From Acidobacteriota bacterium (GTDB taxonomy: Bacteria; Acidobacteriota; Blastocatellia; RBC074), in the NCBI GenBank assembly GCA_037439425.1, contig JBBIWA010000009.1, positions 30,822-94,821 on the forward strand: a stretch of 64,000 nucleotides of DNA. The letters are read 5' to 3'. Made by a program: the position numbers and the translations under genes. Shown here one piece after another: positions 1 to 64,000 of the stretch. The notes beneath the pieces are model-generated. The model searched no databases. It worked only from the letters and a program-made list of their open reading frames with translations, and was not told the origin of the DNA. Position 1 is the stretch's first letter. Each line of letters starts with the position of its first letter.

Positions 1-513
1 CCTTTGAGCGGAGCATCATTTCTGGCTGCCCGGAAAGCCTCAGCTGCATCATGAGAAGAGGGCAGTTAAGCTAATCAGTAAAAATAAACTGGCCTAAAGG
101 ACGAATTGACCGAGATGATCATTCCCGCTGACGATCACCCGCCCGGCGCGCGCACAGCGAAGGTGGCTCACTACATTGATCAGCTCCTGGTCGAGACATA
201 GGAGCTGAAGCAACAAAGGCGCGAAGGGTTGAAGCTGATTGGTGCGCTCTCGCGCGAGCTGCACGGCCAGCCGTTTATGCAAGCCACACCGCCGCCAGCG
301 CCTCGCCGTGCTTGAGCACCTGGCACAAAACGAAGCACAGGCGGCAAAGGGCGGAAGAGAGATTCTTCGTCGAGCTTAAAATGCGGGCCGCGTGCGACTC
401 TTACACCTCGAAGATCGGTCTGCACAACGAGCTGAAATACAAAGGCAACACTTATCCGAGAGAGTTCACCGGCGAAGAAGCGAAGTAGGTGCGCGGTATC
501 GGTAGTTTGATCC

Positions 514-902
514 CTAAACTCGCCGCGCTGCCTCATCACCAATTACCGGCAGCTTGAACAGCTTGCCCTGATAGGCTTTCACCAGCAGTGTGATCCAGAG
601 GGCAAGGACGGCCAGGCTCAGGAAGTAGATCAGCAAAAAGAGCGCGAGCTGGAGTGGACGAAAAAGCGCTCCGGCGGTACCCCCAGCAGCTGCAAAGCGA
701 GCGTTAGGATGAGACAGCTCGCTCCGAAGATCACCGCCTGCATCGCGTGGAAGCGGACAAAGCCATCTTCTTTTTCGAGCAACAACAAAATCACTCCGGT
801 AATCGGCGGCACCGGAACCAGGTAGCTCAGCAGCGCGGCTATGTTCGGTGCCAAACCGGTAGTTTGTCGTCGCGGCGGCTGATAGGCGGCTTGGCTATGC
901 AT
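514..902 (-). pseudogene. DUF4870-family small membrane protein, apparently frameshifted (N-terminal part 630..902 in one frame, C-terminal part 514..~650 in another)
   Basis: The ORF 630..962(-) contains the motif LSYLVPVPPITGVILLLLEKEDGFVRFHAMQAVIFG that I recognise as typical of DUF4870. The expected C-terminal continuation (...LALFLLIYFLSLAVLALWITLLVKAYQGKLFKLPVIGDEAARRV, stop at 514) reads in a different frame immediately downstream. Confidence 0.4.
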
Positions 903-1075
903 CTGTATTCTCCTTCCGGCGGCGGATTCAAGTTGTTGTCTGATACTAGAAGACTGCAGCACCTGATGTCAATCAAACTGCCTGGCCTCTGGGAGCGTGG
1001 GTTGTGTGCTTGGTCTTTGGTGAGTGGGTCAGTGATCGAAACTGGCACGCTCTCAAGCGTTCGCTCCTAGGGTCT

Positions 1076-1212
1076 TCTGAGGAGTCTTTCATGTCGCGCT
1101 GCGACGCGGGAGAGACGATCAAACCCTCACGAGCGCAGGCTGATCTAGCGCGCAAGATCTTCAGCCCCAATGAGCACGCAAGGATGCGTGCGCTCCCAGG
1201 GATTTTCGGAGG
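1076..1212 (+). repeat. Type-1 structured repeat, copy A (degenerate left arm)
   Basis: gaggagtctttcATGtcgcgctgcgacgcgggagagacgatcaaaccctcacgagcgc...gagcacgcaaggatgcgtgcgctcccagggattttcggagg. Confidence 0.75.
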
Positions 1213-1337
1213 AATCAGGAAGAGACAAAAGTTTTACTATCCCAGGCAACAGTTTTGCCACATCTGGTTGCCAGCATGAGGCCGCCTCGGCAGCTTACGA
1301 CCTAAACAGCAGAGCGATTATCGAGGAATTAGCTACC

Positions 1338-1739
1338 ATGAAGGCCAATGCCAGAAAGCTTTTGGTCCCTACCTCTACTCCGGTATCTACTGCCGTCCCG
1401 CCTGCCACTCCTCTCAGCGATAGAAGAAAGTATCTGGCTCGCATCCCCGTCGAATTACAGCTCCGTCTGGCAGCGAGCCACTATAGCGGGCCGGCGCGCA
1501 GCCTCAACCTGAGCGTCGCCGGAGCTTTGATTGAGACCTGTGCCCCGCTAACACCTGGTGAGCGAGTGATCCTGACCGTCACGCCGCCAGAGGAGGAACT
1601 CCACTTAAGCATCTGCTTTGAGGTGGTCAGAATTGCCGCTAATCACAGTTCAGCATCGGCTCATCGTTTCGGTCTTCGTGTGCTCACGGATGAGTTTCTT
1701 ATCTGGCAAAACTTCCTCCGGTTGCAAATCCTGAAATAG
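1338..1739 (+). CDS. PilZ domain-containing protein (c-di-GMP binding)
   Basis: RRKYLAR ... NLSVAG matches the PilZ RxxxR / (D/N)xSxxG motif pair. Start trimmed to ATG 1338 (GAGGAA 9 nt upstream) because the listed ORF start lies inside an upstream repeat copy. Confidence 0.6.
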   Translation: MKANARKLLVPTSTPVSTAVPPATPLSDRRKYLARIPVELQLRLAASHYSGPARSLNLSVAGALIETCAPLTPGERVILTVTPPEEELHLSICFEVVRIAANHSSASAHRFGLRVLTDEFLIWQNFLRLQILK

Positions 1740-1769
1740 TTACCTCGACACTTCGAGTCAGCCAAAATG

Positions 1770-1882
1770 CTCAGGAAAAATTGAAACTGCAGCGGCTCTT
1801 GCACAGTCTATCTTTATACCGGGACTGAATCAGTCAGGTAACACAACGCCAGGCTCAACTCCTGAAGCGGCGTGGACTGGAA
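1770..1882 (+). repeat. Type-2 repeat, copy 1 (about 110 nt; caggaaaaattgaaac...tctatctttataccgggactgaatcagtca...)
   Basis: Aligns at about 75% identity with 5737..5849. Starts 30 nt after the PilZ stop. Confidence 0.7.
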
Positions 1883-2196
1883 ATTGGAGAGATGTTTTTC
1901 TGGCTCTTAGGTGCTTAATTCCCTCCCCCTGGTCGTCTTTGTCCTCTTGATGAGAGGGCTGGGAACATCACCGGGAGCGGTAGTGACCTGCTGTGAGACA
2001 CTCGCTACCAGTCAAAATATCCCTCTGCCACTGTGTTGCTGCTCGGCGCTAGCTGGGCGCAGGAGTTGATGCTGGCTAAATTGCTTTCTATTGAAGGCCG
2101 GCTTGGGATATGCCCTTTCAGAACGGAGGCAGAGGCCATCTCTACATGACCACGATCAACTGTGGGGCCATCTCGCGCCTAACTACTCGCATTAAA

Positions 2197-4392
2197 ATGT
2201 GGCAACCTGCTGTGTTCTTCTATATTGCTCTCGCTGTTGCGTTGTTCGTTGGTAAGTCGCCTTTCAGCTTCGCACAGCAAGCGAGTTTGCCGGCTCCACC
2301 TGCTGGTAAAACACCAGCTCCAGCGCCCAATCCATCGGCGCAAAATCCGACGCCGCCCGCGCCGGAGTCAAGTCAGAATGTAGTGCGCATCAGCACTCAG
2401 CTTGTGCAAGTGGATGTGGTGGTCACCGACAAGAAAGGCCGCCACGTAACAGACCTGACCCCGGCCGATTTCGAACTGCTGGTGGACGGAAAGAGACAAT
2501 CTCTCACCTACTTCTCTCAGGTTAATCTGCCAGGGAAAGTAACACGCGAGCTTTCCACCAGGAAGCGCTCGGCAGCGATCATCGCTCCAGAATCAATGCC
2601 GACGCGCCAGATCGCGCTTGAAGAGGTACGACGAACCATCGCTTTTATCGTGGATGATCTGGGGCTTTCTCCGTCGAGCATGGAGTTGACGCGCGAGACG
2701 CTTAGGAAGTTCGTCCGCGAGCAGATGCAGGACGGCGATCTGGTCGCCATCATCCGCACCGGCAGCGGGCTGGGGATGTTAGAGCAGTTCACCAGCGACA
2801 AGCGGATTCTTTACGCCGCCATCGAAAAGTTGTTATGGAATCCGCTCAGCCGCGACATGACGGCCAGCTTTGCCGATGCCAGCAGCGCCGAAGAAGAGAC
2901 GGATGAAGCGGCAGCCGACCAGCAGGCGACGCTAAATGAGATTGAAGAATTTCGCGAGACCACCTACTCGACGGGTACGCTCGGCGCGATCAATTTCGTC
3001 GTGCGGGGCTTGCGCGATTTGCCTGGACGCAAGAGCGTGATTTTGTTGTCAGACGGTTTCCGGATCCGTAGCCGGAATAACAACGACAACACCACTGAGC
3101 TGATCTTGCAGAGTTTGCGGCAACTGGCTGAATTGGCCAACCGCTCCGGCGTCGTTATCTACTCGATAGACGCGAAAGGGCTGCAACCGTTTGTGCCCGG
3201 CGCCAATGTTGGCCAGCCCGTGAGCGCCAGTTCATATTCAAACGCCTGGCAATCAGCTCAAGAAGCGCTCGAAGGACCAGCCTTTTTAGCACAGCAAACC
3301 GGCGGCTTCACCGTTGTCAATACCAACGACCTGAACATCGGCATTCAAGAGGCACTCTACGATCAACAGAGCTACTACTTGCTCGGCTTCGATCCCGAGG
3401 ACGAGAAGTTCGACCAGCGCTACCATTCAATTCAGGTCAAGGTTGCTCGCCCCGGTTTGAAGGTGCGCACGCGCTCAGGCTTCTTCGGCGTCGCTGAAGG
3501 CGAGCGGGAAAGCGCGCAGCCCAAAACTTCCTGGCAACAGATTCTCGCCGGCCTGCTTGCGCCGCTCGGCGCACACGACCTGTCGCTGCGGATGACGCCT
3601 TATTTCTTCAACTCGAGCAAGGAAGGCCCGCTTGTGCGCGCCTTGTTCCATCTTGATTGCTCGAAACTGGCCTTTAAGGATGGCCCCAATGGCCAGAAAC
3701 AGCTCAGTCTTGAGCTGGTCGCTTTTGCCTTCGACGAAAGTGGAGCGGCAGTTGATATGGCAGCGCGCCGCCTCAGCTTCAAGCTGGATGAGAAGCAGTA
3801 CCAACAAGCACTCGCCAGCGGCCTGGTGTATCGCACGGATTTTCAGCTTAAAAAGCCCGGTGCCTATCAGTTTCGCGCCGTGCTCAGAGATACAGAGACG
3901 GGCCGAGTCGGCTCAGCCAGCCAATTCATCCGCGTGCCTGATCTCGGCAAAAACCGCCTGGCGCTTTCCGGTCTGGTTCTGACTACCCCCAAGGCAGTTG
4001 CTACTGCGGCCTCGCTGGAACGCGCCGAAGCGGACGGGAGTTTACCATCCTACGATCTGCAAGCTACACCGTATGTCAGAAGATTTCCGCGCACCGGGTG
4101 GATTCAATACGGCGTAGCGATTTATAACGCCACTGTTGATAAGAAGACCGGCCGGCCGCAAGTTACCGTGCAGGCCGAAATCTATCGCGAAGGCCAAAGA
4201 GTCTATCAGTTCCCTGCATACTCCCTTGAGTTTCCGCCCGGCGCCAATCCGAAACGGTTCGACTACACAGGCCGCCTGCGACTGAACAACTTCCCCGCTG
4301 GCGATTACCTGCTGCATCTGATTGTCACAGACGGTTTAGCGAAGAAGAAATTTGCTCGCGCCACAGCCTGGATGGACTTCAGTGTGAGATAG
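2197..4392 (+). CDS. VWA domain protein with VWFA-related Acidobacterial domain (TIGR03436-like), secreted
   Basis: Signal peptide [28 protein letters not shown], then a Pro-rich linker, then [39 protein letters not shown], which I recognise as the TIGR03436 start. Start choice (2110, 2146 or 2197) is uncertain; 2197 gives a clean signal peptide. Confidence 0.75.
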
Positions 4393-4637
4393 CTGATCAA
4401 GAACCCGGTCGTTCATCTCTGTCACACTGCTGTGGACCTCTCACTCCTGAAGCTTGTCGGGTTTGACTGTACTCCGCTTCCTCCGTCGCAACCTCGTCCT
4501 ACACTTGTAGCGGGGGCAAGAGCCAAGACAGGGGCCAACTAACCACTTGGCCCGGCATTTTCTAAGGCGCGTCTGGTCTCGCTCAATGCAACTCAAAAAG
4601 CGACTGAGACTGGAGCCAAGCGAGCTACGAGCAGCGA

Positions 4638-4875
4638 CCTCAATTCCAGATGCCACGAGCTTGCTTCGTGGAGCAAAGCGAGCAGCGAGCGGCGACCTCA
4701 ATTCCAGATGCCACGAGCTTGCCTCGTGGAGTTTCACGCTGCGTAGCTATCCCACTGCCTCGCTCAATTCCAGATGCCACGAGCTTGCCTCGTGGAGTTT
4801 CACGCTGCGTAGCTACTCCACCGCCTCGCTCAATTCCAGATGCCACGAGCTTGCCTCGTGGAGTTTCACGCTCAC
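4638..4875 (+). repeat. Four tandem units (57, 67, 67 and ~47 nt) each containing a 35-nt hairpin-bearing core ctcaattccagatgccacgagcttgcctcgtggag. Not CRISPR
   Basis: Cores at 4638, 4695, 4762 and 4829. The inter-core segments are pairwise near-identical, so the true unit is a higher-order tandem duplication. Confidence 0.8.
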
Positions 4876-5195
4876 GGCTACTCTCACCTAGCTTGCCAAC
4901 GTGAATCTCCGCGAGCCAAGCTCGCGGCATCCTGGAAATTCGTTCCCGCCGATTGTAGCTGCCACCGTAACCATCCCCGGCGCGAGGCCGGGGCATTTGT
5001 CCCGATCTTGTTTGTTTTGATCGAACCTCGTGGAGCTTCGCGCTGGCAGCTAAGGCGCCCGGCTCACTGACAAAGTTATGGATATACTTGCGAATCTGCA
5101 GGCTGGTCAGATCGCCATAGCTACTAATATAAGCGCTCGGCTGCCACTTCTTTCCACAGCTGCTCGACTCCTGCTGCAAAGGCTATCTCCTGATC

Positions 5196-5316
5196 CTTTC
5201 CTGAGTACCACCATTGGCCCTACTCCTCGGCCACTGCCACTTGAAGAATCGGTTTGTTGTCGGCCATTCGCCAACAAAGAGTACCACCATTGGCCCCACT
5301 CCCCGGCCACTGCCAC
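5196..5316 (+). repeat. Direct repeat pair gagtaccaccattggcccYactccYcggccactgccac (5196 and 5279) flanking a small tttgttg/caacaaa inverted repeat
   Basis: Seen directly, immediately upstream of the ABC remnant. Confidence 0.7.
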
Positions 5317-5329
5317 CGCTTCCAAATAG

Positions 5330-5715
5330 GAGTTCATATTCGACCCCATCGGCGCCTCCATCCGGGAGAACATCGCTTACGGGAAGCCAGCAGCGACACT
5401 GGCAGAGATAGAAGAAGCAGCGCGGCAAGCCCATGCCCATGACTTTATCGTGGCCTGGCCGGAAGGCTACGAGACATCCTCGGCGAGCGAGGCTGCCCGC
5501 TCTCCGGCGGGCAACGTCAGCGGATTTGCCCGGCCCGTGCCATCATCAACAACCCCTCCATTCTGATCCTCGATGAAGCAACCTCGGCCATCGACGCCGA
5601 ATCGGCGCCCCTCATCCACGAAACAGTTGACCGGCCGCGGCAGGGGAAGACCACACTGGTTATCGCGCATCACTTTTCCGACCTCGACCGGTTCGATCAG
5701 ATTCTGGTGCCGTAG
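5330..5715 (+). pseudogene. C-terminal remnant of an ABC transporter ATP-binding domain (exporter type), truncated at the 5' end and frameshifted near 5470
   Basis: Translation gives ...[38 protein letters not shown], a frame shift, then [16 protein letters not shown]...[51 protein letters not shown]. These are the ABC signature, Walker B and H-loop. No N-terminal ATPase or TMD lies upstream; upstream is repeats. Confidence 0.65.
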
Positions 5716-5736
5716 AGCTACCGGCCTCAGTTGATG

Positions 5737-5849
5737 CCCAGGAAAATTGAAACCACAACAGCTCTTATGCCGTCTATTTTTATACCAGGAGTAAATCAGT
5801 CACGCGACGCCGCGCCGGACTCAATTGCAGAAGTGGTGCCGGTTTGGAA
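5737..5849 (+). repeat. Type-2 repeat, copy 2
   Basis: cccaggaaaattgaaaccacaacagctcttatgccgtctatttttataccaggagtaaatcagtcacg... Starts 22 nt after the ABC-remnant stop. Confidence 0.7.
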
Positions 5850-6239
5850 CTGTAGCAATGCCTCCTGGTTTTTAGTTTCAGCTTTGCTTAACTCTGCCCC
5901 CACCGGCCGTCGTTATCCCCCTTACGGTGGCTGGGAATCCTCTCTGCCAGTAGCCTCGGCTCTGGTAGTTATCATTGGCGCGCTGCTGAGGTAGCGACGC
6001 CGCACAATCGGACCGGCCTGGATGCGGTCCGGTTCTGTCGCAAAAAAATTAGGTGAGCGCGTCCAACTCAGTACAGGGAGCGGCAGCAACCTGCTCAAGC
6101 AAGACTCACCACAACTGGGATAACAACTCGGAAGAGATCTACTTAAATTGACAGCCGCTGCGTCAAGCGGCCATTGAAGGCATAAGGGTGCACCTCTGTC
6201 AGGTGCTCGTGTGCTCAGGAGGAGGATTATGTCGAACGT

Positions 6240-8048
6240 ATGGAGGCTATGAAAAAAGTTGTCGTGATCGGACTGGATGGGTTCGAGCCTGACATAGTCG
6301 AATCTCTCCTTAACCAGGGTGAGCTTCCGAATCTAGCCCGACTGCGCAAGCAGGGCGGACAGGCGCGCCTGCCGACGACCTATCCAGCGCAAACGCCAGT
6401 CGCGTGGTCAACCTTTGCCACCGGCACCAATCCGGGCGGGCACGGGGTCTTCGACTTTATACGGCGCAATCCCAAGACCTATCTACCGGAACTCTCCTTC
6501 ACCCGCTACGAACAGAAACATGCTTTCTTGCCGCCGAAGGCTGTCAATCTGCGGCGCGGTGTGACGCTGTGGCAACTGCTCACGCAAGCAGGCATTGAAT
6601 CAACGCTGCTACGCTTTCCCTGCACTTATCCCCCGGACAATCTGCGCGGGCGGATGCTTTCAGGTATGGGCGTGCCTGATCTGCGCGGTGGTCTTGGGAG
6701 CGCGACGTTTTACTCATCAGCCAACAACCTCACTGCGCAGGAGAGTGAAAACGTGGTGGCGGTGCGAGCCAGTGGCAACGGCACGATCCACACCTATCTC
6801 ATCGGCCCGCGCGATCCCAGGACCGGCGCAGATTTCCGCTTTGACATCACACTGCATCTCAAACCGCCAGCCAAGACTCTCTTGCTGGCTTCAGAAGGGC
6901 AGCCCTCTCTGCTGGAGATCAAAGAAGGCGAGTGGAGCGATTGGCTCAAAGTGAAGTTCAAGACGGGGCTGTTGCAATCGGTGCGCGGGATGGTGCGCTT
7001 TTATCTGGTGCGGATGGAGCCGATCTTTGAGCTCTACGCTTCGCCGATCAACTTCGACCCGGATGCCTCCCTCTTCCCTATCAGCTCGCCACCAGAGTAC
7101 GCCAGAGAGCTGGCTGCACAGGTAGGCACCTTCTACACGACCGGAATGGTCGAAGATCACAATGGCTTGAATAACGGGCGCCTCAGCGCCGAAGCATTTC
7201 TAGCCCAATGCACAAGCGTGCTTGGCGAGCGTGAGCGCATGATGCTTTATGAGCTGGAACGCCTGAAAGCAGGTCTCTTCTTCTGCCTGTTCGACACTCC
7301 CGACCGCGTGCAGCATATGTTTTGGCGCGATGGCGCGCGCACGATCCAGGAGCATTACCGCGCCTGCGATGCGATCATCGGCCGGGCGATGCAGCAGCTT
7401 GATGATCAAACGCTCCTGATTGTCCTGAGCGATCACGGGATGAACAGCTTCGAGCGCGGTTTCAACCTCAACACCTGGCTGCACGATCAAGGACTGCTCC
7501 GCTTACGCCGCGGCGTCAACCCAGGCGCTGAAGCTGGCGACTTGCTGCGCTCTGTTGATTGGAGCCGCACTCAAGCCTACGGGCTCGGACTGAGCGGAAT
7601 CTATCTCAACCTCAAAGGACGCGAAGAGCAAGGCATTGTGCAACCCGCTGAAGCCGAGAAGTTGAAAGCTGCTATCGCGCAGGCGCTCACCGGACTCGTT
7701 GATCCTGCAACGAGGCGCGTCGCTATCCGCAGCGTCATTGCCCGCGAGCAGGTGTATGCCGGAGCTTACGCGCACGAGTCGCCTGACCTGCTGGTGAACT
7801 ATGCCAGCGGCTATCGCGTCTCGTGGTCAACCTCGCTCGGTAGCATCCCGGCCACACAATTTGAAGACAACCTCAAGAAGTGGAGCGGCGATCATCTGGT
7901 TGATCCCGCGCTAGTGCCCGGCGTGCTGTTTATGAATCGGCCATTTCGCAGCCAGAAGGTGAGGCTGACGGATCTGGCTCCGACGATTATGGCCGCTCTG
8001 GGTGTACCAAAAGGTGAAGCCATGGAGGGGGAATCATTGTTGCTATGA
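6240..8048 (+). CDS. Alkaline phosphatase superfamily protein, type I phosphodiesterase / nucleotide pyrophosphatase family (PF01663-like)
   Basis: VVVIGLDGFEPDIVE...TYPAQTPVAWSTFATGTNPGGHGVFDF... and SDHGMNSF are motifs typical of the PF01663 family. Stop overlaps the next gene start (ATGA). Confidence 0.8.
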   Translation: MEAMKKVVVIGLDGFEPDIVESLLNQGELPNLARLRKQGGQARLPTTYPAQTPVAWSTFATGTNPGGHGVFDFIRRNPKTYLPELSFTRYEQKHAFLPPKAVNLRRGVTLWQLLTQAGIESTLLRFPCTYPPDNLRGRMLSGMGVPDLRGGLGSATFYSSANNLTAQESENVVAVRASGNGTIHTYLIGPRDPRTGADFRFDITLHLKPPAKTLLLASEGQPSLLEIKEGEWSDWLKVKFKTGLLQSVRGMVRFYLVRMEPIFELYASPINFDPDASLFPISSPPEYARELAAQVGTFYTTGMVEDHNGLNNGRLSAEAFLAQCTSVLGERERMMLYELERLKAGLFFCLFDTPDRVQHMFWRDGARTIQEHYRACDAIIGRAMQQLDDQTLLIVLSDHGMNSFERGFNLNTWLHDQGLLRLRRGVNPGAEAGDLLRSVDWSRTQAYGLGLSGIYLNLKGREEQGIVQPAEAEKLKAAIAQALTGLVDPATRRVAIRSVIAREQVYAGAYAHESPDLLVNYASGYRVSWSTSLGSIPATQFEDNLKKWSGDHLVDPALVPGVLFMNRPFRSQKVRLTDLAPTIMAALGVPKGEAMEGESLLL

Positions 8049-9511
8049 AGATTTTAGTCATCGGACTCGACGGCGCAGTGCCTGAAGTGTTGTTTGGCGA
8101 TGAACGGCTCACACATTTTCGCTGGTTGATGGAGAATGGCTGTTATGGCCGACTGGAAAGCATCACTCCACCGATCACTGTCCCGGCCTGGATGTGCCTG
8201 GCGACCAGTCAGGATCCGGGTTCGCTCGGTGTCTACGGCTTTCGCAATCGCACAGACTATTCTTACCATGGCCTCGGCTTTGTCAATTCACGCTCCATTC
8301 AGGAGCTGGCGCTCTGGGATCAGGTTGCGCGCGAAGGCGGCCGGACCACCATCATCGGCGTGCCGCCTTCATTCCCGCCGCGCAAAGTCAACGGCGTGTG
8401 CGTTGGTTGCTTTCTCACACCAGATACCAAGACCGACAACTACACCCATCCTGCTGCAGTGAAAGAGCAGATCAAGAATCTGGCCGGCCAGTACCCGGTC
8501 GATGTGAAGGGCTTTCGCACTCACAACAAGGACTGGCTTAAAGATGAGATCTACGCGATGAGCCGCATACATTTCGCCGTGGCGCGGCACTTGCTCAAAC
8601 ATTCCGAGTGGGATTACTTCCAGTTTGTTGAAATCGGGCTGGACCGTTTGCAGCACGGCTTCTGGAAATTTCACGATCCACAACACGTGCTGCACGAACC
8701 GGGCAATCCATACAGCGAAGTCATCCGCGACTATTATCGCTACCTCGACGAAGAAGTCGGAACGCTGCTCGAATTGCTCGACGAAGAGACGGCGGTGCTC
8801 GTCGTTTCGGACCACGGAGCGCAGCGGCTCGATGGCGGTTTCTGCGTCAATGAGTGGTTGGTAAAAGAAGGTTTGCTCGTCCTCAACGAATATCCGCCTG
8901 CAGTCACACCCTTCAACAAGCTCAGCATCAATTGGGATGAAACCAGAGTGTGGAGCGAAGGTGGCTACTACGCGCGCGTCTTTTTTAACGTCAAAGGACG
9001 CGAGCCGCGCGGCGTAATTGATCCGGCGGATTATGAACGCTGGCGCAATGAGATCAAAGCGAAGTTGGAGGCCACTGTGGACGATCAAGGCCGCCCACTC
9101 AGCACGCGCGTCTTCAAGCCAGAGGAGATCTACAGAACGGTGCGCAACGTCGCACCCGACCTGATTGTGCATTTCGGCGATCTCTACTGGCGTTCGATTG
9201 GTAGCGTCGGCCACGGCGCCATCCATGTTCAGGAAAACGATACTGGACCAGACGATTGCAATCACGCGCTGTGGGGTAGCTTCATTCTGGCGGCGCCGGG
9301 CAATCCTTTGTCGGGCGAGATGCTGGGCACGCGCCTGCTCGACATTGCGCCGACACTGCTGGAGCTGGGTGGCTATGACATCCCTAATTCGATGCAAGGC
9401 CAATCCCTGCTGGCGGGCCGCGGCCTTGGCCCGGTCAACAGCCCGATCTTTTCAGCCGATGGAGAAGAGATCATCCGGGAGCGGCTGAGCAGTCTGGGCT
9501 ACATCTCGTGA
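8045..9511 (+). CDS. Alkaline phosphatase superfamily protein (PF01663-like), paralog of the upstream gene
   Basis: MKILVIGLDGAVPEVL...ITVPAWMCLATSQDPGSLGVYGF ... VVSDHGAQ. Translationally coupled to the upstream gene. Confidence 0.8.
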   Translation: MKILVIGLDGAVPEVLFGDERLTHFRWLMENGCYGRLESITPPITVPAWMCLATSQDPGSLGVYGFRNRTDYSYHGLGFVNSRSIQELALWDQVAREGGRTTIIGVPPSFPPRKVNGVCVGCFLTPDTKTDNYTHPAAVKEQIKNLAGQYPVDVKGFRTHNKDWLKDEIYAMSRIHFAVARHLLKHSEWDYFQFVEIGLDRLQHGFWKFHDPQHVLHEPGNPYSEVIRDYYRYLDEEVGTLLELLDEETAVLVVSDHGAQRLDGGFCVNEWLVKEGLLVLNEYPPAVTPFNKLSINWDETRVWSEGGYYARVFFNVKGREPRGVIDPADYERWRNEIKAKLEATVDDQGRPLSTRVFKPEEIYRTVRNVAPDLIVHFGDLYWRSIGSVGHGAIHVQENDTGPDDCNHALWGSFILAAPGNPLSGEMLGTRLLDIAPTLLELGGYDIPNSMQGQSLLAGRGLGPVNSPIFSADGEEIIRERLSSLGYIS

Positions 9512-9594
9512 GATCAGGCGCCAAGTGCGACGGTCAGTAGTCAGTAGATAGTTCTTCTACTGAATGCTGACTACTGGCTCCTGACCACTGACAA

Positions 9595-11487
9595 ATGACA
9601 AATGACAAAAAGGCGATGATACTGCTTCTCGCAGCCTGGAGCGGAATGCTCACGGGTCTTGGGGAAGCGCTGCTGCTTGGAGTTCATAAGACACTTCTGC
9701 AGCGAGCAGTGTTTTTCGGCCCGCGCGTGGTCTGGATGGCCGCGGTAGCGGATCTGTTGCTTTTCACGGCGATGGGTCTGCTGCTGCTAGCTCTTTCCTG
9801 TCGCTGGCCGAAGCTCCGCTCCGCGCGCGCAGTAGTCTCTCTGTTCACCTTTCTTGCGCTGTCGAGCTGGTTATTGATCTTTCCGCAAATCAAATGGTAT
9901 GCCTCATTGATCCTGGCGGCAGGTGTGGCCGCGCAGGCAGGGCGGATAGCTGCTGCACGCCCTCCTATGGCTTTAAAGCTTTCCGCTGCGAAGAGACGAA
10001 GGTCACAAAGCAAGGAAGCTGAACAGTTAAGGACTTTCTCGTTGCGTCCTTGGTGGTTTATTTTTCTTACGCTCGCTGCGCTGATACTTCTGGTGGCAGG
10101 AGTTGAAGGTGGGAGATGGTGGCAGCAACATCAGGCCATGATGAAGCTGCCTGCGCCGCAAGCTGCCGCGCCCAATGTGCTCCTGATCGTTCTCGACACA
10201 GTGCGCGCGCAAAACCTTTCGCTCTATGGTTATCACCGCGCTACCACGCCGCGACTGGAGCAGTTTGCCCGTCGTGGCGTGCGCTTTGAGAAAGCGATCT
10301 CTACTGCAGCGTGGACGCTACCTGCACACGCCAGTATGTTCACGGGCCGCTATCCGCGCGAGTTGTCTGCCGATTTCCTCAAACCGCTCGATGCTTCCCA
10401 TCCGACACTGGCCGAGGTGTTGCGAGCGCGCGGATATTTGACCGCCGGGTTTGTCGCCAACACTTTCTACTGCGGGTATGAACACGGGCTGTCGCGCGGG
10501 TTTCTACACTACGAAGATTATCAGCTCTCGCTGGAAGAACTGCTGATCAGCTCATCTCTGCTTCGTACTATCACTCACAACGCGCATCTGCGCCAGATCA
10601 TCGGGAACCATCAGGTGCTGACTCGCAAGACCGCAGCACAGGTGAACGAGAACTTCTTGAGCTGGCTCTCAGATGTTGCTGCCGCGTCAGGCCGCCCCTT
10701 CTTTGCCTTTCTCAATTACTTCGATGCGCATGAGCCTTATTTGCCGCCCGCTCCCTATGACACTCTGTTTGGCGCGAATCTGGCCTGGCGCAACTGGCCG
10801 CACGACCACACAGTGCGCGCTGCCTGGCGCATCAAACGGGAGCAGATGAACCCGCAGCAGAATCAAGCTGCGATTGATGCCTACGACGGTTCACTTGCTT
10901 ACCTCGATCACCATCTGGGGCTGCTCTTCGATGAATTGGAGCGGCGGGGCCTGCTGGAGCAAACGATTGTAATTGTCACTTCAGATCATGGCGAGGCGTT
11001 CGGCGAACATGGTCACCACGGCCACGGTGACAATCTCTATCTTCCTTTACTGCATGTGCCATTGCTGATCTCTTTTCCGGGGCGCGTGCCTGCGGGGGGC
11101 GAGATTCAGGAACCGGTCACGCTGCGGGACCTGGCAGCGACGATTCTCGACCTGGCAGGGATCAATGAGGAGAATTTGCTCCCAGGTCAATCGCTAGCCA
11201 GGCATTGGAGGAGCACATCCGCGGTTACTGCTTCGACTGGCTCTCCCATTCTTTCCGAGGTTAACATCGCGCCGATCAAACCCAGACTCTACCCGCCAGG
11301 GTCGCGCGCAGAGCTGTGCTCTCTGCTCCACGGGCGATACCACTACATCAAGAATGCCTCTGGCCACGAAGAGGTCTATGACATCGTGAATGATCCCTCA
11401 GAGCTGCGTAATCTCGCCGACTCTGAAGAAGGCCGCCAGATGATTGACGTCTTCCGCAAGTTTTTGAACCAGACGAGTGAGGAGTAA
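9595..11487 (+). CDS. Sulfatase-like hydrolase/transferase with N-terminal multi-pass membrane domain
   Basis: About 190 aa of TM helices at the N-terminus, then PNVLLIVLDTVRAQNLSLYGYHRATTP...AAWTLPAHASMFTGRYP...SDHGEAFGEHGHHGHG, which are sulfatase-family motifs. Confidence 0.8.
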   Translation: MTNDKKAMILLLAAWSGMLTGLGEALLLGVHKTLLQRAVFFGPRVVWMAAVADLLLFTAMGLLLLALSCRWPKLRSARAVVSLFTFLALSSWLLIFPQIKWYASLILAAGVAAQAGRIAAARPPMALKLSAAKRRRSQSKEAEQLRTFSLRPWWFIFLTLAALILLVAGVEGGRWWQQHQAMMKLPAPQAAAPNVLLIVLDTVRAQNLSLYGYHRATTPRLEQFARRGVRFEKAISTAAWTLPAHASMFTGRYPRELSADFLKPLDASHPTLAEVLRARGYLTAGFVANTFYCGYEHGLSRGFLHYEDYQLSLEELLISSSLLRTITHNAHLRQIIGNHQVLTRKTAAQVNENFLSWLSDVAAASGRPFFAFLNYFDAHEPYLPPAPYDTLFGANLAWRNWPHDHTVRAAWRIKREQMNPQQNQAAIDAYDGSLAYLDHHLGLLFDELERRGLLEQTIVIVTSDHGEAFGEHGHHGHGDNLYLPLLHVPLLISFPGRVPAGGEIQEPVTLRDLAATILDLAGINEENLLPGQSLARHWRSTSAVTASTGSPILSEVNIAPIKPRLYPPGSRAELCSLLHGRYHYIKNASGHEEVYDIVNDPSELRNLADSEEGRQMIDVFRKFLNQTSEE

Positions 11488-11787
11488 AAGAGACCTTTTA
11501 GAGCTGTGCGCAGACGTGCAGGAAGAGCGCGGGAGAGGAGCTTCTTCCGCTGCGACGCGCTTCGGAACTGGCTGCTGGCGACTGGCCCCAATCGAACGGC
11601 TGCCACAAGCCAGATCTTTCATTTCCGATGGCGGTCTGCCGAGCAACGTGACGCTAAAGGAATTTACGCCCGGGTGCAGTGCAGGCTGCTCTACAGCGTC
11701 ATCCGCTCAAGTCAGCTCATCAGTAGTTTCATTGCACCCAAGTCAGGGAAGCGCATAGAATAATGTGTAGCAACTCTCATTCTAGCG

Positions 11788-12711
11788 ATGAAGCGAATTC
11801 TCAAAAACATCTGGGCCAGGCAGACGGGTCGTTTCATCTGCCTTCTGCTCTTCCTGCCCATCGGCTTGCTGGGGTTGGTTATGTTATTTGAGGAGAAGTT
11901 GATCTATTTCCCGACGAGAAGCGGCAGGTGGGAGGTCAATCACTTCGCCGCTGGTGAGGGACAGATCGTTCCCCAGATCGAAAATAGTTGGTTCACCACC
12001 GAGGATGGTTTGAAACTGCACGGCTGGTACTGCGTACCTCACCGGATCACAGGTGGGCTAGCAGTGCCCCTTCCTGCCGAGCTGGTGCTGCTGTGGTTCC
12101 ACGGCAATGCGGGCAACATCACTCACCGCTACGAAATGATCCGCCTGCTGAGCCAGCTGCCCGTCAAAATTTTCATCATTGATTATCGCGGCTACGGGCG
12201 GAGCGAAGGCCGCCCGTCTGAGCAAGGGCTTTATCTGGACGGGCGCGCCGCGTGGGATTATCTGATCGCCCAACGTGGCCTGCGGTCTGATCAGATAGTG
12301 ATCTTCGGCAAATCGCTCGGCGGCGCTCCGGCAATCGATCTGGCGAGCAGGGTACAGCCCGCTGGTCTGATTGTGCAATCCAGTTTCACCTCCGTTCCCG
12401 ACATGGCCGCAACAATTCTACCTTTCTTTCCCAAATCTCTCCTGCGGACCAGGATGGATTCGCTCAGTAAGATTCCCAGCGTGCGCTGCCCGAAACTTTT
12501 CATCCACAGTCCGAGCGATGAGGTCGTGCCTTATCGCCTCGGTCGCCGCCTCTACGAAGCAGCCGCAGAGCCCAAGCAGTTTTACGAGGTCAAGGGTGCG
12601 CCGCACAACGAAACGTTTCTCGTTGGCGGCCAGGCCTACTTAGAAGCGTTGCGCAGCTTCGTCAACAGCTGCGCTGCGCAGCGACCGGCGGAGACTCCGG
12701 CAGGAGGATGA
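11788..12711 (+). CDS. Alpha/beta hydrolase (serine hydrolase; GKSLGG nucleophile elbow)
   Basis: N-terminal TM segment, then LWFHGNAGNITHRYEMI...IDYRGYGRSEGRPSEQG...VIFGKSLGGAPAIDLAS...SPSDEVVP...GAPHNE, giving a Ser/Asp/His triad arrangement. Confidence 0.8.
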   Translation: MKRILKNIWARQTGRFICLLLFLPIGLLGLVMLFEEKLIYFPTRSGRWEVNHFAAGEGQIVPQIENSWFTTEDGLKLHGWYCVPHRITGGLAVPLPAELVLLWFHGNAGNITHRYEMIRLLSQLPVKIFIIDYRGYGRSEGRPSEQGLYLDGRAAWDYLIAQRGLRSDQIVIFGKSLGGAPAIDLASRVQPAGLIVQSSFTSVPDMAATILPFFPKSLLRTRMDSLSKIPSVRCPKLFIHSPSDEVVPYRLGRRLYEAAAEPKQFYEVKGAPHNETFLVGGQAYLEALRSFVNSCAAQRPAETPAGG

Positions 12712-12806
12712 GCGCGCTGCTGCCCGAGAAGCACGCGCATTTCACACTTTCTTCGTGGTGGAAACCTTCTTCTTGAAAGCTATAAAAGCCGTGCCTTCAG
12801 GTGAAA

Positions 12807-12843
12807 GGGTGAGTGAGAGAGTCTTCGCCTCTCTCACTCACCC
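12807..12843. terminator. Perfect 14-bp GC/AG-rich hairpin between convergent genes, a candidate bidirectional terminator
   Basis: gggtgagtgagaga-g-tcttcgcc-tctctcactcaccc sits between the stop of the alpha/beta hydrolase gene (12711, +) and the stop of the secreted-protein gene (12860, -). There is no strong U-tract. Confidence 0.45.
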
Positions 12844-12859
12844 TGATCATCCTGTGCGC

Positions 12860-13921
12860 TTACGGCCGCGCATCGCGACCTGGTGAGGAACGGTTGATGG
12901 GGGGACGGGGTGATGTCATTCTGTAGGGTGGCGTTGCGGCGCGCGGGGGAATGATTTCCAGCGTCGGCCAGGAGCCGGTCGCTGGCGGGAAGACCGGAAC
13001 TGAGATGGAATAGTCCGGTACCACCGAGCTTGCAGTCAGCAAACGCCCTGATTCCGCTTCTCCGACATTGAAGACTGCGCCAAGGATCGGTCGTCCTTGC
13101 GTCTCCGTGATGCTCATCCAGCCGGTACGGTTTTGCGGAATGAGAAGGTTTTCAATGCCGCGCGCTAGAGCATGCAGGGTGGCATAACGCTGCGCGCCGA
13201 TTCTCACGCGCAGCAACTGCGAATCCCCGCCGCTGGAAAAGAGCGTCGCAGTCGCCACGCTCTGCAGCAGGTTGCTGGCGGTGATGTCCTCAGGCAAAGT
13301 CAGCAACATCAGCCTGGTCACATTGAAACCATTCACCTGACTGGGAATTGAATCCACGACGAGCTGGCCGGGCAAAGCCGTATATGTTACTCCATCGAAG
13401 CGCAGCGCAGCCGTGCGACCATCCGCGCTGAGCGCGGCAACTCCCTCCCTCAATTTCTGCACTGCGAAGGCTGGGATATTGGCGCGCACGCCATGCTGAT
13501 CGTTGATGGTCTCGCTGCCGATCAAGACATTGGCCTTCGTGGGCGCGCCAGTCCAATCCACGACGGTGACCATCAGATACCCCTGAATATCCGGGTCCAC
13601 ATCACTGGCCAGGAAGGTGAGCGATTGCAGCGACTGGAGCGTGAATGAATAGCTGTGAATCTCACCGCTGAGGCCAGAGACGAAGAAGAGTCGCACGCTG
13701 AGATAACCGAGGCCGGTGTTGGTCAAGACAAATCTGGTGTCTTGAAGCTGCCTGTTGGCGCTGTGACTGGTATAGAACGGATAGATCAGGATGCTGCCTG
13801 GCATGTTGGTCAGTGACGGCTGAGCCGCCTGCGCTGCGACTGTAGTGGGCAGCAGGTAAATCGCCAGGAGGAAAAAGACCGCGGCAGTGAGGTGCGCTCG
13901 AGCTGAGCTGCGTTGAATCAT
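12860..13921 (-). CDS. Hypothetical secreted protein
   Basis: Long ORF with a clear signal peptide (MIQRSSARAHLTAAVFFLLAIYLLPTTVAAQAAQ). No domain recognised. Confidence 0.6.
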   Translation of the reverse strand: MIQRSSARAHLTAAVFFLLAIYLLPTTVAAQAAQPSLTNMPGSILIYPFYTSHSANRQLQDTRFVLTNTGLGYLSVRLFFVSGLSGEIHSYSFTLQSLQSLTFLASDVDPDIQGYLMVTVVDWTGAPTKANVLIGSETINDQHGVRANIPAFAVQKLREGVAALSADGRTAALRFDGVTYTALPGQLVVDSIPSQVNGFNVTRLMLLTLPEDITASNLLQSVATATLFSSGGDSQLLRVRIGAQRYATLHALARGIENLLIPQNRTGWMSITETQGRPILGAVFNVGEAESGRLLTASSVVPDYSISVPVFPPATGSWPTLEIIPPRAATPPYRMTSPRPPINRSSPGRDARP

Positions 13922-14578
13922 TCGGTTCTCCGTTTTTCAAAGAGGGGCTGGCCTGGCAAAACGGCGCATCTGGCGGTTGGCGAGAGGGCGCGGGCCCTCA
14001 GACTGAGGGGGCGAACGCAAGAGACACAAGCATGCGCTTGCAGCCTCGCCTGAGGTGGCCGGTTCTGGGGAAACGGCCGCGCCTGATAGCTTTTTCTGGC
14101 AGGGCGATTTAATGTCCCGGAGCAGGACTCGGTAGTGGGGGCAGTATAGCGAAAAGCAGCGGCTCGAGTCTATCAGAATTTTTTGAGCGGGCTACTACGG
14201 CCGGTGCCGGCCGGCTCATTCAAGACAGAGTGGGAGAATTGGTCTCCCCTTCTCCCCTTCTCCCGCTCGGCCTGAGGGACTCTTGGGTGTGCCAGGTAGG
14301 AGTTGGTAGAAAAAGGAGGGTGCAGTTTTCTGCGGGTGGAGTTTTCTAAAGTTGGTCAAGCCAGCCTCGGAATCTGCCTAGGTGTGAGGCATAGGTGAGA
14401 AGATAGCGGTCTTCTCAAGTCGGTCAAGCCGCATTATAGGATCTGGCGCGAAGGCTCTTGCCACACGCCGTTGAAGAGATCAGCGCGCAGGCCAGCCTTG
14501 TGTGGAGCTCTCTCTTCTGAGCGAGGCCATTCCCGGTAGCTTCAATCTGGCTCCGGTCAGGTAGTAGCCTGATTAGTT

Positions 14579-14669
14579 GTATAAGTGTAACGGTATGAGT
14601 AATGGCTGCCGCAGTGAGCAGCCAGCAGCGAGCAGTGCTGTATGAGTGTAACGGTATGAGTAATGGCTG
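14579..14669. repeat. Two direct copies of a 30-nt motif (gtatRagtgtaacggtatgagtaatggctg) about 60 nt apart
   Basis: Seen directly at 14579..14608 and 14640..14669 inside the long 13922-15098 spacer. Confidence 0.7.
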
Positions 14670-14785
14670 TCGCCCGTTTCACGGGCTGGGAATCATTTGT
14701 CCATCCCCTCCCAGGGTTACGCGCTGCGCGCTCCAAGCTGGGCTTTAAGCTGCTGCCCGCATTCGCGGGCTGTGGAATGGACCAT

Positions 14786-15006
14786 CAGCCCGCGCACGCG
14801 GGCAACAGTATAGAGCCTGGGGTGACTTGCGGATTGCGGATTGCGGGTTTGCCAGGCAGGCGACAGCTTGCTGTGATCGGTTGGGCTCTTTTTTCAGCCC
14901 GCGCAGGCGGGCAACAGCATAGAGCCTGGGGTGCAAACCCCAGGAACGAGCAACCACCAAATCGAGCGAGCCCGCGCACGCGGGCGATAGCACATAGCCT
15001 GGGGTG
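14786..15006. repeat. Three copies of a 39-nt palindromic-core repeat (cagcccgcgcacgcgggcaacagtatagagcctggggtg), with a degenerate fourth upstream. Spacers are 70 and 34 nt. CRISPR-like in appearance but not called CRISPR
   Basis: Repeats at 14786..14824, 14895..14933 and 14968..15006, with a degenerate copy at about 14753. Each carries a gcccgcgcacgcgggc hairpin and is followed by a second small hairpin. Spacing is irregular and no cas genes are in the window. Confidence 0.6.
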
Positions 15007-15063
15007 CAAGCCCCAAAACGAGCTTGATACCTACCAAGTCCTACTTGGCGCACCGGGGGCTCT

Positions 15064-15092
15064 TTGCTCATTAGGGGCGAGAGCGGTAGAAT
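15064..15092 (+). promoter_or_regulatory. Putative sigma70-type promoter (TTGCTC-17 nt-TAGAAT) 6 nt upstream of the ATG, implying a leaderless or near-leaderless mRNA for the RDD gene
   Basis: Hexamers read directly: -35 at 15064..15069, -10 at 15087..15092, ATG at 15099. Confidence 0.35.
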
Positions 15093-15098
15093 CCGGCT

Positions 15099-15932
15099 AT
15101 GGCCGAGGAGACTCTGATCATCGAAACGCCCGAACATGTTCAATTGCATTTCGCGCTTGCCACGATTGGCAATCGGTTCCTCGCCTGCTTTATCGACCAC
15201 GCGCTTCAGGCACTGGCGATAGTGATGACCTTCATTCTGGCTTACAATCTGAGCGCGGGGGTGCGCCGCTTGAGTGATCAGGCGGTCAGTGGCCTCGAAG
15301 AAGGTAGTTTGTGGATTCTGGCGCTGGCGGTGCTGGCAATCTTCGGGCTTTACTTTGGGTACTTCGCCATCTGGGAAACGCTCTGGAGTGGGCAGACTCC
15401 AGGCAAGCGGTGGCTCAAGCTGCGCGTCATCAAAGATGATGGTCGCCCGCTGGATTTCTTCGCGGCGCTGACGCGCAATCTGCTACGCCTAGCCGACATG
15501 ATGCCGATGATTCCGCCGCTGCCATTCTATTCGGTCGGGATTGTCTCGGTCTTCGCCAGCACCCACTCAAAGCGCCTGGGCGATTTCGTCGCGGGCACAG
15601 TGGTCATTAAAGAACGCAGCGCCGAAGCCCCTTCCTTTGATGAGGTCTTTGAGAGCGCAGTGATTGATACAGCAATGCGCCGGGTAGCCCCGGCGGTTGA
15701 TTTCCGCGCTGATGTGCGCCTGCTTGCGCCCACAGAGATCGAAGTGGTCGAGGCTTTTCTGCGCCGACGTTACGATCTGCCAGAGGATCCGCGCCAATGG
15801 CTCGCCTGGCGCATTGCCACGCCGCTGCTGGAGAAGCTCCGTCCCTACTACGACCCCAATAATTTCAATTACGAAGGCTTCCTGGAAGAACTCCTCGCCC
15901 GTTACCGCGCCCAAGTCAGGTATCGCGAGTAA
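15099..15932 (+). CDS. RDD family membrane protein
   Basis: N-terminal RDD-like domain (FLACFIDHALQALAIVMTFIL ... RLGDFVAGTVVI) with TM helices, plus a C-terminal soluble extension. Confidence 0.7.
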   Translation: MAEETLIIETPEHVQLHFALATIGNRFLACFIDHALQALAIVMTFILAYNLSAGVRRLSDQAVSGLEEGSLWILALAVLAIFGLYFGYFAIWETLWSGQTPGKRWLKLRVIKDDGRPLDFFAALTRNLLRLADMMPMIPPLPFYSVGIVSVFASTHSKRLGDFVAGTVVIKERSAEAPSFDEVFESAVIDTAMRRVAPAVDFRADVRLLAPTEIEVVEAFLRRRYDLPEDPRQWLAWRIATPLLEKLRPYYDPNNFNYEGFLEELLARYRAQVRYRE

Positions 15933-15965
15933 GAAGAGACCAAGCTTAGCCTTTGTCCTTATGGC

Positions 15966-16289
15966 TTATGCCGAGTTTTCCAGCTCGCGCAGCAACTGCA
16001 GCGTGTAGATCCCTGTGTCGTGATGGTCGCTCCAGACAATATGGTAAGCGTAACGCCCCACGGGCGCCAGGTCGCTGATCTTGATCTCAGAGAACTGTTC
16101 GGGTTTGAGATTGAGACTTTGCGAGGGATGATGTCCCTGACAGTGAGCGCAGGGACAAGCGGCGCGCAGAACAGCTAGACGATGGCGACTCGTGTGGCCG
16201 TCGTTCCAAACGATTTGCAAGACCGAATCATTGTCGGTCAGTTCGATAGCTTCCGGAAAGATTTCAGTTGAATTATGCTCTCTGCTCAT
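15966..16289 (-). CDS. DUF971 domain protein (gamma-butyrobetaine hydroxylase-like N-terminal domain family)
   Basis: IVWNDGHTSRHRLAVLRAACPCAHC ... GRYAYHIVWSDHHDTGIYTLQLLR matches the DUF971 pattern W.DGH.S...LR..CPCA.C ... I.WSDGH.TGIY. Confidence 0.75.
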   Translation of the reverse strand: MSREHNSTEIFPEAIELTDNDSVLQIVWNDGHTSRHRLAVLRAACPCAHCQGHHPSQSLNLKPEQFSEIKISDLAPVGRYAYHIVWSDHHDTGIYTLQLLRELENSA

Positions 16290-16396
16290 AGCTCGGTTGA
16301 TAACTCTCCCAGCCAGTGATTAAATTGAGGGGGTGGAGAAATGGCATTTAATCATCCAATCAGGCGAGCGGCAACCGTGAGGGAGCACATTTGAAA

Positions 16397-16472
16397 ATTG
16401 AGGATAGAAGATTGAGGATTGAGGATAGCGCGATCCTCAATTCTCGATCTTCAATCCTCGATCTTCAATCCC
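16397..16472. promoter_or_regulatory. Extended imperfect palindrome built from repeated (g)attgaggat units. It is centred on the perfect inverted repeat ttgaggat-agcgcg-atcctcaa and lies in the divergent DUF971/DUF1232 intergenic region
   Basis: Left arm attgaggatagaagattgaggattgaggata, right arm atcctcaattctcgatcttcaatcctcgatcttcaatcc. It sits 49 bp upstream of the DUF1232 start. Confidence 0.5.
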
Positions 16473-16520
16473 CGATCGTCATCGCCGCCTTTTGCGATCC
16501 GTTAGGGGAAGAGGAAGCCG

Positions 16521-17048
16521 ATGAGCAAACAAGCTACAGTCCACAATCTGCCACCTGCCAGCGAGCAGATCAATCGAGATGAGCGCCAGAAGGCGCGCGG
16601 TTTTCTCAAGCAGGTGATCCTGTTGATCCCCAACTTCCTCAAACTGCTTTACCGTCTCCTCAAAGACCCGCGCGCCCCCAAAACGGAGAAGGCGCTCTTG
16701 ATTGGGACCGTCCTCTACGCTATCTCGCCCCTAGATCTGATTCCCGATTTCATTCCCTTCATCGGAGAAGTGGACGATATTTATCTCATCGCCCTTGTGT
16801 TGTTGCGTCTGCTCAGTCGCACGCCCGGCGAGGTGATGCGCCAGCACTGGGAAGGCGGCGGAGACCTTGTGGCAATCATCGAGAAGATAGTCAAAGCTGC
16901 ACCCTACGTCCTACCCAAACGCGTCTGTCGCATCTTGCTTGGCCACGTTGAGATCGCGCCGCAGGTCAAAAGCGGTGGATTGCTCTCCTCGCCAGCCGCA
17001 CCTGGTGAGGCTGAGCCTGAGACAAAAAGAAACTCTCGCCGCTGCTGA
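16521..17048 (+). CDS. DUF1232 (YkvA-like) membrane protein
   Basis: YAISPLDLIPDFIPFIGEVDDIYLIALVL is the characteristic DUF1232 motif. Confidence 0.75.
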   Translation: MSKQATVHNLPPASEQINRDERQKARGFLKQVILLIPNFLKLLYRLLKDPRAPKTEKALLIGTVLYAISPLDLIPDFIPFIGEVDDIYLIALVLLRLLSRTPGEVMRQHWEGGGDLVAIIEKIVKAAPYVLPKRVCRILLGHVEIAPQVKSGGLLSSPAAPGEAEPETKRNSRRC

Positions 17049-17111
17049 AGAGCAACTGGCACGGCCCTCTGAACTGCCGATATACTCCCCCTCGATTCTG
17101 GAGGATGAGTT

Positions 17112-17609
17112 ATGTCTGACATCAACGACTTCTTTCAGCGCGCAGACGAGGTGGGCATCCGCCTGGAGATCATCGGCGGCTTGCCAGTTTGGGAAGCGCA
17201 TCCCAACCTGACCCACAAGGAGGCAATTGATCGCATTCGCCAGACGATCAGAGCCGCGGACCCTCACACCGCTGAGCAGTGCGCCTGCCTTCATTACGCC
17301 GATTTGCACATCAGATTTCCAGATGGCTCTGACAAACGTCCGGACATTTCTATCTTTTGTCAGCGGCCACACGAAACCGAATCTGCCGTGACGGATGTGC
17401 TTGAAGCAGTGGTGGAGATCATCAGTCGAGGTTACGAGGCAAAGGACTTGAAACTAGGGCCCCCCTTCTATCTCGGGCAGGGCGTTAAGGATGTGATTGT
17501 TTATGATCCCTACACCAGGATTGCCTATCATTTTACGGCTGAAGGCAGTCGCGATTATGCCTCTCCTGTCACGCTCGCGTTACAGTGTGGGTACCAGTTG
17601 ACTCTCTGA
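17112..17609 (+). CDS. Uma2 family endonuclease (DUF820; PD-(D/E)xK-like)
   Basis: LEIIGGLPVWEAHPNLTHKEAIDRI...RPDISIF...ESAVTDVLEAVVEIISRGYEAKDL...GVKDVIVYDP fits the Uma2 pattern. GGAGGA sits 7 nt upstream of the ATG. Confidence 0.75.
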   Translation: MSDINDFFQRADEVGIRLEIIGGLPVWEAHPNLTHKEAIDRIRQTIRAADPHTAEQCACLHYADLHIRFPDGSDKRPDISIFCQRPHETESAVTDVLEAVVEIISRGYEAKDLKLGPPFYLGQGVKDVIVYDPYTRIAYHFTAEGSRDYASPVTLALQCGYQLTL

Positions 17610-17787
17610 AGGCCAGCTCAAGAGTCTTGCTTGATCTTCTCCCTTGCTGGTCAGCAAAGACCGGTGGGCGGGTCATCCAACCGCACCGTTTCTCCCGTGT
17701 CAGCCAACTCCAGGTCTATACTGCGCGCGACCGTAACTGAAGCTCCCTATCGACGAACGGGTGCAGATGACTCAGATGAAAAACCCT

Positions 17788-17862
17788 TTCGAATTGCGAA
17801 TTTCGGAACCCTGCAATTCCAATCATTTCGCAATTCGCGATTCGCATTTCGCAATTCGCATG
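17788..17862. repeat. Inverted/tandem heptamer repeats (ttcgaattgcgaatttcgg ... tttcgcaattcgcgattcgcatttcgcaattcgca). Related to the repeat at 40651-40696
   Basis: Seen directly. Shares the aattcgcaattcg core with 40651..40696. Confidence 0.6.
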
Positions 17863-18046
17863 TGGACCACGTTCAGGGCTTGAAAAGTCTCATCTTCTCC
17901 CGCGCGCAGTCTAGCTCTTGGCCGCGCACTTGCCCGTCTTTCATTCTAGACGTCTTGCCCTTACTCACCTCTCAGCGGCATCAGCTTAATACTCCCCATT
18001 CAGGCTGACTCAACGGCGCAGAAGCGTGTGCTGCGCCCAGATCGAT

Positions 18047-19117
18047 CTATTCTGCCGCGCGCGCTATCTCCAGAAACTCTTGCAGCTCGGCAGGCAGCGG
18101 CGCGGTGAAGCTTAGGCTTTCGCCGCTGGTTGGATGGGTGAAGGCGAGCTGAGCTGCGTGCAAGAAGGGGCGGCCAAGCCTCGTTATGCTAGCGCGCAAT
18201 CGCGAGTTTTTGATCGCGTTGGCGCGACCACAATCATAGGTCGAATCGCCAACGACCGGATGTTTGATATAAGCCAGATGGACGCGAATCTGGTGCGTGC
18301 GCCCGGTCTTGGGCTCAAGCTCCAGCAGAGTGAACTCTCTTAGTCGCTCCCTCACCCGATAAAGCGTCAGCGCCGGACGCCCTTGCCCCGCGCTTCTGAC
18401 AGCCATCTTCACGCGACTGCGTGGATGGCGGCCAATCGGCGCCTCAATACGGCCTTCACTAGCAGTTACTCTCCCATAGACCAGCGCCACATAGCCTTTG
18501 AAGACCTGCCGCATCTCGAACTGTTCAGCCAGATTGAGATGAGCGCGGTCACTCTTGGCCACGACGATCAAACCTGAAGTCCCGGCATCGAGCCGATGCA
18601 CAATCCCAGGCCGCACTGCGCTGCAGCTTTGTGAAAGCTGGCCGAAGTGATAGACGAGCGCATTGGCCAGTGTGCCTGAGTTTACGCCCGCTCCGGGATG
18701 GACCACCATTCCCGCCGGTTTGTCGATCACAATGAGCTCATCATCTTCGTAGACGATCTCGAGCGGAATCGGTTCGGGCGCTGCTTCAAGCGGTGCGGCT
18801 TCCGGCAGCTCAAGCTGAACGCAATCGCCTGCGCGCACCTTGTAGCTGGCTTTAACCATGCGATCGTTGACCAGGATGTCACCGCTTGCTATCGCCCGTT
18901 GAATGCGAGCGCGGCTCGTGCCGGTCAGGATTGCTGCAAGGAATGAATCAAGCCTGGTTCCGGCAGCTTCGGCGGGAACACTTCTAGAAGGGGAGAGCGG
19001 AAGAGCGGGAGAGTGGGAGACCAACTTCTCCCCCACTTCTGTACCATCAGGAACTTCTTCGGTTCTCCTGGTCTCCGGTTCTCCCGCTCCGGAAGTTGAG
19101 CTGCTCGGCCCTCCCAT
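18047..19117 (-). CDS. RluA-family 23S rRNA pseudouridine synthase (RluD/RluC-type, S4 domain plus catalytic domain)
   Basis: S4-like RLDSFLAAILTGTSRARIQRAIASGDILVNDRMVKASYKVRAGD, then VVHPGAG...RPGIVHRLDAGTSGLIVVAKSD (catalytic Asp motif). A 45-aa low-complexity N-terminal extension makes the true start uncertain. Confidence 0.85.
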   Translation of the reverse strand: MGGPSSSTSGAGEPETRRTEEVPDGTEVGEKLVSHSPALPLSPSRSVPAEAAGTRLDSFLAAILTGTSRARIQRAIASGDILVNDRMVKASYKVRAGDCVQLELPEAAPLEAAPEPIPLEIVYEDDELIVIDKPAGMVVHPGAGVNSGTLANALVYHFGQLSQSCSAVRPGIVHRLDAGTSGLIVVAKSDRAHLNLAEQFEMRQVFKGYVALVYGRVTASEGRIEAPIGRHPRSRVKMAVRSAGQGRPALTLYRVRERLREFTLLELEPKTGRTHQIRVHLAYIKHPVVGDSTYDCGRANAIKNSRLRASITRLGRPFLHAAQLAFTHPTSGESLSFTAPLPAELQEFLEIARAAE

Positions 19118-19140
19118 CTCGACGGTCTCCCCTTTATGGC

Positions 19141-20814
19141 TCAGTCAATGTATAGCTCCTTCGGGTAGCGTTCAACCGGCGTGCTCGTCTTGCGCGCCAG
19201 CGCGAAGATGTTATCGCCGCGCAGTTCGGTAGAAAGCTGCACCTGCTTGAGCAATTCCAGAATCGCCGGGTTGGAGCGCGCCCACACATCCTCGGTCTCC
19301 AGCTCGACCACGGTGAAGCCTGCGGCAGCGAGCGCCACGCCGACTTCATAAGGTGCATACTCGCGGTTATGCTGATCGGCGACCTCGCGGCGATTGTATT
19401 GCGAAAGCAGATAAGGGGTGCAGCCAACGAGCAATCCTTCGATCGCGCGCGCGCTGGCAATATTGGGAGTCGTCAGCAGCAGGTAACCGTCCGGCAACAA
19501 GACGCGATTGCATTCCCAGAGCATATGCATCGGATCGCTGCGCAGATGCTCAATCAACTCGCAGCAGAGCACCGTGCGGAAGTAGTTATCGGGATAAGGA
19601 AAAGGGTCCTTCTCCACATTGAAATTGCGCAGCTCGAAAGTGTAGCAGTCCGGGCCGTCCTTCTGCCGTAGCATTTCGTGAGTAACCTTCTCCGCCGAGT
19701 CCCACATATCGGCGCAGCAAACCTCACCGTAGCCGCAATACTTCTTGATAGCAGGCGTGAGATGGAGCAAGCTGCCGAGTTCGAGCAAGCGATCAGAGGT
19801 GCGCTGCGCGGGCGGGATGCGCTGCAGTGTAGCAACGAAGCGCCGCAAATGATCCTTCACATAAGCCAGCTCTTTCGGATCGTGGATGAAGCTCAGAATA
19901 TAATCAACCGTCTCTTGTTCATCTGGGGTGAAGTCATTGATGCCTTCATGAGCTACCTTCTTCCAGGCGAGGATCTGGTGATAGAGGGAGGCCTCGCCCG
20001 GAGCGAGTTTGAGCGGCCGGCTCGCGGCGCTTTCGGCCAGCTTGCGGAAAGATTGCAGCTGCGCGTGAGGCTCAGGGGCGAGGGCAGCGGCGGCCGCCCC
20101 TGAGCCTGCAGCGATCACGGCCGAGAGGGTGAGCGGTTGAGAGTCGGTCTCGGTTTGCGAGCTGGGCGAAAGCGCAGCGCTTTCACTCGTTGCCGGAGTA
20201 GCGGATAAGGACTGGCGCAGCGCGTGCAACTGGCGGCGCAATTGGTCCAGGCGCTGCTCGAAGATTTGTAGCATGAGGTCAGTGCGATCTACGATGTCTT
20301 GTGAGGTCTGATGGATCTGGGCATCCACCCTACGCTCGTGCGCCTCCAGGCGCGCATCAGTGCGCTGTTCCAGGGCAGTATAGCGTTCGTCAATGCGGCG
20401 CTCCATATGCGCGAGCCGATCATCCAGGCGCAGATCCAGCGCGCGGGCGCGCGCGTCAAAGCGCTTATCGAGCGACTTGGCTCCTTTGGCGAATTGAAAA
20501 TCGAGATGGGCTTCAGCCGCTGCCAGGCGCTCATCAATCCGCTGCTCGATGGCCGTGAAGCGCTGCTGCAGTCTAGCATCCACCGCCGCTTCATAAGAGT
20601 CGGCGCGCTTGGAGAAGTTCTCTTCAATGGCGGCAAAGCGCGCTTCGAGGCGAGCGTCAACCTCTCTTTCGTAGGCATCAGCGCGGGCGCCAACGCGCTG
20701 TTCAGTAGCAGCCAAGCGCTCATCAATACGCGCATCCTGAGCCTGCAGCAGGCCTCTTAAATCGCGCGTTAAGATCAAGCGCAGATTGCGGGCGATAGTT
20801 TTGATTCGCTTCAT
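19141..20814 (-). CDS. Two-part protein: N-terminal ~260-aa coiled-coil of 11-residue apolipoprotein-like repeats, fused to a C-terminal class I SAM-dependent methyltransferase domain
   Basis: Repeats of the type DARIDERLAATEQRVGARADAYEREVDARLEARFAAIEENF...RLDDRLAHMERRIDERYTALEQRTDARLEAHERRVD. The C-terminus has LELGSLLHLT (motif I-like), VLLPDGYLLLTTPN and ELIEHL. Confidence 0.75.
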   Translation of the reverse strand: MKRIKTIARNLRLILTRDLRGLLQAQDARIDERLAATEQRVGARADAYEREVDARLEARFAAIEENFSKRADSYEAAVDARLQQRFTAIEQRIDERLAAAEAHLDFQFAKGAKSLDKRFDARARALDLRLDDRLAHMERRIDERYTALEQRTDARLEAHERRVDAQIHQTSQDIVDRTDLMLQIFEQRLDQLRRQLHALRQSLSATPATSESAALSPSSQTETDSQPLTLSAVIAAGSGAAAAALAPEPHAQLQSFRKLAESAASRPLKLAPGEASLYHQILAWKKVAHEGINDFTPDEQETVDYILSFIHDPKELAYVKDHLRRFVATLQRIPPAQRTSDRLLELGSLLHLTPAIKKYCGYGEVCCADMWDSAEKVTHEMLRQKDGPDCYTFELRNFNVEKDPFPYPDNYFRTVLCCELIEHLRSDPMHMLWECNRVLLPDGYLLLTTPNIASARAIEGLLVGCTPYLLSQYNRREVADQHNREYAPYEVGVALAAAGFTVVELETEDVWARSNPAILELLKQVQLSTELRGDNIFALARKTSTPVERYPKELYID

Positions 20815-20869
20815 GGCTTCATATCCTAACGCAGCTTCAACTTCATCCCTTCCGCGATCACCTACGACA

Positions 20870-21997
20870 CTACTTTCTCCCTCCTCTCAGGACCTCATCA
20901 TACAAAGCCTGAGTCTCATTAGCCGTCCGCTCCCATGAAAATCGCGCCGCTTGTGCCAGCCCAGCACGGCTCAGGTACTGGCGCTCGGCTGGATCTTCAA
21001 GCAGCCTCGCCAGCGTTTGCGCCAGCGCGCGCCAATCTCGCGGCGGCAATTTGATCCCGGCCTCGCCGACGACTTCGGGCAAACTGGCAGCGTTGCTGGT
21101 GACGACCGGGGTTCCGCAGGCCATCGCTTCGAGTGGGGGCAGGCCGAAACCTTCGTAAAGCGAAGGATAGATGAACAGTTCGGCTGCGGAATAGAGAGCT
21201 GGCAGAGCAGTATCATCTACATAATCGGTGAAGCGCGTCATCTCTTGCAGATCTAATTGCTCCACTAGCTTGAAGACCTCATCAAAGAGCCAGCCGCGCC
21301 CACCGCAAAGCACTAGCTGTGGGCGTTGCCGCGTCGTTCGCAGCAGCTCGTCGTAGGCGCGGATCAGCGTGGTCAGATTCTTGCGCGGCTCAATCGTCCC
21401 AACATAAAGCAGGTAGGGGCGGCGCAGATGGAATCTTTCGAGCACCGGGCGAAATTCCGCCTCCGTAAGTGGGCGCATGTTTTCGCGCGCCGCTTCAGGA
21501 ATCACACGAATGCGCTCAGCGCGAATGCCCAGGCGCGCCACAATCTCGCGGCGCGTCCACTGGCTGGGAGCGATAATCATTGTCGCACGCCGCGCCATAA
21601 TCGGCAATCGACGCCGCCCGCGCTCGACATTGGCCTGCTCGTGCGTCTCCGATAGTGCCAGCAGCGAAAGGTCGTGAATGGTCACTACTGTCGGGCACGG
21701 CGCCCACAGCGGGATACAGTAATTTGTCCCGTGGAAGACATCCACCGGTGAAATCTGCAACAAAGAAGGCAAACCCACCAGCCACCACCTGCGAAAGACC
21801 GAGCGCACAGGGGTGAAGCGCTTATTCAAATTGACCGGCGTGCTGCCATTGCGCACAAAGACAAAATCGAACGGCGAAAATAACTCATACTCATGATCGG
21901 GATGCGTTCGTGCTAGCCAGCGGGCAAGCGCATCCGTATAATGACCGATGCCGGTTTTCGCGGCAACCAGAGGAATGGCATCAAGTGCAACACGCAT
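20870..21997 (-). CDS. Glycosyltransferase family 4 (GT-B, group 1)
   Basis: [28 protein letters not shown] is a canonical GT4 N-terminus. [33 protein letters not shown] is the C-terminal motif. Start trimmed from 22366 to 21997 to fit the domain and avoid a 330-nt overlap with the divergent gene. Confidence 0.8.
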
Positions 21998-22033
21998 AGC
22001 GAAGAGATACCATGCGGTAAACGAAAATATCAA

Positions 22034-23065
22034 ATGAGTGACAGCAGGCTGCGCGACAAGATAGCTCAGGTGGCAGCCGAGCAGCGGCAGGAGCTGGAAG
22101 CAAGCGGCTGGTGGCACAGCATTGACCTCGGCAGTGGACGCATTACCCCGGGCGCGCACAAGCTGGAGGAATTGCGCGACAACTACGCCTGCTTCCGGTT
22201 GCCTGATGACCTGAGAGGCAAACGAGTGCTCGATATCGGCTGCTGGGATGGCTTTTATTCTTTTGAGGCCGAGCGGCACGGCGCTCAAGTCGTGGCGATT
22301 GATGTCCAGCCATCGGAGAAATTCCCTATTGCTCATCGCGCCCTGGGCTCGCGCGTTCAGTTCCACGAAATGAGCGTTTACGAGCTGAGCCGCGATCGTC
22401 TCGGTTCATTCGACATTGTGCTCTTCCTCGGTGTGCTTTATCACCTGCGCCATCCGCTGCTGGCGCTTGAACGCGTCTGTGAAGTGACGCGCGAGGTAGC
22501 AGTGATTGAGACTCATGCTATTGACAATCTCTTTGACACCTCGCATCCGGTGATGGAGTTTTACGAACTGGATGAGCTGGGGGGACAGTACGATAACTGG
22601 TGGGGACCAAACAGCCAATGCCTGCTCCGCATGGCGCGCGCCGCTGGCTTTGCGCGCGTTGAAGTGCTGCGGCGCCAAGCCACGCGCGTGGTGGTCAAAG
22701 CCTATCGCCATTGGGAGGAAAGAGAACTCGAGGCCGCCCCCTCGCTGCGCATCCGCGAGGTGCTCAATGCCATCACCCTTGAGCATCGCTTCCCGCGTCG
22801 TGGCCGCCACGCTTTCCTGGCGCTTCTGGTTGAAGGCTTGCCTGAGGGCGTAACGCGAGAACGGCTACGCGTTGAAGTAGGCGGCTTCGGCATCAATCCG
22901 ATCTATGTTGGCCCTTCAGGCAACCCGGCACACGCGGGCCTGGTGCAAATCAATACGCCAGTGCCGCCGGGATTGGAAGCTGGGGCTGCGAGTGTGCGGG
23001 TGATATACGAAACCAGTCACTCGCACCGATTCGAGATCAGCTTGGTTGAAGGCAGTGAATGGTGA
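22034..23065 (+). CDS. Class I SAM-dependent methyltransferase (TIGR04290-like family) with ~130-aa C-terminal extension
   Basis: [28 protein letters not shown] (motif I) and [35 protein letters not shown]. Start trimmed to ATG 22034 (MSDSRL...) to remove the overlap with the GT4 gene. Confidence 0.8.
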
Positions 23066-23223
23066 TGACCAAAGAAGCCTAAATCCCCGGTTAAGGACGC
23101 GAATCGGACATTTTCCGCAGAGGTAGTTTATGTCGTCACGGACGACGCGAGAGAAATACTGAAGACCCGGAAGCGCAGGCTTGCGAGCGTGCAGGATTTT
23201 CAGTCGAGTTAAGTCGGCACCTG

Positions 23224-24726
23224 CTAGCCGACCAGGAACTTCAACGTAGTCTCGCCCAATCTAACCTCATCACCGTTGACTAGTACATGAGGTTCCTTAG
23301 GTTTGAGACGGAGCTGACCGTTGATAAATGTACCATTGGCGCTGCCCAGGTCTTCGATGAAGAATTGGTCTCCCAGTGCCATGATTTTGGCATGGCGACG
23401 CGAGACGCGGGCGGCCGGGTCGTACTTTGACAGATCTACTTCCGGGTGAATCCCACGATTGGGATCCAGTCGCCCGATCAGATTTTCACCTTCGGGATTG
23501 AGCATAAACTGGGCTGACATCTCTTGTGTGCCCAAGACAACCAGCTTGGCCGTGATCCGTTGAGTGCCCGGCTGGCGCTGTCCGCAAAAGGCGCAAAAGA
23601 TATCCCCTGGCGCTAGCTCCTGACTACAGTTGAAACAGGACCTGGGCCCTGTCTCCCCCACAGGCGGAAGGCCAATGCTCGTCTCCCGGCCCACAGCTTC
23701 GCCGCGCCCACCAGCCTTCAGCTCAGCTAGATGCTCTTCAAGCTCTTGACCGAAGGCGCGCGCTGAAGGGAAGCGGTTTTCTGCTTTGTATTCGACCGCA
23801 CGACAGATCATCTGCTCCATCCGCGGGGTGATCTGCGGATTGATCTGGCGCGGTTTCGGATTCTTGGTAAAGTCGAAGATCAACAGCGGATTGTCCTGCG
23901 GATCGCGGCCCGTCAGCAGGTGAAACATAGTGGCTCCGAGGCTATAGATGTCCGAGCGCGGTTCGACACTGCCGGCAAACAGCTCTGGCGGCGCATACCC
24001 CATCGTGCCAATGGCAGTCACTCCTTTTTGGGTCGGCGCGACAAAGCGCGCGATGCCGAAATCCACAAGCATAATGCGCTGGGTACGCGAATCTATCATG
24101 AGGTTGGCCGGTTTCAGATCGCGATAGATGATCGGCGGCGTCTGCGAGTGAATATAATCGAGCACATCGCAGATCTGAATCGCCCACTGTGTGACCAGCA
24201 ACTCGTCCACCTTGCCCCCGAGGGCGCGCTGGCGCGCAGCCAGATCGCCGCCATCAATGAACTTCATCACCAGGTAGTAGCGGCCCCGCGTCGGGTCGAA
24301 GAAATAGTCATAGATGGTGGGAATGGAGGGATGTTCGAGCCGGGCCAGCAGCTCCGACTCGCGCTTGAAGTCCTCGATGGCTTTGGCGCGCGCTGCTTCA
24401 TCGGCAAACATCTCGATCATCTCTTTGACCGCGACCTTGCGGTTGGCCAGATTCTGGTCCTCAGCCTGATAGACTGAACCCATCCCGCCGCCGCCGATGC
24501 GCTTGATGATCTTGTAACGGTCAGCAAGCAAAGTGCCGGTTGTGAGTTGAAGCCCTGTTGGAGAATTGCCGGATCCAGCCATACTGATATGAGAAGTTCT
24601 CGGCGGCGAGGCCGGTTGACTAGGTTGAGTGATTGGCAGCTCCTGCCACGCACCGCACTCCCCACAGTACGGGTCACCAGCGGTGGTGGGCGATCCGCAT
24701 TCGGGACAAAATGGCATAGCAGACAA
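23224..24726 (-). CDS. Ser/Thr protein kinase with N-terminal zinc ribbon, an internal zinc ribbon and a C-terminal FHA domain
   Basis: CPECGSPTTAGDPYCGECG, then a Hanks kinase domain (YRDLKPANLMID, DFGIAR, GTMGYAPPE), then CFNCSQELAPGDIFCAFCG, then the FHA core RVSRRHAKIMALGDQFFIEDLGSANGTFINGQ. Confidence 0.85.
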   Translation of the reverse strand: MSAMPFCPECGSPTTAGDPYCGECGAWQELPITQPSQPASPPRTSHISMAGSGNSPTGLQLTTGTLLADRYKIIKRIGGGGMGSVYQAEDQNLANRKVAVKEMIEMFADEAARAKAIEDFKRESELLARLEHPSIPTIYDYFFDPTRGRYYLVMKFIDGGDLAARQRALGGKVDELLVTQWAIQICDVLDYIHSQTPPIIYRDLKPANLMIDSRTQRIMLVDFGIARFVAPTQKGVTAIGTMGYAPPELFAGSVEPRSDIYSLGATMFHLLTGRDPQDNPLLIFDFTKNPKPRQINPQITPRMEQMICRAVEYKAENRFPSARAFGQELEEHLAELKAGGRGEAVGRETSIGLPPVGETGPRSCFNCSQELAPGDIFCAFCGQRQPGTQRITAKLVVLGTQEMSAQFMLNPEGENLIGRLDPNRGIHPEVDLSKYDPAARVSRRHAKIMALGDQFFIEDLGSANGTFINGQLRLKPKEPHVLVNGDEVRLGETTLKFLVG

Positions 24727-24794
24727 CTAGGGTCGAGTGATCTGCTGCAGCCGGTATGCACTTACCCACTCAAAGCCCTGGCTTTGACCGAAAG

Positions 24795-25448
24795 TCAATT
24801 GACAATAAACTTCAGAAACGTCTTGCCGACGATGATTTCGTCGCCGTGATTGAGTGGGTGCTTATTACCGGGCAACAGGCGTCGCCCGCGATTGATGAAA
24901 GTACCGTTAGTGCTGCCCAGATCTTCAATCAGATACTGATTGTTCTGATAAATGATGCGGGCATGCCGGCGCGACACCTTGGCTTCAGTATCATCCTGAT
25001 CCAGGTCGACATCGGGAAAGATCCCGCCATCAGCATCCCAGCGCCCGATCATCGACTCAGGGCCGACAAGCGGAAACTCTTTCCCCACCCGGCCACCGCG
25101 CTGGATCACCAGCTTGGCATGGGCTGCTGCGGGCTGCTTTTCACCACCCCCACTGCGCAACGCACTGGTCTGCTGGTGAAAAGCCACCGTCTGGTTATTG
25201 GCCTTGCGACTTGCCTCGCCAGGTGGAGAAGAGACCGCTGGCGGGCGCACTGGCGGGGGCGGCGGAGTGTAAGGTGTCGCCGGTTTGGGCGCCATACTCT
25301 CGTGCGTGAACGTGGGTGGCGGCGGCACGTAATTTGGAGTCCGAGCAGCAGCAACCGGATTCAGTTTGGTTCCGCATTCATCACAGAATTCGGAGCCATC
25401 GAGATTGTCTGTGCCGCAATTATGGCAATGGATCATAAGCTGTTCCAA
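24795..25448 (-). CDS. FHA domain protein with N-terminal zinc ribbon and Pro-rich linker
   Basis: HCHNCGTDNLDGSEFCDECG, a PPPP-rich linker, then VSRRHARIIYQNNQYLIEDLGSTNGTFIN (FHA). Confidence 0.8.
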   Translation of the reverse strand: MEQLMIHCHNCGTDNLDGSEFCDECGTKLNPVAAARTPNYVPPPPTFTHESMAPKPATPYTPPPPPVRPPAVSSPPGEASRKANNQTVAFHQQTSALRSGGGEKQPAAAHAKLVIQRGGRVGKEFPLVGPESMIGRWDADGGIFPDVDLDQDDTEAKVSRRHARIIYQNNQYLIEDLGSTNGTFINRGRRLLPGNKHPLNHGDEIIVGKTFLKFIVN

Positions 25449-25896
25449 GCCTCCGCTTGAGTCTAACTTTGAGGCTGACCTTCAGCTCGCAGCCGCCAGG
25501 CAGGTTGGCCCCAGGTTGGGATTGTGCAATCAGACCTCCTGATCTGGCTGCTAATGGCTCAAGGTTTCGCCATGGTCTTACTCCTCTCCGAGAAAAGCCC
25601 GTCTGCCTTGGTCTGCCACTTAAGCTGACTGCTTGGGCTGGTGCGGGCTATCGGAGCGATGGCTTATTCTACACCGATTTGCCTGCTTGCGCTAGCTGTG
25701 TTTGCGAGATCGGAAATGAGGCAGCGGGTGATGAAGTCCTCGCCCTCAGAGCCGAAAAGAGCCGGCTTCTCCCCTTCGCTTCCAGCTCTCTTAGCCCTCT
25801 GCTCCTGGCTCCGGGGCAATCACGTTGCACAAGATCGTTTGATTCTGTTACTATCGAGGTGTTTGGCCTGCCGTCTTGGGCAGTGTCAGAGGTTGC

Positions 25897-26511
25897 ATGA
25901 TTGGGCAAACGTTCTCCATCATTCGACTTGGTGCTGCCGCGTTAGTGGCGAGCGCACTACTGCTTGCTCAGACCGATAGTGTGCCCGAGGCGCAGCGAGC
26001 GCGAGAGTTGATCCGGCATTTGGGCGGCGCGGAGCTGGAAAAGGAGCGAGTGCGCATCAAAAGCGTGAGCTCGGGCATTGGCGGAGATGCAATTGTCGAG
26101 GCGCAGCTCTTAATGGCCTTTCGCTTCAAGCGAGACAAAGATGGGTGGCGCGTGGCAGAGATCCGTCTTGGAGATAGGCAATGGGAAGACCTCGAGTTGA
26201 TCACTGAAGCAGTGAAGCGCGAAAAGATCAGACGGACCGTAGCGCTGATTGAACAGCTGGCACGCTCCTTAGAAACTTTTCGCCGCCAGCAAGGCAGATA
26301 TGTTGAAAGCGAAGAGATAGCCGATTTGCTCGACCATCTCTCGCCACGCTACACAGGGCTGCCGCAGCGGTTTGATTTGTGGGGCACGCCGCTCATCTAC
26401 AGAGGGACGGCTTCCGAGTATCGGCTGCTTTCGGCCGGACCGGATCGGAAGTGGCAGACGAAGGATGATCTGGTGCTGGAAAATGGGCAGTGGCGGCAGC
26501 TTCCAAACTAG
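25897..26511 (+). CDS. Hypothetical secreted protein whose C-terminus resembles the GspG (type II secretion pseudopilin) globular domain
   Basis: Signal peptide, then FDLWGTPLIYRGTASEYRLLSAGPDRKWQTKDDLVLENGQWRQL, which resembles the GspG C-terminal DPWGNPY...GADG motif region. There is no prepilin N-terminal motif. Start set at ATG 25897 (AGAGG upstream). Confidence 0.45.
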   Translation: MIGQTFSIIRLGAAALVASALLLAQTDSVPEAQRARELIRHLGGAELEKERVRIKSVSSGIGGDAIVEAQLLMAFRFKRDKDGWRVAEIRLGDRQWEDLELITEAVKREKIRRTVALIEQLARSLETFRRQQGRYVESEEIADLLDHLSPRYTGLPQRFDLWGTPLIYRGTASEYRLLSAGPDRKWQTKDDLVLENGQWRQLPN

Positions 26512-26529
26512 ACCGGGTAAGAAACTGGC

Positions 26530-27042
26530 ATGGAGTATATCTCGAGCGCAGATCAGCATCAGCTCAGCGAGCATTTCCGCAAGATCAAGCTAGTAGTGCT
26601 GGTACTGGCAGCGAGCCTACCTATCTATATCGTGATTGGCTACCTTTTAGCCTCATCACGGCAAAGAATAGAGCCCCTCAGTTGGGGTCGAGGGGTTTAT
26701 CTGGCTGCTATCGTAATCGGGTTGGGCGCGGTAACGGTGAGGCGCTTCCTGCATTGGCGGCTGCGGTCGAGTACAGTAGCCCAGCGAGTGATCGCTGACA
26801 CTCTGAGCCAGCTTGGGATAGTCTCAATCATCGGCGCCGCGCTTGGGGAAGCCATCAGCATCCTGGGCTTGATCGCTTGCTTGCTGACGGGCGATTTCGA
26901 ATACAGCTGGCGACTGGGGGTTATTGGTCTGATGCTGGTTGCTTATAGTTTTCCACGGCGCCGAGAATGGGAACGTATCGTAGTGGCGACCAAAGCCGCA
27001 ACTAGCAGTCAAGGGGTCAGTAGCCCGCCGCCGCGAGTGTGA
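26530..27042 (+). CDS. Hypothetical integral membrane protein
   Basis: ORF with 3-4 predicted TM helices. No recognised domain. Confidence 0.5.
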   Translation: MEYISSADQHQLSEHFRKIKLVVLVLAASLPIYIVIGYLLASSRQRIEPLSWGRGVYLAAIVIGLGAVTVRRFLHWRLRSSTVAQRVIADTLSQLGIVSIIGAALGEAISILGLIACLLTGDFEYSWRLGVIGLMLVAYSFPRRREWERIVVATKAATSSQGVSSPPPRV

Positions 27043-27052
27043 GCTGAAGAAT

Positions 27053-29128
27053 ATGAGCTTGATCAGTAGGATGTTGAGATGGGTGAGAACCGGTGGTTGG
27101 CTCTTTTTGCTGAGCCTGGCACCGTGTGCAGAAAGCAGTGGACCGATAGGCGCTTGGCGCACCTTCGCGCTTACGCCTCCTATCCAGGGGCAGTCCTCCC
27201 AGCCGGAAGAGAACGCCCGCTTGAAGGCCTATTTGCGTTTTATTGAAGGTCGCCAGTTGCGCGCAAGCGGGAAGCTCAAAGAAGCGATTGAAGCTTATCA
27301 GGAGGTGATTCGGCTCGATCCCCTAGCAGCCGAGCCTCACGTCGAGCTGGGTGAGATCTATTTCTTCCATTTGTCGCGCCGTGAAGAAGCTGAAGCTGCG
27401 GCCGAACGGGCTGTGCGCCTTGCCCCTCAGAGTCTGAGCGCCCATCTGTTGTTAGCGCGTCTATATCTCTTCGATGTGTACCGGGGAAGAAATCCCGAAG
27501 CGGCCAAAATCGAGCGCGCCATTAGCGCCTATGAAGCGGTCACGCAGCTGGATGCGCATTCAGCCGAAGCCTGGGCCTTCCTCGCAGAGTTATATCAGGC
27601 CAGAAATGAGACAGCGCGACAGATTGAGGCACTGGAGAAATGGCTTTCAGCGCCGCCCTCGACTGAACCTCAGTTCTATCGGGCGTTGACAGGCAACGAT
27701 CTGTCACCTGATCAAGCCTTTTATCAGCTCTCACAAGCCTATTGGCGCCAGGGCAAGGCGCCGAAGGCAATTGAGATGGCACGACGCGCCTGCGAGCTGG
27801 AGCCGGAATCGAACCTCTATGCGCGCCATTTGCTCAGCCTGCTGCGCGCTGCCACCACTATTGAAGAGGAGCTGACCACCCTCGAGCAACTTCTCAAGAC
27901 AGTAACCAGTCCGACGCTGCAGATCGGCTATGGCGCAGCGCTTCTTCGCGCTGGTCGCTATCAGGAAGCGGTCGCAGCCTTGCGCGCTTACTTAAAGCAG
28001 GATCCCACCAATATCAACGCTCTGGGATTGCTGGCAGCGGCCGAGCGCCGTTCCAATCAGCGTCTGGCAGCCGTGGAGACGCTCAAGGAAGCAATTGCCA
28101 GCAGCGAGGCCAATGTTCGCCTCCGCCTCATGTTGGATCTGGCCGAGACCTATGAAGAGTTAGGCTATAGCGACTTGAGCATTGCGCAGTACGAAGAGAT
28201 TTTGGAAGCTCTCCTCAACAAAAAGCGACCACAGCAGAGCGCCGAGCTGGCGGCTAACGTGGTCTCTCGCCTGGTGCGCAGCTACCGGCGCGATGGTTAT
28301 CAACAGAAGATCCAGCCCCTTCTACAGCGGGCGCAACAACTGCTGGGAGACAACAATCCGCTCTTCGAGAGCTTGAAGATCGAATCGTTGCGCGAGCAAG
28401 GCGAGCGCCTGAAGGCGCTGGAAGTGGCGCGGGCAGCAGCTTTGCGCTGGCCGCAAGAACAATCCTTCAAACTCACCGCAGCCATCGTGCTGGGTGAGAT
28501 GCAGCGCTATCAAGAAAGCATCGACTTGCTGCGCAGCCTGCTCAAAGGGATGGCTGAAGGGGCCGCGGCCGATGCCTATGTGTATCTGGTTTTGAGCAGC
28601 ATTCAGATGCAGGGTGGGCAGCTGCAGGAGGCCGAAGCTTCAATTCGGAAAGCCCTGCAGCTCAACCCGAATGATAGTAATTTGCTGATCCAGCTCAGCT
28701 TTGTGCAGGATCGGGCTGGCCAGTATCAAGCCTCAGAACAGACTCTGCGCAGGCTGATCGAGCGCGAACCGGACAATGCGACTGCCCTCAATAACCTGGG
28801 TTACTTCCTCCTTGAGCGGGGTGAGCGATTAGATGAAGCCCGCGCCCTGATTGAAAGAGCGGTCAGTATCGAGCCGACCAATGGAAGTTTTCTTGACAGT
28901 TTAGGCTGGGCGCATTATAAATTAGGCCGGCTTGAAGAGGCGCGTAAGTATCTGGAGAAAGCTATCCGCTATGAGCGCCATAATCCCACGATATACGAGC
29001 ACCTGGGTGATGTGCTGCGTGATCTAGGGCGCCTCCAGGAGGCACGGCAACTGTGGGAGAAAGCTTTAGAATTTTCGGTCGGCACCGACGAGACTGCGCG
29101 TCTCAAAGATAAACTGAAGAAAAACTGA
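27053..29128 (+). CDS. TPR repeat-containing protein (secreted or periplasmic)
   Basis: Many 34-residue TPR units (for example AIEAYQEVIRLDPLAAEPHVELGEIYF, ALNNLGYFLLERGERLDEARALIERAVSIEPTNGSFLDSLGWAHYKLGRLEEA). Confidence 0.8.
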   Translation: MSLISRMLRWVRTGGWLFLLSLAPCAESSGPIGAWRTFALTPPIQGQSSQPEENARLKAYLRFIEGRQLRASGKLKEAIEAYQEVIRLDPLAAEPHVELGEIYFFHLSRREEAEAAAERAVRLAPQSLSAHLLLARLYLFDVYRGRNPEAAKIERAISAYEAVTQLDAHSAEAWAFLAELYQARNETARQIEALEKWLSAPPSTEPQFYRALTGNDLSPDQAFYQLSQAYWRQGKAPKAIEMARRACELEPESNLYARHLLSLLRAATTIEEELTTLEQLLKTVTSPTLQIGYGAALLRAGRYQEAVAALRAYLKQDPTNINALGLLAAAERRSNQRLAAVETLKEAIASSEANVRLRLMLDLAETYEELGYSDLSIAQYEEILEALLNKKRPQQSAELAANVVSRLVRSYRRDGYQQKIQPLLQRAQQLLGDNNPLFESLKIESLREQGERLKALEVARAAALRWPQEQSFKLTAAIVLGEMQRYQESIDLLRSLLKGMAEGAAADAYVYLVLSSIQMQGGQLQEAEASIRKALQLNPNDSNLLIQLSFVQDRAGQYQASEQTLRRLIEREPDNATALNNLGYFLLERGERLDEARALIERAVSIEPTNGSFLDSLGWAHYKLGRLEEARKYLEKAIRYERHNPTIYEHLGDVLRDLGRLQEARQLWEKALEFSVGTDETARLKDKLKKN

Positions 29129-29450
29129 AGTAACTGGCAAAGGAGCGGTCACTTACCGGCAGCCGGAAAGCAGCTGAAAACTAAAAGCTAATTGCTGGAA
29201 GTGGCCATTGGGAAGCAGTTGAGTTTCACCTGAAGCGAGCTTTTAGCGGTCAAGCTCGCTGATGCCGGACCTATCCACAACCCGTCGTCAAAAACATCTT
29301 CCAGCAAGTAAAGCGAGGAGAGTTTGCGCTGTGCTTGAGATGTTTGATTTGCCTGCGAGGAAAGGATAGTTCCGGGTCTTTACCTGACGGCGTCAAGCCG
29401 TAGTTATCCTCTTCAAAAGATTCGATCATCTGCGCAGTGGGAGTTTCAGT

Positions 29451-30020
29451 GTGCCCCGGACTGGCTTGCCACCGATCAAGGGGATTTCTATGTCTCGTTG
29501 CTCCAGTCTGGCCTTTCTGCTCATCTGGTTTAGTTTCCCCGGAATTGGACTGAGCACCCTAGAAGTTAAGGCGCCCAAGCCAGCTCAGTTGAATGCCAGC
29601 GAATTGGAAGATCGCGCCTTTATGGCTATCAACCATCTGCGTCAATCATATGGGCTAGCGCCGCTGCAGCGCGCCAGTGATCTCAATGAAGTGGCGCGCG
29701 CGCATAGCCGCGATATGATGAGACGCCGCTACTTTTCGCATACCAGCCCAGAAGGTGATGATCTGCGCGGTCGCTTCGCTCGCAATGGTATTACTCAGTG
29801 GCGCTATATCGCCGAGAACCTCGCCTATAATCTCGGCTACGCAGACCCAGCTAAGACGGCGGTCGAAGGCTGGATGAAGAGTCCCGCTCACCGCCAGAAT
29901 ATTCTCAACAAACGGCTCACTGAAAGCGGCATTGGCGTGGCAATTGACGAGATGGGGCGAACCTACTTTACTCAAGTCTTCGCCACACGCGACTCGCGCC
30001 TGATGGCTCGTGTCTGGTAA
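29451..30020 (+). CDS. CAP domain (SCP/PR-1-like, YkwD-type) secreted protein
   Basis: AINHLRQSYGLAPLQRASDLNEVARAHSRDMMRRRYFSHTSPEG...GWMKSPAHRQNILNKRLTESGIGVA. Confidence 0.8.
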   Translation: MPRTGLPPIKGISMSRCSSLAFLLIWFSFPGIGLSTLEVKAPKPAQLNASELEDRAFMAINHLRQSYGLAPLQRASDLNEVARAHSRDMMRRRYFSHTSPEGDDLRGRFARNGITQWRYIAENLAYNLGYADPAKTAVEGWMKSPAHRQNILNKRLTESGIGVAIDEMGRTYFTQVFATRDSRLMARVW

Positions 30021-30027
30021 GGTTTGG

Positions 30028-30085
30028 GGTTTTGAATTTGGAATTTTGAGGGTAAAGTAGCAGCTTGAGATTCCGAATTCAAAAC
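30028..30085 (+). promoter_or_regulatory. Large hairpin (17-bp arms ggttttgaatttggaat / attccgaattcaaaacc, 24-nt loop) ending 1 nt before the ispE ATG
   Basis: The inverted repeat is read directly. It lies between the CAP gene stop (30020) and the ispE start (30087) and contains no U-tract. Confidence 0.5.
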
Positions 30086-30086
30086 C

Positions 30087-30995
30087 ATGATGCTTAAACT
30101 GCCTTCATTTGCCAAGATCAATTGGACGCTGGAAATCCTGGGGCGGCGTCCAGATGGCTACCATGAGCTGCGCACGCTTTTGCAAACCGTCAGCCTGTGC
30201 GACGAGTTGCGCTTTACGCTGACTGAGGGGGCGATCGAGCTTGTTTGCGACCGGCCTGAGGTCCCTTGTGATCAGACCAACCTCATTCACCGCGCTGCCA
30301 CGCTGGTTCGGGAGTTAACTGGTAGCCCATACGGTGTCCGCGTCGAGCTCACCAAACGCATTCCGCTGGCTGCCGGACTTGGCGGTGGCAGTAGCAATGC
30401 TGCGGTCACATTGCTAGCACTACCCCGACTCTGGAAGGTACCTCTCTCACTCAGAGAACTCTTCTCTCTGGCCGCTAGACTAGGTGCAGATGTTCCTTGC
30501 TTCCTGCTAGGCGGAAGCTGCCTGGGCATCGGACGGGGAGAGGAGGTCTACCCGCTGGCCGATATTCAGGCCGAGCACCTACTCTTAGTCAATGCTGGGC
30601 TGGCCATCCCGACGCAAGAGGTTTATGCCAGTTTGCCGCCCGAGTTGACAAACCCGCCTCCCATCGCTATGATGCCTTTTACCTTGGAGGCTGCCTACAT
30701 TTGCGCCTCGCATCAGAGCGGGCCACCGCCACGATTACTGAACGATCTGGAACGCCCTTTGCTCGCTCGCTACCCCTTACTCCGGGAGCTCAAACAGCGA
30801 CTCACACGAGCGGGTGCCCGTGCGGCCTTGATGTCTGGTAGTGGCGCAACAATTTTTGGGGTCTTTGACAGTCAGGCGACATGTTCTGCCGCCCGGCAAG
30901 AGATGAGTCAAGCTGGCTGGTGGTGCGCCGAGGTGCGGACGGTAGGTCGAACTGAGTATCAGTCTGTGATGAACCCACAGTGGGTTCTCCGATGA
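30087..30995 (+). CDS. ispE: 4-(cytidine 5'-diphospho)-2-C-methyl-D-erythritol kinase
   Basis: The N-terminus (PSFAKINWTLEILGRRPDGYHELRTLLQTVSLCDEL) and the GHMP-kinase motif PLAAGLGGGSSNAAVTL are typical IspE. Confidence 0.85.
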   Translation: MMLKLPSFAKINWTLEILGRRPDGYHELRTLLQTVSLCDELRFTLTEGAIELVCDRPEVPCDQTNLIHRAATLVRELTGSPYGVRVELTKRIPLAAGLGGGSSNAAVTLLALPRLWKVPLSLRELFSLAARLGADVPCFLLGGSCLGIGRGEEVYPLADIQAEHLLLVNAGLAIPTQEVYASLPPELTNPPPIAMMPFTLEAAYICASHQSGPPPRLLNDLERPLLARYPLLRELKQRLTRAGARAALMSGSGATIFGVFDSQATCSAARQEMSQAGWWCAEVRTVGRTEYQSVMNPQWVLR

Positions 30996-31036
30996 AGATG
31001 AAGAGGAGACGGCAAAGGTAAAGTAAAAAAGAGACA

Positions 31037-31112
<76 letters not shown>

Positions 31113-31170
31113 TTTTTTTGTTCCAGCAGAGCGAAAGCTCTCGTCGGCTTTGTGGTCTCGGGGATTAAAC

Positions 31171-32118
31171 GTGAATCGGTTACAGATATTCTCTGGCAAC
31201 GCTAATCGTCCCTTGGCTGAGGAGATCTGCCAGTATCTGGGAATTGAGCTGGGTAATTGCAATACTACGCGCTTCCCTGATGGGGAATTCAACTTCCAGA
31301 TTCTGGAAAATGTGCGCGGCGGTGATGTCTTCATCGTGCAGCCCACCTGCCCACCTGTGGATGCAAACCTGATGGAGCTGCTCATTATGCTGGATGCGTG
31401 CCGGCGCTCTTCGGCCGATCGGATCACCGCGGTGATTCCCTACTACGGATATGCGCGCAGCGATAAGAAAGACAAACCGCGCATCCCGATCTCGGCCAAA
31501 CTGGTGGCCAATTTGATTATGACTGCCGGCGCAGATCGGGTGCTGACGGTGGACCTGCACGCGCCCCAGATCCAGGGATTTTTTGACATTCCAGTTGACC
31601 ACCTCTTTGCCGCGCCAGTGATGATTGACTACTTCACGCGCCATCCGCTGGAGAGCCTGGTGGTGGTCTCTCCAGATCCGGGTGGAGCCGAGCGCGCCCG
31701 CGCTTATGCGAAACGGCTCAATGCCGAGTTTGCCATTGTGGATAAGCGGCGTGATAAATCCACTCCCGGCCACGCAGAGGCCGAAGTGATGAACATCGTC
31801 GGCCAGGTTAAGGGGCGCAATTGTCTGATTGTGGACGATATGGTAGATACGGCCGGAACGCTGACGAAAGTGGCTGAGGCGCTGGCAGCCGAAGGTGCCG
31901 CGCAGATCTATACCAGTTGTGTGCACGCCATCCTCTCTGGCGATGCTATCGAGCGGATCGAGCGGTCGCCCTTGAAGAAAGTGATCGTGACCAACACCGT
32001 GCCAGCCCCGCGAGCGGCAGCCTCAGAACTCTTCGAGTGCTTGAGTATCGCCCCGCTGCTGGCCGAGGCGATCAAATCTATTCACGACGAGACCTCGGTG
32101 AGTCGCCTATTCATCTGA
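31171..32118 (+). CDS. prs: Ribose-phosphate pyrophosphokinase (PRPP synthetase)
   Basis: LQIFSGNANRPLAEEI...RFPDGEFNFQILENVRGGDVFIVQPTCPPVDANLMELLIMLDACRRSSADRITAVIPYYGYARSDKK aligns with Prs from memory. The listed ORF start overlaps the tRNA, so the start was moved to GTG 31171 (GGGGA upstream). Confidence 0.85.
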   Translation: MNRLQIFSGNANRPLAEEICQYLGIELGNCNTTRFPDGEFNFQILENVRGGDVFIVQPTCPPVDANLMELLIMLDACRRSSADRITAVIPYYGYARSDKKDKPRIPISAKLVANLIMTAGADRVLTVDLHAPQIQGFFDIPVDHLFAAPVMIDYFTRHPLESLVVVSPDPGGAERARAYAKRLNAEFAIVDKRRDKSTPGHAEAEVMNIVGQVKGRNCLIVDDMVDTAGTLTKVAEALAAEGAAQIYTSCVHAILSGDAIERIERSPLKKVIVTNTVPAPRAAASELFECLSIAPLLAEAIKSIHDETSVSRLFI

Positions 32119-32170
32119 GTTGCAGGGCCGAGGACTTTCGACTTTAAGTTGTTTCGAGGGAGTTATTATT

Positions 32171-32830
32171 ATGGGTTTCGACACAAACGTTTCTTTAACA
32201 GCCAGCCCGCGCACCGAGCGCGGCTCGAACGCTGCGCGCCGTTTGCGCCGCAAGGGCCTGATTCCAGTAACTGTCTATGGTCACGGCGAGGCAGAAGCAG
32301 GCGTGGTGGCCAAAGGCGAGCTGGCCGCGATGGTGCGTGCGCACGGGCGCAATACGATCTTTAATCTGAATTTCAATGGTACTGCGTCGCCGGCTAAGAT
32401 CGCGGAGCTGCAGTTCGATCCGGTCAAAGGGGCGTTGCTGCACGCCGATTTCATGCGCATCTCGCTCACGGAGAAGACCGAGTTCAGTGTGCCTATCGAG
32501 ATCGTCGGCGAGGCGGCGGGAGTGCGCCACTTCGGCGGCGTGCTGGATCTGCCTACCCACGAAATTGAGATCCGCTGTCTTCCCGGTGACCTGCCGGAAA
32601 GCATCAAGGTGGATGTCACCGAACTCGGCATCGGAGGTCGGATCCGCGTACAAGACATTCAGCTAGACCGGGAGAAGATCGAGATTCTCACCGACCCTGA
32701 AGTCATCATCGCGACAGTCGTGCCGCCGCGCGTCGAAGAAGCCCCCTCAGTCACAGTAGCGGCTGAAGGTGAAGTGGCCGAACCTGAAGTGATTAAGAAA
32801 GGCAAAGCCGAAACAGAGGAGGAGGAGTGA
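32171..32830 (+). CDS. rplY: 50S ribosomal protein L25 / general stress protein Ctc
   Basis: MGFDTNVSLTASPRTERGSNAARRLRRKGLIPVTVYGHGE.. is the L25 N-domain and a Ctc-type C-terminal domain follows. GAGGGA lies upstream of ATG 32171. Confidence 0.85.
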   Translation: MGFDTNVSLTASPRTERGSNAARRLRRKGLIPVTVYGHGEAEAGVVAKGELAAMVRAHGRNTIFNLNFNGTASPAKIAELQFDPVKGALLHADFMRISLTEKTEFSVPIEIVGEAAGVRHFGGVLDLPTHEIEIRCLPGDLPESIKVDVTELGIGGRIRVQDIQLDREKIEILTDPEVIIATVVPPRVEEAPSVTVAAEGEVAEPEVIKKGKAETEEEE

Positions 32831-32875
32831 TGAGCGATGAGTGAAGGGGGATAAGCTTTTCACTCATCACCTACT

Positions 32876-33436
32876 ATGATCTTGATCGTCGGCCTGGGCA
32901 ATCCTGGCCCTCAGTATCAATGGACACGCCACAATTGCGGCTTTATGGTGGTTGATGAATTAGCGCGGCGAGCCGGCTGTCAGGTGCGCACGCCTCAGTG
33001 CCAGGCTTTGACTGCGCGCGCGCGCGCTGGCGAAAAAGAGGTGTTGCTGGTTAAGCCGCAGACCTTTATGAATCTGAGCGGCGTGGCTGTCAAAGCGCTG
33101 ATGGTCAGCTATGGGATAGTTGAGGCAGCCTCCGTACTGGCTATCAGCGATGATCTCGCTTTGCCGTTTGGCAAGCTGCGCCTCCGGGCAGCGGGCAGCG
33201 CTGGCGGGCATAACGGTTTGAAATCATTGATTGAGCAACTGGGCACCGAGGCCTTCCCTCGCTTGCGGTTGGGCATCGCACCTGACTATCCGGTAGAGGA
33301 TGCAGCAGCCTTTGTCCTAGCTGAGTTCCCTCAGCATGAGCGCGAGGCTGTAACCAAGATGATTGCGCGGGCAGCTGAGGCCGTCGAAGTTTTTTTGACA
33401 GCGGGCATTGCCGAAGCGATGTCCCGATATAATTGA
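32876..33436 (+). CDS. pth: Peptidyl-tRNA hydrolase
   Basis: MILIVGLGNPGPQYQWTRHNCGFMVVDELA ... GHNGLKSLIEQLGT are Pth motifs. Confidence 0.9.
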   Translation: MILIVGLGNPGPQYQWTRHNCGFMVVDELARRAGCQVRTPQCQALTARARAGEKEVLLVKPQTFMNLSGVAVKALMVSYGIVEAASVLAISDDLALPFGKLRLRAAGSAGGHNGLKSLIEQLGTEAFPRLRLGIAPDYPVEDAAAFVLAEFPQHEREAVTKMIARAAEAVEVFLTAGIAEAMSRYN

Positions 33437-33462
33437 TCGGACTTCAGACTTCTTAGCGGTCT

Positions 33463-33492
33463 GTCCCCTGAGGTCTGATTTTCTCCTTGCTC
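33463..33492 (+). repeat. Short fragment related to the type-1b repeat variant (ctgaggtctgattttctcc)
   Basis: Similar to cgcaggtctgattttctgag in the copies at 41432 and 44296. Lies in the pth-rpsF intergenic region. Confidence 0.3.
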
Positions 33493-33540
33493 GGTCGGGT
33501 GTAAGCCGCCGGGCTATTATAGCCATAAGGAGGGTTTAGT

Positions 33541-33969
33541 TTGAGAAGCTACGAAGTGCTATTCATCGCGGCGCCGCAAACTACCGATGACGAGTTACAA
33601 AAGATCACTTCGCAACTCCAATCGATTGTCACCGAACAGGGCGGCACCGTTACCAAGGTTGACCAGTGGGGTCGCCGCAAGCTGGCTTATCCCATCAAGA
33701 AATTCGAGGAGGGGATCTACACGATTCTCAATATCGAAGGCACAGGCAGCGAGATCGCTGAGGTAGATCGTCGCCTGCGTGTCACCGATGCTGTGATCCG
33801 TCATCTCGTCGTGCGCACCGATGAGGAGTTGCGCCGTGCCGAGAAATTGCGCGCCAAACGCAAGCCGTTAGCTCATCCCCGTCCGGCGGATGAAGAGCTG
33901 GAGGATTTTGAGCTGGCAGAGATGGAAGATGAAGAGTTTGAGGATGAGGAAGCGGGCTATGAAGAATAG
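33541..33969 (+). CDS. rpsF: 30S ribosomal protein S6 (with acidic C-terminal tail)
   Basis: RSYEVLFIAAPQ...VTKVDQWGRRKLAYPIKK is the S6 pattern. TTG start, with AAGGAGGG 7 nt upstream. Confidence 0.9.
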   Translation: MRSYEVLFIAAPQTTDDELQKITSQLQSIVTEQGGTVTKVDQWGRRKLAYPIKKFEEGIYTILNIEGTGSEIAEVDRRLRVTDAVIRHLVVRTDEELRRAEKLRAKRKPLAHPRPADEELEDFELAEMEDEEFEDEEAGYEE

Positions 33970-34019
33970 TTCTCCGAGCCAGCCTTCCCCATTCATGCTT
34001 TCAGTGAGAGGGTAAGACT

Positions 34020-34268
34020 ATGGCCAAGACTACAGCTAAAGTTCCAGCAGTAAGCGTGGCGCGCCGCCGCCGCAGCTGCCGTCTGTGCGCGGAGCGGATC
34101 GATTATGTTGATTACAAAGATGTGAAGCTGCTGCAAGCCTTCGTGCCAGAGCGAGGCAAAATTATGCCGCGTCGGATCTCTGGCACCTGCGCCCTGCATC
34201 AGCGCAAACTGATGAAAGCGATCAAACGCGCCCGCAACGTTGCGCTGCTACCTTACACTACGGTCTAG
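34020..34268 (+). CDS. rpsR: 30S ribosomal protein S18
   Basis: [58 protein letters not shown]. Confidence 0.9.
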
Positions 34269-34282
34269 CCGATCTACTTATC

Positions 34283-34433
34283 GGAGGAGTCTTTCATGTC
34301 GCGCTGCGACGCGGGAGAAATGATGAAACCCTGGGTACGCACGCTTGCGAGCGTGCTTGGTCTTCGGTAATGGCTTGCTTAACGAAGGTAGGCACGCAAG
34401 GATGCGTGCGTACCCAGGGATTTTCCGCAGGAG
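34283..34433 (+). repeat. Type-1 structured repeat, complete unit B1. It has a 5' module with SD+ATG, about 28-bp palindromic terminal inverted repeats, and a 3' tail cccagggattttccgcaGGAG
   Basis: Sequence: ggaggagtctttcATGtcgcgctgcgacgcgggagaaatgatgaaa CCCTGGGTACGCACGCttgcgaGCGTGC ... GCACGCaaggatGCGTGCGTACCCAGGG attttccgcaggag. The arms are reverse complements of each other, and each arm contains a 6-bp hairpin. Confidence 0.85.
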
Positions 34434-34574
34434 TCATTCAGCTCGCGCTGCGACGCGGGAGAAATGATGAAACCCTGGGTACGCACGCTTGCGAGCGTGC
34501 TTAGTCTGAAGATGAGGGCGCGCTTAATGGAAATAGGCACGGCCGGCGTGCCTACCCAGGATTTTCCGCAGGAG
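34431..34574 (+). repeat. Type-1 structured repeat, unit B2, in direct tandem with B1. Its GGAG tail is the Shine-Dalgarno of rplI
   Basis: Near-identical to B1 (the ATG of the 5' module is mutated to AGC). It ends ...cccaggattttccgcaggagaaacaattATG(rplI). Confidence 0.85.
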
Positions 34575-34582
34575 AAACAATT

Positions 34583-35056
34583 ATGGCGATGATGGAGCTT
34601 TTGCTCTGTGAAGATGTCGAGCATTTGGGGGCGCGTGGAGACCTGGTCAAGGTGCGCGCCGGGTATGGACGCAATTACCTGCTGCCACGCGGGCTGGCTG
34701 TCCAAGCCACCCCATCGAATATCAAACAGATCGAACGGCAACGCCGCGCGCTGCTGAAAAAAGCAGCGGCTGAACGCGCGACCGCAGAGCAGCAGGCGGA
34801 GTTGCTCAAAGAAGTGACGCTGGAATTTGTCCGCAAGGTAGGCGCCCACGGTATCCTTTACGGTTCAGTCACCGCGATGGATATTGCCGAAGAACTCCGG
34901 GCGCGGGGCTACGAAATTGATCGCAAACGCATTCAACTGCCGGAGCCGCTGAAAGAAATCGGCCAGTACCAGGTGCCGATCAAGTTGCACCGTGAAGTCA
35001 TCGCGACTCTCCAGGTAGTGGTCAAGGGCGAAGAGGAGCAGAAGAAGAGCAGATGA
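34583..35056 (+). CDS. rplI: 50S ribosomal protein L9
   Basis: MELLLCEDVEHLGARGDLVKVRAGYGRNYLLPRGLAV is the L9 N-domain. Confidence 0.9.
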   Translation: MAMMELLLCEDVEHLGARGDLVKVRAGYGRNYLLPRGLAVQATPSNIKQIERQRRALLKKAAAERATAEQQAELLKEVTLEFVRKVGAHGILYGSVTAMDIAEELRARGYEIDRKRIQLPEPLKEIGQYQVPIKLHREVIATLQVVVKGEEEQKKSR

Positions 35057-35259
35057 GCAAGCGGTAAAGAGAGCTCCTAGCCCGCTCCCTGGGAGAATTA
35101 TTTCTCCAACCAATCCATCAACATCTACGTCAAGCGCAGGCAGGCTGCTTGTGTGAGAGTTGGCTTCCCGCTTAAGATGAGGGCTGCCGTAATAAGGAAG
35201 GCGACTCAGAGCTCAGATGAAGTCTGAGCTCTGAAGCCCTACTGCCGAAGACAACAGCG

Positions 35260-36627
35260 ATGGCCGGACCAGCCAGCAGCAGAGATCTCACCCTGGAGAA
35301 AGCCCTCCCCAGCAATGTCGAGGCGGAACGTTACATTCTCGGCGCGATCCTGTTGGACAATGCGACGATCAATCAAGCGGCTGAACGGCTCAAACGGGAA
35401 GACTTTTTCCTCGATTCGCACCGTCGCATCTACGACAAGATGCTCTACCTTTACGAGCAGAACCGCGGCATCGATCCGGTCACGCTGCAAGAGGAGTTGC
35501 GCCGCGCGGGCGATCTGGAGGTAGTAGGGGGGCCAGCTTATATCGCAGCCTTGATTGATGGTGTACCGCGCTTCTCCAATATTGACAATTACACGCGGAT
35601 CGTCAAAGGCAAGTCCATGCTGCGCAAGTTGATTATGACCTCTAACCAGATCATGTCGACTTGCTTTGATGATGAAAGCGAACCAGAGGAGATTCTCGAT
35701 CAAGCCGAGCGTGCGATTTTAGCCATTGCCGAAGATCGCATCCGTCAGGGGTTTACTCCGGTCAGCGAGGTGGCTCACCAGCAGCTTGAATACCTCGAAG
35801 AGATCAGCGGACGTACGCAGTTGATTACCGGCCTGGCCACTGGTTTCCGCGATATTGATTTTATGACTTCTGGCTTGCAGCGCGGCGACCTGATCATTAT
35901 CGCGGCCAGACCCTCGCTCGGGAAAACAGCCTTCTCTCTGAACATTGCGCAGAATGCTGCCCTCCGGCCTCAGCCGTTTGGCGAGAAAGCCGTCGTCGCG
36001 ATCTTCTCACTGGAGATGAGCAAGGAATCGCTCGTCCAGCGGCTGCTCTGCTCACAGGCGCGGATTGATTCGCATCGGCTGCGCAGCGGCATGCTGAGTA
36101 AAGATGATTGGCGGCGTCTGGCCACAGCGGTGGGGGAGCTTTCTGAAACCAGAATCTTTCTTGATGATACGCCCGGCATCTCGGTGCTAGAGATGCGCGC
36201 CAAAGCCCGGCGGCTGAAGAACGAGCAGCGCCGCCTCGACTTGCTCATCGTTGATTATCTGCAATTGATGAGCGGGCGCGGGCGCATTGAATCCCGCCAA
36301 CAAGAGGTCTCGCAAATCTCGCGCGATTTGAAGGCCCTGGCCAAGGAACTGGACGTGCCGCTCATTGCGCTGTCCCAGCTCTCACGTGCGCCTGAAACGC
36401 GCACCGGTAATCGCCCCCAGCTCTCAGACCTGAGGGAGTCGGGCTCGATCGAGCAAGACGCCGACGTCGTGATGTTCATCTATCGCGAAGACGCTTATAA
36501 TCCTGAAACGGAAAAACAGAATATCGCCGAGATCATCATCGGCAAACAGCGCAATGGGCCGACGGGTACAGTCGAACTCGTCTTTCTGAAACAGCTCACG
36601 CGCTTTGAGGATAGATATCGAGAGTAA
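35260..36627 (+). CDS. dnaB: Replicative DNA helicase DnaB
   Basis: [28 protein letters not shown]... is the DnaB N-domain. The RecA-like domain carries Walker A SLGKT and LSQLSR. Confidence 0.9.
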
Positions 36628-36708
36628 AGCGCGCGGCAAATAAGGGCATGGAGCAGAGGGCGCAGCGCTCTGTTCTCTACACTTTGATCGCCCATTACCA
36701 AACACCTC

Positions 36709-37845
36709 ATGAGAGAGCCTGACAATCAGCGTCCTACCTGGGCGGAAATCTCACTTCGCGCACTGAGACACAACTATCGCACGATCAAAGACCGCGTGGG
36801 CGAGAAGGTGCAGGTGATGGCAGTGGTCAAAGCCAACGCTTATGGGCACGGTGCGATCGAGTGTGCGCGCGCGCTCGAAGAAGTTGGGGCCGCCTGGTTC
36901 GGCGTGGCGCTGGTCGAAGAAGGGATAGCTCTGCGTCAGGCCGGGATTGTCCGGCCTATCTTCTGCTTGGGTGGGTTCTGGCGTGGCCAGGCCGAACTGA
37001 TTATCGCTCACGATCTCATCCCGGCGCTATTTCTGATAGATGCGGCTGAAGAACTAGAAGCGCGCGCGCGCGCAGCCGGGCGCGAGGTCAAATTTCATCT
37101 CAAAGTGGACACCGGTATGGGGCGGCTTGGTGTGACTTTAGGCGAGCTCGGGGAGTTCGCGCGTGCCCTCAAACGGTTCGGGCATCTCAAGCTTGATGGC
37201 CTGTGGACGCATTTTGCCGAAGCCGATACGCTGGAGTCTGACTATACCGAGATGCAGATTTCACGCTATTGCGAAGCGCTGCGCCTGCTGCGCGAGCTCG
37301 GTTTTACTCCCACCTTCCAGCATCTGGCCGGTAGCGCCGGCATTCATGCTCACCGCAGCGCGTGGGGTAATCTAGTGCGCGCGGGCGCAACGCTTTACGG
37401 TTTGACGCGTGACGTGCTGGCTCCGATTCCAGAACCGTTCGCAGTGCAACCGGTGATGTCTTTGCGCTCACGCATCACTTTTCTCAAGACTGTGCCAGCG
37501 GGGACCTCGATTGGATACGGTCGCACCTTCATCACCGCGCGCGAAAGTCGCATTGCCACACTACCAATTGGCTATGCTGATGGACTTCGGCGCGCGCTCT
37601 CGAATAAAGGCCGTGTGCTGGTGCGCGGCCAGTTAGCACCGATCGCCGGCCGGATAAGCATGGACCTGACCACCATAGACGTGACCGAGGTGGTTGACGT
37701 GGCGCTGGGCGATGAGGTGGTTCTGATTGGCGAGCAGGGCGGGATGAGCATCCGCGCTGAAGATCTCGCGGAGCTCTCCGACACTGTCTCTTACGAAATT
37801 GTGTCTGCTATCTCATCGCGCGTGCCTCGTGTCTACAGAGCTTAA
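36709..37845 (+). CDS. alr: Alanine racemase
   Basis: [11 protein letters not shown] carries the PLP-lysine motif. VPRVY at the C-terminus is typical. Confidence 0.85.
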
Positions 37846-37999
37846 GAAAATGAATGCCTGAAGCCCCTCAGGGGCGGCTACTGTCCATTCTCCACTGTTT
37901 TGCTGTATCAAAAGCGATGGGGAATGGACCGCTTGATAATGGCCGCTCCTGCAACCGCCTCAGCTCAAACATTTTCTTGCAGGCTATATCTGCGGCCCC

Positions 38000-38887
38000 A
38001 TGAGCTTGACCACAGACCTTTGGCCATTACTGAAAGAAACCTTTGAGAAATATCAGAAGGACGAAATCGGACAACTGGGCGCGGCGTTGGCTTACTATGC
38101 GATGTTCTCTCTCTTTCCGCTACTGTTGCTGTTGATTGCCGGGCTGGGATTTGTGCTGCGGTTCTGGAGCACTGCGATCAACGTACAGCAGGAGACTTTG
38201 AATGCCGCTGCGCGCGCTTTCTCGCCGCAGTTCAGTGAGACTCTAGGAGAGGTATTAGCAGGGGTAAAAGCGCAAGCAGGCACGGCCAGCTGGATTGGCG
38301 CGCTCACGCTCTTGATTGGCGCTTCAGGGATCTTTCATCAGCTTAACACCTGTTTCAATAAAATCTGGGCAGTCTCACCAGACCCGGCCTCATCTGGCAT
38401 TATCGGCTTTGTCTTATTCACACTTCGCCAGCGGCTCTTCGCGTTTCTGATCGTGTTGGCGATGGGCTTGCTAGTCCTCGTCTCGCTGATTTTGACTATC
38501 CTGGCGCGGTTGACTTTCAGCCTGCTGATGCCCCTTCCCTACTTCAGCAGCCTGGCAGCAACCGCGCTGGGACTGGTTATCACCCTGGCGCTCAACACAC
38601 TGATCTTCTGTCTGCTCTTCAAGTATCTACCGGAGACCGATGTGCGTTGGGGCGATGTCTGGGGCGGCGCGCTGGCTACGGCCCTGATTTGGGAGATAGC
38701 CAAGCGATTGCTGGCGCTATATCTCGAACGGAGCAGTTACCTGAGCGCCTATGGAGTCGTCGGGATAGTCTTGGTGTTGATGTTCTGGATCTACGCCAGC
38801 AGCCAGATCTTGTTTCTGGGTGCTGAGTTCACCAGCGTCTATGCTCGCAAGTACGGCAGCCGCGCCCCCAGACAGGCTGAAGGATAA
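38000..38887 (+). CDS. YihY/BrkB family inner-membrane protein
   Basis: LAYYAMFSLFPLLLLLIAGLGFVL and about six TM helices match the YihY (ribonuclease BN-like) family pattern. Confidence 0.8.
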   Translation: MSLTTDLWPLLKETFEKYQKDEIGQLGAALAYYAMFSLFPLLLLLIAGLGFVLRFWSTAINVQQETLNAAARAFSPQFSETLGEVLAGVKAQAGTASWIGALTLLIGASGIFHQLNTCFNKIWAVSPDPASSGIIGFVLFTLRQRLFAFLIVLAMGLLVLVSLILTILARLTFSLLMPLPYFSSLAATALGLVITLALNTLIFCLLFKYLPETDVRWGDVWGGALATALIWEIAKRLLALYLERSSYLSAYGVVGIVLVLMFWIYASSQILFLGAEFTSVYARKYGSRAPRQAEG

Positions 38888-39136
38888 GCGAAATACCATC
38901 CCTTAGCAGCTCCTCTCCGACGCAACCTCCGTTCTGGCCGAAAGCTGCATCCGACCAACAAAGGTAGCGGCAATGCCTAAACGGGCGCCTCCCCTTGACA
39001 GAGTAGAGGGAGGCAAGTAGACTTACCGGCCGGTAGGTAATAGAGCTGACTTCCAGGCGACTTGATCACACACCAGGATAGCAACCATCCCATCACGGGC
39101 TGGCTATAGATCAAAACCACATAGGAGGAAACTACG

Positions 39137-40246
39137 ATGAAAGAGTCAGGCAATTGGATCCTAGCCCTGGTCGGCGCCGTGATGGCGCTGATAGGGACCG
39201 TGAGCGCTCAGCAACAAGAAGAGCCTTTCCGTTTCCCTGGAGCACCCTGCAATATGCCCCCTTACCTGCACTGTCCCGACAGAGAGTGCTCAGGGGCTAC
39301 GGTAATCAACCAAGGAAATGTTGTCGAGATGAAGACGCGCCGCACCTATTTTCTCGATTATCCGTGCGATTTGAAGAAGGGTGAGAAGGTTACTTTCATT
39401 CTCAGTCTGCATGGCGGCGGTTCCTACGGGAATTGGCAGCGCCACTACTTCCCACTCCTGGATTATGTGGACAAGTATCGTCTGGTTGTCGCTACCCCGA
39501 ACTCCCCAACGCGGGCCTGGTCTACGGCCGATGATGAATACTTGCAGAACATCGTCAATTTCGTCATCGAGCAGATCGGCAAAGAGAACATCAAGGCCTT
39601 CTGGTTGGCTGGGCATTCGCAGGGCGGCATGACCGCCAACAGGCTCGTGCGGACGGACTTTTTTAAGGACAAAGTAGATGGCTGGCTCAGCCTGTCCGGC
39701 GGTCGTTTGGGCGGGAACCCTGGCCGCAGCGCAACCTTCTCTCCTGTTGGCGCTGGAGCTCCTTCCGCTGGTGCAGCCTCGGCTGGCGCTCCCGGCCGCC
39801 CGGGCAGCGGGGGCAGCAGTGCGATGGCATCAGCAATGGCAGCCCTGCGCGAGCTGCCTGAGGCCGATTTCTCGTTCATCTACACAACGGGCCAGCGCGA
39901 AATGGATGAGAAAGGCCTGCCCGAGAATTCTGACTGGGCCAAGAAATACTCTTGCGGTCCACGGCGTCTGCAAGGGGAGGTTGTGGATACCAAGGCCGGC
40001 TACGTCTATGACAGCACCAGGCTGAATCTATTGCGTCCGGGTTGGGGACTGCTGCCGGCGCCCGGCAAGGCTCAAGTCTTCGTCTATCCTGACTGCAAGG
40101 ACGGCCGAGTCGTGGCTGATGTCGTCCGCCTTGACAAGGGACACACCGAAGGACTCGAACCAAAAGTCACCGAAGAGCTCATCAAGCTGATGCTCTCGGC
40201 AAAAGGTGGCAAGCTTCAACAGGCCCGGTTGGCCCAAGAGAAATAA
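39137..40246 (+). CDS. Secreted alpha/beta-hydrolase, PHB-depolymerase-family esterase-like, with Ala/Gly/Pro-rich linker
   Basis: Signal peptide, then [15 protein letters not shown]...LVVATPNSP...[17 protein letters not shown] (GxSxG), then a low-complexity [23 protein letters not shown] segment. Confidence 0.6.
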
Positions 40247-40650
40247 GTCATCCAGAGCTTGAGCTGGCGACAGCCTCCGGAGCCAGCAGGACGCTCCCCG
40301 ATCCCCGGACCGCGGAAGCTGCGTGAAGCGGTCCAGGGCCTAGTTAATTAAGCAGCGCGGCGCCTGCCGCACGTAAGCGCTCGTTTTTTGACTGGAAACG
40401 AACAGTAGCCAGGACTCGTTAGAGTCGACCCGTTAGGGTGGCTCACCATCTTAAAACGATGATCGAAGATCGCGAGCTTCTATCATCTACCTTCAATCTT
40501 CGTCTATCTGTGGTGAGTAATGTTCACCTCGGCCCGTGTTTTTGGTTACTGACATCTGCCACACTGTCCGTTTACGCGGCCGCAAGTCCTGTTTAATGGC
40601 AGACGACAGAGCCTGGAACTGGTGCCGCCGTTGCAGGGTGTGATGACCCA

Positions 40651-40696
40651 GATTCGGATTTCGGATTTCGGATTTAAATTCGCAATTCGAAATCCC
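40651..40696. repeat. Tandem octamer (ttcggatt x3) followed by aattcgcaattcgaaatcc. Related to the repeat at 17788-17862
   Basis: Seen directly. Forms a ggattt/aaatcc hairpin. Confidence 0.6.
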
Positions 40697-41431
40697 CAAA
40701 CGTAGTTCACCGGCCCGCCGCTGGATCACTGAGCCTCACTTGAGTGTTTTGCGAGAGAAAGGCAGTTATCAAACCGCCAGTTTGATAACTTTCCTTATTC
40801 CTCTCGCGCCGCGCACTCAACACGCATCGCCACCGCACGGCATGAACGCTCCATCTCTTTGCAGTCTTGATTGTCCCTGCCACCAAGCTAGACGACGAAC
40901 CGGCTCTTGTGAAGGAACCACCTAACTCAATCCGCATAAGACTAAATCAGGGCAACAGAGATGGGGGCACCAGGTTTCACGCAAAGGCGCAAAGTTCGAA
41001 GGGCGGTGCCCCAATCTTGCGTGCTTCGACTTATAGCGGTCTTCACTCGGATCAGGAGAGGACCACTTAAGCCTTTGGCTCTCCACCATGGCTGAAAAGA
41101 GTGTTATTCTGCTCCCGGCCAGAAAGAATAAGAGCGGTTAGTGGCTGGCGCCGGGTTCTGCTCCACAAGCTCGCCACGAAAGCGGTAGCGCGTTTGACTG
41201 GGCTGCTGGCTGATGCGGTGTGGGGCCGGAAAAAGAAGTCAAGGCCCTCGCCAATTCGGTCGCTGCGGCCTACTTGCGTCTGGGCCCGGGGAGGCGCCGC
41301 CTCCCAGCACAAAGCCTTGATCAAACGCGCTCACTGGGCTTTAATCCGCTGCAGCCTCGGGCAGCGAGCTTCGTTCATCAAGCCTGATTGCCTGAAGGCT
41401 GCGGAACCTGTTTTCTGAAGAGTTGTCCCGT

Positions 41432-41497
41432 GCCACTGGCGCAGCGCGGGAGAAAGGATGAAAGGTCCGCAGGTCTGATTTTCTGAGGGGGCTGTTA
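41432..41497 (+). repeat. Type-1b repeat variant fragment (gcagcgcgggagaaaggatgaaaggtccgcaggtctgattttctgag)
   Basis: Matches the reverse complement of 44296..44345 and resembles the 5' module of type-1 units. Confidence 0.65.
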
Positions 41498-41685
41498 TTC
41501 CTGAACCAATCACCAGAGGGAAATTCGGAGCTGTGGTCGGGTTGGCCTTGTTGCTGGATGTAGTAGTTTACCTCTACACCGAAAGCGCTGGCGCTGCTGC
41601 GCGCGACGCTGGTAGGAATAGCCGCGATCTGGTTCCTACGTCACTACAGCCAGGGCGATAATTAGCAAACTCCGGTTAGTACGAG

Positions 41686-44292
41686 ATGAGGCTCAGAAAG
41701 AAAGAACTTCTCCTCTTCGTTCTCTGGGTGAGCGGGGCGATCTTCGCGGTGAAGCTCAGCCACGCGACGCTCACCAGACCAGCGTCACTGCTTGCCATTC
41801 ACGAGATTCAGGGCAGCGGCCCTACTTCTCCTCTCCTCGGTCAAACAGTCACGACTAGCGGTATTGTCACGGGCCTTAAAAGCAACGGCTTTTTCATTCA
41901 AACGCCGGAAGCTAACGTGGATGGCAATCCGAACACCTCTGAAGGCATCTTCGTCTTCACCTCCAGCGCGCCACCTGCGGCCGCCGTGATCGGCAATCTC
42001 GTGACAGTGACCGGCACGGTCCAGGAGTTTGTTCCGGCATCCGATCCTTCCAGTCCCCCTTTAACTGAGCTTGCTGGCTCAATCACCGTGACGGTGGTGT
42101 CAACTGGCAACGCGCTGCCAGCCCCGATCAGGCTCACTGCGGCTGAGACCAGCCCGGCTGGTTCCCTCGAGCAACTAGAAAAGTACGAAGGCATGCGTGT
42201 GCGCGTAGACTCGCTCACTGTGATTTCGCCAACTCAGGGTTTCGTCAATGAAACCACTGCCACCGGGTCTTCAAATGGCATCTTCTTCGGCGTGATCACT
42301 GGTGTAGCAAGGCCCTTTCGTGAGCCGGGGATTGAAGCGCCCGAGGCGATTCCTTCATCGCCCTGTTGCCTTGCCCGCTTTGATGGGAATCCGGAACGGC
42401 TGCGCGTTGACAGCGACGCGCAGCCCGGTGCCCTCAGGCTTGAAGTAACCAGCGGAGCCATTGTCACCAATCTGACGGGGCTGCTCGATTACGGCTCGCG
42501 CGCTTACACCATCCTGCCCGATGCCGCAACGCCACCAACGGTCACAGGCCAAACCAGCGCCACTGCTGTTCCTGCTCCCACGCCAGATGAGTTCACCGTG
42601 GCCTCGTTCAATCTGCAGCGCTTCTTTGACGATCAAAATGATCCGGCGCTCAGCGAGCCAGTGCTGACCACGACGGCATTCAATAACCGGCTGAACAAAG
42701 CTTCGCTGGCGATTCGCCAGATCTTGCGCTCACCTGACATCATCGGCGTTCAGGAGGTTGAAAACCTGACCACGCTGCAAGCCATCGCCAGCAAAATCAA
42801 CAATGATGCCGTCGCAGCCGGTGATCTCAATCCGAACTATCAGGCTTATCTCAACGAAGGCAATGATCCCGGTGGCATTGATGTTGGCTTCCTAGTTAAA
42901 GGCGCGCGCGTCACTGTCGCTGAGGTGACGCAGGTAGGCAAGACTGAAACCTTCACCAATCCCCACACCGGGATGCCAGAAACAACTCATGACCGGCCGC
43001 CGCTCATCTTGCGCGCCATGATCGAGTCGCCGAGCGGCGCGCCATTCCCAATCACAGTTATCGTCAATCATCTGCGCTCGCTTTCAGGCATCAATGACAC
43101 GGCCGATGGCGCTCGCGTGCGCGCCAAGCGGCGCGCGCAAGCTGAGTTTCTGGCCAGGCTGATCCAGTCGCGGCAAGCGGCGGACCCGAATGAGCACATA
43201 ATTTCTCTGGGCGATTACAATGCCTTTCAGTTCAATGACGGTTATGTAGATGTCATCGGCGCGATCAAAGGACTGCCGGCACCGGCCGAGACGGTGCTGC
43301 TTGCGAGCAGCGATCTGGTTGGTCCCGATCTCACCGATCTGGTCGAGCAGGTCAATGCCGAGCAGCGATATTCCTACCTTTTCGGCGGCAACGCCCAGGT
43401 GCTGGATCATATTCTGATCACAGCGAATCTGCTCACCCGAGTAAGCCGCATCAGTTTTGCGCGCAGCAATGCGGACTTCCCTGAATCTATGCGCGGCGAT
43501 GCGCGGCGACCTGAGCGCCTCTCGGATCACGACGCGCCCGTGGCATATTTCAAGTTCACTCCGGCAGTTGACTTTGTAGCGAGCGTCTCAGCCGCTAATT
43601 ACCTGGGTACAGAGCTAGCGAGTGAAGCTATCGTTGCAGCGTTTGGCACAGGGTTAGCCACTGCCACCGAAGCCGCGACCGGACTGCCGCTTCCGACCGT
43701 GCTGGCTGGCACAACCGTGAAAGTGACTGACCGCAGGGGTGCAGAACGCTTAGCTCCGCTTTTTTTCGTCTCTCCCACTCAGGTCAATTACCTGATCCCG
43801 CCAGGAACCGAGGTGGGAACGGCCACATTTAGCATCACCACCAGTGAGGGGAAGACTACGACAGGCACGATCCAGATCGCCTCTGTAGCTCCAGGGCTCT
43901 TCACTGCCAATGCTGATGGACAAGGCACAGCCGCTGCTTACCTGCTGCGCGTCAAAGCTGATAACTCGCAGACGACCGAACCGGTCGCGCAATACAGCGC
44001 CGTGCAGAACAAGTTTGTCGCTGTGCCGATAGACCTAGGACCGGAAACCGATCAGGTGTTCCTCGTCCTCTTCGGCACGGGGCTGCGCTTTCGCAGCGAT
44101 CTTTCAGCCGTGCTTGCGGGCATTGGCGGCGTGAAAGCAGAGGTGCTCTATGCTGGAGCGCAAGGCAGTTTCGTAGGCCTGGATCAGATCAATCTGCCTA
44201 TTCCACGCAGCTTGATCGGGCGTGGTGAAGTGGATGTGGTATTGACGGTGGATGGCAAAACGGCCAATGTGGTCAAGATCCATATCAAGTGA
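41686..44292 (+). CDS. ExeM/NucH-family extracellular endonuclease (lamin-tail-like N-domain plus endonuclease/exonuclease/phosphatase domain) with C-terminal Solibacter/Acidobacteria-type domain (TIGR03437-like)
   Basis: [56 protein letters not shown] is the ExeM/NucH N-terminus. [14 protein letters not shown]...IIGVQEVEN...SDHDAPV is the EEP domain. The C-terminus ...[49 protein letters not shown] matches what I recall of TIGR03437. Confidence 0.75.
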
Positions 44293-44295
44293 AGG

Positions 44296-44470
44296 CCTTT
44301 TCTCGGAAAATCAGACCTGCGGACTTTTCCTCCTTTCTCCCACGCTGCGCGGGCAGCATGCAGAGCTCCTCGGAAGAGCCTGGGAGCGCACGCATCCTTG
44401 CGTGCTGCGGCTTCGATCAGCGGGCTGCTGCCTGAAACCTGGCACGCTAGAAGCGCGCGCTCCCAGAAGC
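44296..44470 (-). repeat. Composite type-1 repeat (one full unit plus a type-1b partial unit) in reverse orientation, between convergent genes
   Basis: The reverse complement of 44378..44470 aligns with unit C2 (cctgggt..gcacgcttctagcgtgc...gcacgcaaggatgcgtgcgctcccagg). The reverse complement of 44296..44378 aligns with the copy at 41432. Confidence 0.8.
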
Positions 44471-44555
44471 CTTTATTGTTTTCTCCCGCCTGGCACAAGC
44501 GACCCGAACGACTCCGCCGGAATGTCACGCAAACTCGCCGCTTGCGCCCTCACTC

Positions 44556-47500
44556 CTAGAATTTGAGCTTGAGGGCGAATTGGAAGTTGCGCATCGGGTC
44601 ATTGCCAAAGAAGGCGGTTGAGTTGATCACCCCCGCATTCGGGTTAGGGTTAGCCGGATTGCCGATGAACGACTCGGGATTGCCCAAGTTGGCGCGGTTG
44701 AAGAAATTCACCGACTCAATGCGAAACTCCAGTTCAGTGGTCTCGGTGAATTTGAACTTCTTGAAGAGTGAAGCATCGGTCCGCCAGTAGCCAGGGCCAC
44801 GCAGCGAGTTTCTCCGCATGTTGCCGAATGTGCCGACCGCCGGTTTGCTGAAGACACCTACTGGGTTGAAGTACCGGATGTCGCCGCGGCTGTCGCGGGT
44901 GACCTCAGTCTTCAACTCGCCGCTGATGTTCGGACGGCAGCTGCCCGTATCCACGATGCCGCTTGTGTCATAGCAGATATCGAAGGGCAAGCCACTCTGA
45001 ATTGTGGTGTTCGAGTTGAACTGCCAACCGCCGATGAAGAAATCGGCCGCGCGCGAGATGTTACCAAGGAAGCGCTTGCCTTTACCGATTGGCAACTCCC
45101 ACACCTGCGAGAGGACGAAGTTGTGTGTCCGCTCCCAGCTCGCTGGCCCGCGGTTGAGGTTGGCGTCAAAGAAGAAGTAGCTGGCGTCATCCTGAATCGC
45201 GCGCTGCAGAGTGTAGTGTGCCAGGATCGAGTAGCCCTGCGAGAAGCGCTTCTCAGCCTTGACTTGGAGCGAGTCATAGCGGTTGTCAGAGCAGTTGCAG
45301 AAGTAATCAATTCCCTGCGTCCAACCAAACTTCTGGAAGAAGGGTTTAGCCAGGTTGCTGTTGCGGCCCGGAGTGAAACCTGTGATCGGCACCTGGTTGA
45401 AGTTAATCGCTGGACCATCACCCGCAAACACGTGCGTGCCCTTGTTGCCGACGTAACCCACTTCGAATGAGATGGTATCGGTCAACTGGTGCTGCACGAT
45501 CACATTGTAGGCGTCCACACTGGGCAAGCGCTGCTTATCTGGTAGGAGACGCGTGAAGACGCCGTCGGGGAGGAAGAATTTGCCGTCTGCGGGCAGCGTG
45601 GCGTTCGGCGTGCCGCCCTGATTAGGTGGTCTGTTAAGGCCAAAGAAATTGGTGAAAGCTGGCGGCCCTTGCGCAAGCGTGAAGGCGCTGCGGAACGGGC
45701 CCGGATTAAGCTGCTGTACGGCGAGCACTGGCAGGTTTTGCGTCACCGAGTGGCCAAAGAGCGAGCCGAAGACGCCGATGTCATAACTGCGCCCGTAGCC
45801 AGCGCGAATTACCGTCTTCTCGGTCAGTTTGTAGGCGAGCGCTATGCGCGGGGCAAAGTTGACGCTGTTTTCTACGTTGCCGTTGAGATCAGTGTCGCCG
45901 ATACCCACGGTACGGATCTGTCCCGTCTCGACGCTCAAAAAGCCTGCATTGCCTGGCTTGTTGATCGACTGCGGATTGATGATATCCAGGCGCAAGCCAT
46001 AGTTGATGGTCAACTTCGGAGTAGCACGCCAGGTGTCTTGGCCATAGTAGAAGTGGCGCCACTGCCGTTCACGCGCATCAGTGTTCGAGCTGATATAGCG
46101 CCCAAAGAAAGTCACGTCGCCCAGCAGGAAGGTCGCCAGTCCCAGACCGCCGCCCAATGTGGGATGGGCTGTGCCCAAGCGGCTGAAGGAGAGCTCGCCC
46201 GCGCGATGAACATCGCTCGGTACACGCAGGTTGTAAGCGCGGCGCACATCCACACCGAACTTGAAAGTGTGGTTGCCGTAAAACCTGGTCGTGTTACTAA
46301 CGAACTGGAGCTGATTCTCATCCTGATCGAGCGGACAGTTGCAACGGTTGACGCCGAGGCCGGAGCCGAAGTTGAAACCGCTGTCTGGCCCATCCACGAA
46401 ACCAGCAAACAGACCTGAGCTGAAGTCATCCAGATTCAGACCTGGCACACCTGCATCAGCCGCTGTCCTCTTGCCGAAATCGAAAGGCAGTACATTGACC
46501 TTATAGCGGAAGAACCCGAACCGGAAGTCGGTGACCCAGGCCGGTGACCAGACATAGTCAAAACCATAGGCTACACTCTGGTTGCGCACCTTCGAGGTGC
46601 CCCCGAGCGAGACTAACTCTTGGCCACCACCTGCGCCGAAAGCCGTCGGACCGTTGCGATCAAAGTCAGCGAAGCTGTAGCGCCCGAAGGTGTTGAATTT
46701 TTCGCTGAGCTTGGCATCAATGCGCACGTCAAAGCTATCCTTGTCGAAGCCCTCGATACCCGAGGCTACGTAGTTATCCACCGTGCCATTTAACCGCCCC
46801 GGGGCGTTCGGTAGCGGGATCAACTTCAAGATGTTGAGTGCTTGCTGGGAAAGTCGCGCTGGGGGAATCCTATTGCCAGCAAACGGCGTCCGGTTGATGA
46901 GGTTGCCCCCAGCATCGAAGACTGAGGTAGCCGGATCGTAGATGGTCTGGCCGTAGGCGCTCAGATCACCCTGGCGCGCTGCTTGAGTCGGTACGCTCAA
47001 AAGCCTCGAACCGCCGGTCTTGCTGCGCAGCCCCTCATAGTCACCGAAGAAGAAGAACCTATTTTTGATAATCGGCCCGCCGATAGATCCGCCGAACTGA
47101 TTGCGCAGCGTATCGGGGATGAATTTGTTGGTCAGACTATTCCTCTGGGCTTGCGAGAAGGGATTGCGCGCCTGGAACTCATCATTCTGCCGGAAGAGGA
47201 AGGCGCTGCCGTGAAATTCATTCGTGCCCGACTTGGTTTGCACCGAAACTACACCGGCAATGGCCTGGCCGAACTCAGCATCGTAGTTCTGCGAAGTGAT
47301 CTTGGTCTCGCCAATGGCCTCGAAGTTCGGGTTGATGACGATGATGCCGAGAATCGGATCACGGTTTTCAGTCCCATCGAGCTGGTAGCCAGTCCCGCTG
47401 AAGTGCTGGCCATTGACCATGGTCTGAATTGACCCTTGTGGGTTCTCGCTCGCAGCGTGCTGCCACTGCAACTGTTGCGTGCCGGGTGTGAGCAGGATAA

Positions 47501-47975
47501 AGCGGGTGAAGTTACGGTCGAGAATCGGCAGGTCAGTGATCTGCTTCGTCTCGAAGGTCACGGCCACGTCAGCGCGGTCGGTCTTCAGCAGTGGCGCTTC
47601 TGTTGTGATCGTGACCTCTTCGGTGATCTGACCCGGTTGCAACTGAAGGTTGGCTTCTGAAGCCCGGTCCACATTGACCACCACTGTCTCAATCACACCA
47701 GCCTTGAAGCCCTGGGCCTCGACCTTGACGCGATAGGTGCCTGGAAGCAGGCGCGTGTAGTTATAGTTTCCACTGCTATTGGTTTGTGTGGTGAAACTGA
47801 GGTTCTTGCTTGTGTCTGTGATCGTCACGGTCGCGTTCGGAATCGCGGCCCCTGACTGATCGGTTACTGTGCCAAAGATGCTGCCGTAGACTGCCTGCCC
47901 AAGTAGCTGGCCGGGCCAGAAGACAACGCCCAGCAAAAGGCATAAAGCAACCAGAGATAATTTCTCAAGTGCTTT
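44556..47975 (-). CDS. TonB-dependent receptor, Oar-like (CarboxypepD_reg-like N-terminal domain, plug, 22-strand barrel)
   Basis: Signal peptide, then VYGSIFGTVTDQSGAAIPNATVTITDTSKNLSFTTQTNSSGNYNYTRLLPGTYRVKV (carboxypeptidase regulatory-like fold), then a long beta-barrel ending in the aromatic terminal residue F. Start set at MKALEKL (GGAGGG 7 nt upstream). Confidence 0.85.
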   Translation of the reverse strand, partial: KALEKLSLVALCLLLGVVFWPGQLLGQAVYGSIFGTVTDQSGAAIPNATVTITDTSKNLSFTTQTNSSGNYNYTRLLPGTYRVKVEAQGFKAGVIETVVVNVDRASEANLQLQPGQITEEVTITTEAPLLKTDRADVAVTFETKQITDLPILDRNFTRFILLTPGTQQLQWQHAASENPQGSIQTMVNGQHFSGTGYQLDGTENRDPILGIIVINPNFEAIGETKITSQNYDAEFGQAIAGVVSVQTKSGTNEFHGSAFLFRQNDEFQARNPFSQAQRNSLTNKFIPDTLRNQFGGSIGGPIIKNRFFFFGDYEGLRSKTGGSRLLSVPTQAARQGDLSAYGQTIYDPATSVFDAGGNLINRTPFAGNRIPPARLSQQALNILKLIPLPNAPGRLNGTVDNYVASGIEGFDKDSFDVRIDAKLSEKFNTFGRYSFADFDRNGPTAFGAGGGQELVSLGGTSKVRNQSVAYGFDYVWSPAWVTDFRFGFFRYKVNVLPFDFGKRTAADAGVPGLNLDDFSSGLFAGFVDGPDSGFNFGSGLGVNRCNCPLDQDENQLQFVSNTTRFYGNHTFKFGVDVRRAYNLRVPSDVHRAGELSFSRLGTAHPTLGGGLGLATFLLGDVTFFGRYISSNTDARERQWRHFYYGQDTWRATPKLTINYGLRLDIINPQSINKPGNAGFLSVETGQIRTVGIGDTDLNGNVENSVNFAPRIALAYKLTEKTVIRAGYGRSYDIGVFGSLFGHSVTQNLPVLAVQQLNPGPFRSAFTLAQGPPAFTNFFGLNRPPNQGGTPNATLPADGKFFLPDGVFTRLLPDKQRLPSVDAYNVIVQHQLTDTISFEVGYVGNKGTHVFAGDGPAINFNQVPITGFTPGRNSNLAKPFFQKFGWTQGIDYFCNCSDNRYDSLQVKAEKRFSQGYSILAHYTLQRAIQDDASYFFFDANLNRGPASWERTHNFVLSQVWELPIGKGKRFLGNISRAADFFIGGWQFNSNTTIQSGLPFDICYDTSGIVDTGSCRPNISGELKTEVTRDSRGDIRYFNPVGVFSKPAVGTFGNMRRNSLRGPGYWRTDASLFKKFKFTETTELEFRIESVNFFNRANLGNPESFIGNPANPNPNAGVINSTAFFGNDPMRNFQFALKLKF

Positions 47976-48499
47976 CATCACAATACCCTCCTGTTGATGA
48001 TCGAAGTTTGACACTCCAACATCGAGATTGGACTCGAGACCTCTGAGGTCTCAAGCATCACCTGAACCATTATCTTTTAGGAATCAGGAATGTTCGAGTG
48101 ATTGCTTATTGGCTCACGACCCGTTAGTCGAGAGCTAGTGTCATCCCAGCAGGAAGCGTTGAAGTCTTCAGCTCAGGGTTGTGCTTTCAGTGTGTCTCCT
48201 GAAGACCGTATTGTTAGTTCTAAACAGCGTCCCTTATCTCTCATGGAACCTGCTTGTAGATGCAACCATTCTAAACGCCCGTCTTGCTCCAGGTCAACGG
48301 ACCGAAAAAAACACCACTTCAACCCGTTTCAGACCTAAATGCTTTCAGAGCCCTGCTATAGCGGCCAGGATAAGATACGCTCCTCCGGGTTGGCGCCGGA
48401 AGTTAAGCGGCGTATAATACGGTTACTCTCTCTGGGTTCAGAGTCTTAAGGGAGAATCCGATCACCGGTTACATACGGGTTGTAACCCTCTCTTTTCTG

Positions 48500-49831
48500 A
48501 TGAAGATAACTAGGAAAGAAAAAGAAGAGCAGTTAGAAAAAGTTTTACAGTCTCAGGCGCTCAAGGGGTCAGAGAACCTAAGGGAGTTCCTCCGGTTCGT
48601 GGTCCTCAAAGCGATGGAGCATCAGGAAGAGCATCTGAAAGAGTATGTCATCGCCACTGAGGTCTTCGGTCGGGGGAGCAATTTCGATCCCCGGGTCGAT
48701 TCAGTCGTGCGAGTCCAGGCCGGCAGGCTGAGGACCAAACTGCATGAATACTATGCGACCGAAGGAAAGCACGACAAGGTCGTGATTGATCTGCCCAAGG
48801 GGCAGTATGTTCCGGTCTTCTCCTACAATCAAACTGACAACGGTGCAGCTAGCGTTGCGCCGTCAGGCTCCCAGCTGAGTCTAGCCGAAGCGCGTATGAT
48901 TCCCGCTCACTGGTGGCAATGGATCACAGTAGGGATGATGACGGCTGCTTTGCTTTTCGGCCTGTGGGGTTTTAGTTACCGCTCAGAAGCACTCCATCTA
49001 AGAGAAGCACTGAGCTCAATAGCGGCTGGCGCGGTCGACCGGCAGGCGGCCTTACCCTTATGGGGCGATCTTCTCAGCTCACCCGAGCCGATTCTGGTCG
49101 TCTACAGCAACACGCTCTTTGAGGGATCGGCTGAAACTGGCATGAAACTGCTCAAACCGCTAGATGCTCCTGGAAGCACTCTCGGCTCGCCCGTCTTGCC
49201 GCAAAGCGAGATCGAAAAGAGCACTCAACCGCTGACCGAGCACTATACTGGTACCGGTGAGGTCATGGGTGCGTGGTTTCTGGGAGACTTCTTTGCTAAG
49301 GTCGGGCACTCAGCGCGGATGAAGCGCAGCCTCCTGCTCACCTGGGAAGACCTCAAGACCGAAAACATCGTAGTGCTCGGTTCTCCGGCAGAGAATTTCT
49401 TTCTCCGAGATCTGCCGCAAAATCAGGACTTCATCTTTCGCCCGCTGAAGGATGAAAAGGGGCGGAACACTTTCGGCATCGTCAATACCAAACCTCAGGA
49501 TGGTGAAGAGCAGATCTATCTGGCTAAACAGGAAGGCCGTTCGCGCAGTCAGATCTCAGAAGACTATGCGGTCGTGAGCCTGCTGCGCGGCTTGAGCGAA
49601 AAGAACCGGATGTTGATCCTGGCCGGTATTACTACGCTCGGCACGCAAGCCGCTGTTGAATATGTCACCCGGCCGGAATATCTCAAAGACCTGATTGCTC
49701 ATCTCAACCTGGCCCCGCCCGGTGCCCCGCCGCGCCTACCACCCTATTATCAGGTGCTGATTAAAGTGAAAGTCAATGGCGGCGTGCCGGTGCATGTCTC
49801 TTACGTTTCTCACCACGCTCTGAATCAGTGA
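48500..49831 (+). CDS. Membrane-anchored winged-helix transcriptional regulator (ToxR/CadC/OmpR-C-like DNA-binding domain, one TM, periplasmic domain)
   Basis: LREFLRFVVLKAMEHQEEHLKEYVIATEVFGRGSNFDPRVDSVVRVQAGRLRTKLHEYYATEGKHDKVVIDLPKGQYVPVF fits the trans_reg_C pattern. The TM segment is WWQWITVGMMTAALLFGLWGF. Confidence 0.65.
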   Translation: MKITRKEKEEQLEKVLQSQALKGSENLREFLRFVVLKAMEHQEEHLKEYVIATEVFGRGSNFDPRVDSVVRVQAGRLRTKLHEYYATEGKHDKVVIDLPKGQYVPVFSYNQTDNGAASVAPSGSQLSLAEARMIPAHWWQWITVGMMTAALLFGLWGFSYRSEALHLREALSSIAAGAVDRQAALPLWGDLLSSPEPILVVYSNTLFEGSAETGMKLLKPLDAPGSTLGSPVLPQSEIEKSTQPLTEHYTGTGEVMGAWFLGDFFAKVGHSARMKRSLLLTWEDLKTENIVVLGSPAENFFLRDLPQNQDFIFRPLKDEKGRNTFGIVNTKPQDGEEQIYLAKQEGRSRSQISEDYAVVSLLRGLSEKNRMLILAGITTLGTQAAVEYVTRPEYLKDLIAHLNLAPPGAPPRLPPYYQVLIKVKVNGGVPVHVSYVSHHALNQ

Positions 49832-49841
49832 TTAACGCCTA

Positions 49842-52574
49842 TCAGCGTCTCGGCGGTGGCCCGAGCTCAAGCTGGATCGTCTGCCGCGCGTAGCTACCGC
49901 GCTCAGCTTGCGGCATAATCACGCGCAATCGGGTCTGAATCAATGAATCTCCCCTCGTGGAGAGCAATTCTGCGTTAACTACCTTCAAGGTGGGCTTGTG
50001 GCTCTGCACGAGCAGTTCATAAGTTGCTCCACTGAGTCCTTCGATCTCAAGACGCAGAGTGTTCTCGCTCGCATCGGCCCCGAGCAGCTTGAGAGCCTGT
50101 GAGCTATCACCCACACGCAAGGCAGTACGCTTGAAGACGACTTCTGTACCAGGCACGTACTCAATTTCGACGAGTGTTTCGCCTGTGACGTTGAGCTTGA
50201 TCTGGCAGATCAGACTGTGAGTCGCACGGATGAGGTCATATTTCGTTTCTCGCTCGTTGACGCGCACGCGGCGAATCTCAGCATCGAGCGGGAAGCTGGG
50301 AGCAAAGAGAATCTCTGCCGGCCTTGAGTTCTCCCCTAGCTGAATTCGCTCAGCACTCAAGCGCATTACTCTAAACACTGTTCGAGACTTTGCCTCAAGG
50401 CTCGGCGCGCTTCTCCCCAACGAAAGGTTCCACCGCTGATCACCCAGCCGAAAGTTTTTGACCATCACTTCATCCCAATCCGCCGGCAGTTGCGGCGCGA
50501 AGGTGAGGCGATGACGTGTGGCATCGGCTTCCAGCCCCAGCAGCCCATGCACCATCGGCGAAACGACCATCGCGCACGACCAGATTTGATGGTGGCTGCT
50601 GCGCCCGAAGGCTTGATTGAGCTCGCCCGAGAGCAATTCAGTCACATAGCCGAGCGCGTTGTCGTAAGTGAGCAGCGCGTTCGCCATCATATAGTCATAG
50701 CCGATATGCGCACGATAATACTTGTATGCCGCCATCGCAGCCCACCCGGTAAAGAGCGGCCAGACCGAGCCGTAGTGATAACTGAGCGGATCATAAAGCA
50801 GACTTTGATTTGACAAAATCCGCGCGCCCCAATCCGCGCTGAGCTCAGCCGAGCCGAGCCGATCAAGCATTTGATCGGCTCGCTTCTCATCGAGCAAGCG
50901 CCACCACATCGGCACTGCAGGCAGCACCGTCACTTCATCAATCAGCTTTGACCGGCGCAGCTCTCCCATACGGCTTTTGCGCGCCGGGTCTTTTTCCTCA
51001 CGCTCATCCTCGCCTGGCTCGCTGCGCGGTAGGTTGGTAGCGAAAGCATAGATCTTTTGTGATTCGACCCAGTAAGTCTCTTCTACCGCCTGGCGCGCAC
51101 GCTCGGCTTGTTGGCGCGCCTGCTGCGCAAGTTGCGCATCAATACCGAGCATCTCGGCCATCTCGGCCAGTGAACGCAGCGCCTGGATCCACAGGCCCTG
51201 CTGATAGATCTCTTCGTGCGGCGGATAGAGCCTGCCGCCTTCGACCCAGCCGTGTCCGACTTTGGTATTCTCGATCAGGCCGTTGCCATCGGTGTCTGTC
51301 GCAGCCGAGAAGCGATAGGCTTTGACAATCGAATCCCAATTGGCACGGATGAAGTCGCCATCGCCGCTTGCCCGCAGATAATCGGCGTGTGCAATGATGT
51401 AAAGCGGCGTGGCATCGGCGCTTGCCCAGGGATAGGGGTAGTCAGTAAACCAGGGGATCAAGCTGGCCGCTTGCGAAATCTCGTGTGGAATCTTGCCATC
51501 TTCACGCTGGAATTTCTTGAGGAAATTAAGAGCTGCGCGTGTCGTCGCAAAGTCACCATACGAGTTGATCGCCAATGCTGTCCACAACGCATCGCGCCCG
51601 AAGAACCAGGCAAAACCTGGTCGCTCGCTGTTGCCCGAGGTGCGAAAACCTGCGATCAGTCCCGTGCCCAGAAACGGATTGGTTGCCACCCCTTTGTCAA
51701 TCCCTACCTTCGCCCACGCAAAAGCGGTGTTGAGACGTTCATCCGGCGTGGTGATGCTGAGCATCTCTTCCTGTAATCGCCGGTAATGAGCGACTGTCTG
51801 TTCGTAGAGTGGTTGAATCTGGCTCAAGAGCTTCCGGTAAGTCGCTCGCGCCTGCGCGCGCCCTTGCACGCTGCCAGCGATGATGATCGGAATAAAGCTC
51901 GTGCGTAGCGTCTGGATTGGCACATCAATCACAAAGCGTACTGGCGCGTCGCGTGGCTCTTCCTGATAAGGCATAACCGAAACGTCTTTAGCTACAGGGG
52001 AGCCGACCACCCCAACGAAACGGTTGGTCTCCTCGGTCAGGAAGTAGGCGCTTTCACGCTTATCCCACTCCACATTGCCGGTCATCAATCCGGCTGGCCA
52101 CATTAAACTCAGCTTGGGACGAAATGAGCCGATGATCTGAAGCGGCAGCACCGCCTCCACATCGAGCAGCATCACCAGGCCAGGTTCATCAATCGGCGCG
52201 AAGAGCGTCTGGCGCACGGTGAAAGCCGCGTGCGAGTAAGTGAAGCTCGTCGCTTCAGGCCGCACGTTGATGCGCACTTGCAGATCGCGCCCATCGTATT
52301 CGAGCGGATAACCTTCGAGCTGGAATGAGAGGTGAAAGTCATCAAAGATCTTGAGCGGATAGACCCATGCCTCCAACGTCCGATTCTCGTAGCCTACGAT
52401 CACGGCGCGCCGCCCGACCACATCAAAGAACGAGCCTGATTGCGTGCGCCGTTCAAGTTCCAGCCCGCTTTTGGGCAATGAAAGTTTAGGCGGCAGTGGG
52501 GGGAGCGAGCCGGATTGAGCGAAGAGCGCAGACATAGGCACAAGCAACAACAAAACGCAGAATGCAGCTTTCAA
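49842..52574 (-). CDS. Secreted six-hairpin glycoside hydrolase, amylo-alpha-1,6-glucosidase / GDE_C-like
   Basis: Signal peptide. The central region GFAWFFGRDALWTALAINSYGDFATTRAALNFLKKFQREDGKIPHE...ADATPLYIIAHADYLRASGD resembles the GDE_C (glycogen-debranching C-terminal) (alpha/alpha)6 domain. Confidence 0.65.
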   Translation of the reverse strand: MKAAFCVLLLLVPMSALFAQSGSLPPLPPKLSLPKSGLELERRTQSGSFFDVVGRRAVIVGYENRTLEAWVYPLKIFDDFHLSFQLEGYPLEYDGRDLQVRINVRPEATSFTYSHAAFTVRQTLFAPIDEPGLVMLLDVEAVLPLQIIGSFRPKLSLMWPAGLMTGNVEWDKRESAYFLTEETNRFVGVVGSPVAKDVSVMPYQEEPRDAPVRFVIDVPIQTLRTSFIPIIIAGSVQGRAQARATYRKLLSQIQPLYEQTVAHYRRLQEEMLSITTPDERLNTAFAWAKVGIDKGVATNPFLGTGLIAGFRTSGNSERPGFAWFFGRDALWTALAINSYGDFATTRAALNFLKKFQREDGKIPHEISQAASLIPWFTDYPYPWASADATPLYIIAHADYLRASGDGDFIRANWDSIVKAYRFSAATDTDGNGLIENTKVGHGWVEGGRLYPPHEEIYQQGLWIQALRSLAEMAEMLGIDAQLAQQARQQAERARQAVEETYWVESQKIYAFATNLPRSEPGEDEREEKDPARKSRMGELRRSKLIDEVTVLPAVPMWWRLLDEKRADQMLDRLGSAELSADWGARILSNQSLLYDPLSYHYGSVWPLFTGWAAMAAYKYYRAHIGYDYMMANALLTYDNALGYVTELLSGELNQAFGRSSHHQIWSCAMVVSPMVHGLLGLEADATRHRLTFAPQLPADWDEVMVKNFRLGDQRWNLSLGRSAPSLEAKSRTVFRVMRLSAERIQLGENSRPAEILFAPSFPLDAEIRRVRVNERETKYDLIRATHSLICQIKLNVTGETLVEIEYVPGTEVVFKRTALRVGDSSQALKLLGADASENTLRLEIEGLSGATYELLVQSHKPTLKVVNAELLSTRGDSLIQTRLRVIMPQAERGSYARQTIQLELGPPPRR

Positions 52575-52592
52575 GTTCGCCTCCCTGATCCT

Positions 52593-54380
52593 TTATCTGT
52601 TGCTCGCCGGCTTCACCACACCAACTCCCTCTTTGACGCTCACAATCTGATTAGCAGCGATCTCTTTGATCAGTTCAATTTGCCCGCTGGGCCAGCGAAT
52701 CTCGATCTGCTCAGCCTTGGTGTTTGCGCCCAAGCCGAAATGCAGGCGCAGATCATTGTGCGAATAGTAGCTCGCTTGGCTGGTGACCTCTTGCGTCTGC
52801 CAGCGCCCGCCTGCTCGCAAACGGAGGCGCGCGCCGATAGCCGTGCGATTCGACTTCGTGCCAATCAGCTTCAGCTTGAGCCAGTTGTTCGCGCCACGCC
52901 TGCCGGCACTGATGTAATCGTTGCGCAGCAGCGAGGGCCGTTCGTTCATATTCATAATCAGTACGTCCACATCGCCATCATTATCAAAATCCCCAAAGGC
53001 GCAGCCCCGGCTTGAATGCAGAGCGGTCGCTCCCGGCCCGGCCTGCGCCGAGACATCCTGGAAGCGCCCATTGCCGAGATTGCGATAGACCAGGCGCGGA
53101 TTGCGGTGCGGATACTCCTTGAAATACTGCTCAACCTCAGGATAGACGTTGCCGGCCACGGTGAAAATATCGGGCCAGCCATCGTTATCAAAATCTACCA
53201 GCCCTGTGCCCCATTGCACATAGCGCGTATGATCGAAGCCCGCCGCCCGCGAAACGTCTTCAAAAAATCCGCGAGCCGTATTTTGATAAAGCACCGGCAG
53301 GTCGTCAGCGAAGTGGGTCTTGAAGATGTCCAGCAACCCATCGCCATTGTAATCGCCCACAGCCAGGCCCATCCCGGCCTGCGCCTGACCATTTTCGTTG
53401 TAAGCTGTGCCAGTCTCCAGCGCGACATCGGTGAAGGTGCCATCCCGGTTGTTGCGATAGAGAATGCTCGCCGTTGAATCGCAAGCGACATAGATATCGG
53501 GCCAGCCATCGGCGTTGAAATCGGTCACCACCGCTGTCATCGGGTAACGCTCGTGCACTTTACTGATGCCCGAAGCTTCAGAAAGATCGGTGAAGGTGCC
53601 ATCGCCATTGTTGCGGTAAAACAGATTGACATCCGTAGGCAGTCCCTTCGGACCGCAATTGACCGGGATGCCCTTCCATAAGCAAGCCCCCTGGCCGGGT
53701 TCAGGGGCTGATTCCAGGTCGAACTTCAAATAGTTGGCGACAAACAGATCCAGATCCCCATCGCGATCGTAATCGATGAAGGTGCAACCCGATCCCCAGC
53801 GCGTGCCTTGCGTCGCCACTCCAGCCTGCGCAGTGACATCTTTGAATCTGCCCTTGCCTTCATTGCGATAGAGCACATTCTGCCCCCAGTAGGTGATGAA
53901 CAGATCATCGTTACCGTCATTATCATAATCGCCAACGCAGACAGCCGAAGCCCAGCCTGTGCGCTGCAACCCCGAGCTGGCAGTCACATCGGTGAAAGTG
54001 GCGTTGCGATTATTGCGATATAACCTGAGGGTCGGCGCCTTCCCTTGCGGAAAGCCTTCCAGCCGCGTTCCGTTCAAAAGCAGGATGTCCATCCAGCCAT
54101 CGTGGTCATAATCAAAGAAAGCGACGCCGCAACCGTTGGTCTCGATGATGTAGCGCTTTTTCTCTATGCCGCCGTAAATGATCGGCTCGGTGAGCCCCGC
54201 CTGCTGGGCGATATCAATAAAGCTAACTGGAAAATTGTTTACGCCATCGCCACCTGCTACGGCTGCAATGAAGGCTACTGACAAAAGCGAGACGAGAGCG
54301 GAAAGCAAAAGGCGCAAGGCAGCCACTCCGAAGGCTGCCACGTAGGAGCAAGCATCTTTCTTACGGCCTGAGCTATTCAT
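52593..54380 (-). CDS. CRTAC1-family protein (FG-GAP/VCBS beta-propeller repeats plus ASPIC/UnbV C-terminal domain)
   Basis: Repeated motifs DYDxDGxxDL(F/Y)(V/I)xN...LYRNxxxGxFTDV, and a C-terminal NNWLKLKLIGTKSNRTAIGARLRLRAGG...YYSHNDLRLHFGLG (UnbV_ASPIC). Confidence 0.85.
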   Translation of the reverse strand: MNSSGRKKDACSYVAAFGVAALRLLLSALVSLLSVAFIAAVAGGDGVNNFPVSFIDIAQQAGLTEPIIYGGIEKKRYIIETNGCGVAFFDYDHDGWMDILLLNGTRLEGFPQGKAPTLRLYRNNRNATFTDVTASSGLQRTGWASAVCVGDYDNDGNDDLFITYWGQNVLYRNEGKGRFKDVTAQAGVATQGTRWGSGCTFIDYDRDGDLDLFVANYLKFDLESAPEPGQGACLWKGIPVNCGPKGLPTDVNLFYRNNGDGTFTDLSEASGISKVHERYPMTAVVTDFNADGWPDIYVACDSTASILYRNNRDGTFTDVALETGTAYNENGQAQAGMGLAVGDYNGDGLLDIFKTHFADDLPVLYQNTARGFFEDVSRAAGFDHTRYVQWGTGLVDFDNDGWPDIFTVAGNVYPEVEQYFKEYPHRNPRLVYRNLGNGRFQDVSAQAGPGATALHSSRGCAFGDFDNDGDVDVLIMNMNERPSLLRNDYISAGRRGANNWLKLKLIGTKSNRTAIGARLRLRAGGRWQTQEVTSQASYYSHNDLRLHFGLGANTKAEQIEIRWPSGQIELIKEIAANQIVSVKEGVGVVKPASNR

Positions 54381-55433
54381 TTATTTGTCGTTTTTGCCGG
54401 CTTCACTTCGCAACCGATCTGCGATCTCGAATTCTTTCCTGGCTTCCTCCAGACGGTTAGCCTGTTGCAGCACTTGAGCCAGAGTGTAATGGCCGGTAGC
54501 ATTGTTCGGGTCCATCTTAAGGGCACGCCGCAAGATGCTCTCGGCGTTGGCGAGATCACCCTTCTTCAAATAGACCTTGCCCAGGACGATGAACGGGCCG
54601 CTGAAATAGGGATTGAGCCAGATGGCCTTCTGTAGCGGCGCTATCGCTTCGTCCCATTTGAGCTGGCGAGTGTAGGCTTCGCCGAGCATGTAATAGGCCA
54701 TGGCGAAAGCTGGATTGAGGGCAATCTCTTTCTTGAGCAGCTCGATGCCGCGCTCCAGCTCAGCGCGATAGATGGCCAGCTCGCCCAGCAGAAAGTTGGC
54801 CTGTGGCAGTTTCGGATCGAGCGCGAGGGCTTTTTCTAGCTCCTTCTCAGCCAATGCTTCGACCTGCTGGCGCATCATCATCTGAGCATTCATCAGGTAA
54901 GCCGCAGCCGAGTCTGGCGGAAGCGAAAACATCCGCGCAAAGGCCTGGCGCGCGAGGTCAGGATTTTGCGTGCGAATGTAGCACAGGCCCAGGACATAGG
55001 CCATCTCGACATTATCAGGCGCCCAATTCTTGATCTGTTCGAGGTATGGAATGGCCTCTTTACTGCGCCCCAGCAAGTAGTACGACAGGCCGAGCAACTG
55101 CGCCGCTTGCTGGTATTGTTTGCTGCTTTCGCGTCCCGGCTTGACGCTCAGCGACAGATACTCAACGGCGCGACTATAGTTGCCCTTCTGATAGTAGGCC
55201 AGACCCAGCAGATGATTGATCAACGGCTCATTCGACTCGGACTTCGCCGCCGTTGACAACAACTCAATGGCTGCATCCAGTTCTCCGGCCTTCAAGAGCG
55301 CTTGCGCCTGTTCGACCACTGAAGAAGCGGCTTGAGTCCTGGCAGGCGACGTTTCGGTTTGGCCTAAAACAGGGACAGCGAGTAGCGCCGTCCAAACTAA
55401 CAGCAGCAATGAATCGAGGCGGAACTTGATCAT
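54381..55433 (-). CDS. TPR repeat protein (secreted/lipoprotein-like). Its stop abuts the CRTAC1 start
   Basis: Signal peptide, then multiple TPR units (LGLAYYQKGNYSRAVEYL..., AYYMLGEAYTRQLKWDEAIAPLQKAI...). Confidence 0.8.
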   Translation of the reverse strand: MIKFRLDSLLLLVWTALLAVPVLGQTETSPARTQAASSVVEQAQALLKAGELDAAIELLSTAAKSESNEPLINHLLGLAYYQKGNYSRAVEYLSLSVKPGRESSKQYQQAAQLLGLSYYLLGRSKEAIPYLEQIKNWAPDNVEMAYVLGLCYIRTQNPDLARQAFARMFSLPPDSAAAYLMNAQMMMRQQVEALAEKELEKALALDPKLPQANFLLGELAIYRAELERGIELLKKEIALNPAFAMAYYMLGEAYTRQLKWDEAIAPLQKAIWLNPYFSGPFIVLGKVYLKKGDLANAESILRRALKMDPNNATGHYTLAQVLQQANRLEEARKEFEIADRLRSEAGKNDK

Positions 55434-55700
55434 GGATTTCCCTTTGCTTACCCGTTCTGGAGTAGGAAGAGTTTAACCCGATTAGGAAGCCGGATCAACG
55501 AAGCTGCAAACACCAACTGGCCTATCAACCTTAAGCCCCCGCTCTTTACTTGCAGCACGCAGGCTTGGTGATATAATCTGGCGCCTCACAGCAATTTCGT
55601 CTCTCAATCCTATGTTTTATTCGATCACTCCTAGCTGAGCTATGGTGAGGAGCCACATTTTTAGGGGAGCACTTTTACCGCAGTTTGATGATCTTCAACG

Positions 55701-55795
55701 CCTGGGCAGGCACGTTTGCGAGCGTGTCAGAGTTCGGACAGCAACCCGCTGGCCGCGGGTACGCAAGGATGCGTGTACTCCCAGGGATTTCCTAA
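55701..55795 (+). repeat. Type-1 structured repeat, unit C1 (TIR-to-TIR portion)
   Basis: cctgggcaggcacgtttgcgagcgtg ... gggtacgcaaggatgcgtgtactcccagggatttcc. Confidence 0.8.
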
Positions 55796-55900
55796 GCCTG
55801 GGTAACGCACGCTTCTAGCGTGCTTGCTCTGCGGTAATAGCCTACTCGACGAAGACAGGCACGCAAGGATGCGTGCGCTCCCAGGATTTTCCGAAGGAGG
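55796..55900 (+). repeat. Type-1 structured repeat, unit C2. Its tail ccgaaGGAGGaaacc supplies the RBS of the TonB-dependent receptor gene
   Basis: agcctgggtaacgcacgcttctagcgtgc...aggcacgcaaggatgcgtgcgctcccaggattttccgaaggaggaaaccATG. Confidence 0.8.
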
Positions 55901-55905
55901 AAACC

Positions 55906-58900
55906 ATGAAACAACTGCTCCTGACATCAATTCTATTGACCGTTTGCTGCTCTCTGGCGGTGGAGTCAGCCAGGGCGCAGGGTTTCACTGCTACTATTCG
56001 CGGCACGGTGACTGATGCAACTGGTGCGGTCGTTCCAGGTGTAACCATCACCGTGCAGAATGCTAATAAGGGCTGGACCAGAACAGCTACGACCAACGAA
56101 TCTGGCGATTATGTCGTCACCCAGTTGCCTGTAGACACTTACACTATCACGGCGCAGATGACCGGATTCAAGACCGAAGTGCGGCAAGGCATCGTCTTGC
56201 AAGTCGGGCAAGAAGCGCGCATCGACTTCAGTCTGGGTGTGGGCAGTACGGAAGAGAAGATCATCATCGCGGCAGTAGCGCCGCTGGTGCAGTCCGAAAA
56301 CGCGATGGTCGGCAATGTCATTGACGAGCAGAAGGTCAAAGAGCTGCCGCTTAATGGGCGCATCTTCTGGCAACTGGCGCAACTGGCGCCCAATGTCTTC
56401 AATCCGCCGCAAGGCTCCACGCTCGGCTTCCGGGGCGGATTCAACGTGGCGGGCAATCCAGAGGTCAACAACAACTTCATTCTGGACGGCATTGACAACA
56501 ATGATGAGACCACCGCGCAGCCTACGCATCGTCCCTCGATTGATGGCATCCGCGAGTTCAAAGTGTTGACCGGTATCTACAGCGCCGAGTATGGACGCCA
56601 ATCAGGTGGACAGATTGTCATCACCACTAAATCAGGCACCAATGAATATCACGGCACCGTCTTTGAATTCCTGCGCAATGACAATCTCGACGCGCGCGAC
56701 TTCTTCATGCGCGCCAGACCAGGCCAAAAACGCCGTTCTGAACTGCCTGAGCTGAAGCGCAATCAGTTTGGCGCATCCGGCGGTGGCCCGATCATCAAAG
56801 ATCGAACTTTCTTCTTCGGCACTTACGAAGGCTTGCGGCTCAGCGAGGGCGTGGCCAGATTGGGAAGTGTGCCGACGGAAAAGATGCGTCGCGGTGATCT
56901 CTCCGAGCTGTCAGGCACGATTCGCGATCCCCAAACGGGTCAGCCATTCCCCAATAATCTCATTCCAGATAGCCGGATTCATCCCACCAGTCGCGCCCTG
57001 CTTCAGTACTGGCCTTTGCCGAACCAGCCTGGAACAGTCAATAACTTCGCTTTGAACCGGGTGCGCACGGAGAATCAGAATCAGTTCTCAGTCAGGATAG
57101 ACCACAAGTTTTCCGACAAGAACAATTTCTTCGGCAGCTATCAGTTCAATCAGCGTAAGAGTTTCGAGGCCTCAAACCCGCTGTGCGGCTCGCGCGTGCT
57201 TCCGCAATTCGGGTGCACCGAGCCGGAGCGCACGCAGCATATCTCGCTGGTTGACACCCACGTTTTCACTACGCGGCTGCTGAACGAATTCCGCATCGGT
57301 TATAACCGCATGCGCACCAATCGCTTTCAGGAAGATATGATCCTGGGCAATGTGGTGCAGAAGCTGGGAATACCGCAAGGTGGAGCCAATGGGCTGGCCG
57401 GGCCCGATTTCTTCAACACTGGTGTCCCTGAAGTGGTAGTCACGGGATTGGCGACTATTGGTGGGCCGACCAATCTGCCTCAAGGGAGAAGAACCAACAC
57501 CTACAACATCGTAGATAACATCACCTACACCTGGGGCAACCACACGATCAAAGGCGGGTTTGACTACAAACATTTCATCTTCAACTCTTTCTTCACCCAG
57601 GATGGGCGTGGCAACTTTACTTTTAACGGGCAGTTTACCGGCAATGCCTATGCTGATTTCTTGCTTGGCTTGCTGCGCTCGACACGACGCGCGCCGGGCC
57701 TGCCCTTCTCAAATACCTTCACCTCTTCGCACGGCTACTATGTGCAGGATGACTGGAAGGTGACGCAGAAGTTGACGCTCAATTACGGCCTGCGTTATGA
57801 GCTGAGCTTCCCTGAACTGGAGCGCGTCAATAAGATGTCGAGCTTCGATCCCAAGACGGGGCGCGTGCCGGTGGCGGATGGCCGGTTGCTCGATGTTGAT
57901 ACTGCCACTGGCAATTTGATCACCGTTGGCCAATCACCCCTGGGGCGCAGGCTGTGGAAGCTGGATAAAAACAACTTCGCTCCGCGCTTCGGCTTTGCCT
58001 GGCGGCCATTTGGCGATAATCGCACTGTGGTCCGCGGTGGCTATGGCATCTTCTACAACCACATCGTGGCTGGTAACGGGCTGTCGCCGATGTTCCGTGG
58101 AATCCCTTTCCGCTTCCGCCAAACCTTCACAAACACGACGACCCGTGTGATCGCCACTTGGGAGAATCCTTTCCCCTCCGGAGTAGCTGTTGGGGGCTTC
58201 ACTCCAGAAGGGATCAATCCCGACTTCCCATCAGCTTACATCCAACAGTGGAGCCTGGGTATTCAACGTGAGTTGACACCCAATCTGGTAGTAGAGGCGA
58301 CCTATCTTGGATCGAAGGGGACTCACCTGCCCTTGATCTTCAATATCAATAAACCCACACCGGGGCCGGGTACGATTCAACCCCGTCGCCCATATCCCCA
58401 GTGGAGCAGCATCAACTGGCGCGATGCCGTAGGGACCTCAAATTTCAACAGTCTGGCCTTGCGCCTGGAGCATCGCTTCTCGCATGGACTGTCAGCTTTA
58501 GTCTCCTGGACGATCTCCAAGTCCATAGACTTGGGAGCGCCGCCATCCACGAGTGGTACTGGCGAAGCTGGCGTTCAGGATCCAAGGAACTTAAGGGCTG
58601 AGCGCGGGCTGTCCGAATTCGACTCGCGCCATCGCTTCATCACCAGCGTCGTTTACGAGCTGCCCTGGGGGCCTGGCAAACGCTGGTTCAGTAGTGCGCG
58701 CGGCGTGTTAGCTCAGATCGTCGGTGGCTGGCAAGTGACAGGCATTTTGCTGTTGCAATCGGGCAGACCTTTTACGGTCATTACCAGCAGGGATATTTCC
58801 AACACCGGCGGAGCGAACCGGCCTAACCTGATTGGCAACCCGAAGCTAGACAAGCCGACGCCGGAGCGGTGGTTTAATACCGACGCTTTCTCTGATACTC

Positions 58901-59166
58901 TGCCCGCAGGCACCTTCGCTTATGGCACTGCCGGTAAGAACATCGTCATTGCTGATGGGATTGAGAACTTCGACCTGGGGTTATTCAAGAACTTCAACAT
59001 TGACGAGCAACGCAAGCTGCAATTCCGCGCCGAGGTCTTCAATTTCCCCAACCATCCCAACTTCGGCATTCCGGACCGCAACCGAGCGTCTAGCTCTTTT
59101 GGCAGAGTAGGCTCTACGATCACTTCAAGCCGCCAGATTCAATTCGGGTTGAAGTTCATCTTCTAA
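55906..59166 (+). CDS. TonB-dependent receptor, Oar-like (CarboxypepD_reg-like N-domain plus plug/barrel), paralog of 44556..47975
   Basis: MKQLLLTSILLTVCCSLAVESARAQGFTATIRGTVTDATGAVVPGVTITVQNANKGWTRTATTNESGDYVVTQLPVDTYTITAQMTGF. The C-terminus ends QIQFGLKFIF. Confidence 0.85.
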   Translation: MKQLLLTSILLTVCCSLAVESARAQGFTATIRGTVTDATGAVVPGVTITVQNANKGWTRTATTNESGDYVVTQLPVDTYTITAQMTGFKTEVRQGIVLQVGQEARIDFSLGVGSTEEKIIIAAVAPLVQSENAMVGNVIDEQKVKELPLNGRIFWQLAQLAPNVFNPPQGSTLGFRGGFNVAGNPEVNNNFILDGIDNNDETTAQPTHRPSIDGIREFKVLTGIYSAEYGRQSGGQIVITTKSGTNEYHGTVFEFLRNDNLDARDFFMRARPGQKRRSELPELKRNQFGASGGGPIIKDRTFFFGTYEGLRLSEGVARLGSVPTEKMRRGDLSELSGTIRDPQTGQPFPNNLIPDSRIHPTSRALLQYWPLPNQPGTVNNFALNRVRTENQNQFSVRIDHKFSDKNNFFGSYQFNQRKSFEASNPLCGSRVLPQFGCTEPERTQHISLVDTHVFTTRLLNEFRIGYNRMRTNRFQEDMILGNVVQKLGIPQGGANGLAGPDFFNTGVPEVVVTGLATIGGPTNLPQGRRTNTYNIVDNITYTWGNHTIKGGFDYKHFIFNSFFTQDGRGNFTFNGQFTGNAYADFLLGLLRSTRRAPGLPFSNTFTSSHGYYVQDDWKVTQKLTLNYGLRYELSFPELERVNKMSSFDPKTGRVPVADGRLLDVDTATGNLITVGQSPLGRRLWKLDKNNFAPRFGFAWRPFGDNRTVVRGGYGIFYNHIVAGNGLSPMFRGIPFRFRQTFTNTTTRVIATWENPFPSGVAVGGFTPEGINPDFPSAYIQQWSLGIQRELTPNLVVEATYLGSKGTHLPLIFNINKPTPGPGTIQPRRPYPQWSSINWRDAVGTSNFNSLALRLEHRFSHGLSALVSWTISKSIDLGAPPSTSGTGEAGVQDPRNLRAERGLSEFDSRHRFITSVVYELPWGPGKRWFSSARGVLAQIVGGWQVTGILLLQSGRPFTVITSRDISNTGGANRPNLIGNPKLDKPTPERWFNTDAFSDTLPAGTFAYGTAGKNIVIADGIENFDLGLFKNFNIDEQRKLQFRAEVFNFPNHPNFGIPDRNRASSSFGRVGSTITSSRQIQFGLKFIF

Positions 59167-59417
59167 CCCTTTCCACCTGACTCCTCCATAAGTCGCGCGG
59201 GCATCTCAGGGGATGCTCGCGCGACCAATTCTCTTCATCTGACAAGCCCGCCCGAGCTGCTCTCCCTTGACCTAAAGACGCTCCCTACCGTTCGTGGTAC
59301 TGATTCGGGGAGCAAGAGGCTTCCTCCAGGTCGCGGTACTTCGGGCAGCGATCAGTACTGCGACCGGTAGGGGACGGTCTCTTTTCCCCGATTTCTTAAA
59401 CTCTTATAGCGCGCCAG

Positions 59418-59498
59418 CTCTTGGGCACCGCGCGTGCTGATGGAAGCCAAGCACGCAAGGATGCGTGCGCTCCCAGGGTTTTTCTGAGGAGCAAGGGG
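59418..59498 (+). repeat. Type-1 structured repeat, shortened copy D
   Basis: ctcttgggcaccgcgcgtgc-tgatggaagccaa-gcacgcaaggatgcgtgcgctcccagggtttttctgaggag. Confidence 0.7.
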
Positions 59499-59507
59499 TA
59501 GAGTAGC

Positions 59508-59541
59508 CAGACCTCAGACCTCAGACCTCAGATTTCAGACC
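59508..59541. repeat. Tandem octamer cagacctc x3.5
   Basis: cagacctcagacctcagacctcagatttcagacc, read directly. Confidence 0.7.
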
Positions 59542-59704
59542 AAAGAAGTGGAGGAGTGCAACGAGTGAGCGAGTGAAGGGGTGGAAGAGTAAGAGAAGTG
59601 GATCGCTGGCTCGGTGGAGAAGCAGAGTGCAGGAGTACAAAAACAGTACGAATCCGAAATGAAGCCGATCTCCAGTTGATGGATGTCTGGCCGAACCATC
59701 ATAG

Positions 59705-59712
59705 TGTATAAT
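59705..59712 (+). promoter_or_regulatory. Extended -10 element TGTATAAT 10 nt upstream of the DUF433 ATG (near-leaderless transcript)
   Basis: tagTGtATAATggtgtgcactATG. The hexamer overlaps the first in-frame ATG (59711), which argues for ATG 59723 as the true start. Confidence 0.45.
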
Positions 59713-59722
59713 GGTGTGCACT

Positions 59723-60061
59723 ATGAGCACGCTTGAGACCAAACAAGATGTACCTTTGACGCTCTGGGAAGATGGCTCGATCCGCATCACAGGCTCGCGG
59801 GTCACGTTGGAGGCCATCGTCCACCAATTCAAACTCGGCGCGACGGCGGAACAGATTCAGGATAGCTTTCCCTCGCTTACGTTGCAGCAGATCTACGGGG
59901 CGATCTTCTACTACTTGGCCAATACCGAAGCCGTAGAAAAATATCTCAGCCAACGAGAAGAGGCCGCCGCCGAGGGACGACGCTTCATCGAGAGCCATTT
60001 TGATACCACGACGTTGCGGGCGCGGATCCGCGCGCGGCGCGACCAACTGGTGAAGAAATAA
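59723..60061 (+). CDS. DUF433 domain protein (putative antitoxin-like partner)
   Basis: ITGSRVTLEAIVHQFKLGATAEQIQDSFPSLTLQQIYGAIFYYLAN fits the DUF433 pattern. Confidence 0.7.
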   Translation: MSTLETKQDVPLTLWEDGSIRITGSRVTLEAIVHQFKLGATAEQIQDSFPSLTLQQIYGAIFYYLANTEAVEKYLSQREEAAAEGRRFIESHFDTTTLRARIRARRDQLVKK

Positions 60062-60091
60062 AGTCCCGGGTTGGCGCTCGAATCTGCCGCG

Positions 60092-60439
60092 ATGCGCTTT
60101 CTGACAGACGAAAATTTCAATCATCGCATCCTGCGCGGCTTGAAGCTTCGGGTTCCCAGTCTCGATTATATCGTGGCCCAAGAGACGGAGCTTCAAGGAA
60201 CCAAAGACCCAGTAATGCTCGCCGGGGCGGCAGAGCAAGGCCGGATTCTCCTCACTCACGACGTCAGCACCGTTCCGAAATATGCTTACGAGCGCATCGC
60301 TGCTGGCCAGATCATGCCTGGGGTGATCATCGTCCCGGAGACACTGCCTATTGGGCAGGCCATTGAAGAGCTCGTCACCGTCATCGAGTGCTCTGAGCAG
60401 AGCGAATACGAGAATCAAGTCGTCCATCTTCCGTTGTGA
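60092..60439 (+). CDS. DUF5615 (PIN-like) domain protein (putative toxin-like partner)
   Basis: MRFLTDENFNHRILRGLKL...GRILLTHDVS fits DUF5615. It lies 30 nt downstream of the DUF433 gene. Confidence 0.7.
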   Translation: MRFLTDENFNHRILRGLKLRVPSLDYIVAQETELQGTKDPVMLAGAAEQGRILLTHDVSTVPKYAYERIAAGQIMPGVIIVPETLPIGQAIEELVTVIECSEQSEYENQVVHLPL

Positions 60440-60469
60440 AATGGCGGCTCAATGAGATGAAACCTTTAA

Positions 60470-60592
60470 GAGGGAGGAGCGCGAGAAAGGGGAGAGGGAG
60501 AAAGGGAGAGGGGGAGCAGGGGAGCAGCACGATTGCGGATTGAAGGGAAGGGGGAAGGGAAAAAGGGAGAAAGGGGAAAAGGACTCTCTCTG
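60470..60592 (+). repeat. About 120-nt GA-rich polypurine tract with more than 20 GGA/AGGGA motifs
   Basis: agggaggagcgcgagaaaggggagagggagaaagggagagggggagcaggggagcagc...gaagggaagggggaagggaaaaagggagaaaggggaaaagga. Minus-strand ORFs here are just translations of the pyrimidine strand. Confidence 0.8.
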
Positions 60593-60640
60593 GTTTTCTC
60601 CGGGAAGCGCCCCCGAATACAGTGGCGCCATGATCTGCCG

Positions 60641-60682
60641 AGTCATTCATGTCGCGCTGCAACGCGCGGAGGGAGGTCGTTA
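60641..60682 (+). repeat. Type-1 structured repeat, 5'-module fragment E (gagtcattcATGtcgcgctgcaacgcgcggagggagg)
   Basis: Matches the 5' module of units A and B1, including the SD+ATG start MSRC(N/D)A. It lies 35 nt upstream of the CRTAC1 gene SD. Confidence 0.65.
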
Positions 60683-60718
60683 TCTGCCTGAGTTTTAAAA
60701 TTCGCGGAGGAGGCTCAG

Positions 60719-62548
60719 TTGCAGATGCTGCGGAGCCGGGCTTATATTAGAGCAGTCATGAGCAGACCACAGTCAATTCACCTTCAGCTCTGCGGCAGAC
60801 CCTGGGTTCTGGCCAGCGCCTTGTTTTGCCTGATAGCTTGCCTTGGCCTGGCACAAAACGGTGTCGGGTCTTCCACGGCGGATGGCTACAGAGTCTCGTT
60901 CACCAATGTGGCAGACGCAGCAGGGCTCGTCGCCAAAACGATCTACGGCGATGAACACAGGAACAAGTACCTGCTTGAAACGACGGGCTGCGGCGTGGCC
61001 TGGTTTGATTATGACAACGACGGCTGGCTCGATCTCTTCTTCGTCAATGGGACGCGGCTTGGCGGTTTCCCTAAAGGACAGGAACCGACCAATCATCTCT
61101 ATCGCAACAACCGCGATGGCACCTTCACAGATGTGACCGAGAAGGCGGGCCTCATGCGCTCCGGCTGGGGTCAGGGCGTGTGCATCGGCGATTACGACAA
61201 TGATGGGTTTGAAGATCTGTTCATTTCTTACTACGGCCAGAACGTGCTCTATCGCAACAACGGCAATGGCACTTTTACTGACGTCTCGGAGAAAGCGGGC
61301 CTAGCTGGGATGAGGACCCGTTGGGGCAGCGGCTGCGCCTTTCTTGATTATGACCGCGACGGGGATCTGGACCTGTTTGTCGCTAACTACATTGATCTGG
61401 ATCTGAAGACGGCGCCGACACCCGAGACGGGGCCGTGCCTTTACAAAGGCGTGATGGTGGCTTGCGGGCCGCCAGGATTGCAGGGGGGAGTGAACATTCT
61501 CTATCGCAATAACGGCGACGGCACGTTCACGGATGTCTCAGAGAAAGCCGGGATCACTAAAACCTATGGAACCTATGGGCTGGGCGTGCTCGTAGCCGAT
61601 TTTGACGATGATGGCTGGCCTGATATCTACGTGGCCAATGACTCGGCCGCGGCCGCGCTCTATCGCAACAACAAAGATGGAACGTTCACCGACATCGGCG
61701 TCGAAGCGGGCGCCGCTTACAGCGGCGATGGCAAACCGCAAGCTGGAATGGGCGTCACGGCAGGCGATTACGATGGCGACGGCAGGCTCGATATTTTTAA
61801 GACCAACTTCTCCGGCGACACTTCGACGCTTTACCGCAATTTAGGCAAAGAGACTTTCGAGGATGTGACCTTCAAAAGCGGGATAGGAAAGAACACGCGC
61901 TGGCTGGGCTGGGGCTGCGGCTTTGTGGATTTCGATAACGACACCTGGCTCGATATTTTGCTCGTCAATGGCCACGTCTATCCCGAAGTCGAACGACTCG
62001 ACACAGAAGCCGGTTATGCGCAACGCAAGGTGCTTTATCGCAACCTGCGCGATGGAACTTTTGAAGACATCACGGAAAAGATCGGCGGAGCGCTCCTGGA
62101 GCCAACGGCGAGTCGCGGCGCAGCTTTCGGCGATTACGACAACGATGGCGACATTGATGTGGCGATCAATCCGGTCAACGATTATCCGGTCTTGCTGCGC
62201 TGCGATTCAAGTACGGGAAACAACTGGATCAAAGTGCGCGCGATTGGAACTAAATCGAACCGCAGCGGCATCGGCGCTCGTATTTATTGTGTCACGGAAG
62301 ATCGCTCGCAGCTTGATGAAGTGCGCAGCGGCGGTAGCTACTATTCGCAAAACGATCTGCGTCTACACTTTGGCCTGGGCAAGGCGGCGAAGGTCAAGAC
62401 GTTTGAGATTCGCTGGCCGAGCGGGCAGGTAGACAGGCTGAGCGATGTAGCGGCCAATCAGGTGATTTACGTCAAAGAAGGAGCTGGCATAGTGAAGCAG
62501 GAAGCAAACTTTAGTCGCCCAAGAAACGGTAAAGAAAGAACGCCGTGA
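60719..62548 (+). CDS. CRTAC1-family protein (FG-GAP/VCBS repeats plus ASPIC/UnbV), paralog of 52593..54380
   Basis: Same repeat architecture, with C-terminal NNWIKVRAIGTKSNRSGIGARIYCVTEDRSQLDEVRSGGSYYSQNDLRLHFGLG. TTG 60719 (SD GGAGGAGG 5 nt upstream) or ATG 60725 are both possible starts. Confidence 0.85.
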   Translation: MQMLRSRAYIRAVMSRPQSIHLQLCGRPWVLASALFCLIACLGLAQNGVGSSTADGYRVSFTNVADAAGLVAKTIYGDEHRNKYLLETTGCGVAWFDYDNDGWLDLFFVNGTRLGGFPKGQEPTNHLYRNNRDGTFTDVTEKAGLMRSGWGQGVCIGDYDNDGFEDLFISYYGQNVLYRNNGNGTFTDVSEKAGLAGMRTRWGSGCAFLDYDRDGDLDLFVANYIDLDLKTAPTPETGPCLYKGVMVACGPPGLQGGVNILYRNNGDGTFTDVSEKAGITKTYGTYGLGVLVADFDDDGWPDIYVANDSAAAALYRNNKDGTFTDIGVEAGAAYSGDGKPQAGMGVTAGDYDGDGRLDIFKTNFSGDTSTLYRNLGKETFEDVTFKSGIGKNTRWLGWGCGFVDFDNDTWLDILLVNGHVYPEVERLDTEAGYAQRKVLYRNLRDGTFEDITEKIGGALLEPTASRGAAFGDYDNDGDIDVAINPVNDYPVLLRCDSSTGNNWIKVRAIGTKSNRSGIGARIYCVTEDRSQLDEVRSGGSYYSQNDLRLHFGLGKAAKVKTFEIRWPSGQVDRLSDVAANQVIYVKEGAGIVKQEANFSRPRNGKERTP

Positions 62549-62786
62549 TGGCGCGACTATTATTTGACTCGACTTGATCCATTTGGGGTCTTAAAAAAAT
62601 AACGACAGGTTGCGTAAGCTGAAGACCGCTTTTTCAGAGAGCTATTCTCTGCCACCACTGTCTGTCGAGTCGCTGCCGCAGCGGAGCAAGTGGCCTGGCC
62701 GTAGTAGGAGCGAGCTCTGGGCATTGTAGATCGCTCTGTTGCGTCAACGGTAGCGGCCATTCTGTTGCTGGGTTATTGAGGGTCCT

Positions 62787-63248
62787 ATGTATTGCCCATC
62801 CTGTGGCGTCGAATATTCGCAGAAACTGAATTACTGCAAGCAGTGCGGAGCGAGGCTGAAGGTGCCAGCCAGGGCCGGTAAAGGCCGGGAGCCGCACCTG
62901 AAATTCACCGGTATGTTCTGGGCCATTGCAGTCTTCGGTACCATCAGCTTGACGCTGCTTTTGGGAGCCTTGATCTCATTAGTGGCTCTTGGAGTGCGCG
63001 GAGATGAGCTACTGGTTGGTTTCTTTTTTGGTGCGCTGATAGTCTTGGGCATCGCTGGGATGATGATTCGCCAGTTGTCGCGGTTGATCACTGCTTATCA
63101 GGAGACTAACCGCTCGGCAGTCTCTGCAACTGCCAGCTTACCTGAGAAGCAGCCAGCGCAGATTGCTGCTGCGCCTGATCTGGCATCGAGCGTGGTAGAA
63201 GATACAACCCGCCAGTTCGATACCTCAAAACAGTATCAGGAGCAATAG
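62787..63248 (+). CDS. Zinc-ribbon domain membrane protein
   Basis: MYCPSCGVEYSQKLNYCKQCGARL is the zinc ribbon. Two TM helices and a C-terminal tail follow. Confidence 0.6.
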   Translation: MYCPSCGVEYSQKLNYCKQCGARLKVPARAGKGREPHLKFTGMFWAIAVFGTISLTLLLGALISLVALGVRGDELLVGFFFGALIVLGIAGMMIRQLSRLITAYQETNRSAVSATASLPEKQPAQIAAAPDLASSVVEDTTRQFDTSKQYQEQ

Positions 63249-63293
63249 CGAGCTGCCTCGCTACCGCTCCCGCTACTATCCCAATGTCGTTGC

Positions 63294-64000
63294 ATGAAAC
63301 GAAAGCCTCAGATCAATTCCTCGATTCATCAGATCATTCAGGCTAGCCTGATCAGCTTGCTTATCTGCGGTTGCCTGGCCAGCAACGTGCCGGCGCAGCG
63401 GCCTACGGCACGCACAGCCGAGCAACATTACGCCCAGGGGATGAAGTCTCTGCAAAAAAATAATCTGGCCCGTGCAGCCAGTGAATTTCGCGCCGCATTG
63501 CGTTTGCGGCCAGATTTCGCCGAAGCGCACCACGCGCTTGGCCTTGTGCTTGGGCAGCAAGGAAAGCTTGAGGCTGCTGTTGCTTCATTCCGTGAAGCTG
63601 TTCGCCTGAAACCAGATCTTGCTGAAGCGCACGGCAATCTTGGCCTGGCTTTGCAGCAGCAAGGAAAGCTCGACCAGGCAATCAGCGCCTTGCGCGCAGC
63701 CGTCCGCCTGAAGCCCGATGAGGCTGCATTTCGCAGCGCGCTCGGCTTCGCGCTCGGTCAGAAAGGAGATCTCGCCGCAGCGTCAGCCGAATTCGAGACG
63801 GCAACGCGCCTCAAACCCGATTTTCAAGAAGCGCAATTCAGACTGGGAGTGACGCGCTCTCTAGCTGGAGAGCATGCCGCTGCCATTGCGCCTCTGCGTG
63901 AGGCCGTGCGCCTCAAGCCAGATCACATCGAAGCGCATTACTATCTTGGCCTCTCATTGCAAAAGAATGGCCAACTGGCAGAAGCTATCGCGCAGTTGCG
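63294..64000 (+). CDS. TPR repeat protein (secreted), 3'-truncated by the window end
   Basis: ATG 63294. Signal/lipobox-like LISLLICGCLASN, then repeated AEFRAALRLRPDFAEAHHALGLVLGQQGKLEAAVASFREAVRLKPD TPR units. No stop before 64000. Confidence 0.75.
   Translation, partial: MKRKPQINSSIHQIIQASLISLLICGCLASNVPAQRPTARTAEQHYAQGMKSLQKNNLARAASEFRAALRLRPDFAEAHHALGLVLGQQGKLEAAVASFREAVRLKPDLAEAHGNLGLALQQQGKLDQAISALRAAVRLKPDEAAFRSALGFALGQKGDLAAASAEFETATRLKPDFQEAQFRLGVTRSLAGEHAAAIAPLREAVRLKPDHIEAHYYLGLSLQKNGQLAEAIAQL

What the first reader, a model, noticed from the sequence alone, without database searches (positions are those of the whole stretch)
13922..15098. 1.18-kb gene-less divergent spacer packed with direct repeats and a CRISPR-like trio of 39-nt palindromic repeats
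No ORF with protein-like features spans this region; the listed ORFs at 14663-15277 and 14745-15200 are repeat read-throughs. It contains three groups of repeats. First, gttggtcaagcc half-repeats at 14350-14430. Second, two 30-nt direct repeats at 14579 and 14640. Third, three 39-nt repeats (14786, 14895, 14968) with a degenerate fourth at 14753. Each 39-nt repeat carries a gcccgcgcacgcgggc stem followed by a cctgggg..cccc(agg) hairpin. The spacers are 70 and 34 nt, and a T6 run precedes the second repeat. A spacer this long and this structured between a secreted-protein gene and an RDD gene suggests an unannotated non-coding RNA, a decayed mini-CRISPR, or a cluster of REP-like elements.
Basis: seen in the sequence. 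Interest (0 to 1): 0.6.

Follow-up and report, generated by a model that had tools for sequence, protein, structure and literature searches.

The report
REP-like hairpin repeat cluster, not CRISPR
The "CRISPR-like" repeats are five copies of a small two-hairpin DNA repeat that is scattered through soil Acidobacteria genomes and, in related genomes, flanks a small single-strand-DNA transposase gene, so this is an ordinary, strain-specific patch of selfish palindromic repeats and not a CRISPR array or a new RNA gene.

Summary
The repeats are real, but the unit is 49 nt, not 39. It is AGCCCGC-GNNN-GCGGGC, a 12-nt linker, then CCTGGGG-GNRA-CCCCAGG. The window holds three direct copies (14787, 14896, 14969), one inverted copy (14710-14771) and one inverted half-unit (14664-14687).

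A covariance model built only from other genomes scores these at 65, 47, 43, 36 and 19 bits, and finds nothing else in the 64 kb. The family is dispersed in Acidobacteriota MAGs (Blastocatellia, Pyrinomonadaceae), with 243 hits in 650 kb of repeat-selected loci. The hairpins covary strongly.

It is the Rfam motif Acido-Lenti-1 (RF01687), read on the opposite strand. The window copies fall below threshold (24 and 18 bits against 37), but identical-type units elsewhere pass.

In relatives the units form A-B-B'-A' palindromic composites. In 10 loci these enclose or flank a 148-aa Y1 (HUH) transposase. Six of those loci were chosen by protein alone, and all six carry the units. That is a REP/RAYT-like arrangement.

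Three syntenic loci with more than 90% identical RDD proteins lack the whole 845-nt segment 14216-15060. Only the two ends of the spacer, which carry the promoters, are conserved.

Verdict: a REP-like cluster. CRISPR is excluded and an sRNA is unlikely. Mobilisation by the transposase is inferred, not shown.

The parts
13922..14215 (-). Conserved upstream region of the minus-strand gene 12860-13921. It contains a promoter-like TAGACT-18-TATACT at 14172-14143. It is not part of the repeat cluster.
   Evidence: 84-86% identical to L172 and L173, apart from one indel at 13994-14030.
14216..15060 (.). Window-specific 845-nt segment. It holds every repeat named in the finding. In three close-relative loci it is replaced by about 123 nt of unrelated sequence.
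   Evidence: Alignment and BLAST against the syntenic loci L172, L173 and L174.
14341..14430 (+). Two 22-nt direct repeats, GTyTTCTmAAGTyGGTCAAGCC, at 14341-14362 and 14409-14430. Their function is unknown and they are not part of the dispersed family.
   Evidence: family D2. No match in any fetched locus.
14578..14673 (+). A 61-nt tandem duplication that gives two 35-nt repeats, at 14578-14612 and 14639-14673. The second copy runs into half-unit B'.
   Evidence: family D3, 94% identical. A resemblance to the 3' end of Y1 genes was tested and is no better than chance.
14664..14687 (-). Half-unit B': hairpin GCCCGTGAAACGGGC followed by GACAGC, with no second hairpin.
   Evidence: R1 model 18.6 bits, E 0.0034. 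The DNA fold z-score is -3.5. The same module is the inner element of A-B-B'-A' composites in other genomes.
14710..14771 (-). Full unit A', inverted. Its second hairpin is of the long type (CCCAG...CTGGG).
   Evidence: R1 42.7 bits, E 2.5e-9. With A1 it forms a 32-nt, 81% complementary inverted doublet (pair I2). The DNA fold of 14735-14825 gives -29 kcal/mol, z -5.05.
14787..14857 (+). Full unit A1. Its second hairpin is expanded by (TTGCGGA)x2.9 at 14827-14846.
   Evidence: R1 36.1 bits, E 1.2e-7. Tandem Repeats Finder result. Fold.
14860..14874 (.). GCGACAGC-TT-GCTGT. This may be a remnant of a B/B' centre (compare ...CGGGCGACAGC GCTGTCGCCCG... in L027).
   Evidence: Read directly from the sequence. 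It is short and was not tested statistically, so this is inference only.
14896..14944 (+). Full unit A2, the best-preserved copy. Its second hairpin is CCTGGGGT-GCAA-ACCCCAGG.
   Evidence: R1 65.1 bits, E 5e-15. RF01687 scores 24.2 bits on the minus strand. DNA fold -18 kcal/mol, z -5.04.
14969..15017 (+). Full unit A3. The foot of its second hairpin is eroded (CC/AA).
   Evidence: R1 46.9 bits, E 2.1e-10. RF01687 scores 17.9 bits on the minus strand.
15061..15098 (+). Conserved promoter-like region of the RDD gene: TTGCTC (15064-15069), 17 nt, TAGAAT (15087-15092), then 6 nt to the ATG. The mRNA is probably leaderless, so the repeats lie upstream of the promoter and not in a 5' UTR.
   Evidence: 92% identical to L172 and L173. 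TAGAAT also lies just before the ATG in L117 and L118. The site is below the threshold of the promoter scanner.

Best explanation
Window 14664-15017 is a mosaic cluster of five modules of a REP-like palindromic repeat family of Acidobacteriota. Rfam catalogues the same family, on the other strand, as the Acido-Lenti-1 motif.

The full unit (A) is two GC-rich hairpins joined by a conserved 12-nt linker, GRCAGCATAAAG. A half-unit (B) has only the first hairpin plus GACAG. In related genomes the modules are arranged A-(about 23 nt)-B-[centre]-B'-(about 23 nt)-A'. The centre is either short, giving a non-autonomous REPIN/MITE-like element, or it holds a 148-aa Y1 HUH transposase gene, giving a REPtron-like element.

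The most likely mechanism is as follows. The hairpins extrude on single-stranded DNA, for example on the lagging-strand template. The Y1 enzyme, acting in trans, recognises them and cuts and rejoins at them. This copies or moves units and builds clusters such as this one.

At this locus the cluster sits inside an 845-nt strain-specific segment, between two divergent genes and upstream of both conserved promoters. It therefore probably has no dedicated function here.

Shown here: family membership, hairpin covariation, association with the transposase gene in relatives, and absence from three close-relative loci.

Inferred: mobilisation by the Y1 enzyme, the single-stranded-DNA mechanism, and the presence of a cognate Y1 gene in this genome.
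For: Family membership. Model R1 was built from 20 units of other genomes. It scores the window copies at 65.1, 46.9, 42.7, 36.1 and 18.6 bits, and the next best hit in the 64 kb is 14 bits. The pattern GCCCGCNNNNGCGGGCNNYAGYNYANAG hit more than 115 stretches, nearly all in Acidobacteriota MAGs. R1 gives 243 hits in 650 kb of those loci, against 2 in 285 kb of control loci chosen by the RDD gene.

Structure under selection. 98.6% of cells pair, 11 of 14 pairs carry changes on both sides, there are 196 compensatory cells, and 0 of 500 shuffles reach this.

Link to Acido-Lenti-1. RF01687 passes its gathering score on the same A units in L021 and L054, on the opposite strand to R1, and on sister units in L014 and L079. 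The published seed alignment shows the same two-hairpin, 12-nt-linker layout and tandem periods of 74 and 110-115 nt (PMC2864571).

Transposase link. PF01797 Y1_Tnp, E 1.6e-27, lies between inverted A-B/B'-A' modules in L039, L051, L091 and L099. Six of six Y1 homologs chosen by protein similarity alone have A and B units within about 140 nt of the gene and nowhere else in the 4.6-6.5 kb fetched.

Absence from three close-relative loci. L172, L173 and L174 have the same gene order and RDD proteins more than 90% identical, but spacers of 528 or 505 nt with no unit.

Assembly behaviour. An independent short-read assembly breaks inside copy A2.

Taxon. The closest named homologs of a window housekeeping protein are all from Blastocatellia or Acidobacteria.
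Against: The window copies themselves do not reach the Rfam gathering score (24.2 and 17.9 bits against 37).

Only 64 kb of this genome is visible. It holds one cluster and no Y1 gene, so neither copy number nor a cognate transposase is shown for this organism.

The unit lacks the GTAG or CGTC tag of classical REPs. The associated protein is IS200-like by NCBIfam (76.9 bits), not the RayT equivalog (22.3 bits against 80).

No transposition event, cleavage site or target duplication of the A/B units was observed.

GNRA-type loops, a conserved purine-rich internal loop in the long form, and a 28:9 excess of G.T over A.C pairs would also fit an RNA-level role.
Confidence: 0.75

Rival explanations
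1. The units are genes for a small structured RNA, as Rfam classifies Acido-Lenti-1. They would be transcribed and act in trans or in cis as RNA.
For: RF01687 gives sub-threshold hits here and passes its gathering score on sister units. Covariation is strong. On the '+' pattern strand the hairpin-2 loops are GTGA, GTCA, GTAA and GCAA, and the long form keeps a UGRA/GNAA internal loop. G.T outnumbers A.C by 28 to 9 on one strand. The published seed alignment gives 38 to 8 for the same strand.
Against: Units occur in both orientations within one composite. They flank a transposase gene. They are absent from the orthologous spacer of three close-relative loci. No promoter or terminator accompanies the units. 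Here they lie upstream of both conserved promoters. The better-pairing strand is the reverse of the one Rfam models, so even the RNA reading is unsettled. Hairpin covariation and asymmetric loops are also expected for single-stranded-DNA sites of Y1 enzymes.
Confidence: 0.1
2. The locus is a decayed or miniature CRISPR array.
For: There are three direct repeats with a palindromic core. RF01356 CRISPR-DR28 gives a partial match of 21.1 bits, below its gathering score of 35.
Against: Spacing is 109 and 73 nt and copy identity is 81-87%. There are two inverted copies. The CRISPR-DR28 match covers only the 16-nt GC palindrome. The family occurs as 1-5 units in both orientations at more than 100 loci in many genomes. 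No cas domain is found in the genes from -5 kb to +8 kb. The units flank a Y1 transposase, not cas genes.
Confidence: 0.01
3. The cluster is kept by the host for a local function. Examples are a supercoiling or protein-binding site, or an insulator between the two divergent promoters, as proposed for some E. coli BIMEs.
For: The cluster sits between divergent genes. REP/BIME elements in enterobacteria bind IHF, gyrase and Pol I (background cited in PMC6006769). The spacing between modules is conserved at about 23 nt while its sequence is not.
Against: Three close-relative loci with the same two genes and the same conserved promoters lack the whole segment. One unit is disrupted by a 7-mer expansion and another has an eroded stem. 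No binding motif was identified.
Confidence: 0.1
4. The 845-nt segment is a fossil REPtron. In this reading a Y1 transposase gene once lay at 14216-14663, just before B'-A', and has since decayed.
For: B'-A' has the orientation seen downstream of Y1 genes. The window-specific sequence to its left is 448 nt, and a Y1 gene is 447 nt.
Against: A profile of 107 Y1 proteins finds nothing in six frames of the spacer; the best scores are negative. tblastn finds nothing. The resemblance of the 35-nt repeat to Y1 3' ends is matched by 10% of random windows. No A-B module lies on the left side.
Confidence: 0.05

Closest known systems
Acido-Lenti-1 RNA motif (Rfam RF01687; Weinberg et al. 2010, PMC2864571)
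   Same: It has two hairpins joined by a 12-nt linker with conserved (G)GCU(A/U)U next to one stem. It is found in Acidobacteria and PVC bacteria. It is multi-copy, with tandem periods of about 74 and 110-115 nt. A units with the same first hairpin and linker as the window copies pass the gathering score in L021 and L054.
   Different: The window copies score only 24.2 and 17.9 bits against a threshold of 37. Rfam models the opposite strand and calls the motif an sRNA. Here the units belong to palindromic composites that flank a transposase gene. Both my alignment and the published seed pair better on the reverse of the Rfam strand.
REP/BIME/REPIN elements with RAYT (TnpA-REP) transposases; REPtrons (Nunvar 2010; Bertels & Rainey 2011, PMC3116915; Ton-Hoang 2012; Quentin 2018, PMC6006769)
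   Same: These are short extragenic palindromic units in many copies. They form inverted doublets and mosaic clusters. A Y1 HUH transposase gene is flanked by the units in inverted orientation. The Y1 gene is syntenic between genomes. Presence or absence varies between relatives.
   Different: There is no GT[AG]G or CGTC tag. The unit is a double hairpin with a partner half-unit. The protein has the subclass 1.2 signature (DHVH, WQ, YIARQKEHH, 148 aa), not the class 2 Y---NP signature. It misses the NCBIfam RayT cut-off. Quentin 2018, Table 1, lists 'REP: no' for subclass 1.2.
IS200/IS605 insertion sequences and their hairpin-ended MITEs (PATEs)
   Same: They use a Y1 HUH transposase (NCBIfam NF033573, 76.9 bits; the closest PDB sequence matches are IS608 and ISDra2 TnpA). 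They have subterminal hairpins, and the chemistry is presumed to act on single-stranded DNA.
   Different: IS200/IS605 ends are not inverted repeats; both hairpins lie on the same strand. Here the flanks are inverted, the gene is syntenic in different MAGs, and the hairpin units far outnumber the gene.
TIRtrons/TIRYTs and class 3 TnpA-Y1 of Acidobacteria (Di Nocera 2013, PMC3733652; Quentin 2018)
   Same: These are acidobacterial Y1 genes flanked by inverted repeats or 'atypical secondary structures' that can be abundant. About 600 copies are reported in Solibacter usitatus, and one TIR family in Koribacter versatilis.
   Different: The TIRYT motif GGGGWSAS fits only A1 among the window's direct copies A1-A3. 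TIRYTs are long proteins with HTH tails (subclass 2.1). Class 3 proteins have NHVH and YV..EQ motifs and a CnGA foot. The protein here is subclass 1.2.
CRISPR arrays
   Same: Both have direct repeats with a palindromic core, separated by short unique spacers.
   Different: Spacing is irregular, some copies are inverted, the family is dispersed, there are no cas genes, and the units are associated with a transposase.

Membership tests
CRISPR array | Three or more near-identical direct repeats at regular spacing with spacers of similar size | tested here: not met
   Copies are 81-87% identical with start-to-start spacing of 109 and 73 nt. Two further copies are inverted.
CRISPR array | The repeat is confined to arrays and usually lies near cas genes | tested here: not met
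   The family is found as 1-5 units in both orientations at more than 100 loci. Genes from -5 to +8 kb encode sulfatase, hydrolase, RDD, DUF1232, Uma2, RluA, methyltransferase and GT4 proteins. The rest of the 64 kb was not screened for cas genes.
Rfam RF01687 Acido-Lenti-1 | Covariance-model score at or above the gathering threshold of 37 bits | tested here: not met
   The window copies score 24.2 and 17.9 bits on the minus strand. A units of the same type score 37.4 (L021) and 38.3 (L054), and sister units score 42 (L014, L079).
Rfam RF01687 Acido-Lenti-1 | Architecture: an 8-bp hairpin with a 4-nt loop, a 12-nt linker, and a second short hairpin | tested here: met
   The cmscan alignment spans the full model, positions 1-46. 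The DNA fold of 14896-14944 gives exactly this structure. The layout matches the published seed alignment.
Rfam RF01687 Acido-Lenti-1 | Taxon is Acidobacteria or Lentisphaerae; the motif is multi-copy and often tandem | tested here: met
   The closest named homologs of the window's RluA protein are from Blastocatellia or Acidobacteria. Family hits are in Acidobacteriota, plus Akkermansia and Verrucomicrobiia. Tandem periods of about 72 nt are seen in L005, L047 and elsewhere.
REP / REPIN-RAYT (REPtron) | Short extragenic palindromic units present in many dispersed copies per genome | tested here: inconclusive
   This is met in related MAGs, where several contigs of the same assembly are hit, for example DASVXV01, JAYUAQ01 and JANPFP01. 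For the window's own genome only 64 kb is visible and it holds one cluster. A short-read contig break inside A2 hints at repetition.
REP / REPIN-RAYT (REPtron) | Units form inverted doublets and mosaic clusters | tested here: met
   A'/A1 form an inverted doublet in the window (pair I2). A-B-B'-A' composites were found in at least 14 of 115 loci by a strict pattern.
REP / REPIN-RAYT (REPtron) | A Y1 HUH transposase gene is flanked by the units in inverted orientation | tested here: met
   This is met in relatives only. Four loci were found from the repeat side. Six of six loci found from the protein side carry the units. No Y1 gene is present in the window.
REP / REPIN-RAYT (REPtron) | A conserved GT[AG]G (or CGTC) tetranucleotide at the foot of the hairpin | tested here: not met
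   Units begin yAGCCCGC, and no GTAG or CGTC tag appears in 143 aligned units.
REP / REPIN-RAYT (REPtron) | The transposase is a class 2 RAYT (Y---NP motif; NCBIfam NF047646 at or above 80 bits) | tested here: not met
   NF047646 scores 22.3 bits and NF033573 (IS200/IS605) scores 76.9 bits. Of 107 homologs, 106 carry Y...Q..HH and none carries Y...NP.
REP / REPIN-RAYT (REPtron) | The transposase cleaves and rejoins its cognate units, so the units are mobile | not testable with these tools
   The only indirect evidence is absence from three close-relative loci and genome-specific subfamilies of units.
IS200/IS605 insertion sequence | Left and right end hairpins lie on the same strand, with no terminal inverted repeats; the element is itself multi-copy | tested here: not met
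   The flanks are inverted, A B gene B' A'. The Y1 gene is syntenic in L164/L165 and in L163/L167. Copy number per genome was not measured.
Intrinsic terminator | A GC-rich hairpin followed by a U tract | tested here: not met
   The scanner finds none at the units. The T6 run lies before unit A2, not after it, and the genes on both sides point away from the cluster.

The most novel reading that the evidence does not exclude
Acido-Lenti-1 (RF01687), filed as an sRNA for 15 years, may instead be the DNA-level partner (a REP/REPIN analogue) of the subclass 1.2 Y1 transposases. The 2018 survey of this superfamily listed that subclass as having no associated REP. The functional strand would then be the reverse of the one Rfam models. 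This would define a new REPIN-RAYT-type system in Acidobacteriota and PVC bacteria, built from a double-hairpin unit plus a half-unit at fixed spacing of about 23 nt. The window would hold one of its satellite clusters.
Probability: 0.55. Interest if true: 0.5.

Novelty: new member of a known kind. Interest (0 to 1): 0.33.

Why it matters
For this locus it matters little. It explains an odd 1.18-kb spacer as two conserved promoter regions plus a strain-specific patch of selfish palindromic repeats. It also removes a false CRISPR or ncRNA lead.

More broadly, three points follow.

- It gives a concrete, testable identity to an Rfam motif of unknown function. Acido-Lenti-1 units flank a Y1 transposase in 10 of 10 loci examined.
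- It suggests that the motif's annotated strand and its 'sRNA' type should be revisited.
- It supplies a candidate cognate repeat for the subclass 1.2 Y1 proteins, which were described as lacking one.

Such repeats also break short-read assemblies of soil Acidobacteria, as seen here.

Tried and rejected
1. CRISPR. Rejected on spacing, orientation, dispersal and the lack of cas genes nearby.

2. Other Rfam families. The gathering scan of the window finds only a tRNA at 31038. The permissive hits to mir-4504, mir-2008, DnaX and others are long-hairpin artefacts of the A'/A1 inverted doublet.

3. Fossil Y1 gene in 14216-14663. tblastn, a 107-sequence HMM on six frames, and a test of the 35-nt repeat against Y1 3' ends were all negative or at chance level.

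4. A recurrent neighbour gene other than the transposase. All-against-all clustering of 2243 ORFs from 115 loci found only common acidobacterial families (kinases, histidine kinases, Calx-beta, caspase-DUF4384). None was consistently adjacent to the units.

5. Conservation of the spacer in distant RDD loci (L117-L121). Upstream synteny is lost, so these loci are uninformative, apart from L117 and L118, where the TAGAAT box was read.

6. Homology of 13922-14660 to anything fetched. None was found.

7. The outer TIR motif CTTGTCATTACCCA seen around composites in other genomes. It is absent from the window.

8. Strand assignment from wobble pairs. The counts are suggestive (28 to 9, and 38 to 8 in the published seed), but the copies are related, so they are not independent.

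The source genome itself was not retrieved, so its copy number is unknown.
Full report
**What is in the sequence.** The spacer between the minus-strand gene 12860-13921 (no Pfam family) and the RDD gene 15099-15932 is 1177 nt long.

The '39-nt' repeat is really a 49-nt unit, which I call A. It consists of A-GCCCGC-GNNN-GCGGGC, then a 12-nt linker (AACAGCATAGAG here, GRCAGCATAAAG in the family), then CCTGGGGT-GCAA-ACCCCAGG. There are three direct copies:

- A1 at 14787-14857. Its second hairpin is swollen by (TTGCGGA)x2.9.
- A2 at 14896-14944.
- A3 at 14969-15017.

The 'degenerate fourth copy' is a full unit on the opposite strand (A', 14710-14771). A further half-unit lies at 14664-14687 on the minus strand (B'); it has the first hairpin plus GACAGC only. 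The stem 17-mer and the second-half 18-mer occur nowhere else in the 64 kb, and 0 of 100 shuffles reach the observed counts.

**Is it a known RNA?** At gathering thresholds Rfam finds only a tRNA in the window. A permissive scan gives sub-threshold hits of RF01687, Acido-Lenti-1, to A2 and A3 on the minus strand (24.2 and 17.9 bits; gathering score 37). These hits span the full model.

The published seed alignment (PMC2864571, supplement) shows the same layout of two hairpins and a 12-nt linker. It also shows many copies per genome, with tandem periods of 74 and 110-115 nt. The window spacings are 73 and 109 nt.

**The family elsewhere.** A degenerate pattern for the first hairpin plus linker hit more than 115 stretches in the species-representative genome collection. 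Nearly all were Acidobacteriota MAGs (Blastocatellia, Pyrinomonadaceae, Chloracidobacterium), with a few Akkermansia and Verrucomicrobiia.

I built a covariance model, R1, from 20 short-type units of other genomes, with no window sequence included.

- R1 scores the window modules at 65.1, 46.9, 42.7, 36.1 and 18.6 bits. The next best hit in the 64 kb is 14 bits.
- R1 finds 243 hits in 650 kb of the pattern-selected loci.
- R1 finds only 2 hits in 285 kb of control acidobacterial loci chosen through the RDD gene.
- On 143 distinct units, 98.6% of cells pair and 11 of 14 pairs carry changes on both sides. No shuffle out of 500 reaches this.

RF01687 passes its gathering score on A units of exactly this type in L021 and L054. 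The coordinates are the same as the R1 hits but on the opposite strand. It also passes on sister units with other stems in L014 and L079. The window copies are therefore eroded members of the family that Rfam calls Acido-Lenti-1.

**Architecture and the transposase.** In other genomes the modules are arranged A-(about 23 nt, not conserved)-B-[centre]-B'-(about 23 nt)-A'. This is a large palindrome whose arms share the hairpins but not the spacers.

In L039, L051, L091 and L099 the centre is a 148-aa ORF with PF01797 Y1_Tnp, E 1.6e-27. I ran the reverse test by searching with the protein, which gave 3117 homologs at E<=1e-20. I then fetched six of them on long contigs, chosen without regard to repeats. 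All six have A and B units within about 140 nt of the gene and nowhere else in the 4.6-6.5 kb fetched.

The genes in L164 and L165 share upstream neighbours, and those in L163 and L167 share a downstream neighbour. The gene therefore looks vertically inherited rather than hopping.

By sequence the protein is IS200-like: NCBIfam NF033573 scores 76.9 bits, the RayT equivalog scores 22.3 bits against a cut-off of 80, and the closest PDB sequence matches are IS608 and ISDra2 TnpA. Its motifs are DHVH, WQ and YIARQKEHH. Of 107 homologs, 106 have Y...Q..HH and none has Y...NP. Together with the 148-aa length, these match 'subclass 1.2' of Quentin et al. 2018, whose Table 1 lists no associated REP for that subclass (PMC6006769).

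Inverted hairpin flanks around a Y1 gene, plus many gene-less doublets and clusters, is the REPtron/REPIN pattern. It is not the IS200/IS605 pattern, in which both end hairpins lie on one strand.

**The locus in close relatives.** Exact-sequence look-ups showed that the window lies on a 127-kb NCBI contig. They also showed that RDD proteins more than 90% identical exist on other contigs.

Three such loci (L172, L173, L174) keep the same gene order, but their spacers are 528 or 505 nt. The alignment breaks down as follows:

| Window region | Status in relatives |
|---|---|
| 13801-13993 and 14031-14215 | conserved, 84-86% identity |
| 15061-15198 | conserved, 92% identity |
| 14216-15060 (845 nt) | window-specific; replaced by about 123 nt of unrelated sequence |

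No R1 hit occurs in these relatives' loci.

The conserved ends carry the plausible promoters. On the minus strand, TAGACT-18-TATACT lies at 14172-14143. On the plus strand, TTGCTC-17-TAGAAT ends 6 nt before the RDD ATG, and TAGAAT is also seen in L117 and L118. The repeats therefore lie outside both transcription units, as far as can be inferred.

**Mechanism.**

- Shown: membership of the family, selection for hairpin formation, physical association with a Y1 HUH transposase gene in relatives, and absence from three close-relative loci.
- Inferred from what is established for IS608/ISDra2 TnpA and E. coli TnpA-REP (as reviewed in PMC6006769): the hairpins form on single-stranded DNA, the Y1 enzyme recognises them in trans, and it cuts and rejoins there. 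This spreads units and builds mosaic clusters.
- Not shown: that this genome encodes the enzyme, where cleavage occurs, or that any unit has moved.

**RNA versus DNA.** Several features would suit an RNA:

- The loops on the 'pattern' strand are GNRA-like (GTGA 15, GTCA 14, GTAA 11, GCAA 6).
- Long-form units keep a UGRA/GNAA internal loop.
- G.T pairs outnumber A.C pairs 28 to 9.

The same features also suit a strand-specific single-stranded-DNA site. The published Acido-Lenti-1 seed has 38 A.C against 8 G.U cells on the strand Rfam models. The better-pairing strand is therefore the reverse of the Rfam orientation in both data sets. The copies are related, so these counts are not independent.

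**What remains unexplained.** The 448 nt at 14216-14663, which contain the 22-nt and 35-nt repeats, have no homolog in anything fetched. They show no Y1 remnant. Their length and position mimic a Y1 gene in front of B'-A', but the one sequence resemblance I saw does not beat chance.

The locus itself is ordinary. The by-product may be worth a specialist's look: Acido-Lenti-1 units flank subclass 1.2 Y1 transposase genes in 10 of 10 loci examined, and they pair better on the non-Rfam strand.

Noticed in passing
L006 626/937, L043 3760/4069, L051 228/977, L053 4643/4942, L059 5946/6268, L078 1123/1467; also L015, L025, L035, L047, L085: An outer inverted repeat, CCTTGTCATTACCCA(A/C)AT, brackets many hairpin composites, including ones that contain the Y1 gene, 20-45 nt outside the A units. 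In L006, L043 and L078 the 7-8 bases outside the two copies are direct repeats (TTGAAACC, GCTTACGC, ATATTGT), like a TIR plus target-site duplication. In other loci the motif cuts an A unit off right after AAAGCC. This looks like a second, cut-and-paste-type element that carries or targets the hairpin repeats. It is absent from the window.
   Followed up: partly
published RF01687 seed alignment (PMC2864571, supplement 183) and alignment A2: On the strand Rfam models, the seed has 38 A.C and 8 G.U cells. On the reverse strand my 143 units have 28 G.T and 9 A.C. The Rfam orientation of Acido-Lenti-1 may be the wrong one.
   Followed up: partly
window 15064-15101: TTGCTC-17 nt-TAGAAT ends 6 nt before the ATG of the RDD gene. 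TAGAAT is conserved in relatives down to 77% protein identity (L172-L174, L117, L118). The RDD mRNA is probably leaderless.
   Followed up: partly
window 13994-14030 versus L172 3542-3654: Inside the otherwise conserved upstream region of gene 12860-13921, the relatives carry about 75 extra nt. These include a hairpin, CCTCTCTCGCG-TTCA-CGCGAGAGG, and a CT-rich run. The window has 37 unrelated nt instead, so this is a second variable spot in the same spacer.
   Followed up: no
L164 and L165 1052-2865; L163 1967-4584 and L167 3795-6447: The Y1 transposase genes of different MAGs sit next to the same neighbours: PRC-domain and acyl-CoA dehydrogenase genes upstream in one pair, and a TIR-WD40 gene downstream in the other. 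Conserved position suggests a domesticated, vertically inherited gene.
   Followed up: no
L024 3923, L062 7961, L066 3132, L015 4541: Units of the same family, with the same first hairpin and linker but another second stem (GCAGGGG...CCCCTG), occur in Akkermansia and Verrucomicrobiia MAGs. This extends the family to PVC bacteria, in line with the 'Lenti' half of the Rfam name.
   Followed up: no
L001 (Logan SRR11582143 contig), start = window ~14929: An independent short-read assembly of the same sequence ends inside unit A2. The repeats break de Bruijn-graph assemblies.
   Followed up: no
L086 2974-4623 and 6 other loci (L008, L019, L037, L038, L052, L071): A caspase (Peptidase_C14)-DUF4384 protein recurs next to the repeat units in seven loci. 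This may reflect only shared ancestry of the MAGs.
   Followed up: no
L117 5850-5945: The RDD-upstream spacer of an 80%-identity relative carries a different long palindrome, GGACCGCGGATGCGGCGG...CCGCCGCCTCCGCGGTCC. Spacers upstream of this gene seem to collect palindromic repeats of several kinds.
   Followed up: no
window 14243-14264 and 18995-19032: A CT-rich octamer run, (TCTCCCCT)x2.8, lies in the window-specific segment. It has an 84% match over 38 nt to a site about 4.7 kb downstream, inside or near the RluA-type gene. The sequence is low in complexity and the match is probably chance.
   Followed up: no

What the first reader, a model, noticed from the sequence alone, without database searches (positions are those of the whole stretch)
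34283..34576. Novel-looking family of structured, TIR-bounded intergenic repeats. A tandem dimer is inserted inside the rpsF-rpsR-rplI ribosomal operon and donates the rplI ribosome-binding site
At least 8 copies or fragments of one element occur in this 64-kb window. They lie at 1076-1212, 34283-34433, 34431-34574, 55701-55900 (two units), 59418-59498, 60641-60682, 44296-44470 (reverse) and 41432-41497, with a weak fragment at 33463. A full unit is about 150 nt and has three parts. The 5' module reads GGAGGAGTCTTTCATGTCGCGCTGCGACGCGGGAGAAATGATGAAA. The left arm CCCTGGGTACGCACGC-ttgcga-GCGTGC is almost the exact reverse complement of the right arm GCACGC-aaggat-GCGTGCGTACCCAGGG. The 3' tail ATTTTCCGCAGGAG ends in a Shine-Dalgarno that is reused by the downstream gene. 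Each 28-bp arm is itself a local hairpin, so the RNA or DNA can fold two ways: two local hairpins, or one 16-bp long-range stem. That mutually exclusive folding looks like an attenuator or riboswitch. Here two units sit head-to-tail in the 314-bp rpsR-rplI spacer, and the operon lacks the ssb/priB gene found in some rpsF operons. The last GGAG of unit 2 lies 9 nt before the rplI ATG. Translation of an essential r-protein gene therefore depends on sequence supplied by the repeat. That argues the element is a functional 5' UTR module rather than inert junk. The element does not match the classic REP/BIME, ERIC or Correia elements as I remember them.
Basis: seen in the sequence. Interest (0 to 1): 0.85.

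Follow-up and report, generated by a model that had tools for sequence, protein, structure and literature searches.

The report
REP-type mobile palindromes rebuilding an RBS
The repeat in the ribosomal-protein operon is a real but ordinary kind of bacterial selfish DNA (REP/REPIN palindromes, mobilised by a RayT-type transposase in related genomes); it landed right after the gene's own ribosome-binding site and ends in a copy of that site, so it is not a riboswitch-like regulator.

Summary
A 285-nt insert of two head-to-tail 144-nt units fills the rpsR-rplI spacer, and about ten related copies or fragments lie in the 64-kb window.

The interpretation mostly fails. The two "arms" are REP hairpins in inverted orientation, which is a REPIN. 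The same arm sequence occurs in at least 76 stretches of DNA, mostly from Blastocatellia/Pyrinomonadaceae MAGs. In one MAG it flanks both sides of a Y1/RayT transposase gene.

A strain whose L9 protein is 96% identical to the window's has an empty site: tagCCAATCTACTTATCGGAGGAG|AAACAAGTatg. The operon therefore already had its own Shine-Dalgarno (SD) sequence 8 nt before the ATG. The insert sits exactly after it and ends in ...CAGGAG, which restores the SD at the same spacing.

Other copies lie between convergent genes or antisense to their neighbours. No Rfam family matches.

Two features go beyond a textbook REPIN:
- A ~40-nt linker whose small hairpin keeps pairing while its sequence changes. 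In relatives this linker carries different palindromes.
- An excess of array ends sitting at SD distance from start codons (4 of 9 sites). This suggests insertion next to GGAG.

Verdict: a new member of the REP/REPIN/BIME kind, possibly with SD-directed, SD-regenerating insertion. Interest is moderate.

The parts
34020..34268 (+). rpsR (ribosomal protein S18), the gene upstream of the insert
   Evidence: ORF. The orthologue carries Pfam Ribosomal_S18.
34269..34289 (+). Native part of the rpsR-rplI spacer, ending in the native Shine-Dalgarno GGAGGAG (34283-34289)
   Evidence: Matches, apart from one base, the first 21 nt of the 29-nt empty-site spacer of L199 (CCAATCTACTTATCGGAGGAG).
34290..34574 (+). 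285-nt insert: two head-to-tail composite units of 144 and 141 nt
   Evidence: Absent from L199. Present in diverged form at the same two junctions in L198. The 144-nt period is (D1).
34290..34328 (+).
   Evidence: The hairpin stem differs in sequence but still pairs in other copies.
34329..34419 (+). REPIN 1: a left REP (CCCTGGGTACGCACGC-TTGCGA-GCGTGC), a 35-nt centre and a right REP (GCACGC-AAGGAT-GCGTGCGTACCCAGGG)
   Evidence: I19. Folds as one long hairpin at -59.4 kcal/mol. The right REP is the sequence found in at least 76 DNA stretches, mostly from Acidobacteriota MAGs.
34420..34433 (+). Tail 1, ATTTTCCGCAGGAG. Its GGAG is the junction to unit 2.
34434..34472 (+). Linker 2 (the ATG is mutated to AGC)
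34473..34560 (+). REPIN 2. The right REP has diverged (GCACG-GCCG-GCGTGCCTACCCAGG).
   Evidence: (-45.7 kcal/mol).
34561..34574 (+). Tail 2, ATTTTCCGCAGGAG. The GGAG at 34571-34574 is the SD now proximal to rplI.
34575..34582 (+). Native 8-nt SD-to-start spacer AAACAATT
   Evidence: Equals AAACAAGT of the empty site in L199 with one substitution.
34583..35056 (+). rplI (ribosomal protein L9)
   Evidence: Pfam Ribosomal_L9_N/C.
1072..1214 (+). Full composite unit, not next to a start codon
   Evidence: Gene context.
23107..23205 (+). Tail, linker (hairpin GTCGTC-ACG-GACGAC) and left REP only.
   Evidence: (D1).
41409..41497 (+). Linker plus tail without REP arms, about 190 nt upstream of the next ORF start
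44296..44526 (-). Composite unit followed by a second REP-less linker and tail, lying between convergent genes
55693..55899 (+). Two REP doublets plus a tail. The tail's GGAGG lies 6 nt before the ATG (55906) of a TonB-dependent-receptor-like gene.
59406..59494 (+). Centre, right REP and tail fragment, lying between convergent genes
60634..60671 (+). Linker fragment in a divergent intergenic region

Best explanation
The repeats are a Blastocatellia (Acidobacteriota) family of REP sequences arranged as REPINs, which are two inverted REP hairpins that can pair into one long hairpin. A conserved ~40-nt linker and a 14-nt tail join them into BIME-like head-to-tail arrays. They are non-autonomous mobile DNA. 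I infer that they are moved as single-stranded DNA by a RayT-type Y1 (HUH) transposase encoded once elsewhere in the genome.

At rplI a two-unit array sits exactly between the operon's own Shine-Dalgarno sequence (GGAGGAG) and the 8-nt spacer before the ATG. Every unit ends in ...CCGNAGGAG. So the insertion leaves the old SD stranded 285 nt upstream and puts a new GGAG at the original distance from the ATG. This probably makes the insertion tolerable.

Shown:
- repeat family membership
- REPIN folding
- RayT flanked by the same REP in relatives
- presence/absence polymorphism with exact junctions
- extragenic placement that is not specific to 5' UTRs

Inferred:
- mobilisation by RayT in this particular genome
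- preferential insertion next to GGAG, with new units also able to insert after the terminal GGAG of a resident unit to give tandem arrays
- any effect on expression. Known REP biology suggests mRNA 3'-end protection for rpsF-rpsR and some reduction of read-through into rplI.
For: REP and REPIN identity:
Most are Blastocatellia, Pyrinomonadaceae and other Acidobacteriota MAGs.
- 23 plus/minus pairs, from about 21 doublets, have the form CCTGGGAGCGCACGCATCCTTGCGTGC...GCACGCAAGGATGCGTGCGCTCCCAGG with spacers of 9-98 nt. Tandem arrays also occur.
- In these genomes only unit positions ~45-143 (arm, centre, arm) are conserved.

RayT association:
- The ORF at L026 3501-4097 is flanked by two such REPINs (3333-3466 and 4111-4248).
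- It scores 24.3 bits against Pfam Y1_Tnp (gathering 23) and 75.6 bits against NCBIfam REP_Tyr_transpos (E 3.5e-21, cutoff 80).
- A 67%-identical homologue lies next to the REP in L064.
- 3023 homologues were found. Several are named 'REP element-mobilizing transposase RayT' by JGI.
- RayT flanks in L206 and L208 keep a GGAGCGC foot, and L208 also keeps the AAGGAT loop with compensatory stem changes.

Empty site:
- L198 and L199 are 97% identical to each other and about 91% identical to the window. They encode the same L9 protein.
- L199 has a 29-nt spacer, CCAATCTACTTATCGGAGGAG|AAACAAGT.
- The window and L198 carry two-unit inserts at exactly that point.
- More distant relatives L200 and L202 have GGAG plus 8 nt before the ATG and no element.

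Placement:
- REP clusters lie in 35 co-directional, 17 convergent and 7 divergent intergenic regions. This is the 3'-end bias I recall for REPs.
- Window copies lie between convergent genes or antisense to neighbours.

Structure and databases:
- The folds are long hairpins with z = -6.7 and -7.4.
- No Rfam family matches.
- The Logan assembly of the same DNA breaks inside the repeat.

Dynamic arrays:
- At the orthologous TonB-receptor-like gene, the window and L204 carry different arrays that both end at the SD.
- This fits the BIME excision, insertion and amplification model of Ton-Hoang et al. 2012 (PMC3333891).

SD association:
- 4 of 9 independent array ends sit 5-13 nt before a start codon: rplI, the gene at 55906, L162 and L118.
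- The probability is 1.2e-5 if placement in intergenic DNA were random, and 0.024 if any intergenic GGAG were a target.
Against: - No RayT gene is in the 64-kb window (tblastn). The rest of this genome could not be read, so the cognate transposase is inferred from other genomes.
- Only one clean empty/filled pair exists.
- The junction is ambiguous over the shared AGGAG. A 5-bp target-site duplication or microhomology-mediated gain or loss would look the same.
- The conserved foot is GGAG(C), not the GTAG of characterised REPs.
- The L026 transposase is just below NCBIfam's curated RayT cut-off.
- The linker is not found in most genomes that carry the REP. In relatives it is joined to other palindromes. 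So the linker and the REP may be two separate elements, and the role of the linker is unexplained.
- The array at 55693 has no GGAG at its left edge.
- The insert in L198 is only about 55-60% identical to the window's while the flanks are 91% identical. Common descent with precise loss in L199 cannot be separated from independent insertions.
Confidence: 0.8

Rival explanations
1. The unit is a functional cis-acting 5' UTR RNA, an attenuator- or riboswitch-like switch between two local hairpins and one long stem. It controls rplI and other downstream genes and supplies their RBS.
For: - The fold is very stable and could adopt alternative structures.
- The tail GGAG lies at SD distance from real starts at rplI, the gene at 55906, L162 and L118.
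- The linker hairpin shows compensatory changes.
Against: - The element is absent from the orthologous rplI leader in L199, L200 and L202, which have their own SD at the same 8-nt spacing.
- Copies lie between convergent genes and antisense to neighbours.
- The downstream genes are unrelated: L9, a TonB-type receptor and secreted proteins.
- No Rfam match was found.
- The minimum-free-energy fold is simply the REPIN hairpin.
- The same arms flank a transposase in relatives.
Confidence: 0.04
2. The unit is a classical MITE moved by a DDE transposase. The arms are terminal inverted repeats, and AGGAG is a 5-bp target-site duplication made by staggered cuts.
For: - The filled site has AGGAG at both junctions, while the empty site has it once.
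- The arms are inverted repeats.
Against: - The inverted arms are internal. The linker lies outside the left arm and the tail outside the right arm, so the unit ends are not inverted repeats.
- Every copy carries the same GGAG at its end, which does not fit a site-dependent duplication.
- Each arm is itself a hairpin with a conserved foot, as in REPs.
- The only transposase found next to these arms is a Y1/RayT. No DDE transposase with these ends was seen in 76 loci.
Confidence: 0.08
3. The identity is the same (a REP/BIME-like repeat), but the rplI array is kept by selection for a host function. It could act as an intercistronic mRNA stabiliser or partial terminator that sets the S6/S18 to L9 (and DnaB) expression ratio.
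For: - Two lineages about 91% identical in sequence (the window and L198) both keep a two-unit array at this site, although the array sequences have diverged.
- REPs are reported to protect upstream mRNA and modulate 3' UTRs in E. coli (literature listed; my own knowledge of malE-malF).
- A terminator-like hairpin with a T-rich tail occurs at 34339-34356.
Against: - L199, 97% identical to L198, does without the array.
- The terminator and promoter scans are at background level.
- No expression data are available.
Confidence: 0.15

Closest known systems
REPINs and their RAYT transposases (Bertels & Rainey 2011, PMC3116915; RAREFAN preprint 10.1101/2022.05.22.493013)
   Same: - Two inverted REP hairpins separated by a short spacer fold into one long hairpin.
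- There are many extragenic copies.
- In relatives, a Y1 transposase gene is flanked by the same REPINs.
- Assemblies break at the copies.
   Different: - The foot is GGAG(C), not GTAG.
- The host phylum is Acidobacteriota (Blastocatellia); I found no paper on REPINs there.
- In this lineage the REPIN is embedded in a unit with a polar linker and tail.
- The cognate RayT of this genome was not seen.
E. coli BIMEs and the REPtron (Ton-Hoang et al. 2012, PMC3333891)
   Same: - REPs in alternating orientation are joined by recurring linker motifs.
- Arrays are tandem and differ between strains at orthologous sites.
- The transposase is flanked by REPs.
- The proposed excision, insertion and amplification through linker cleavage sites fits the variable arrays seen here.
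   Different: - The linker is longer (~40 nt plus a 14-nt tail), has its own covarying hairpin and contains two SD-plus-ATG look-alikes.
- The same linker is combined with at least three unrelated palindromes in relatives.
- Array ends coincide with SD sequences.
IS200/IS605-family ends and their non-autonomous derivatives (IS608, ISDra2; PATE-like elements)
   Same: - There is a subterminal hairpin near each end.
- Insertion appears to lie 3' of a fixed tetranucleotide that is also the last four bases of the element.
- No variable duplication is seen.
- Absence in a near-identical strain is precise.
- 8 of 10 polar units lie on one strand.
   Different: - No tnpA or tnpB lies inside any copy.
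- The left and right hairpins are unrelated in sequence.
- Target specificity rests on one empty site plus junction statistics.
Other bacterial small repeats (Correia/NEMIS, ERIC, RUP, Stenotrophomonas SMAG)
   Same: They are short structured intergenic repeats that can be co-transcribed and alter expression of neighbouring genes.
   Different: - No sequence similarity was found.
- Those with TIRs have TIRs at the element ends plus duplications.
- None is known to me to regenerate an SD at its insertion point.

Membership tests
REP / REPIN | Short (20-40 nt) imperfect palindrome present in many extragenic copies | tested here: met
   - 6 right arms in 64 kb against 0 expected.
- At least 76 DNA stretches, mostly from Acidobacteriota MAGs.
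- 59 of 68 classifiable clusters are intergenic.
REP / REPIN | Two REPs in inverted orientation separated by a short spacer, able to form one long hairpin | tested here: met
   - (I19).
- 23 plus/minus pairs, from about 21 doublets, with spacers of 9-98 nt.
- Minimum-free-energy folds.
REP / REPIN | Conserved tetranucleotide 5' of the hairpin foot (GTAG in characterised families; PMC3333891, PMC3733652) | tested here: inconclusive
   A conserved foot exists, but it is GGAG(C)/GGAGCGC rather than GTAG. The window's left arms are degenerate (GGGTAC, GGGCAG).
REP / REPIN | A RAYT (Y1 HUH transposase) gene flanked by the same REPs (REPtron) | tested here: met
   - Met in related genomes only.
- L026 scores 24.3 against Y1_Tnp (gathering 23) and 75.6 against REP_Tyr_transpos (cutoff 80), and is flanked by two REPINs.
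- Supporting examples are L064 and L206/L208.
- No RayT lies in the window, and the rest of this genome was not available.
REP / REPIN | Hundreds of copies per genome | not testable with these tools
   Only 64 kb of this genome is available. The density is about one copy per 7 kb.
BIME | Mosaic of REPs in alternating orientation with recurring linker motifs, often tandemly amplified and variable between strains | tested here: met
   - 144-nt tandem dimer.
- Linker copies.
- Different arrays at orthologous sites.
BIME | Binding of IHF, DNA gyrase or Pol I | not testable with these tools
   This needs biochemistry.
IS200/IS605-type non-autonomous element | Insertion 3' of a fixed tetra- or pentanucleotide without target duplication, with precise excision | tested here: inconclusive
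   - One empty site is consistent but is ambiguous over AGGAG.
- All 5' junctions read (G)GAG|.
- The array at 55693 lacks a left GGAG.
IS200/IS605-type non-autonomous element | Subterminal hairpins at both ends recognised as single-stranded DNA | tested here: inconclusive
   Hairpins are present. The linker stem varies as GTCGC/GCGAC, GTCGTC/GACGAC, CGAGTT(C)/(G)AACTCG and GCTGC/GCAGC. Recognition by a transposase was not tested.
Cis-regulatory leader RNA (riboswitch, attenuator, r-protein leader) | Conserved in the orthologous 5' UTR across relatives and in sense orientation to the regulated gene | tested here: not met
   - Absent in L199, L200 and L202.
- Other copies are antisense or between convergent genes.
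Cis-regulatory leader RNA (riboswitch, attenuator, r-protein leader) | Match to a curated RNA family | tested here: not met
   - At gathering threshold Rfam finds only a tRNA.
- In E-value mode the best hit is a miRNA model at E = 0.11.
Classical MITE | Inverted repeats at the element termini and a site-dependent target duplication | tested here: not met
   The unit ends are TCWTTCA... and ...CCGNAGGAG, which are not inverted. The inverted arms are internal, and the same GGAG occurs at every junction.

The most novel reading that the evidence does not exclude
The composite unit (linker with hairpin, then palindrome, then tail ending in GGAG) is a Y1-transposase-mobilised element whose target is the Shine-Dalgarno core GGAG. 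It inserts immediately 3' of an SD and carries a replacement SD as its last bases. It can therefore colonise the few nucleotides between the RBS and the start codon of any gene, even ribosomal-protein genes, without abolishing translation. It can also stack on itself to form arrays. The linker would act as a shared chassis that has swapped its palindrome at least three times.
Probability: 0.35. Interest if true: 0.6.

Novelty: new member of a known kind. Interest (0 to 1): 0.4.

Why it matters
The result turns an apparent riboswitch-like leader in a ribosomal operon into an identified class of selfish DNA. That prevents a false regulatory annotation.

It also documents a REP/REPIN-RayT system in Blastocatellia. 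This is a soil phylum where such repeats fragment metagenome assemblies: the Logan contig ends inside this repeat.

If the SD-directed, SD-regenerating insertion is confirmed, it would show how a mobile element can sit inside translation-initiation regions harmlessly. It would also give a natural system for asking how a large hairpin placed directly upstream of an SD affects translation and mRNA stability.

Tried and rejected
- **Rfam.** The gathering-threshold scan and the permissive scan gave nothing meaningful.
- **Small-peptide reading of the linker (GGAG-N6-ATG).** The ATG is ACG or AGC in many copies, and the reading frames are neither conserved nor of similar length. Rejected.
- **CRISPR-like reading of the 39-nt array in L040.** The whole 39 nt repeats with no unique spacers. 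Rejected.
- **Promoter and terminator scan of the spacer.** Results are at background level.
- **Clustering ORFs next to REPs to find a recurrent neighbour.** Nothing recurrent appeared. RayT was found instead with an HUH/Y-motif filter combined with a 'flanked on both sides' filter.
- **Metagenome scan with the linker seed GCGGGAGAAANGATGAAA.** About 116 of 120 loci were chance matches, many at real gene starts because the seed looks like SD plus ATG plus AAA. Only L118, L143, L162 and L168 were true relatives.
- **Searching for the linker in the 76 REP-bearing loci.** Absent except for a weak copy in L033.
- **GC skew to define the replication strand.** Inconclusive.
- **Look-up of the window protein 22406-22810 to reach the orthologue of the 23107 copy.** Not on record. 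A coordinate error cost.
- **REP-only elements in other genomes.** They show no strong SD association: roughly 8-10 of 122 outward REP ends abut a start. The SD association is therefore specific to the tailed composite.
Full report
**1. What is in the sequence**

The region reads rpsF (33541-33969), rpsR (34020-34268), a 314-nt spacer, rplI (34583-35056) and dnaB (35260-36627). The spacer has four parts:
- 21 nt of unique sequence ending in GGAGGAG (34269-34289)
- unit 1 (34290-34433, 144 nt)
- unit 2 (34434-34574, 141 nt)
- AAACAATT, followed by the ATG

Each unit has three parts:
- a ~39-nt linker: TCWTTCA, a small hairpin, then GCGGGAGAAATGATGAAA
- a ~90-nt pair of inverted arms
- a 14-nt tail, ATTTTCCGCAGGAG

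The two units are 94% identical over their first 82 nt (D1).

The family is far beyond chance. The right arm occurs 6 times against 0 expected, and the linker 3 times against 0 expected.

**2. The arms are REP sequences arranged as REPINs**

Most come from Blastocatellia, Pyrinomonadaceae and other Acidobacteriota MAGs. In those genomes the sequence typically occurs as an inverted doublet, CCTGGGAGCGCACGCATCCTTGCGTGC ... GCACGCAAGGATGCGTGCGCTCCCAGG, with spacers of 9-98 nt. Sometimes it forms tandem runs.

Only the arm-centre-arm part of the window's unit is conserved there. The linker and tail are not.

The predicted fold of each unit is one long hairpin (-59 and -46 kcal/mol). The spacer has z = -6.7 as RNA, and one unit has z = -7.4 as DNA. 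The 'two mutually exclusive folds' that suggested a riboswitch are simply what any REP doublet can do.

Across 68 classifiable REP clusters, 35 lie between co-directional genes, 17 between convergent genes, 7 between divergent genes and 9 inside probably spurious ORFs. This is the 3'-end bias I recall for REPs.

**3. A RayT transposase is flanked by the same REP in relatives**

I screened ORFs in the fetched loci for HUH and tyrosine motifs and for REPs on both sides. This found L026 3501-4097, from Acidobacteriota MAG JANODL010000057.
- It scores above Pfam's gathering threshold for Y1_Tnp (24.3 against 23).
- It scores 75.6 bits (E 3.5e-21) against NCBIfam 'REP-associated tyrosine transposase', just under the cut-off of 80.
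- Complete REPINs with the window's arm sequence lie at 3333-3466 and 4111-4248.
- A 67%-identical homologue sits beside the REP in a Pyrinomonadales MAG, L064.

The family has 3023 members at E ≤ 1e-10. Several are labelled by JGI as 'REP element-mobilizing transposase RayT', and most lie on very short contigs, as expected next to repeats.

Two further RayT loci are flanked by variant REPs that keep the GGAGCGC foot. One of them, L208, also keeps the AAGGAT loop while changing both sides of the stem (GCACGC/GCGTGC to GCCCGC/GCGGGC).

This is the REPtron arrangement described for E. coli (PMC3333891). The window itself contains no RayT, so the cognate enzyme of this genome is inferred.

**4. 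The empty site**

The closest L9 homologue (96% identity) is encoded on two contigs that are 97% identical to each other and about 91% identical to the window. The two contigs differ at this site:
- L199 (GCA_053490555.1) has a 29-nt rpsR-rplI spacer: tagCCAATCTACTTATCGGAGGAG|AAACAAGTatg.
- L198 carries a 257-nt two-unit insert at exactly the marked point.
- The window carries its 285-nt insert at the same point.

More distant relatives (L200, L202; 80% L9 identity) have unrelated short spacers. These also place GGAG 8 nt before the ATG.

Three conclusions follow:
- The operon had its own SD.
- That SD survives at 34283-34289.
- The insert ends in ...CAGGAG, so a GGAG again lies 8 nt from the ATG.

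It is evidence for how the element inserts and is tolerated, not for a host function.

The junction is ambiguous over the shared AGGAG. It cannot by itself separate three possibilities: a fixed-target insertion without duplication (IS200/IS605 style), a 5-bp duplication, or microhomology-mediated gain or loss.

The L198 insert is only about 55-60% identical to the window's, and its first unit carries a different palindrome. I cannot tell whether one old insertion was precisely lost in L199 or the site was hit twice.

**5. Not a dedicated 5' UTR module**

In the window, only two tails abut start codons: rplI and the TonB-receptor-like gene at 55906. The other copies are placed as follows:
- 44296-44526 and 59406-59494 lie between convergent genes.
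- 23107-23205 is antisense between two minus-strand genes.
- 1072-1214 and 41409-41497 are far from any start.

Rfam finds nothing. A consensus scan finds no promoter and only background terminator-like sites.

**6. What goes beyond a textbook REPIN**

(a) *The linker is a conserved, polar module.*
- A metagenome scan with its 3' half mostly returned chance matches at real gene starts, because the seed resembles SD plus ATG plus AAA.
- Four contigs (L118, L143, L162, L168) carry true linkers.
- There the linker reads TTTTCCGAGGAG-TCATTCACG-hairpin-GCGGGAGAAACGATGAAA and is followed by a different palindrome (CGTGGGACAAGATGGCATCTTGTCCCACG) and then the tail again.
- L162 has both palindrome types in one array. 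L204 and L198 show further combinations.
- The linker hairpin keeps pairing while its sequence changes: GTCGC/GCGAC, GTCGTC/GACGAC, CGAGTT(C)/(G)AACTCG and GCTGC/GCAGC.
Arrays are [tail-linker-palindrome]n-tail.

(b) *Array ends coincide with SDs more often than expected.*
- 4 of 9 independent ends lie 5-13 nt before a start: rplI, the gene at 55906, L162 and L118.
- P = 1.2e-5 for random intergenic placement. P = 0.024 if any intergenic GGAG were equally likely.
- All 5' junctions read (G)GAG|.
- REP-only elements in other genomes do not show this. About 8-10 of 122 ends abut a start.

(c) *Arrays at orthologous sites differ between the window and its about-91%-identical relatives but still end at the SD*.

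Together these fit the excision, insertion and amplification model proposed for BIMEs, with cleavage sites in linkers (PMC3333891). They suggest a preference for GGAG, and the terminal GGAG of a resident unit would serve as the next target. This step is inferred. It rests on one clean empty site and small numbers, and the array at 55693 has no GGAG at its left edge.

**7. Likely consequence at rplI (inferred, not tested)**

Two hairpins of -46 to -59 kcal/mol between rpsR and rplI would be expected, by analogy with intercistronic REPs in E. coli, to protect the upstream rpsF-rpsR message from 3' exonucleases. They might also lower read-through or translation of rplI. The second hairpin ends 14 nt before the SD core, so the SD itself is predicted to be largely unpaired in the centroid structure. 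L199 shows that the operon functions without the insert.

**8. Novelty and verdict**

REP, REPIN and BIME elements and RayT transposases are well known. RayT genes in these MAGs are already auto-annotated. I found no paper describing REPINs in Blastocatellia. Acidobacterial Y1 transposases associated with inverted repeats have been noted (PMC3733652, PMC6006769).

The finding is therefore a new member of a known kind, with a GGAG rather than GTAG foot. It has one possibly new property: SD-adjacent, SD-regenerating insertion by a linker 'chassis' that carries interchangeable palindromes.

- Interest: 0.4
- Confidence in the REPIN/BIME-RayT identification: about 0.8
- Confidence in GGAG targeting: about 0.35-0.5

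Noticed in passing
window 39087-44511: About 5.4 kb (an abhydrolase and an 868-aa Exo_endo_phos protein at 41686-44292) is absent from the about-91%-identical relatives L198 and L199, between BrkB and the TonB-dependent receptor. Element copies at 41409-41497 and 44296-44526 bracket the extra gene.
   Followed up: partly
window 59224-60718: A 1.5-kb segment with a 242-aa ORF (59699-60427, minus strand, no Pfam hit) replaces about 125 nt in relative L204. Element fragments at 59406-59494 and 60634-60671 flank it.
   Followed up: partly
window 4639-4894 and 5203-5316: There are four tandem units of 58-66 nt (CTCAATTCCAGATGCCACGAGCTTGCCTCGTGGAG...) with an internal hairpin, and a nearby pair of 38-nt repeats. 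The inter-repeat segments are nearly identical, so this is a tandem repeat and not a CRISPR array.
   Followed up: no
window 14787-15015: Three copies of another palindromic repeat, AGCCCGCGCACGCGGGCAACAG...GAGCCTGGGGTG, at 73-109-nt spacing. This is a second REP-like family.
   Followed up: no
window 59505-59540; also 33463-33480, 41465-41480, 44300-44320: A (CAGACCT)n heptamer run lies next to one copy. Its role is unexplained.
   Followed up: no
L200/L201 10783-14922: Relatives with 80% L9 identity encode a 1379-aa DnaB carrying two inteins (Intein_splicing plus LAGLIDADG). The window's DnaB (455 aa) has none.
   Followed up: no
L118 600-830: The GTGGGACAAGAT-type palindrome is split by a nested insert of about 215 nt. 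The insert carries GCTCCGTTAGGAGCG-type palindromes, so one repeat is inserted inside another.
   Followed up: no
L204 4125-4237 and L198 9775-9800: A further palindrome family, GGGCGAAGCGGTCCGTTTCGCCC / GGCAAAGCGGTCCGCTTTGCC, occurs downstream of the TonB-like gene and inside the L198 rplI array.
   Followed up: no
window 34464-34592: A 42-codon ORF starts at the linker's ATGATG and runs through unit 2. It ends in TGA overlapping the rplI ATGATG (ATGA overlap). Equivalent ORFs are not conserved in other copies, so I judge it fortuitous.
   Followed up: partly
L077 (Logan SRR11582143) = window 34486-40304: A public short-read assembly of the same DNA breaks inside unit 2 and again at 40304. 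These repeats fragment assemblies.
   Followed up: partly

What the first reader, a model, noticed from the sequence alone, without database searches (positions are those of the whole stretch)
55701..55900. Tandem type-1 repeat forms the entire 5' leader and SD of an Oar-like TonB-dependent receptor gene
Two head-to-tail units end in ...gcacgcaaggatgcgtgcgctcccaggattttccgaAGGAGGaaaccATG, where the ATG is the start of the 1087-aa TonB-dependent receptor. The same arrangement precedes rplI. Two unrelated genes therefore receive their RBS from the element tail, in both cases after a tandem dimer. The stable stem-loops placed immediately 5' of the SD could modulate translation or mRNA stability.
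Basis: seen in the sequence. Interest (0 to 1): 0.7.

Follow-up and report, generated by a model that had tools for sequence, protein, structure and literature searches.

The report
Palindromic repeats inserted at ribosome-binding sites
Two copies of an undescribed hairpin-forming repeat from soil Acidobacteria (class Blastocatellia) sit just upstream of a receptor gene's ribosome-binding site, but relatives show the gene already had that site, so the repeat preserves it rather than donating it.

Summary
The sequence observation is real. Two head-to-tail ~96-nt units (55701-55796, 55797-55892) are followed by GAAGGAGG-AAACC-ATG, the start of a 1086-aa Oar-like TonB-dependent receptor. A similar dimer (34290-34574) precedes rplI.

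Each unit is an inverted pair of GC-rich hairpins that folds into one ~90-nt hairpin, like a REPIN or BIME. The 27-nt core GCACGCAAGGATGCGTGCGCTCCCAGG is identical in at least six Blastocatellia species-level genomes. This lineage adds a tail, (G)ATTTTCC-GnAGGAG. The GGAG is part of the repeat, because it is also present where no gene follows.

The claim that the genes receive their RBS from the element is only nominally true:
- A close relative has an empty rplI site, TAG-14 nt-GGAGGAG-AAACAAGT-ATG. The window's 285-nt insertion sits exactly after that GGAGGAG and ends in GCAGGAG, so the spacing is unchanged.
- Receptor orthologues have AGGAGG-type or GGGAGG SDs 5-8 nt before the ATG, without the element.
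- Predicted RBS accessibility is the same with or without the units.
- A conserved promoter-like site lies about 125 nt upstream of unit 1, so the repeats are not the whole leader.

Best reading: a new REPIN-like family that inserts at GGAG and regenerates it. No transposase was found and no function was shown.

The parts
55550..55577 (+). Promoter-like site: -35 TTGCAG (55550-55555), 16-nt spacer, extended -10 TG-a-TATAAT (55569-55577). The predicted transcription start is near 55584.
   Evidence: Read. It is conserved in L029, and TGATATAG follows TTGACA upstream of orthologues L031, L040 and L041. The consensus scan did not call it because the -35 matches only 3 of 6 positions. This is an inference, not a mapped start.
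55585..55700 (+). Non-repeat part of the predicted leader, conserved with the closest relative.
   Evidence: Alignment A1. No Rfam match.
55701..55796 (+). Unit 1. Left hairpin GCACGTTTGCGAGCGTG, spacer, right hairpin GTACGCAAGGATGCGTGTAC, then CTCCCAGG and tail GATTTCCTAAG (no GGAG).
   Evidence: nhmmer E = 1.7e-20. RNA fold -40.8 kcal/mol, z = -2.3. Its first half is orthologous to L029 473-544.
55797..55892 (+). Unit 2, an intact inverted hairpin pair (CCTGGG...CCCAGG) plus the T-rich tail ATTTTCC.
   Evidence: nhmmer E = 3.8e-28. RNA fold -50.4 kcal/mol, z = -6.6. It is 85% identical to rplI unit a.
55893..55900 (+). GAAGGAGG. This is both the end of the element tail and the Shine-Dalgarno sequence (AGGAGG at 55895-55900), 5 nt before the ATG.
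   Evidence: AAGGAGGAAA is shared with L029, where the sequence just upstream is different.
55906..59166 (+). Oar-like TonB-dependent receptor gene, 1086 aa.
   Evidence: PF13620, PF13715, PF25183.
34283..34289 (+). GGAGGAG, the original rplI SD, now stranded at the 5' edge of the insertion.
   Evidence: The empty site in L034 reads ...TATCGGAGGAG|AAACAAGTATG.
34290..34433 (+). rplI unit a (144 nt): 5' module, inverted hairpin pair, tail ending GCAGGAG.
   Evidence: (-59.4 kcal/mol, z = -8.6).
34434..34574 (+). rplI unit b (141 nt). It ends in GCAGGAG (34568-34574), 8 nt before the rplI ATG at 34583.
   Evidence: The inserted length is 285 nt, which equals the 314-nt spacer minus the 29-nt empty spacer.
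1006..1217 (+). A third dimer: a degenerate unit with tail TGAGGAG, then 5' module, unit and tail GGAGGA. It lies about 120 nt upstream of the likely start of a PilZ-domain gene.
23101..23205 (+). Partial copy: ATTTTCCGCAGAGG, then a 5' module with compensatory stem changes, then one hairpin. It lies 36 nt after the stop of a methyltransferase gene.
44326..44468 (-). A unit with tail CTCTTCCGAGGAG, followed by a module resembling the 5' module. It lies between two convergent genes.
   Evidence: (-66.3 kcal/mol, z = -5.5).
59397..59491 (+). A unit with tail GTTTTTCTGAGGAG and no start codon after it. It lies beyond the receptor gene's own terminator-like hairpin (59192-59225).
60643..60675 (+). 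An isolated 5' module (TCATTCATGTCGCGCTGCAACGCG) preceded by a degenerate TGCCGAG.

Best explanation
The units belong to an undescribed family of REPIN/BIME-like palindromic intergenic repeats from Blastocatellia (Acidobacteriota). Each unit is two inverted GC-rich hairpins whose outer ends are CCTGGG and CCCAGG. Together they fold into a single ~90-nt hairpin.

In the window's lineage the unit has gained two additions:
- a 3' tail, (G)ATTTTCC-GnAGGAG, which is a short T-tract plus an SD-like motif;
- often a 5' hairpin module, TCTTTCAKGTCGCG...GGGAGAAATGATGAAA.

The elements land, or are retained, immediately 3' of a GGAG, and they end in GGAG themselves. When the GGAG they land behind is a gene's Shine-Dalgarno sequence, the gene keeps an equivalent SD at the same distance from its ATG. 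Because each insertion recreates the target, later copies can land behind it, which would explain the head-to-tail dimers.

At the receptor gene the two units lie inside a 5' UTR that was lengthened from about 40 nt to about 320 nt. They fold on themselves and are predicted to leave RBS accessibility unchanged.

Shown:
- the repeat family and its anatomy;
- the hairpin folds;
- the exact empty and filled rplI sites;
- SDs in orthologues at the same spacing.

Inferred:
- mobility and GGAG targeting;
- the position of the promoter;
- near-neutrality for expression.
For: Family and anatomy:
- 9 units at 6 window loci.
It is usually found as inverted pairs 50-60 nt apart.
- Folds of -40 to -66 kcal/mol, with z down to -8.6.
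- Short-read contig L032 starts and ends inside two of the repeats, as expected for multi-copy DNA.

GGAG is part of the repeat:
- It is present after tails that are not followed by a gene.
- Seven of the 8 copies of the 5' module are directly preceded by a GGAG/GAGG-containing heptamer. The eighth (60643) has a degenerate TGCCGAG.

Insertion at a pre-existing SD:
- L034 is the empty site. The window and L033 carry different fills at the same nucleotide.
- L033 and L034 are about 98% identical in the flanks yet differ in occupancy.
- The window and L033 fills are only about 60% alike, whereas other spacers are 92% alike.
- L029 differs from the window by about 166 nt lying between GAGGAG and AGGAGG.

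Ancestral SD of the receptor gene.

Unchanged RBS opening energy.

Dimers are not local duplications.
Against: - No transposase (RAYT, Y1 or other) was identified. A crude tblastn with a recalled IS200 TnpA found nothing in the 337 kb held, which says little about a single-copy gene.
- There is only one clean empty/filled pair. The two fills share architecture, so an old insertion followed by gene conversion, plus a slippage deletion between GGAG repeats in L034, would also fit.
- The unit 1/unit 2 junction at the receptor gene (…CCTAAG|CCTGGG…) has no GGAG, so GGAG targeting does not explain every junction.
- Perfect conservation of the 27-mer across species hints at a constraint beyond selfish spread.
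- All five window loci where orientation is informative point the same way as the neighbouring gene, which hints the same.
Confidence: 0.6

Rival explanations
1. The elements have been co-opted as functional leaders. They supply the working RBS and their hairpins tune translation or protect the mRNA 5' region, for example against 5'-end-dependent decay. On this view the element is under selection at these genes.
For: - The SD next to each ATG is physically the element's terminal GGAG.
- Very stable hairpins lie directly 5' of the SD.
- In other Blastocatellia MAGs the same hairpin ends 7-26 nt before the start codon of a long ORF at about 13-14 of about 33 sites.
- Element orientation matches the neighbouring gene at all informative window loci.
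- The 27-mer is invariant across species.
Against: - The empty rplI site has an equal or better SD (GGAGGAG against GCAGGAG) at the same spacing.
- Orthologous receptors manage with ~40-nt leaders and their own AGGAGG-type or GGGAGG SDs.
- Occupancy differs between genomes that are 98% identical, and the leader content differs between the window and L029. That is turnover, not conservation.
- Predicted RBS opening energy is unchanged.
- Copies also lie between convergent genes and beyond terminators.
Confidence: 0.2
2. The units act as transcription attenuators or terminators. A long GC-rich hairpin followed by (G)AUUUUCC would stop or pause RNA polymerase, and the following GGAG would re-establish translation. 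On this view the element is an intergenic 'stop plus RBS' cassette.
For: - A T-run follows every intact unit in this lineage: ATTTTCC, GTTTTTCT, GGTTTTCT.
- Three copies sit in 3' regions of genes.
Against: - There are only 4 T's in most tails, below the consensus used by the scan, which did not call the unit ends.
- The receptor gene has its own terminator-like hairpin upstream of the 59397 copy.
- Two strong terminators between rpsR and rplI, or in front of the receptor gene, would silence them, and no promoter-like site lies downstream of the units.
- The family in other species lacks the T-tract (where matches stop near model position 93).
Confidence: 0.1
3. The repeats are not mobile DNA. 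They are recognition sites for a conserved DNA- or RNA-binding protein, marking a regulon or a chromosome-structuring system. They would be kept by selection and spread by recombination.
For: - The 27-mer is identical in six species-level genomes.
- Positioning is consistent between a stop codon and the next gene's SD.
Against: - The flanking genes are functionally unrelated: ribosomal protein, receptor, PilZ protein, kinase, nuclease.
- Presence or absence varies between near-identical genomes.
- There are arrays of up to 7 or more copies with identical short spacers (L028, L006).
- Degenerate copies decay in place (L029, L033).
Confidence: 0.1

Closest known systems
REP / BIME / REPIN elements mobilised by RAYT (TnpA-REP) transposases (E. 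coli, Pseudomonas, Stenotrophomonas)
   Same: - Short GC-rich extragenic palindromes, present as single copies, inverted doublets that form a larger hairpin, and mosaic clusters.
- High copy number, and location between co-directional genes.
- Vertical persistence of one sequence type across related species.
Background from PMC6006769, PMC3337134 and PMC3733652. Anatomy here.
   Different: - The conserved foot is GGAG-C (GCTCCCAGG on the other strand), not GTAG/GTGG or CGTC.
- No RAYT was found.
- This lineage's units carry a T-tract plus an SD-like tail and an extra 5' module.
- One insertion is mapped exactly behind a Shine-Dalgarno sequence.
Neisseria REP2 repeats and Borrelia IR-A/IR-B
   Same: These are dispersed repeats lying immediately upstream of unrelated genes. 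They contain internal stem-loops and a ribosome-binding site (PMC3184786, read). This is the known precedent for a repeat unit that carries the RBS.
   Different: - REP2 also carries a promoter and the ATG, and has no terminal inverted repeats.
- Here no promoter-like site is found inside the units.
- The ATG is the gene's own.
- The gene had an SD before insertion.
IS200/IS605-family single-strand transposition (IS608, ISDra2)
   Same: Works alike on paper. These elements have subterminal hairpins, insert 3' of a specific 4-5-nt target, make no classical target duplication, and excise seamlessly (background in PMC6006769). Compare the GGAG always at the left flank, the GGAG at the right end, and the seamless empty site.
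   Different: No TnpA was found. Cleavage sites and strand bias could not be tested. A 4-5-bp target duplication by another kind of transposase, or slippage between GGAG repeats, fits equally well.
MITEs such as Correia (Neisseria) and ERIC/IRU (enterobacteria)
   Same: Elements of about 100-150 nt with terminal inverted repeats. They are co-transcribed with neighbouring genes and fold into long RNA hairpins that can alter mRNA processing (own knowledge, and PMC3184786).
   Different: No parent insertion sequence is known. The flanking repeat is an SD motif rather than TA. The ends themselves form separate REP-like hairpins.
MIRUs of Mycobacterium tuberculosis (own knowledge, not checked here)
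   Same: Tandem intergenic repeats inside operons that are positioned with respect to the translation signals of the flanking genes.
   Different: MIRUs are described as carrying small ORFs that overlap the neighbouring stop and start codons. Here the only ATG in the 5' module is not conserved (ATG, AGC or AGG), and the units are palindromic.

Membership tests
REP/REPIN (RAYT-associated) | Short (20-40 nt) GC-rich imperfect palindrome, extragenic, in many copies | tested here: met
   The core is an 18-nt hairpin, GCACGCAAGGATGCGTGC, plus a foot. There are 9 units in 64 kb and 28 or more loci in other genomes. All are intergenic.
REP/REPIN (RAYT-associated) | Two REPs in inverted orientation that form a larger hairpin (REPIN) | tested here: met
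   The CCTGGG...CCCAGG units fold as single ~90-nt hairpins, z = -4.6 to -8.6 for intact copies. Inverted pairs occur in L002, L014-L016, L025 and L027.
REP/REPIN (RAYT-associated) | Conserved GTAG/GTGG (or CGTC) tetranucleotide at the 5' foot of the hairpin | tested here: not met
   The foot reads GGGAGC-hairpin (GGAG plus 1 nt). There is no GTAG, GTGG or CGTC. The definition is from PMC6006769 and PMC3733652.
REP/REPIN (RAYT-associated) | A cognate single-copy RAYT gene flanked by the same REPs (a REPtron) | not testable with these tools
A crude tblastn with a recalled IS200 TnpA gave no hit in 337 kb. Candidate ORFs between REP copies turned out to be an ORF of about 309 aa that reads like a metallo-beta-lactamase-fold hydrolase (judged from its sequence, not scanned) and an ORF with no Pfam or NCBIfam match.
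MITE | Terminal inverted repeats | tested here: met
   Ends of 15-27 nt are reverse complements, for example CCTGGGTACGCACGC and GCGTGCGTACCCAGG.
MITE | Target-site duplication of fixed length flanking each copy | tested here: inconclusive
   GGAG-type motifs flank the rplI insertion (GGAGGAG...GCAGGAG). However, the 3' copy recurs as GCAGGAG or GCAGAGG at three sites, so it looks element-borne. The unit 1 to unit 2 junction lacks it.
MITE | A parent insertion sequence with the same ends | not testable with these tools
   None is present in the sequence held.
Neisseria REP2-type 'promoter + RBS + ATG' repeat | RBS inside the repeated unit | tested here: met
   GGAG follows the tail in about 10 of 14 copies, including copies without a gene.
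Neisseria REP2-type 'promoter + RBS + ATG' repeat | Promoter and start codon inside the repeated unit | tested here: not met
   No promoter-like site is found in the units. The start codons belong to the genes, because the flank is identical in the empty site.
Intrinsic terminator | GC-rich hairpin followed at once by a U-rich tract of 5 or more U's | tested here: inconclusive
   The hairpins are strong, but most tails have only 4 T's (ATTTTCC). The scan did not call the unit ends.
Any Rfam RNA family | Match to a curated covariance model | tested here: not met
   Only a tRNA reaches the gathering score in the window. Permissive hits in the region are sub-threshold miRNA-hairpin models.

The most novel reading that the evidence does not exclude
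The Shine-Dalgarno sequence is itself the transposition target of a GGAG-footed, REP-like single-strand element.
- The hairpin foot (CUCC/GGAG) would act as the guide.
- Insertion would occur 3' of GGAG, and the element would end in GGAG.
- Every insertion would then rebuild a working RBS and a new target.

This would explain three things: the tandem arrays, the seamless empty site, and the pattern across Blastocatellia in which the hairpin sits 7-26 nt before many start codons. That pattern could amount to a lineage-wide layer of 5'-proximal RNA structure next to ribosome-binding sites.
Probability: 0.2. Interest if true: 0.7.

Novelty: new variant of a known kind. Interest (0 to 1): 0.4.

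Why it matters
If GGAG/SD targeting holds genome-wide, this would be a mobile repeat that spreads through transcribed, even ribosomal, operons at low cost, because it rebuilds the ribosome-binding site it interrupts. That would be a tidy answer to how dense bacterial genomes tolerate hundreds of such insertions.

It would also extend REP/REPIN biology to Acidobacteria, with a foot motif outside the GTAG/CGTC classes. And it offers natural with/without pairs (rplI in genomes about 98% identical in the flanking ~6 kb) for measuring what a -50 kcal/mol hairpin placed directly 5' of an SD does to expression.

As it stands, the finding is a well-documented but probably near-neutral repeat insertion, not a case of genes acquiring their RBS from an element.

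Tried and rejected
- **Rfam.** Both the gathering-threshold and the permissive searches gave no family.
- **Literature.** No paper contains the 18-mer or its complement, and none links Blastocatellia with palindromic intergenic repeats.
- **Metagenome scan for core plus tail.** One hit, in an unrelated context and uninformative.
- **Transposase search.**
  - tblastn with a recalled IS200 TnpA gave nothing.
  - The 242-aa ORF at 59699-60427(-), which lies between two element pieces, has no Pfam or NCBIfam hit. It is antisense to a DUF433/DUF5615 gene pair, so it is probably not a gene.
  - The ORF between REP copies in L015 reads like a metallo-beta-lactamase-fold hydrolase, judged from its sequence only.
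- **SD sequestration by the tail.** UUUUCC can pair with GGAGGA, but opening energies with and without the units differ by no more than about 1 kcal/mol for the SD and about 1.6 for the wider start region, so there is no support.
- **A mini-ORF in the 5' module (SD plus ATG).** Its ATG is replaced by AGC or AGG in other copies, while the stem shows compensatory changes. It is therefore a hairpin, not a coding sequence.
- **A promoter inside the units.** None found.
- **The dimer as a local tandem duplication.** Rejected, because unit 2 is closer to an rplI unit than to unit 1. Tandem Repeats Finder did not report the region either.
- **A true empty site for the receptor leader.** Not found. 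L029 also carries units, and the more distant orthologues are not syntenic upstream.

Full report
**1. The observation**

The quoted sequence is exact.
- Unit 1 is 55701-55796 and unit 2 is 55797-55892.
- They are followed by GAAGGAGG (55893-55900), AAACC, and ATG at 55906.
- The ORF from this ATG ends at 59166. It is 1086 aa and has a signal-peptide-like N-terminus. The listed 1097-aa ORF starts at a GTG inside the hairpin.
- The product carries CarboxypepD_reg, CarbopepD_reg_2 and OMP_b-brl_4, the Oar-like TonB-dependent receptor architecture.

The repeat is not a chance resemblance.
- The 27-mer GCACGCAAGGATGCGTGCGCTCCCAGG occurs six times in the window at up to 3 mismatches, against none in 100 shuffles.
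- An HMM built from seven copies finds nine units at six loci.
- Tandem Repeats Finder does not report the pair, because the two units are only 69% identical.
- Unit 2 is 85% identical to a unit at rplI. The 'tandem dimer' is therefore two family members side by side, not a local duplication.

**2. Anatomy**

Each unit reads CCTGGG-nnn-[GCACGC-loop-GCGTGC]-spacer of about 35 nt-[GCACGCA-AGGA-TGCGTGC]-GnT-CCCAGG.
- The two ends are reverse complements over 15-27 nt.
- The whole unit folds into one ~90-nt hairpin of -40 to -66 kcal/mol, with z = -4.6 to -8.6 for intact copies.
- RNAalifold recovers the two small hairpins, with two pairs kept through double changes.

Downstream of CCCAGG this lineage has a tail, (G)ATTTTCC followed by GnAGGAG.

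Many copies also carry a 5' module, TCTTTCAKGTCGCGCTGCGACGCGGGAGAAATGATGAAA.
- It is a hairpin whose stem shows compensatory changes (GTCGCG/CGACGC against GTCGTC/GACGAC).
- Its ATG is not conserved.
- The rplI units (144 and 141 nt) include this module. The receptor units do not.
- A third dimer lies at 1006-1217.

**3. Distribution**

All came from six Blastocatellia, Pyrinomonadaceae or Acidobacteriota MAGs.
- In those genomes the motif forms inverted pairs 50-60 nt apart and short-period arrays. These match model positions 3-93 only, so they lack the tail.
- In co-directional gene pairs the pairs often begin within a few nucleotides of the upstream stop codon.
- At about 13-14 of about 33 sites they end 7-26 nt before the start codon of a long ORF. 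This figure is descriptive. I did not build a proper null.
- No Rfam family matches, and no paper in the library contains the 18-mer.

**4. Is the SD element-borne or native?**

The GGAG is part of the repeat.
- It follows the tail at 1195-1213, 59472-59492 and 44379(-), where no gene starts.
- It is present at internal junctions of arrays.
- Seven of the eight copies of the 5' module are directly preceded by a GGAG/GAGG-containing heptamer. The eighth (60643) has a degenerate TGCCGAG.

The genes nevertheless had their own SD.

rplI:
- Its gene neighbourhood is pth-rpsF-rpsR-rplI.
- The closest relative L034 (GCA_053490555.1; rplI 93.9% nt identity) has a 29-nt rpsR-rplI spacer: TAG-ccaatctacttatc-GGAGGAG-aaacaagt-ATG.
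- The window has the same flanks, with 285 nt inserted exactly after GGAGGAG. The insertion ends in GCAGGAG, which keeps the 8-nt spacing.
- L033, a metagenome contig about 98% identical to L034 in the flanks, has a different 257-nt fill at the same nucleotide, ending in TGGGAG.
- The window and L033 fills are only about 60% alike, while neighbouring spacers are 92% alike. This site has therefore seen more than one event.

Receptor gene:
- L029 comes from the same MAG as L034, and its protein is 96% identical to the window's. It shares the promoter-like site, the first ~115 nt of the leader and the first half of unit 1.
- It then differs. It has about 166 extra nt, beginning with a 5' module, between ...GGTTTTCTGAGGAG and AGGAGG-aaata-ATG.
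- AAGGAGGAAA and ATGAAAC are shared by both genomes, whatever lies upstream.
- Orthologues at 77-80% identity carry no element. They have GGGAGG or AAGGAGG 5-8 nt from the ATG. In L031, L040 and L041 the leader is only about 40 nt, after TTGACA-17-TGATATAG.

**5. Leader and expression**

- TTGCAG-16 nt-TG-a-TATAAT at 55550-55577 is conserved with L029 and resembles the orthologues' promoters. The consensus scan missed it because of the weak -35.
- If this site is used, the leader is about 320 nt and the units make up about 60% of it.
- No promoter-like site lies within or after the units.
- I computed the ensemble energy needed to open the SD.
  - Receptor: 4.8 kcal/mol with both units and 5.7 without them.
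  - rplI: 3.0 in the window, 2.0 in the empty L034 site and 1.4 in L033.
  - The wider start regions also agree to within about 1.6 kcal/mol (receptor) and 2.8 kcal/mol (rplI).
- The units fold on themselves and do not measurably mask or expose the RBS. The small UUUUCC/GGAGGA pairing seen is not decisive.
- The tails have only about 4 T's, so terminator function is doubtful.

**6. Mechanism**

The best-supported reading is a mobile or recombinogenic REPIN/BIME-like family.
- Its units sit 3' of a GGAG and end in GGAG, so insertion behind an SD preserves translation signals and recreates the target. That would explain the head-to-tail arrays.
- The constant left flank, the element-borne right-end motif and the seamless empty site resemble IS200/IS605-type target logic (background: PMC6006769).
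- A 4-5-bp target duplication, or slippage between GGAG repeats across a hairpin, fits as well.
- The hairpin foot is GGAG-C rather than the canonical GTAG. No transposase was found in the DNA available.
- The unit 1 to unit 2 junction lacks GGAG, so not every junction is explained.

**7. Comparison and verdict**

- In structure the nearest families are REP/BIME/REPIN elements. Here the palindrome, copy number and doublet hairpin features are met, the GTAG tag is not met, and the RAYT is untestable.
- In the specific sense of a repeat that carries an RBS, the nearest are Neisseria REP2 and the Borrelia IR repeats (PMC3184786). Those differ in also carrying a promoter and the ATG.
- This is a new, undescribed variant of a known kind.
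The inference that the genes obtain their RBS from it, and that the repeat is the whole leader, is not supported.
- Interest is moderate. It rests on the exact SD-site insertion and the natural empty/filled pairs.

Noticed in passing
L001-L028 (for example L019 4130-4232, L026 6401-6508, L018 5007-5098): In other Blastocatellia MAGs the same inverted hairpin pairs almost fill the spacers between co-directional genes. They start 1-10 nt after the upstream stop codon and end 7-26 nt before the next start codon. In a few cases the terminal AGG of CCCAGG runs into the SD (CCCAGGAGGTCGTTATG in L021, CCCAGGGAGAAAATTATG in L006).
   Followed up: partly
window 59230-60700, compared with L029 4060-4283: The window has about 1.3 kb between the receptor gene and the FG-GAP/ASPIC gene that the closest relative lacks. 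This stretch holds a repeat unit, purine-rich low-complexity tracts (59508-59600, 60483-60590), a DUF433 gene (59711-60061), a DUF5615/PIN-like gene (60071-60439) that together look like a toxin-antitoxin pair, and an isolated 5' module.
   Followed up: partly
window 55585-55700: The ~115-nt leader segment upstream of the repeats is about 90% conserved with L029, including GAGCTATGGTGAGGAGCCA[C/T]ATTTTTAGGG. It has no Rfam match and its role is unknown.
   Followed up: no
L029 4125-4240 and L033 2780-2810: The relative carries a second hairpin family (GGCGAAGCGGTCCGTTTCGCC / GGCAAAGCGGTCCGCTTTGCC). One copy lies downstream of the receptor gene and another lies inside the L033 rplI fill, so the fills are mosaics of several repeat types.
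   Followed up: no
window 14787-15015: Three copies of a 47-nt repeat (AGCCCGCGCAGGCGGGCAACAGCATAGAGCCTGGGGTGCAAACCCCA) at irregular spacing (109 and 73 nt). They lie inside or overlap an ORF (14663-15277) that has no Pfam match.
   Followed up: no
window 4611-4894: Tandem arrays with 58-nt and 66-nt periods (CTCAATTCCAGATGCCACGAGCTTGCCTCGTGGAG...), 92-97% matches, unrelated to the family studied here.
   Followed up: no
L032 (Logan SRR11582143 contig, 3609 nt): The only short-read contig that carries the identical receptor protein starts inside unit 2 and ends inside the 59397 unit. Assemblies break at these repeats, so MAGs will under-report them.
   Followed up: partly
L035 and L036, 3783 onward: In a more distant relative the dnaB gene downstream of rplI encodes a 1379-aa product with two intein/LAGLIDADG insertions.
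   Followed up: no
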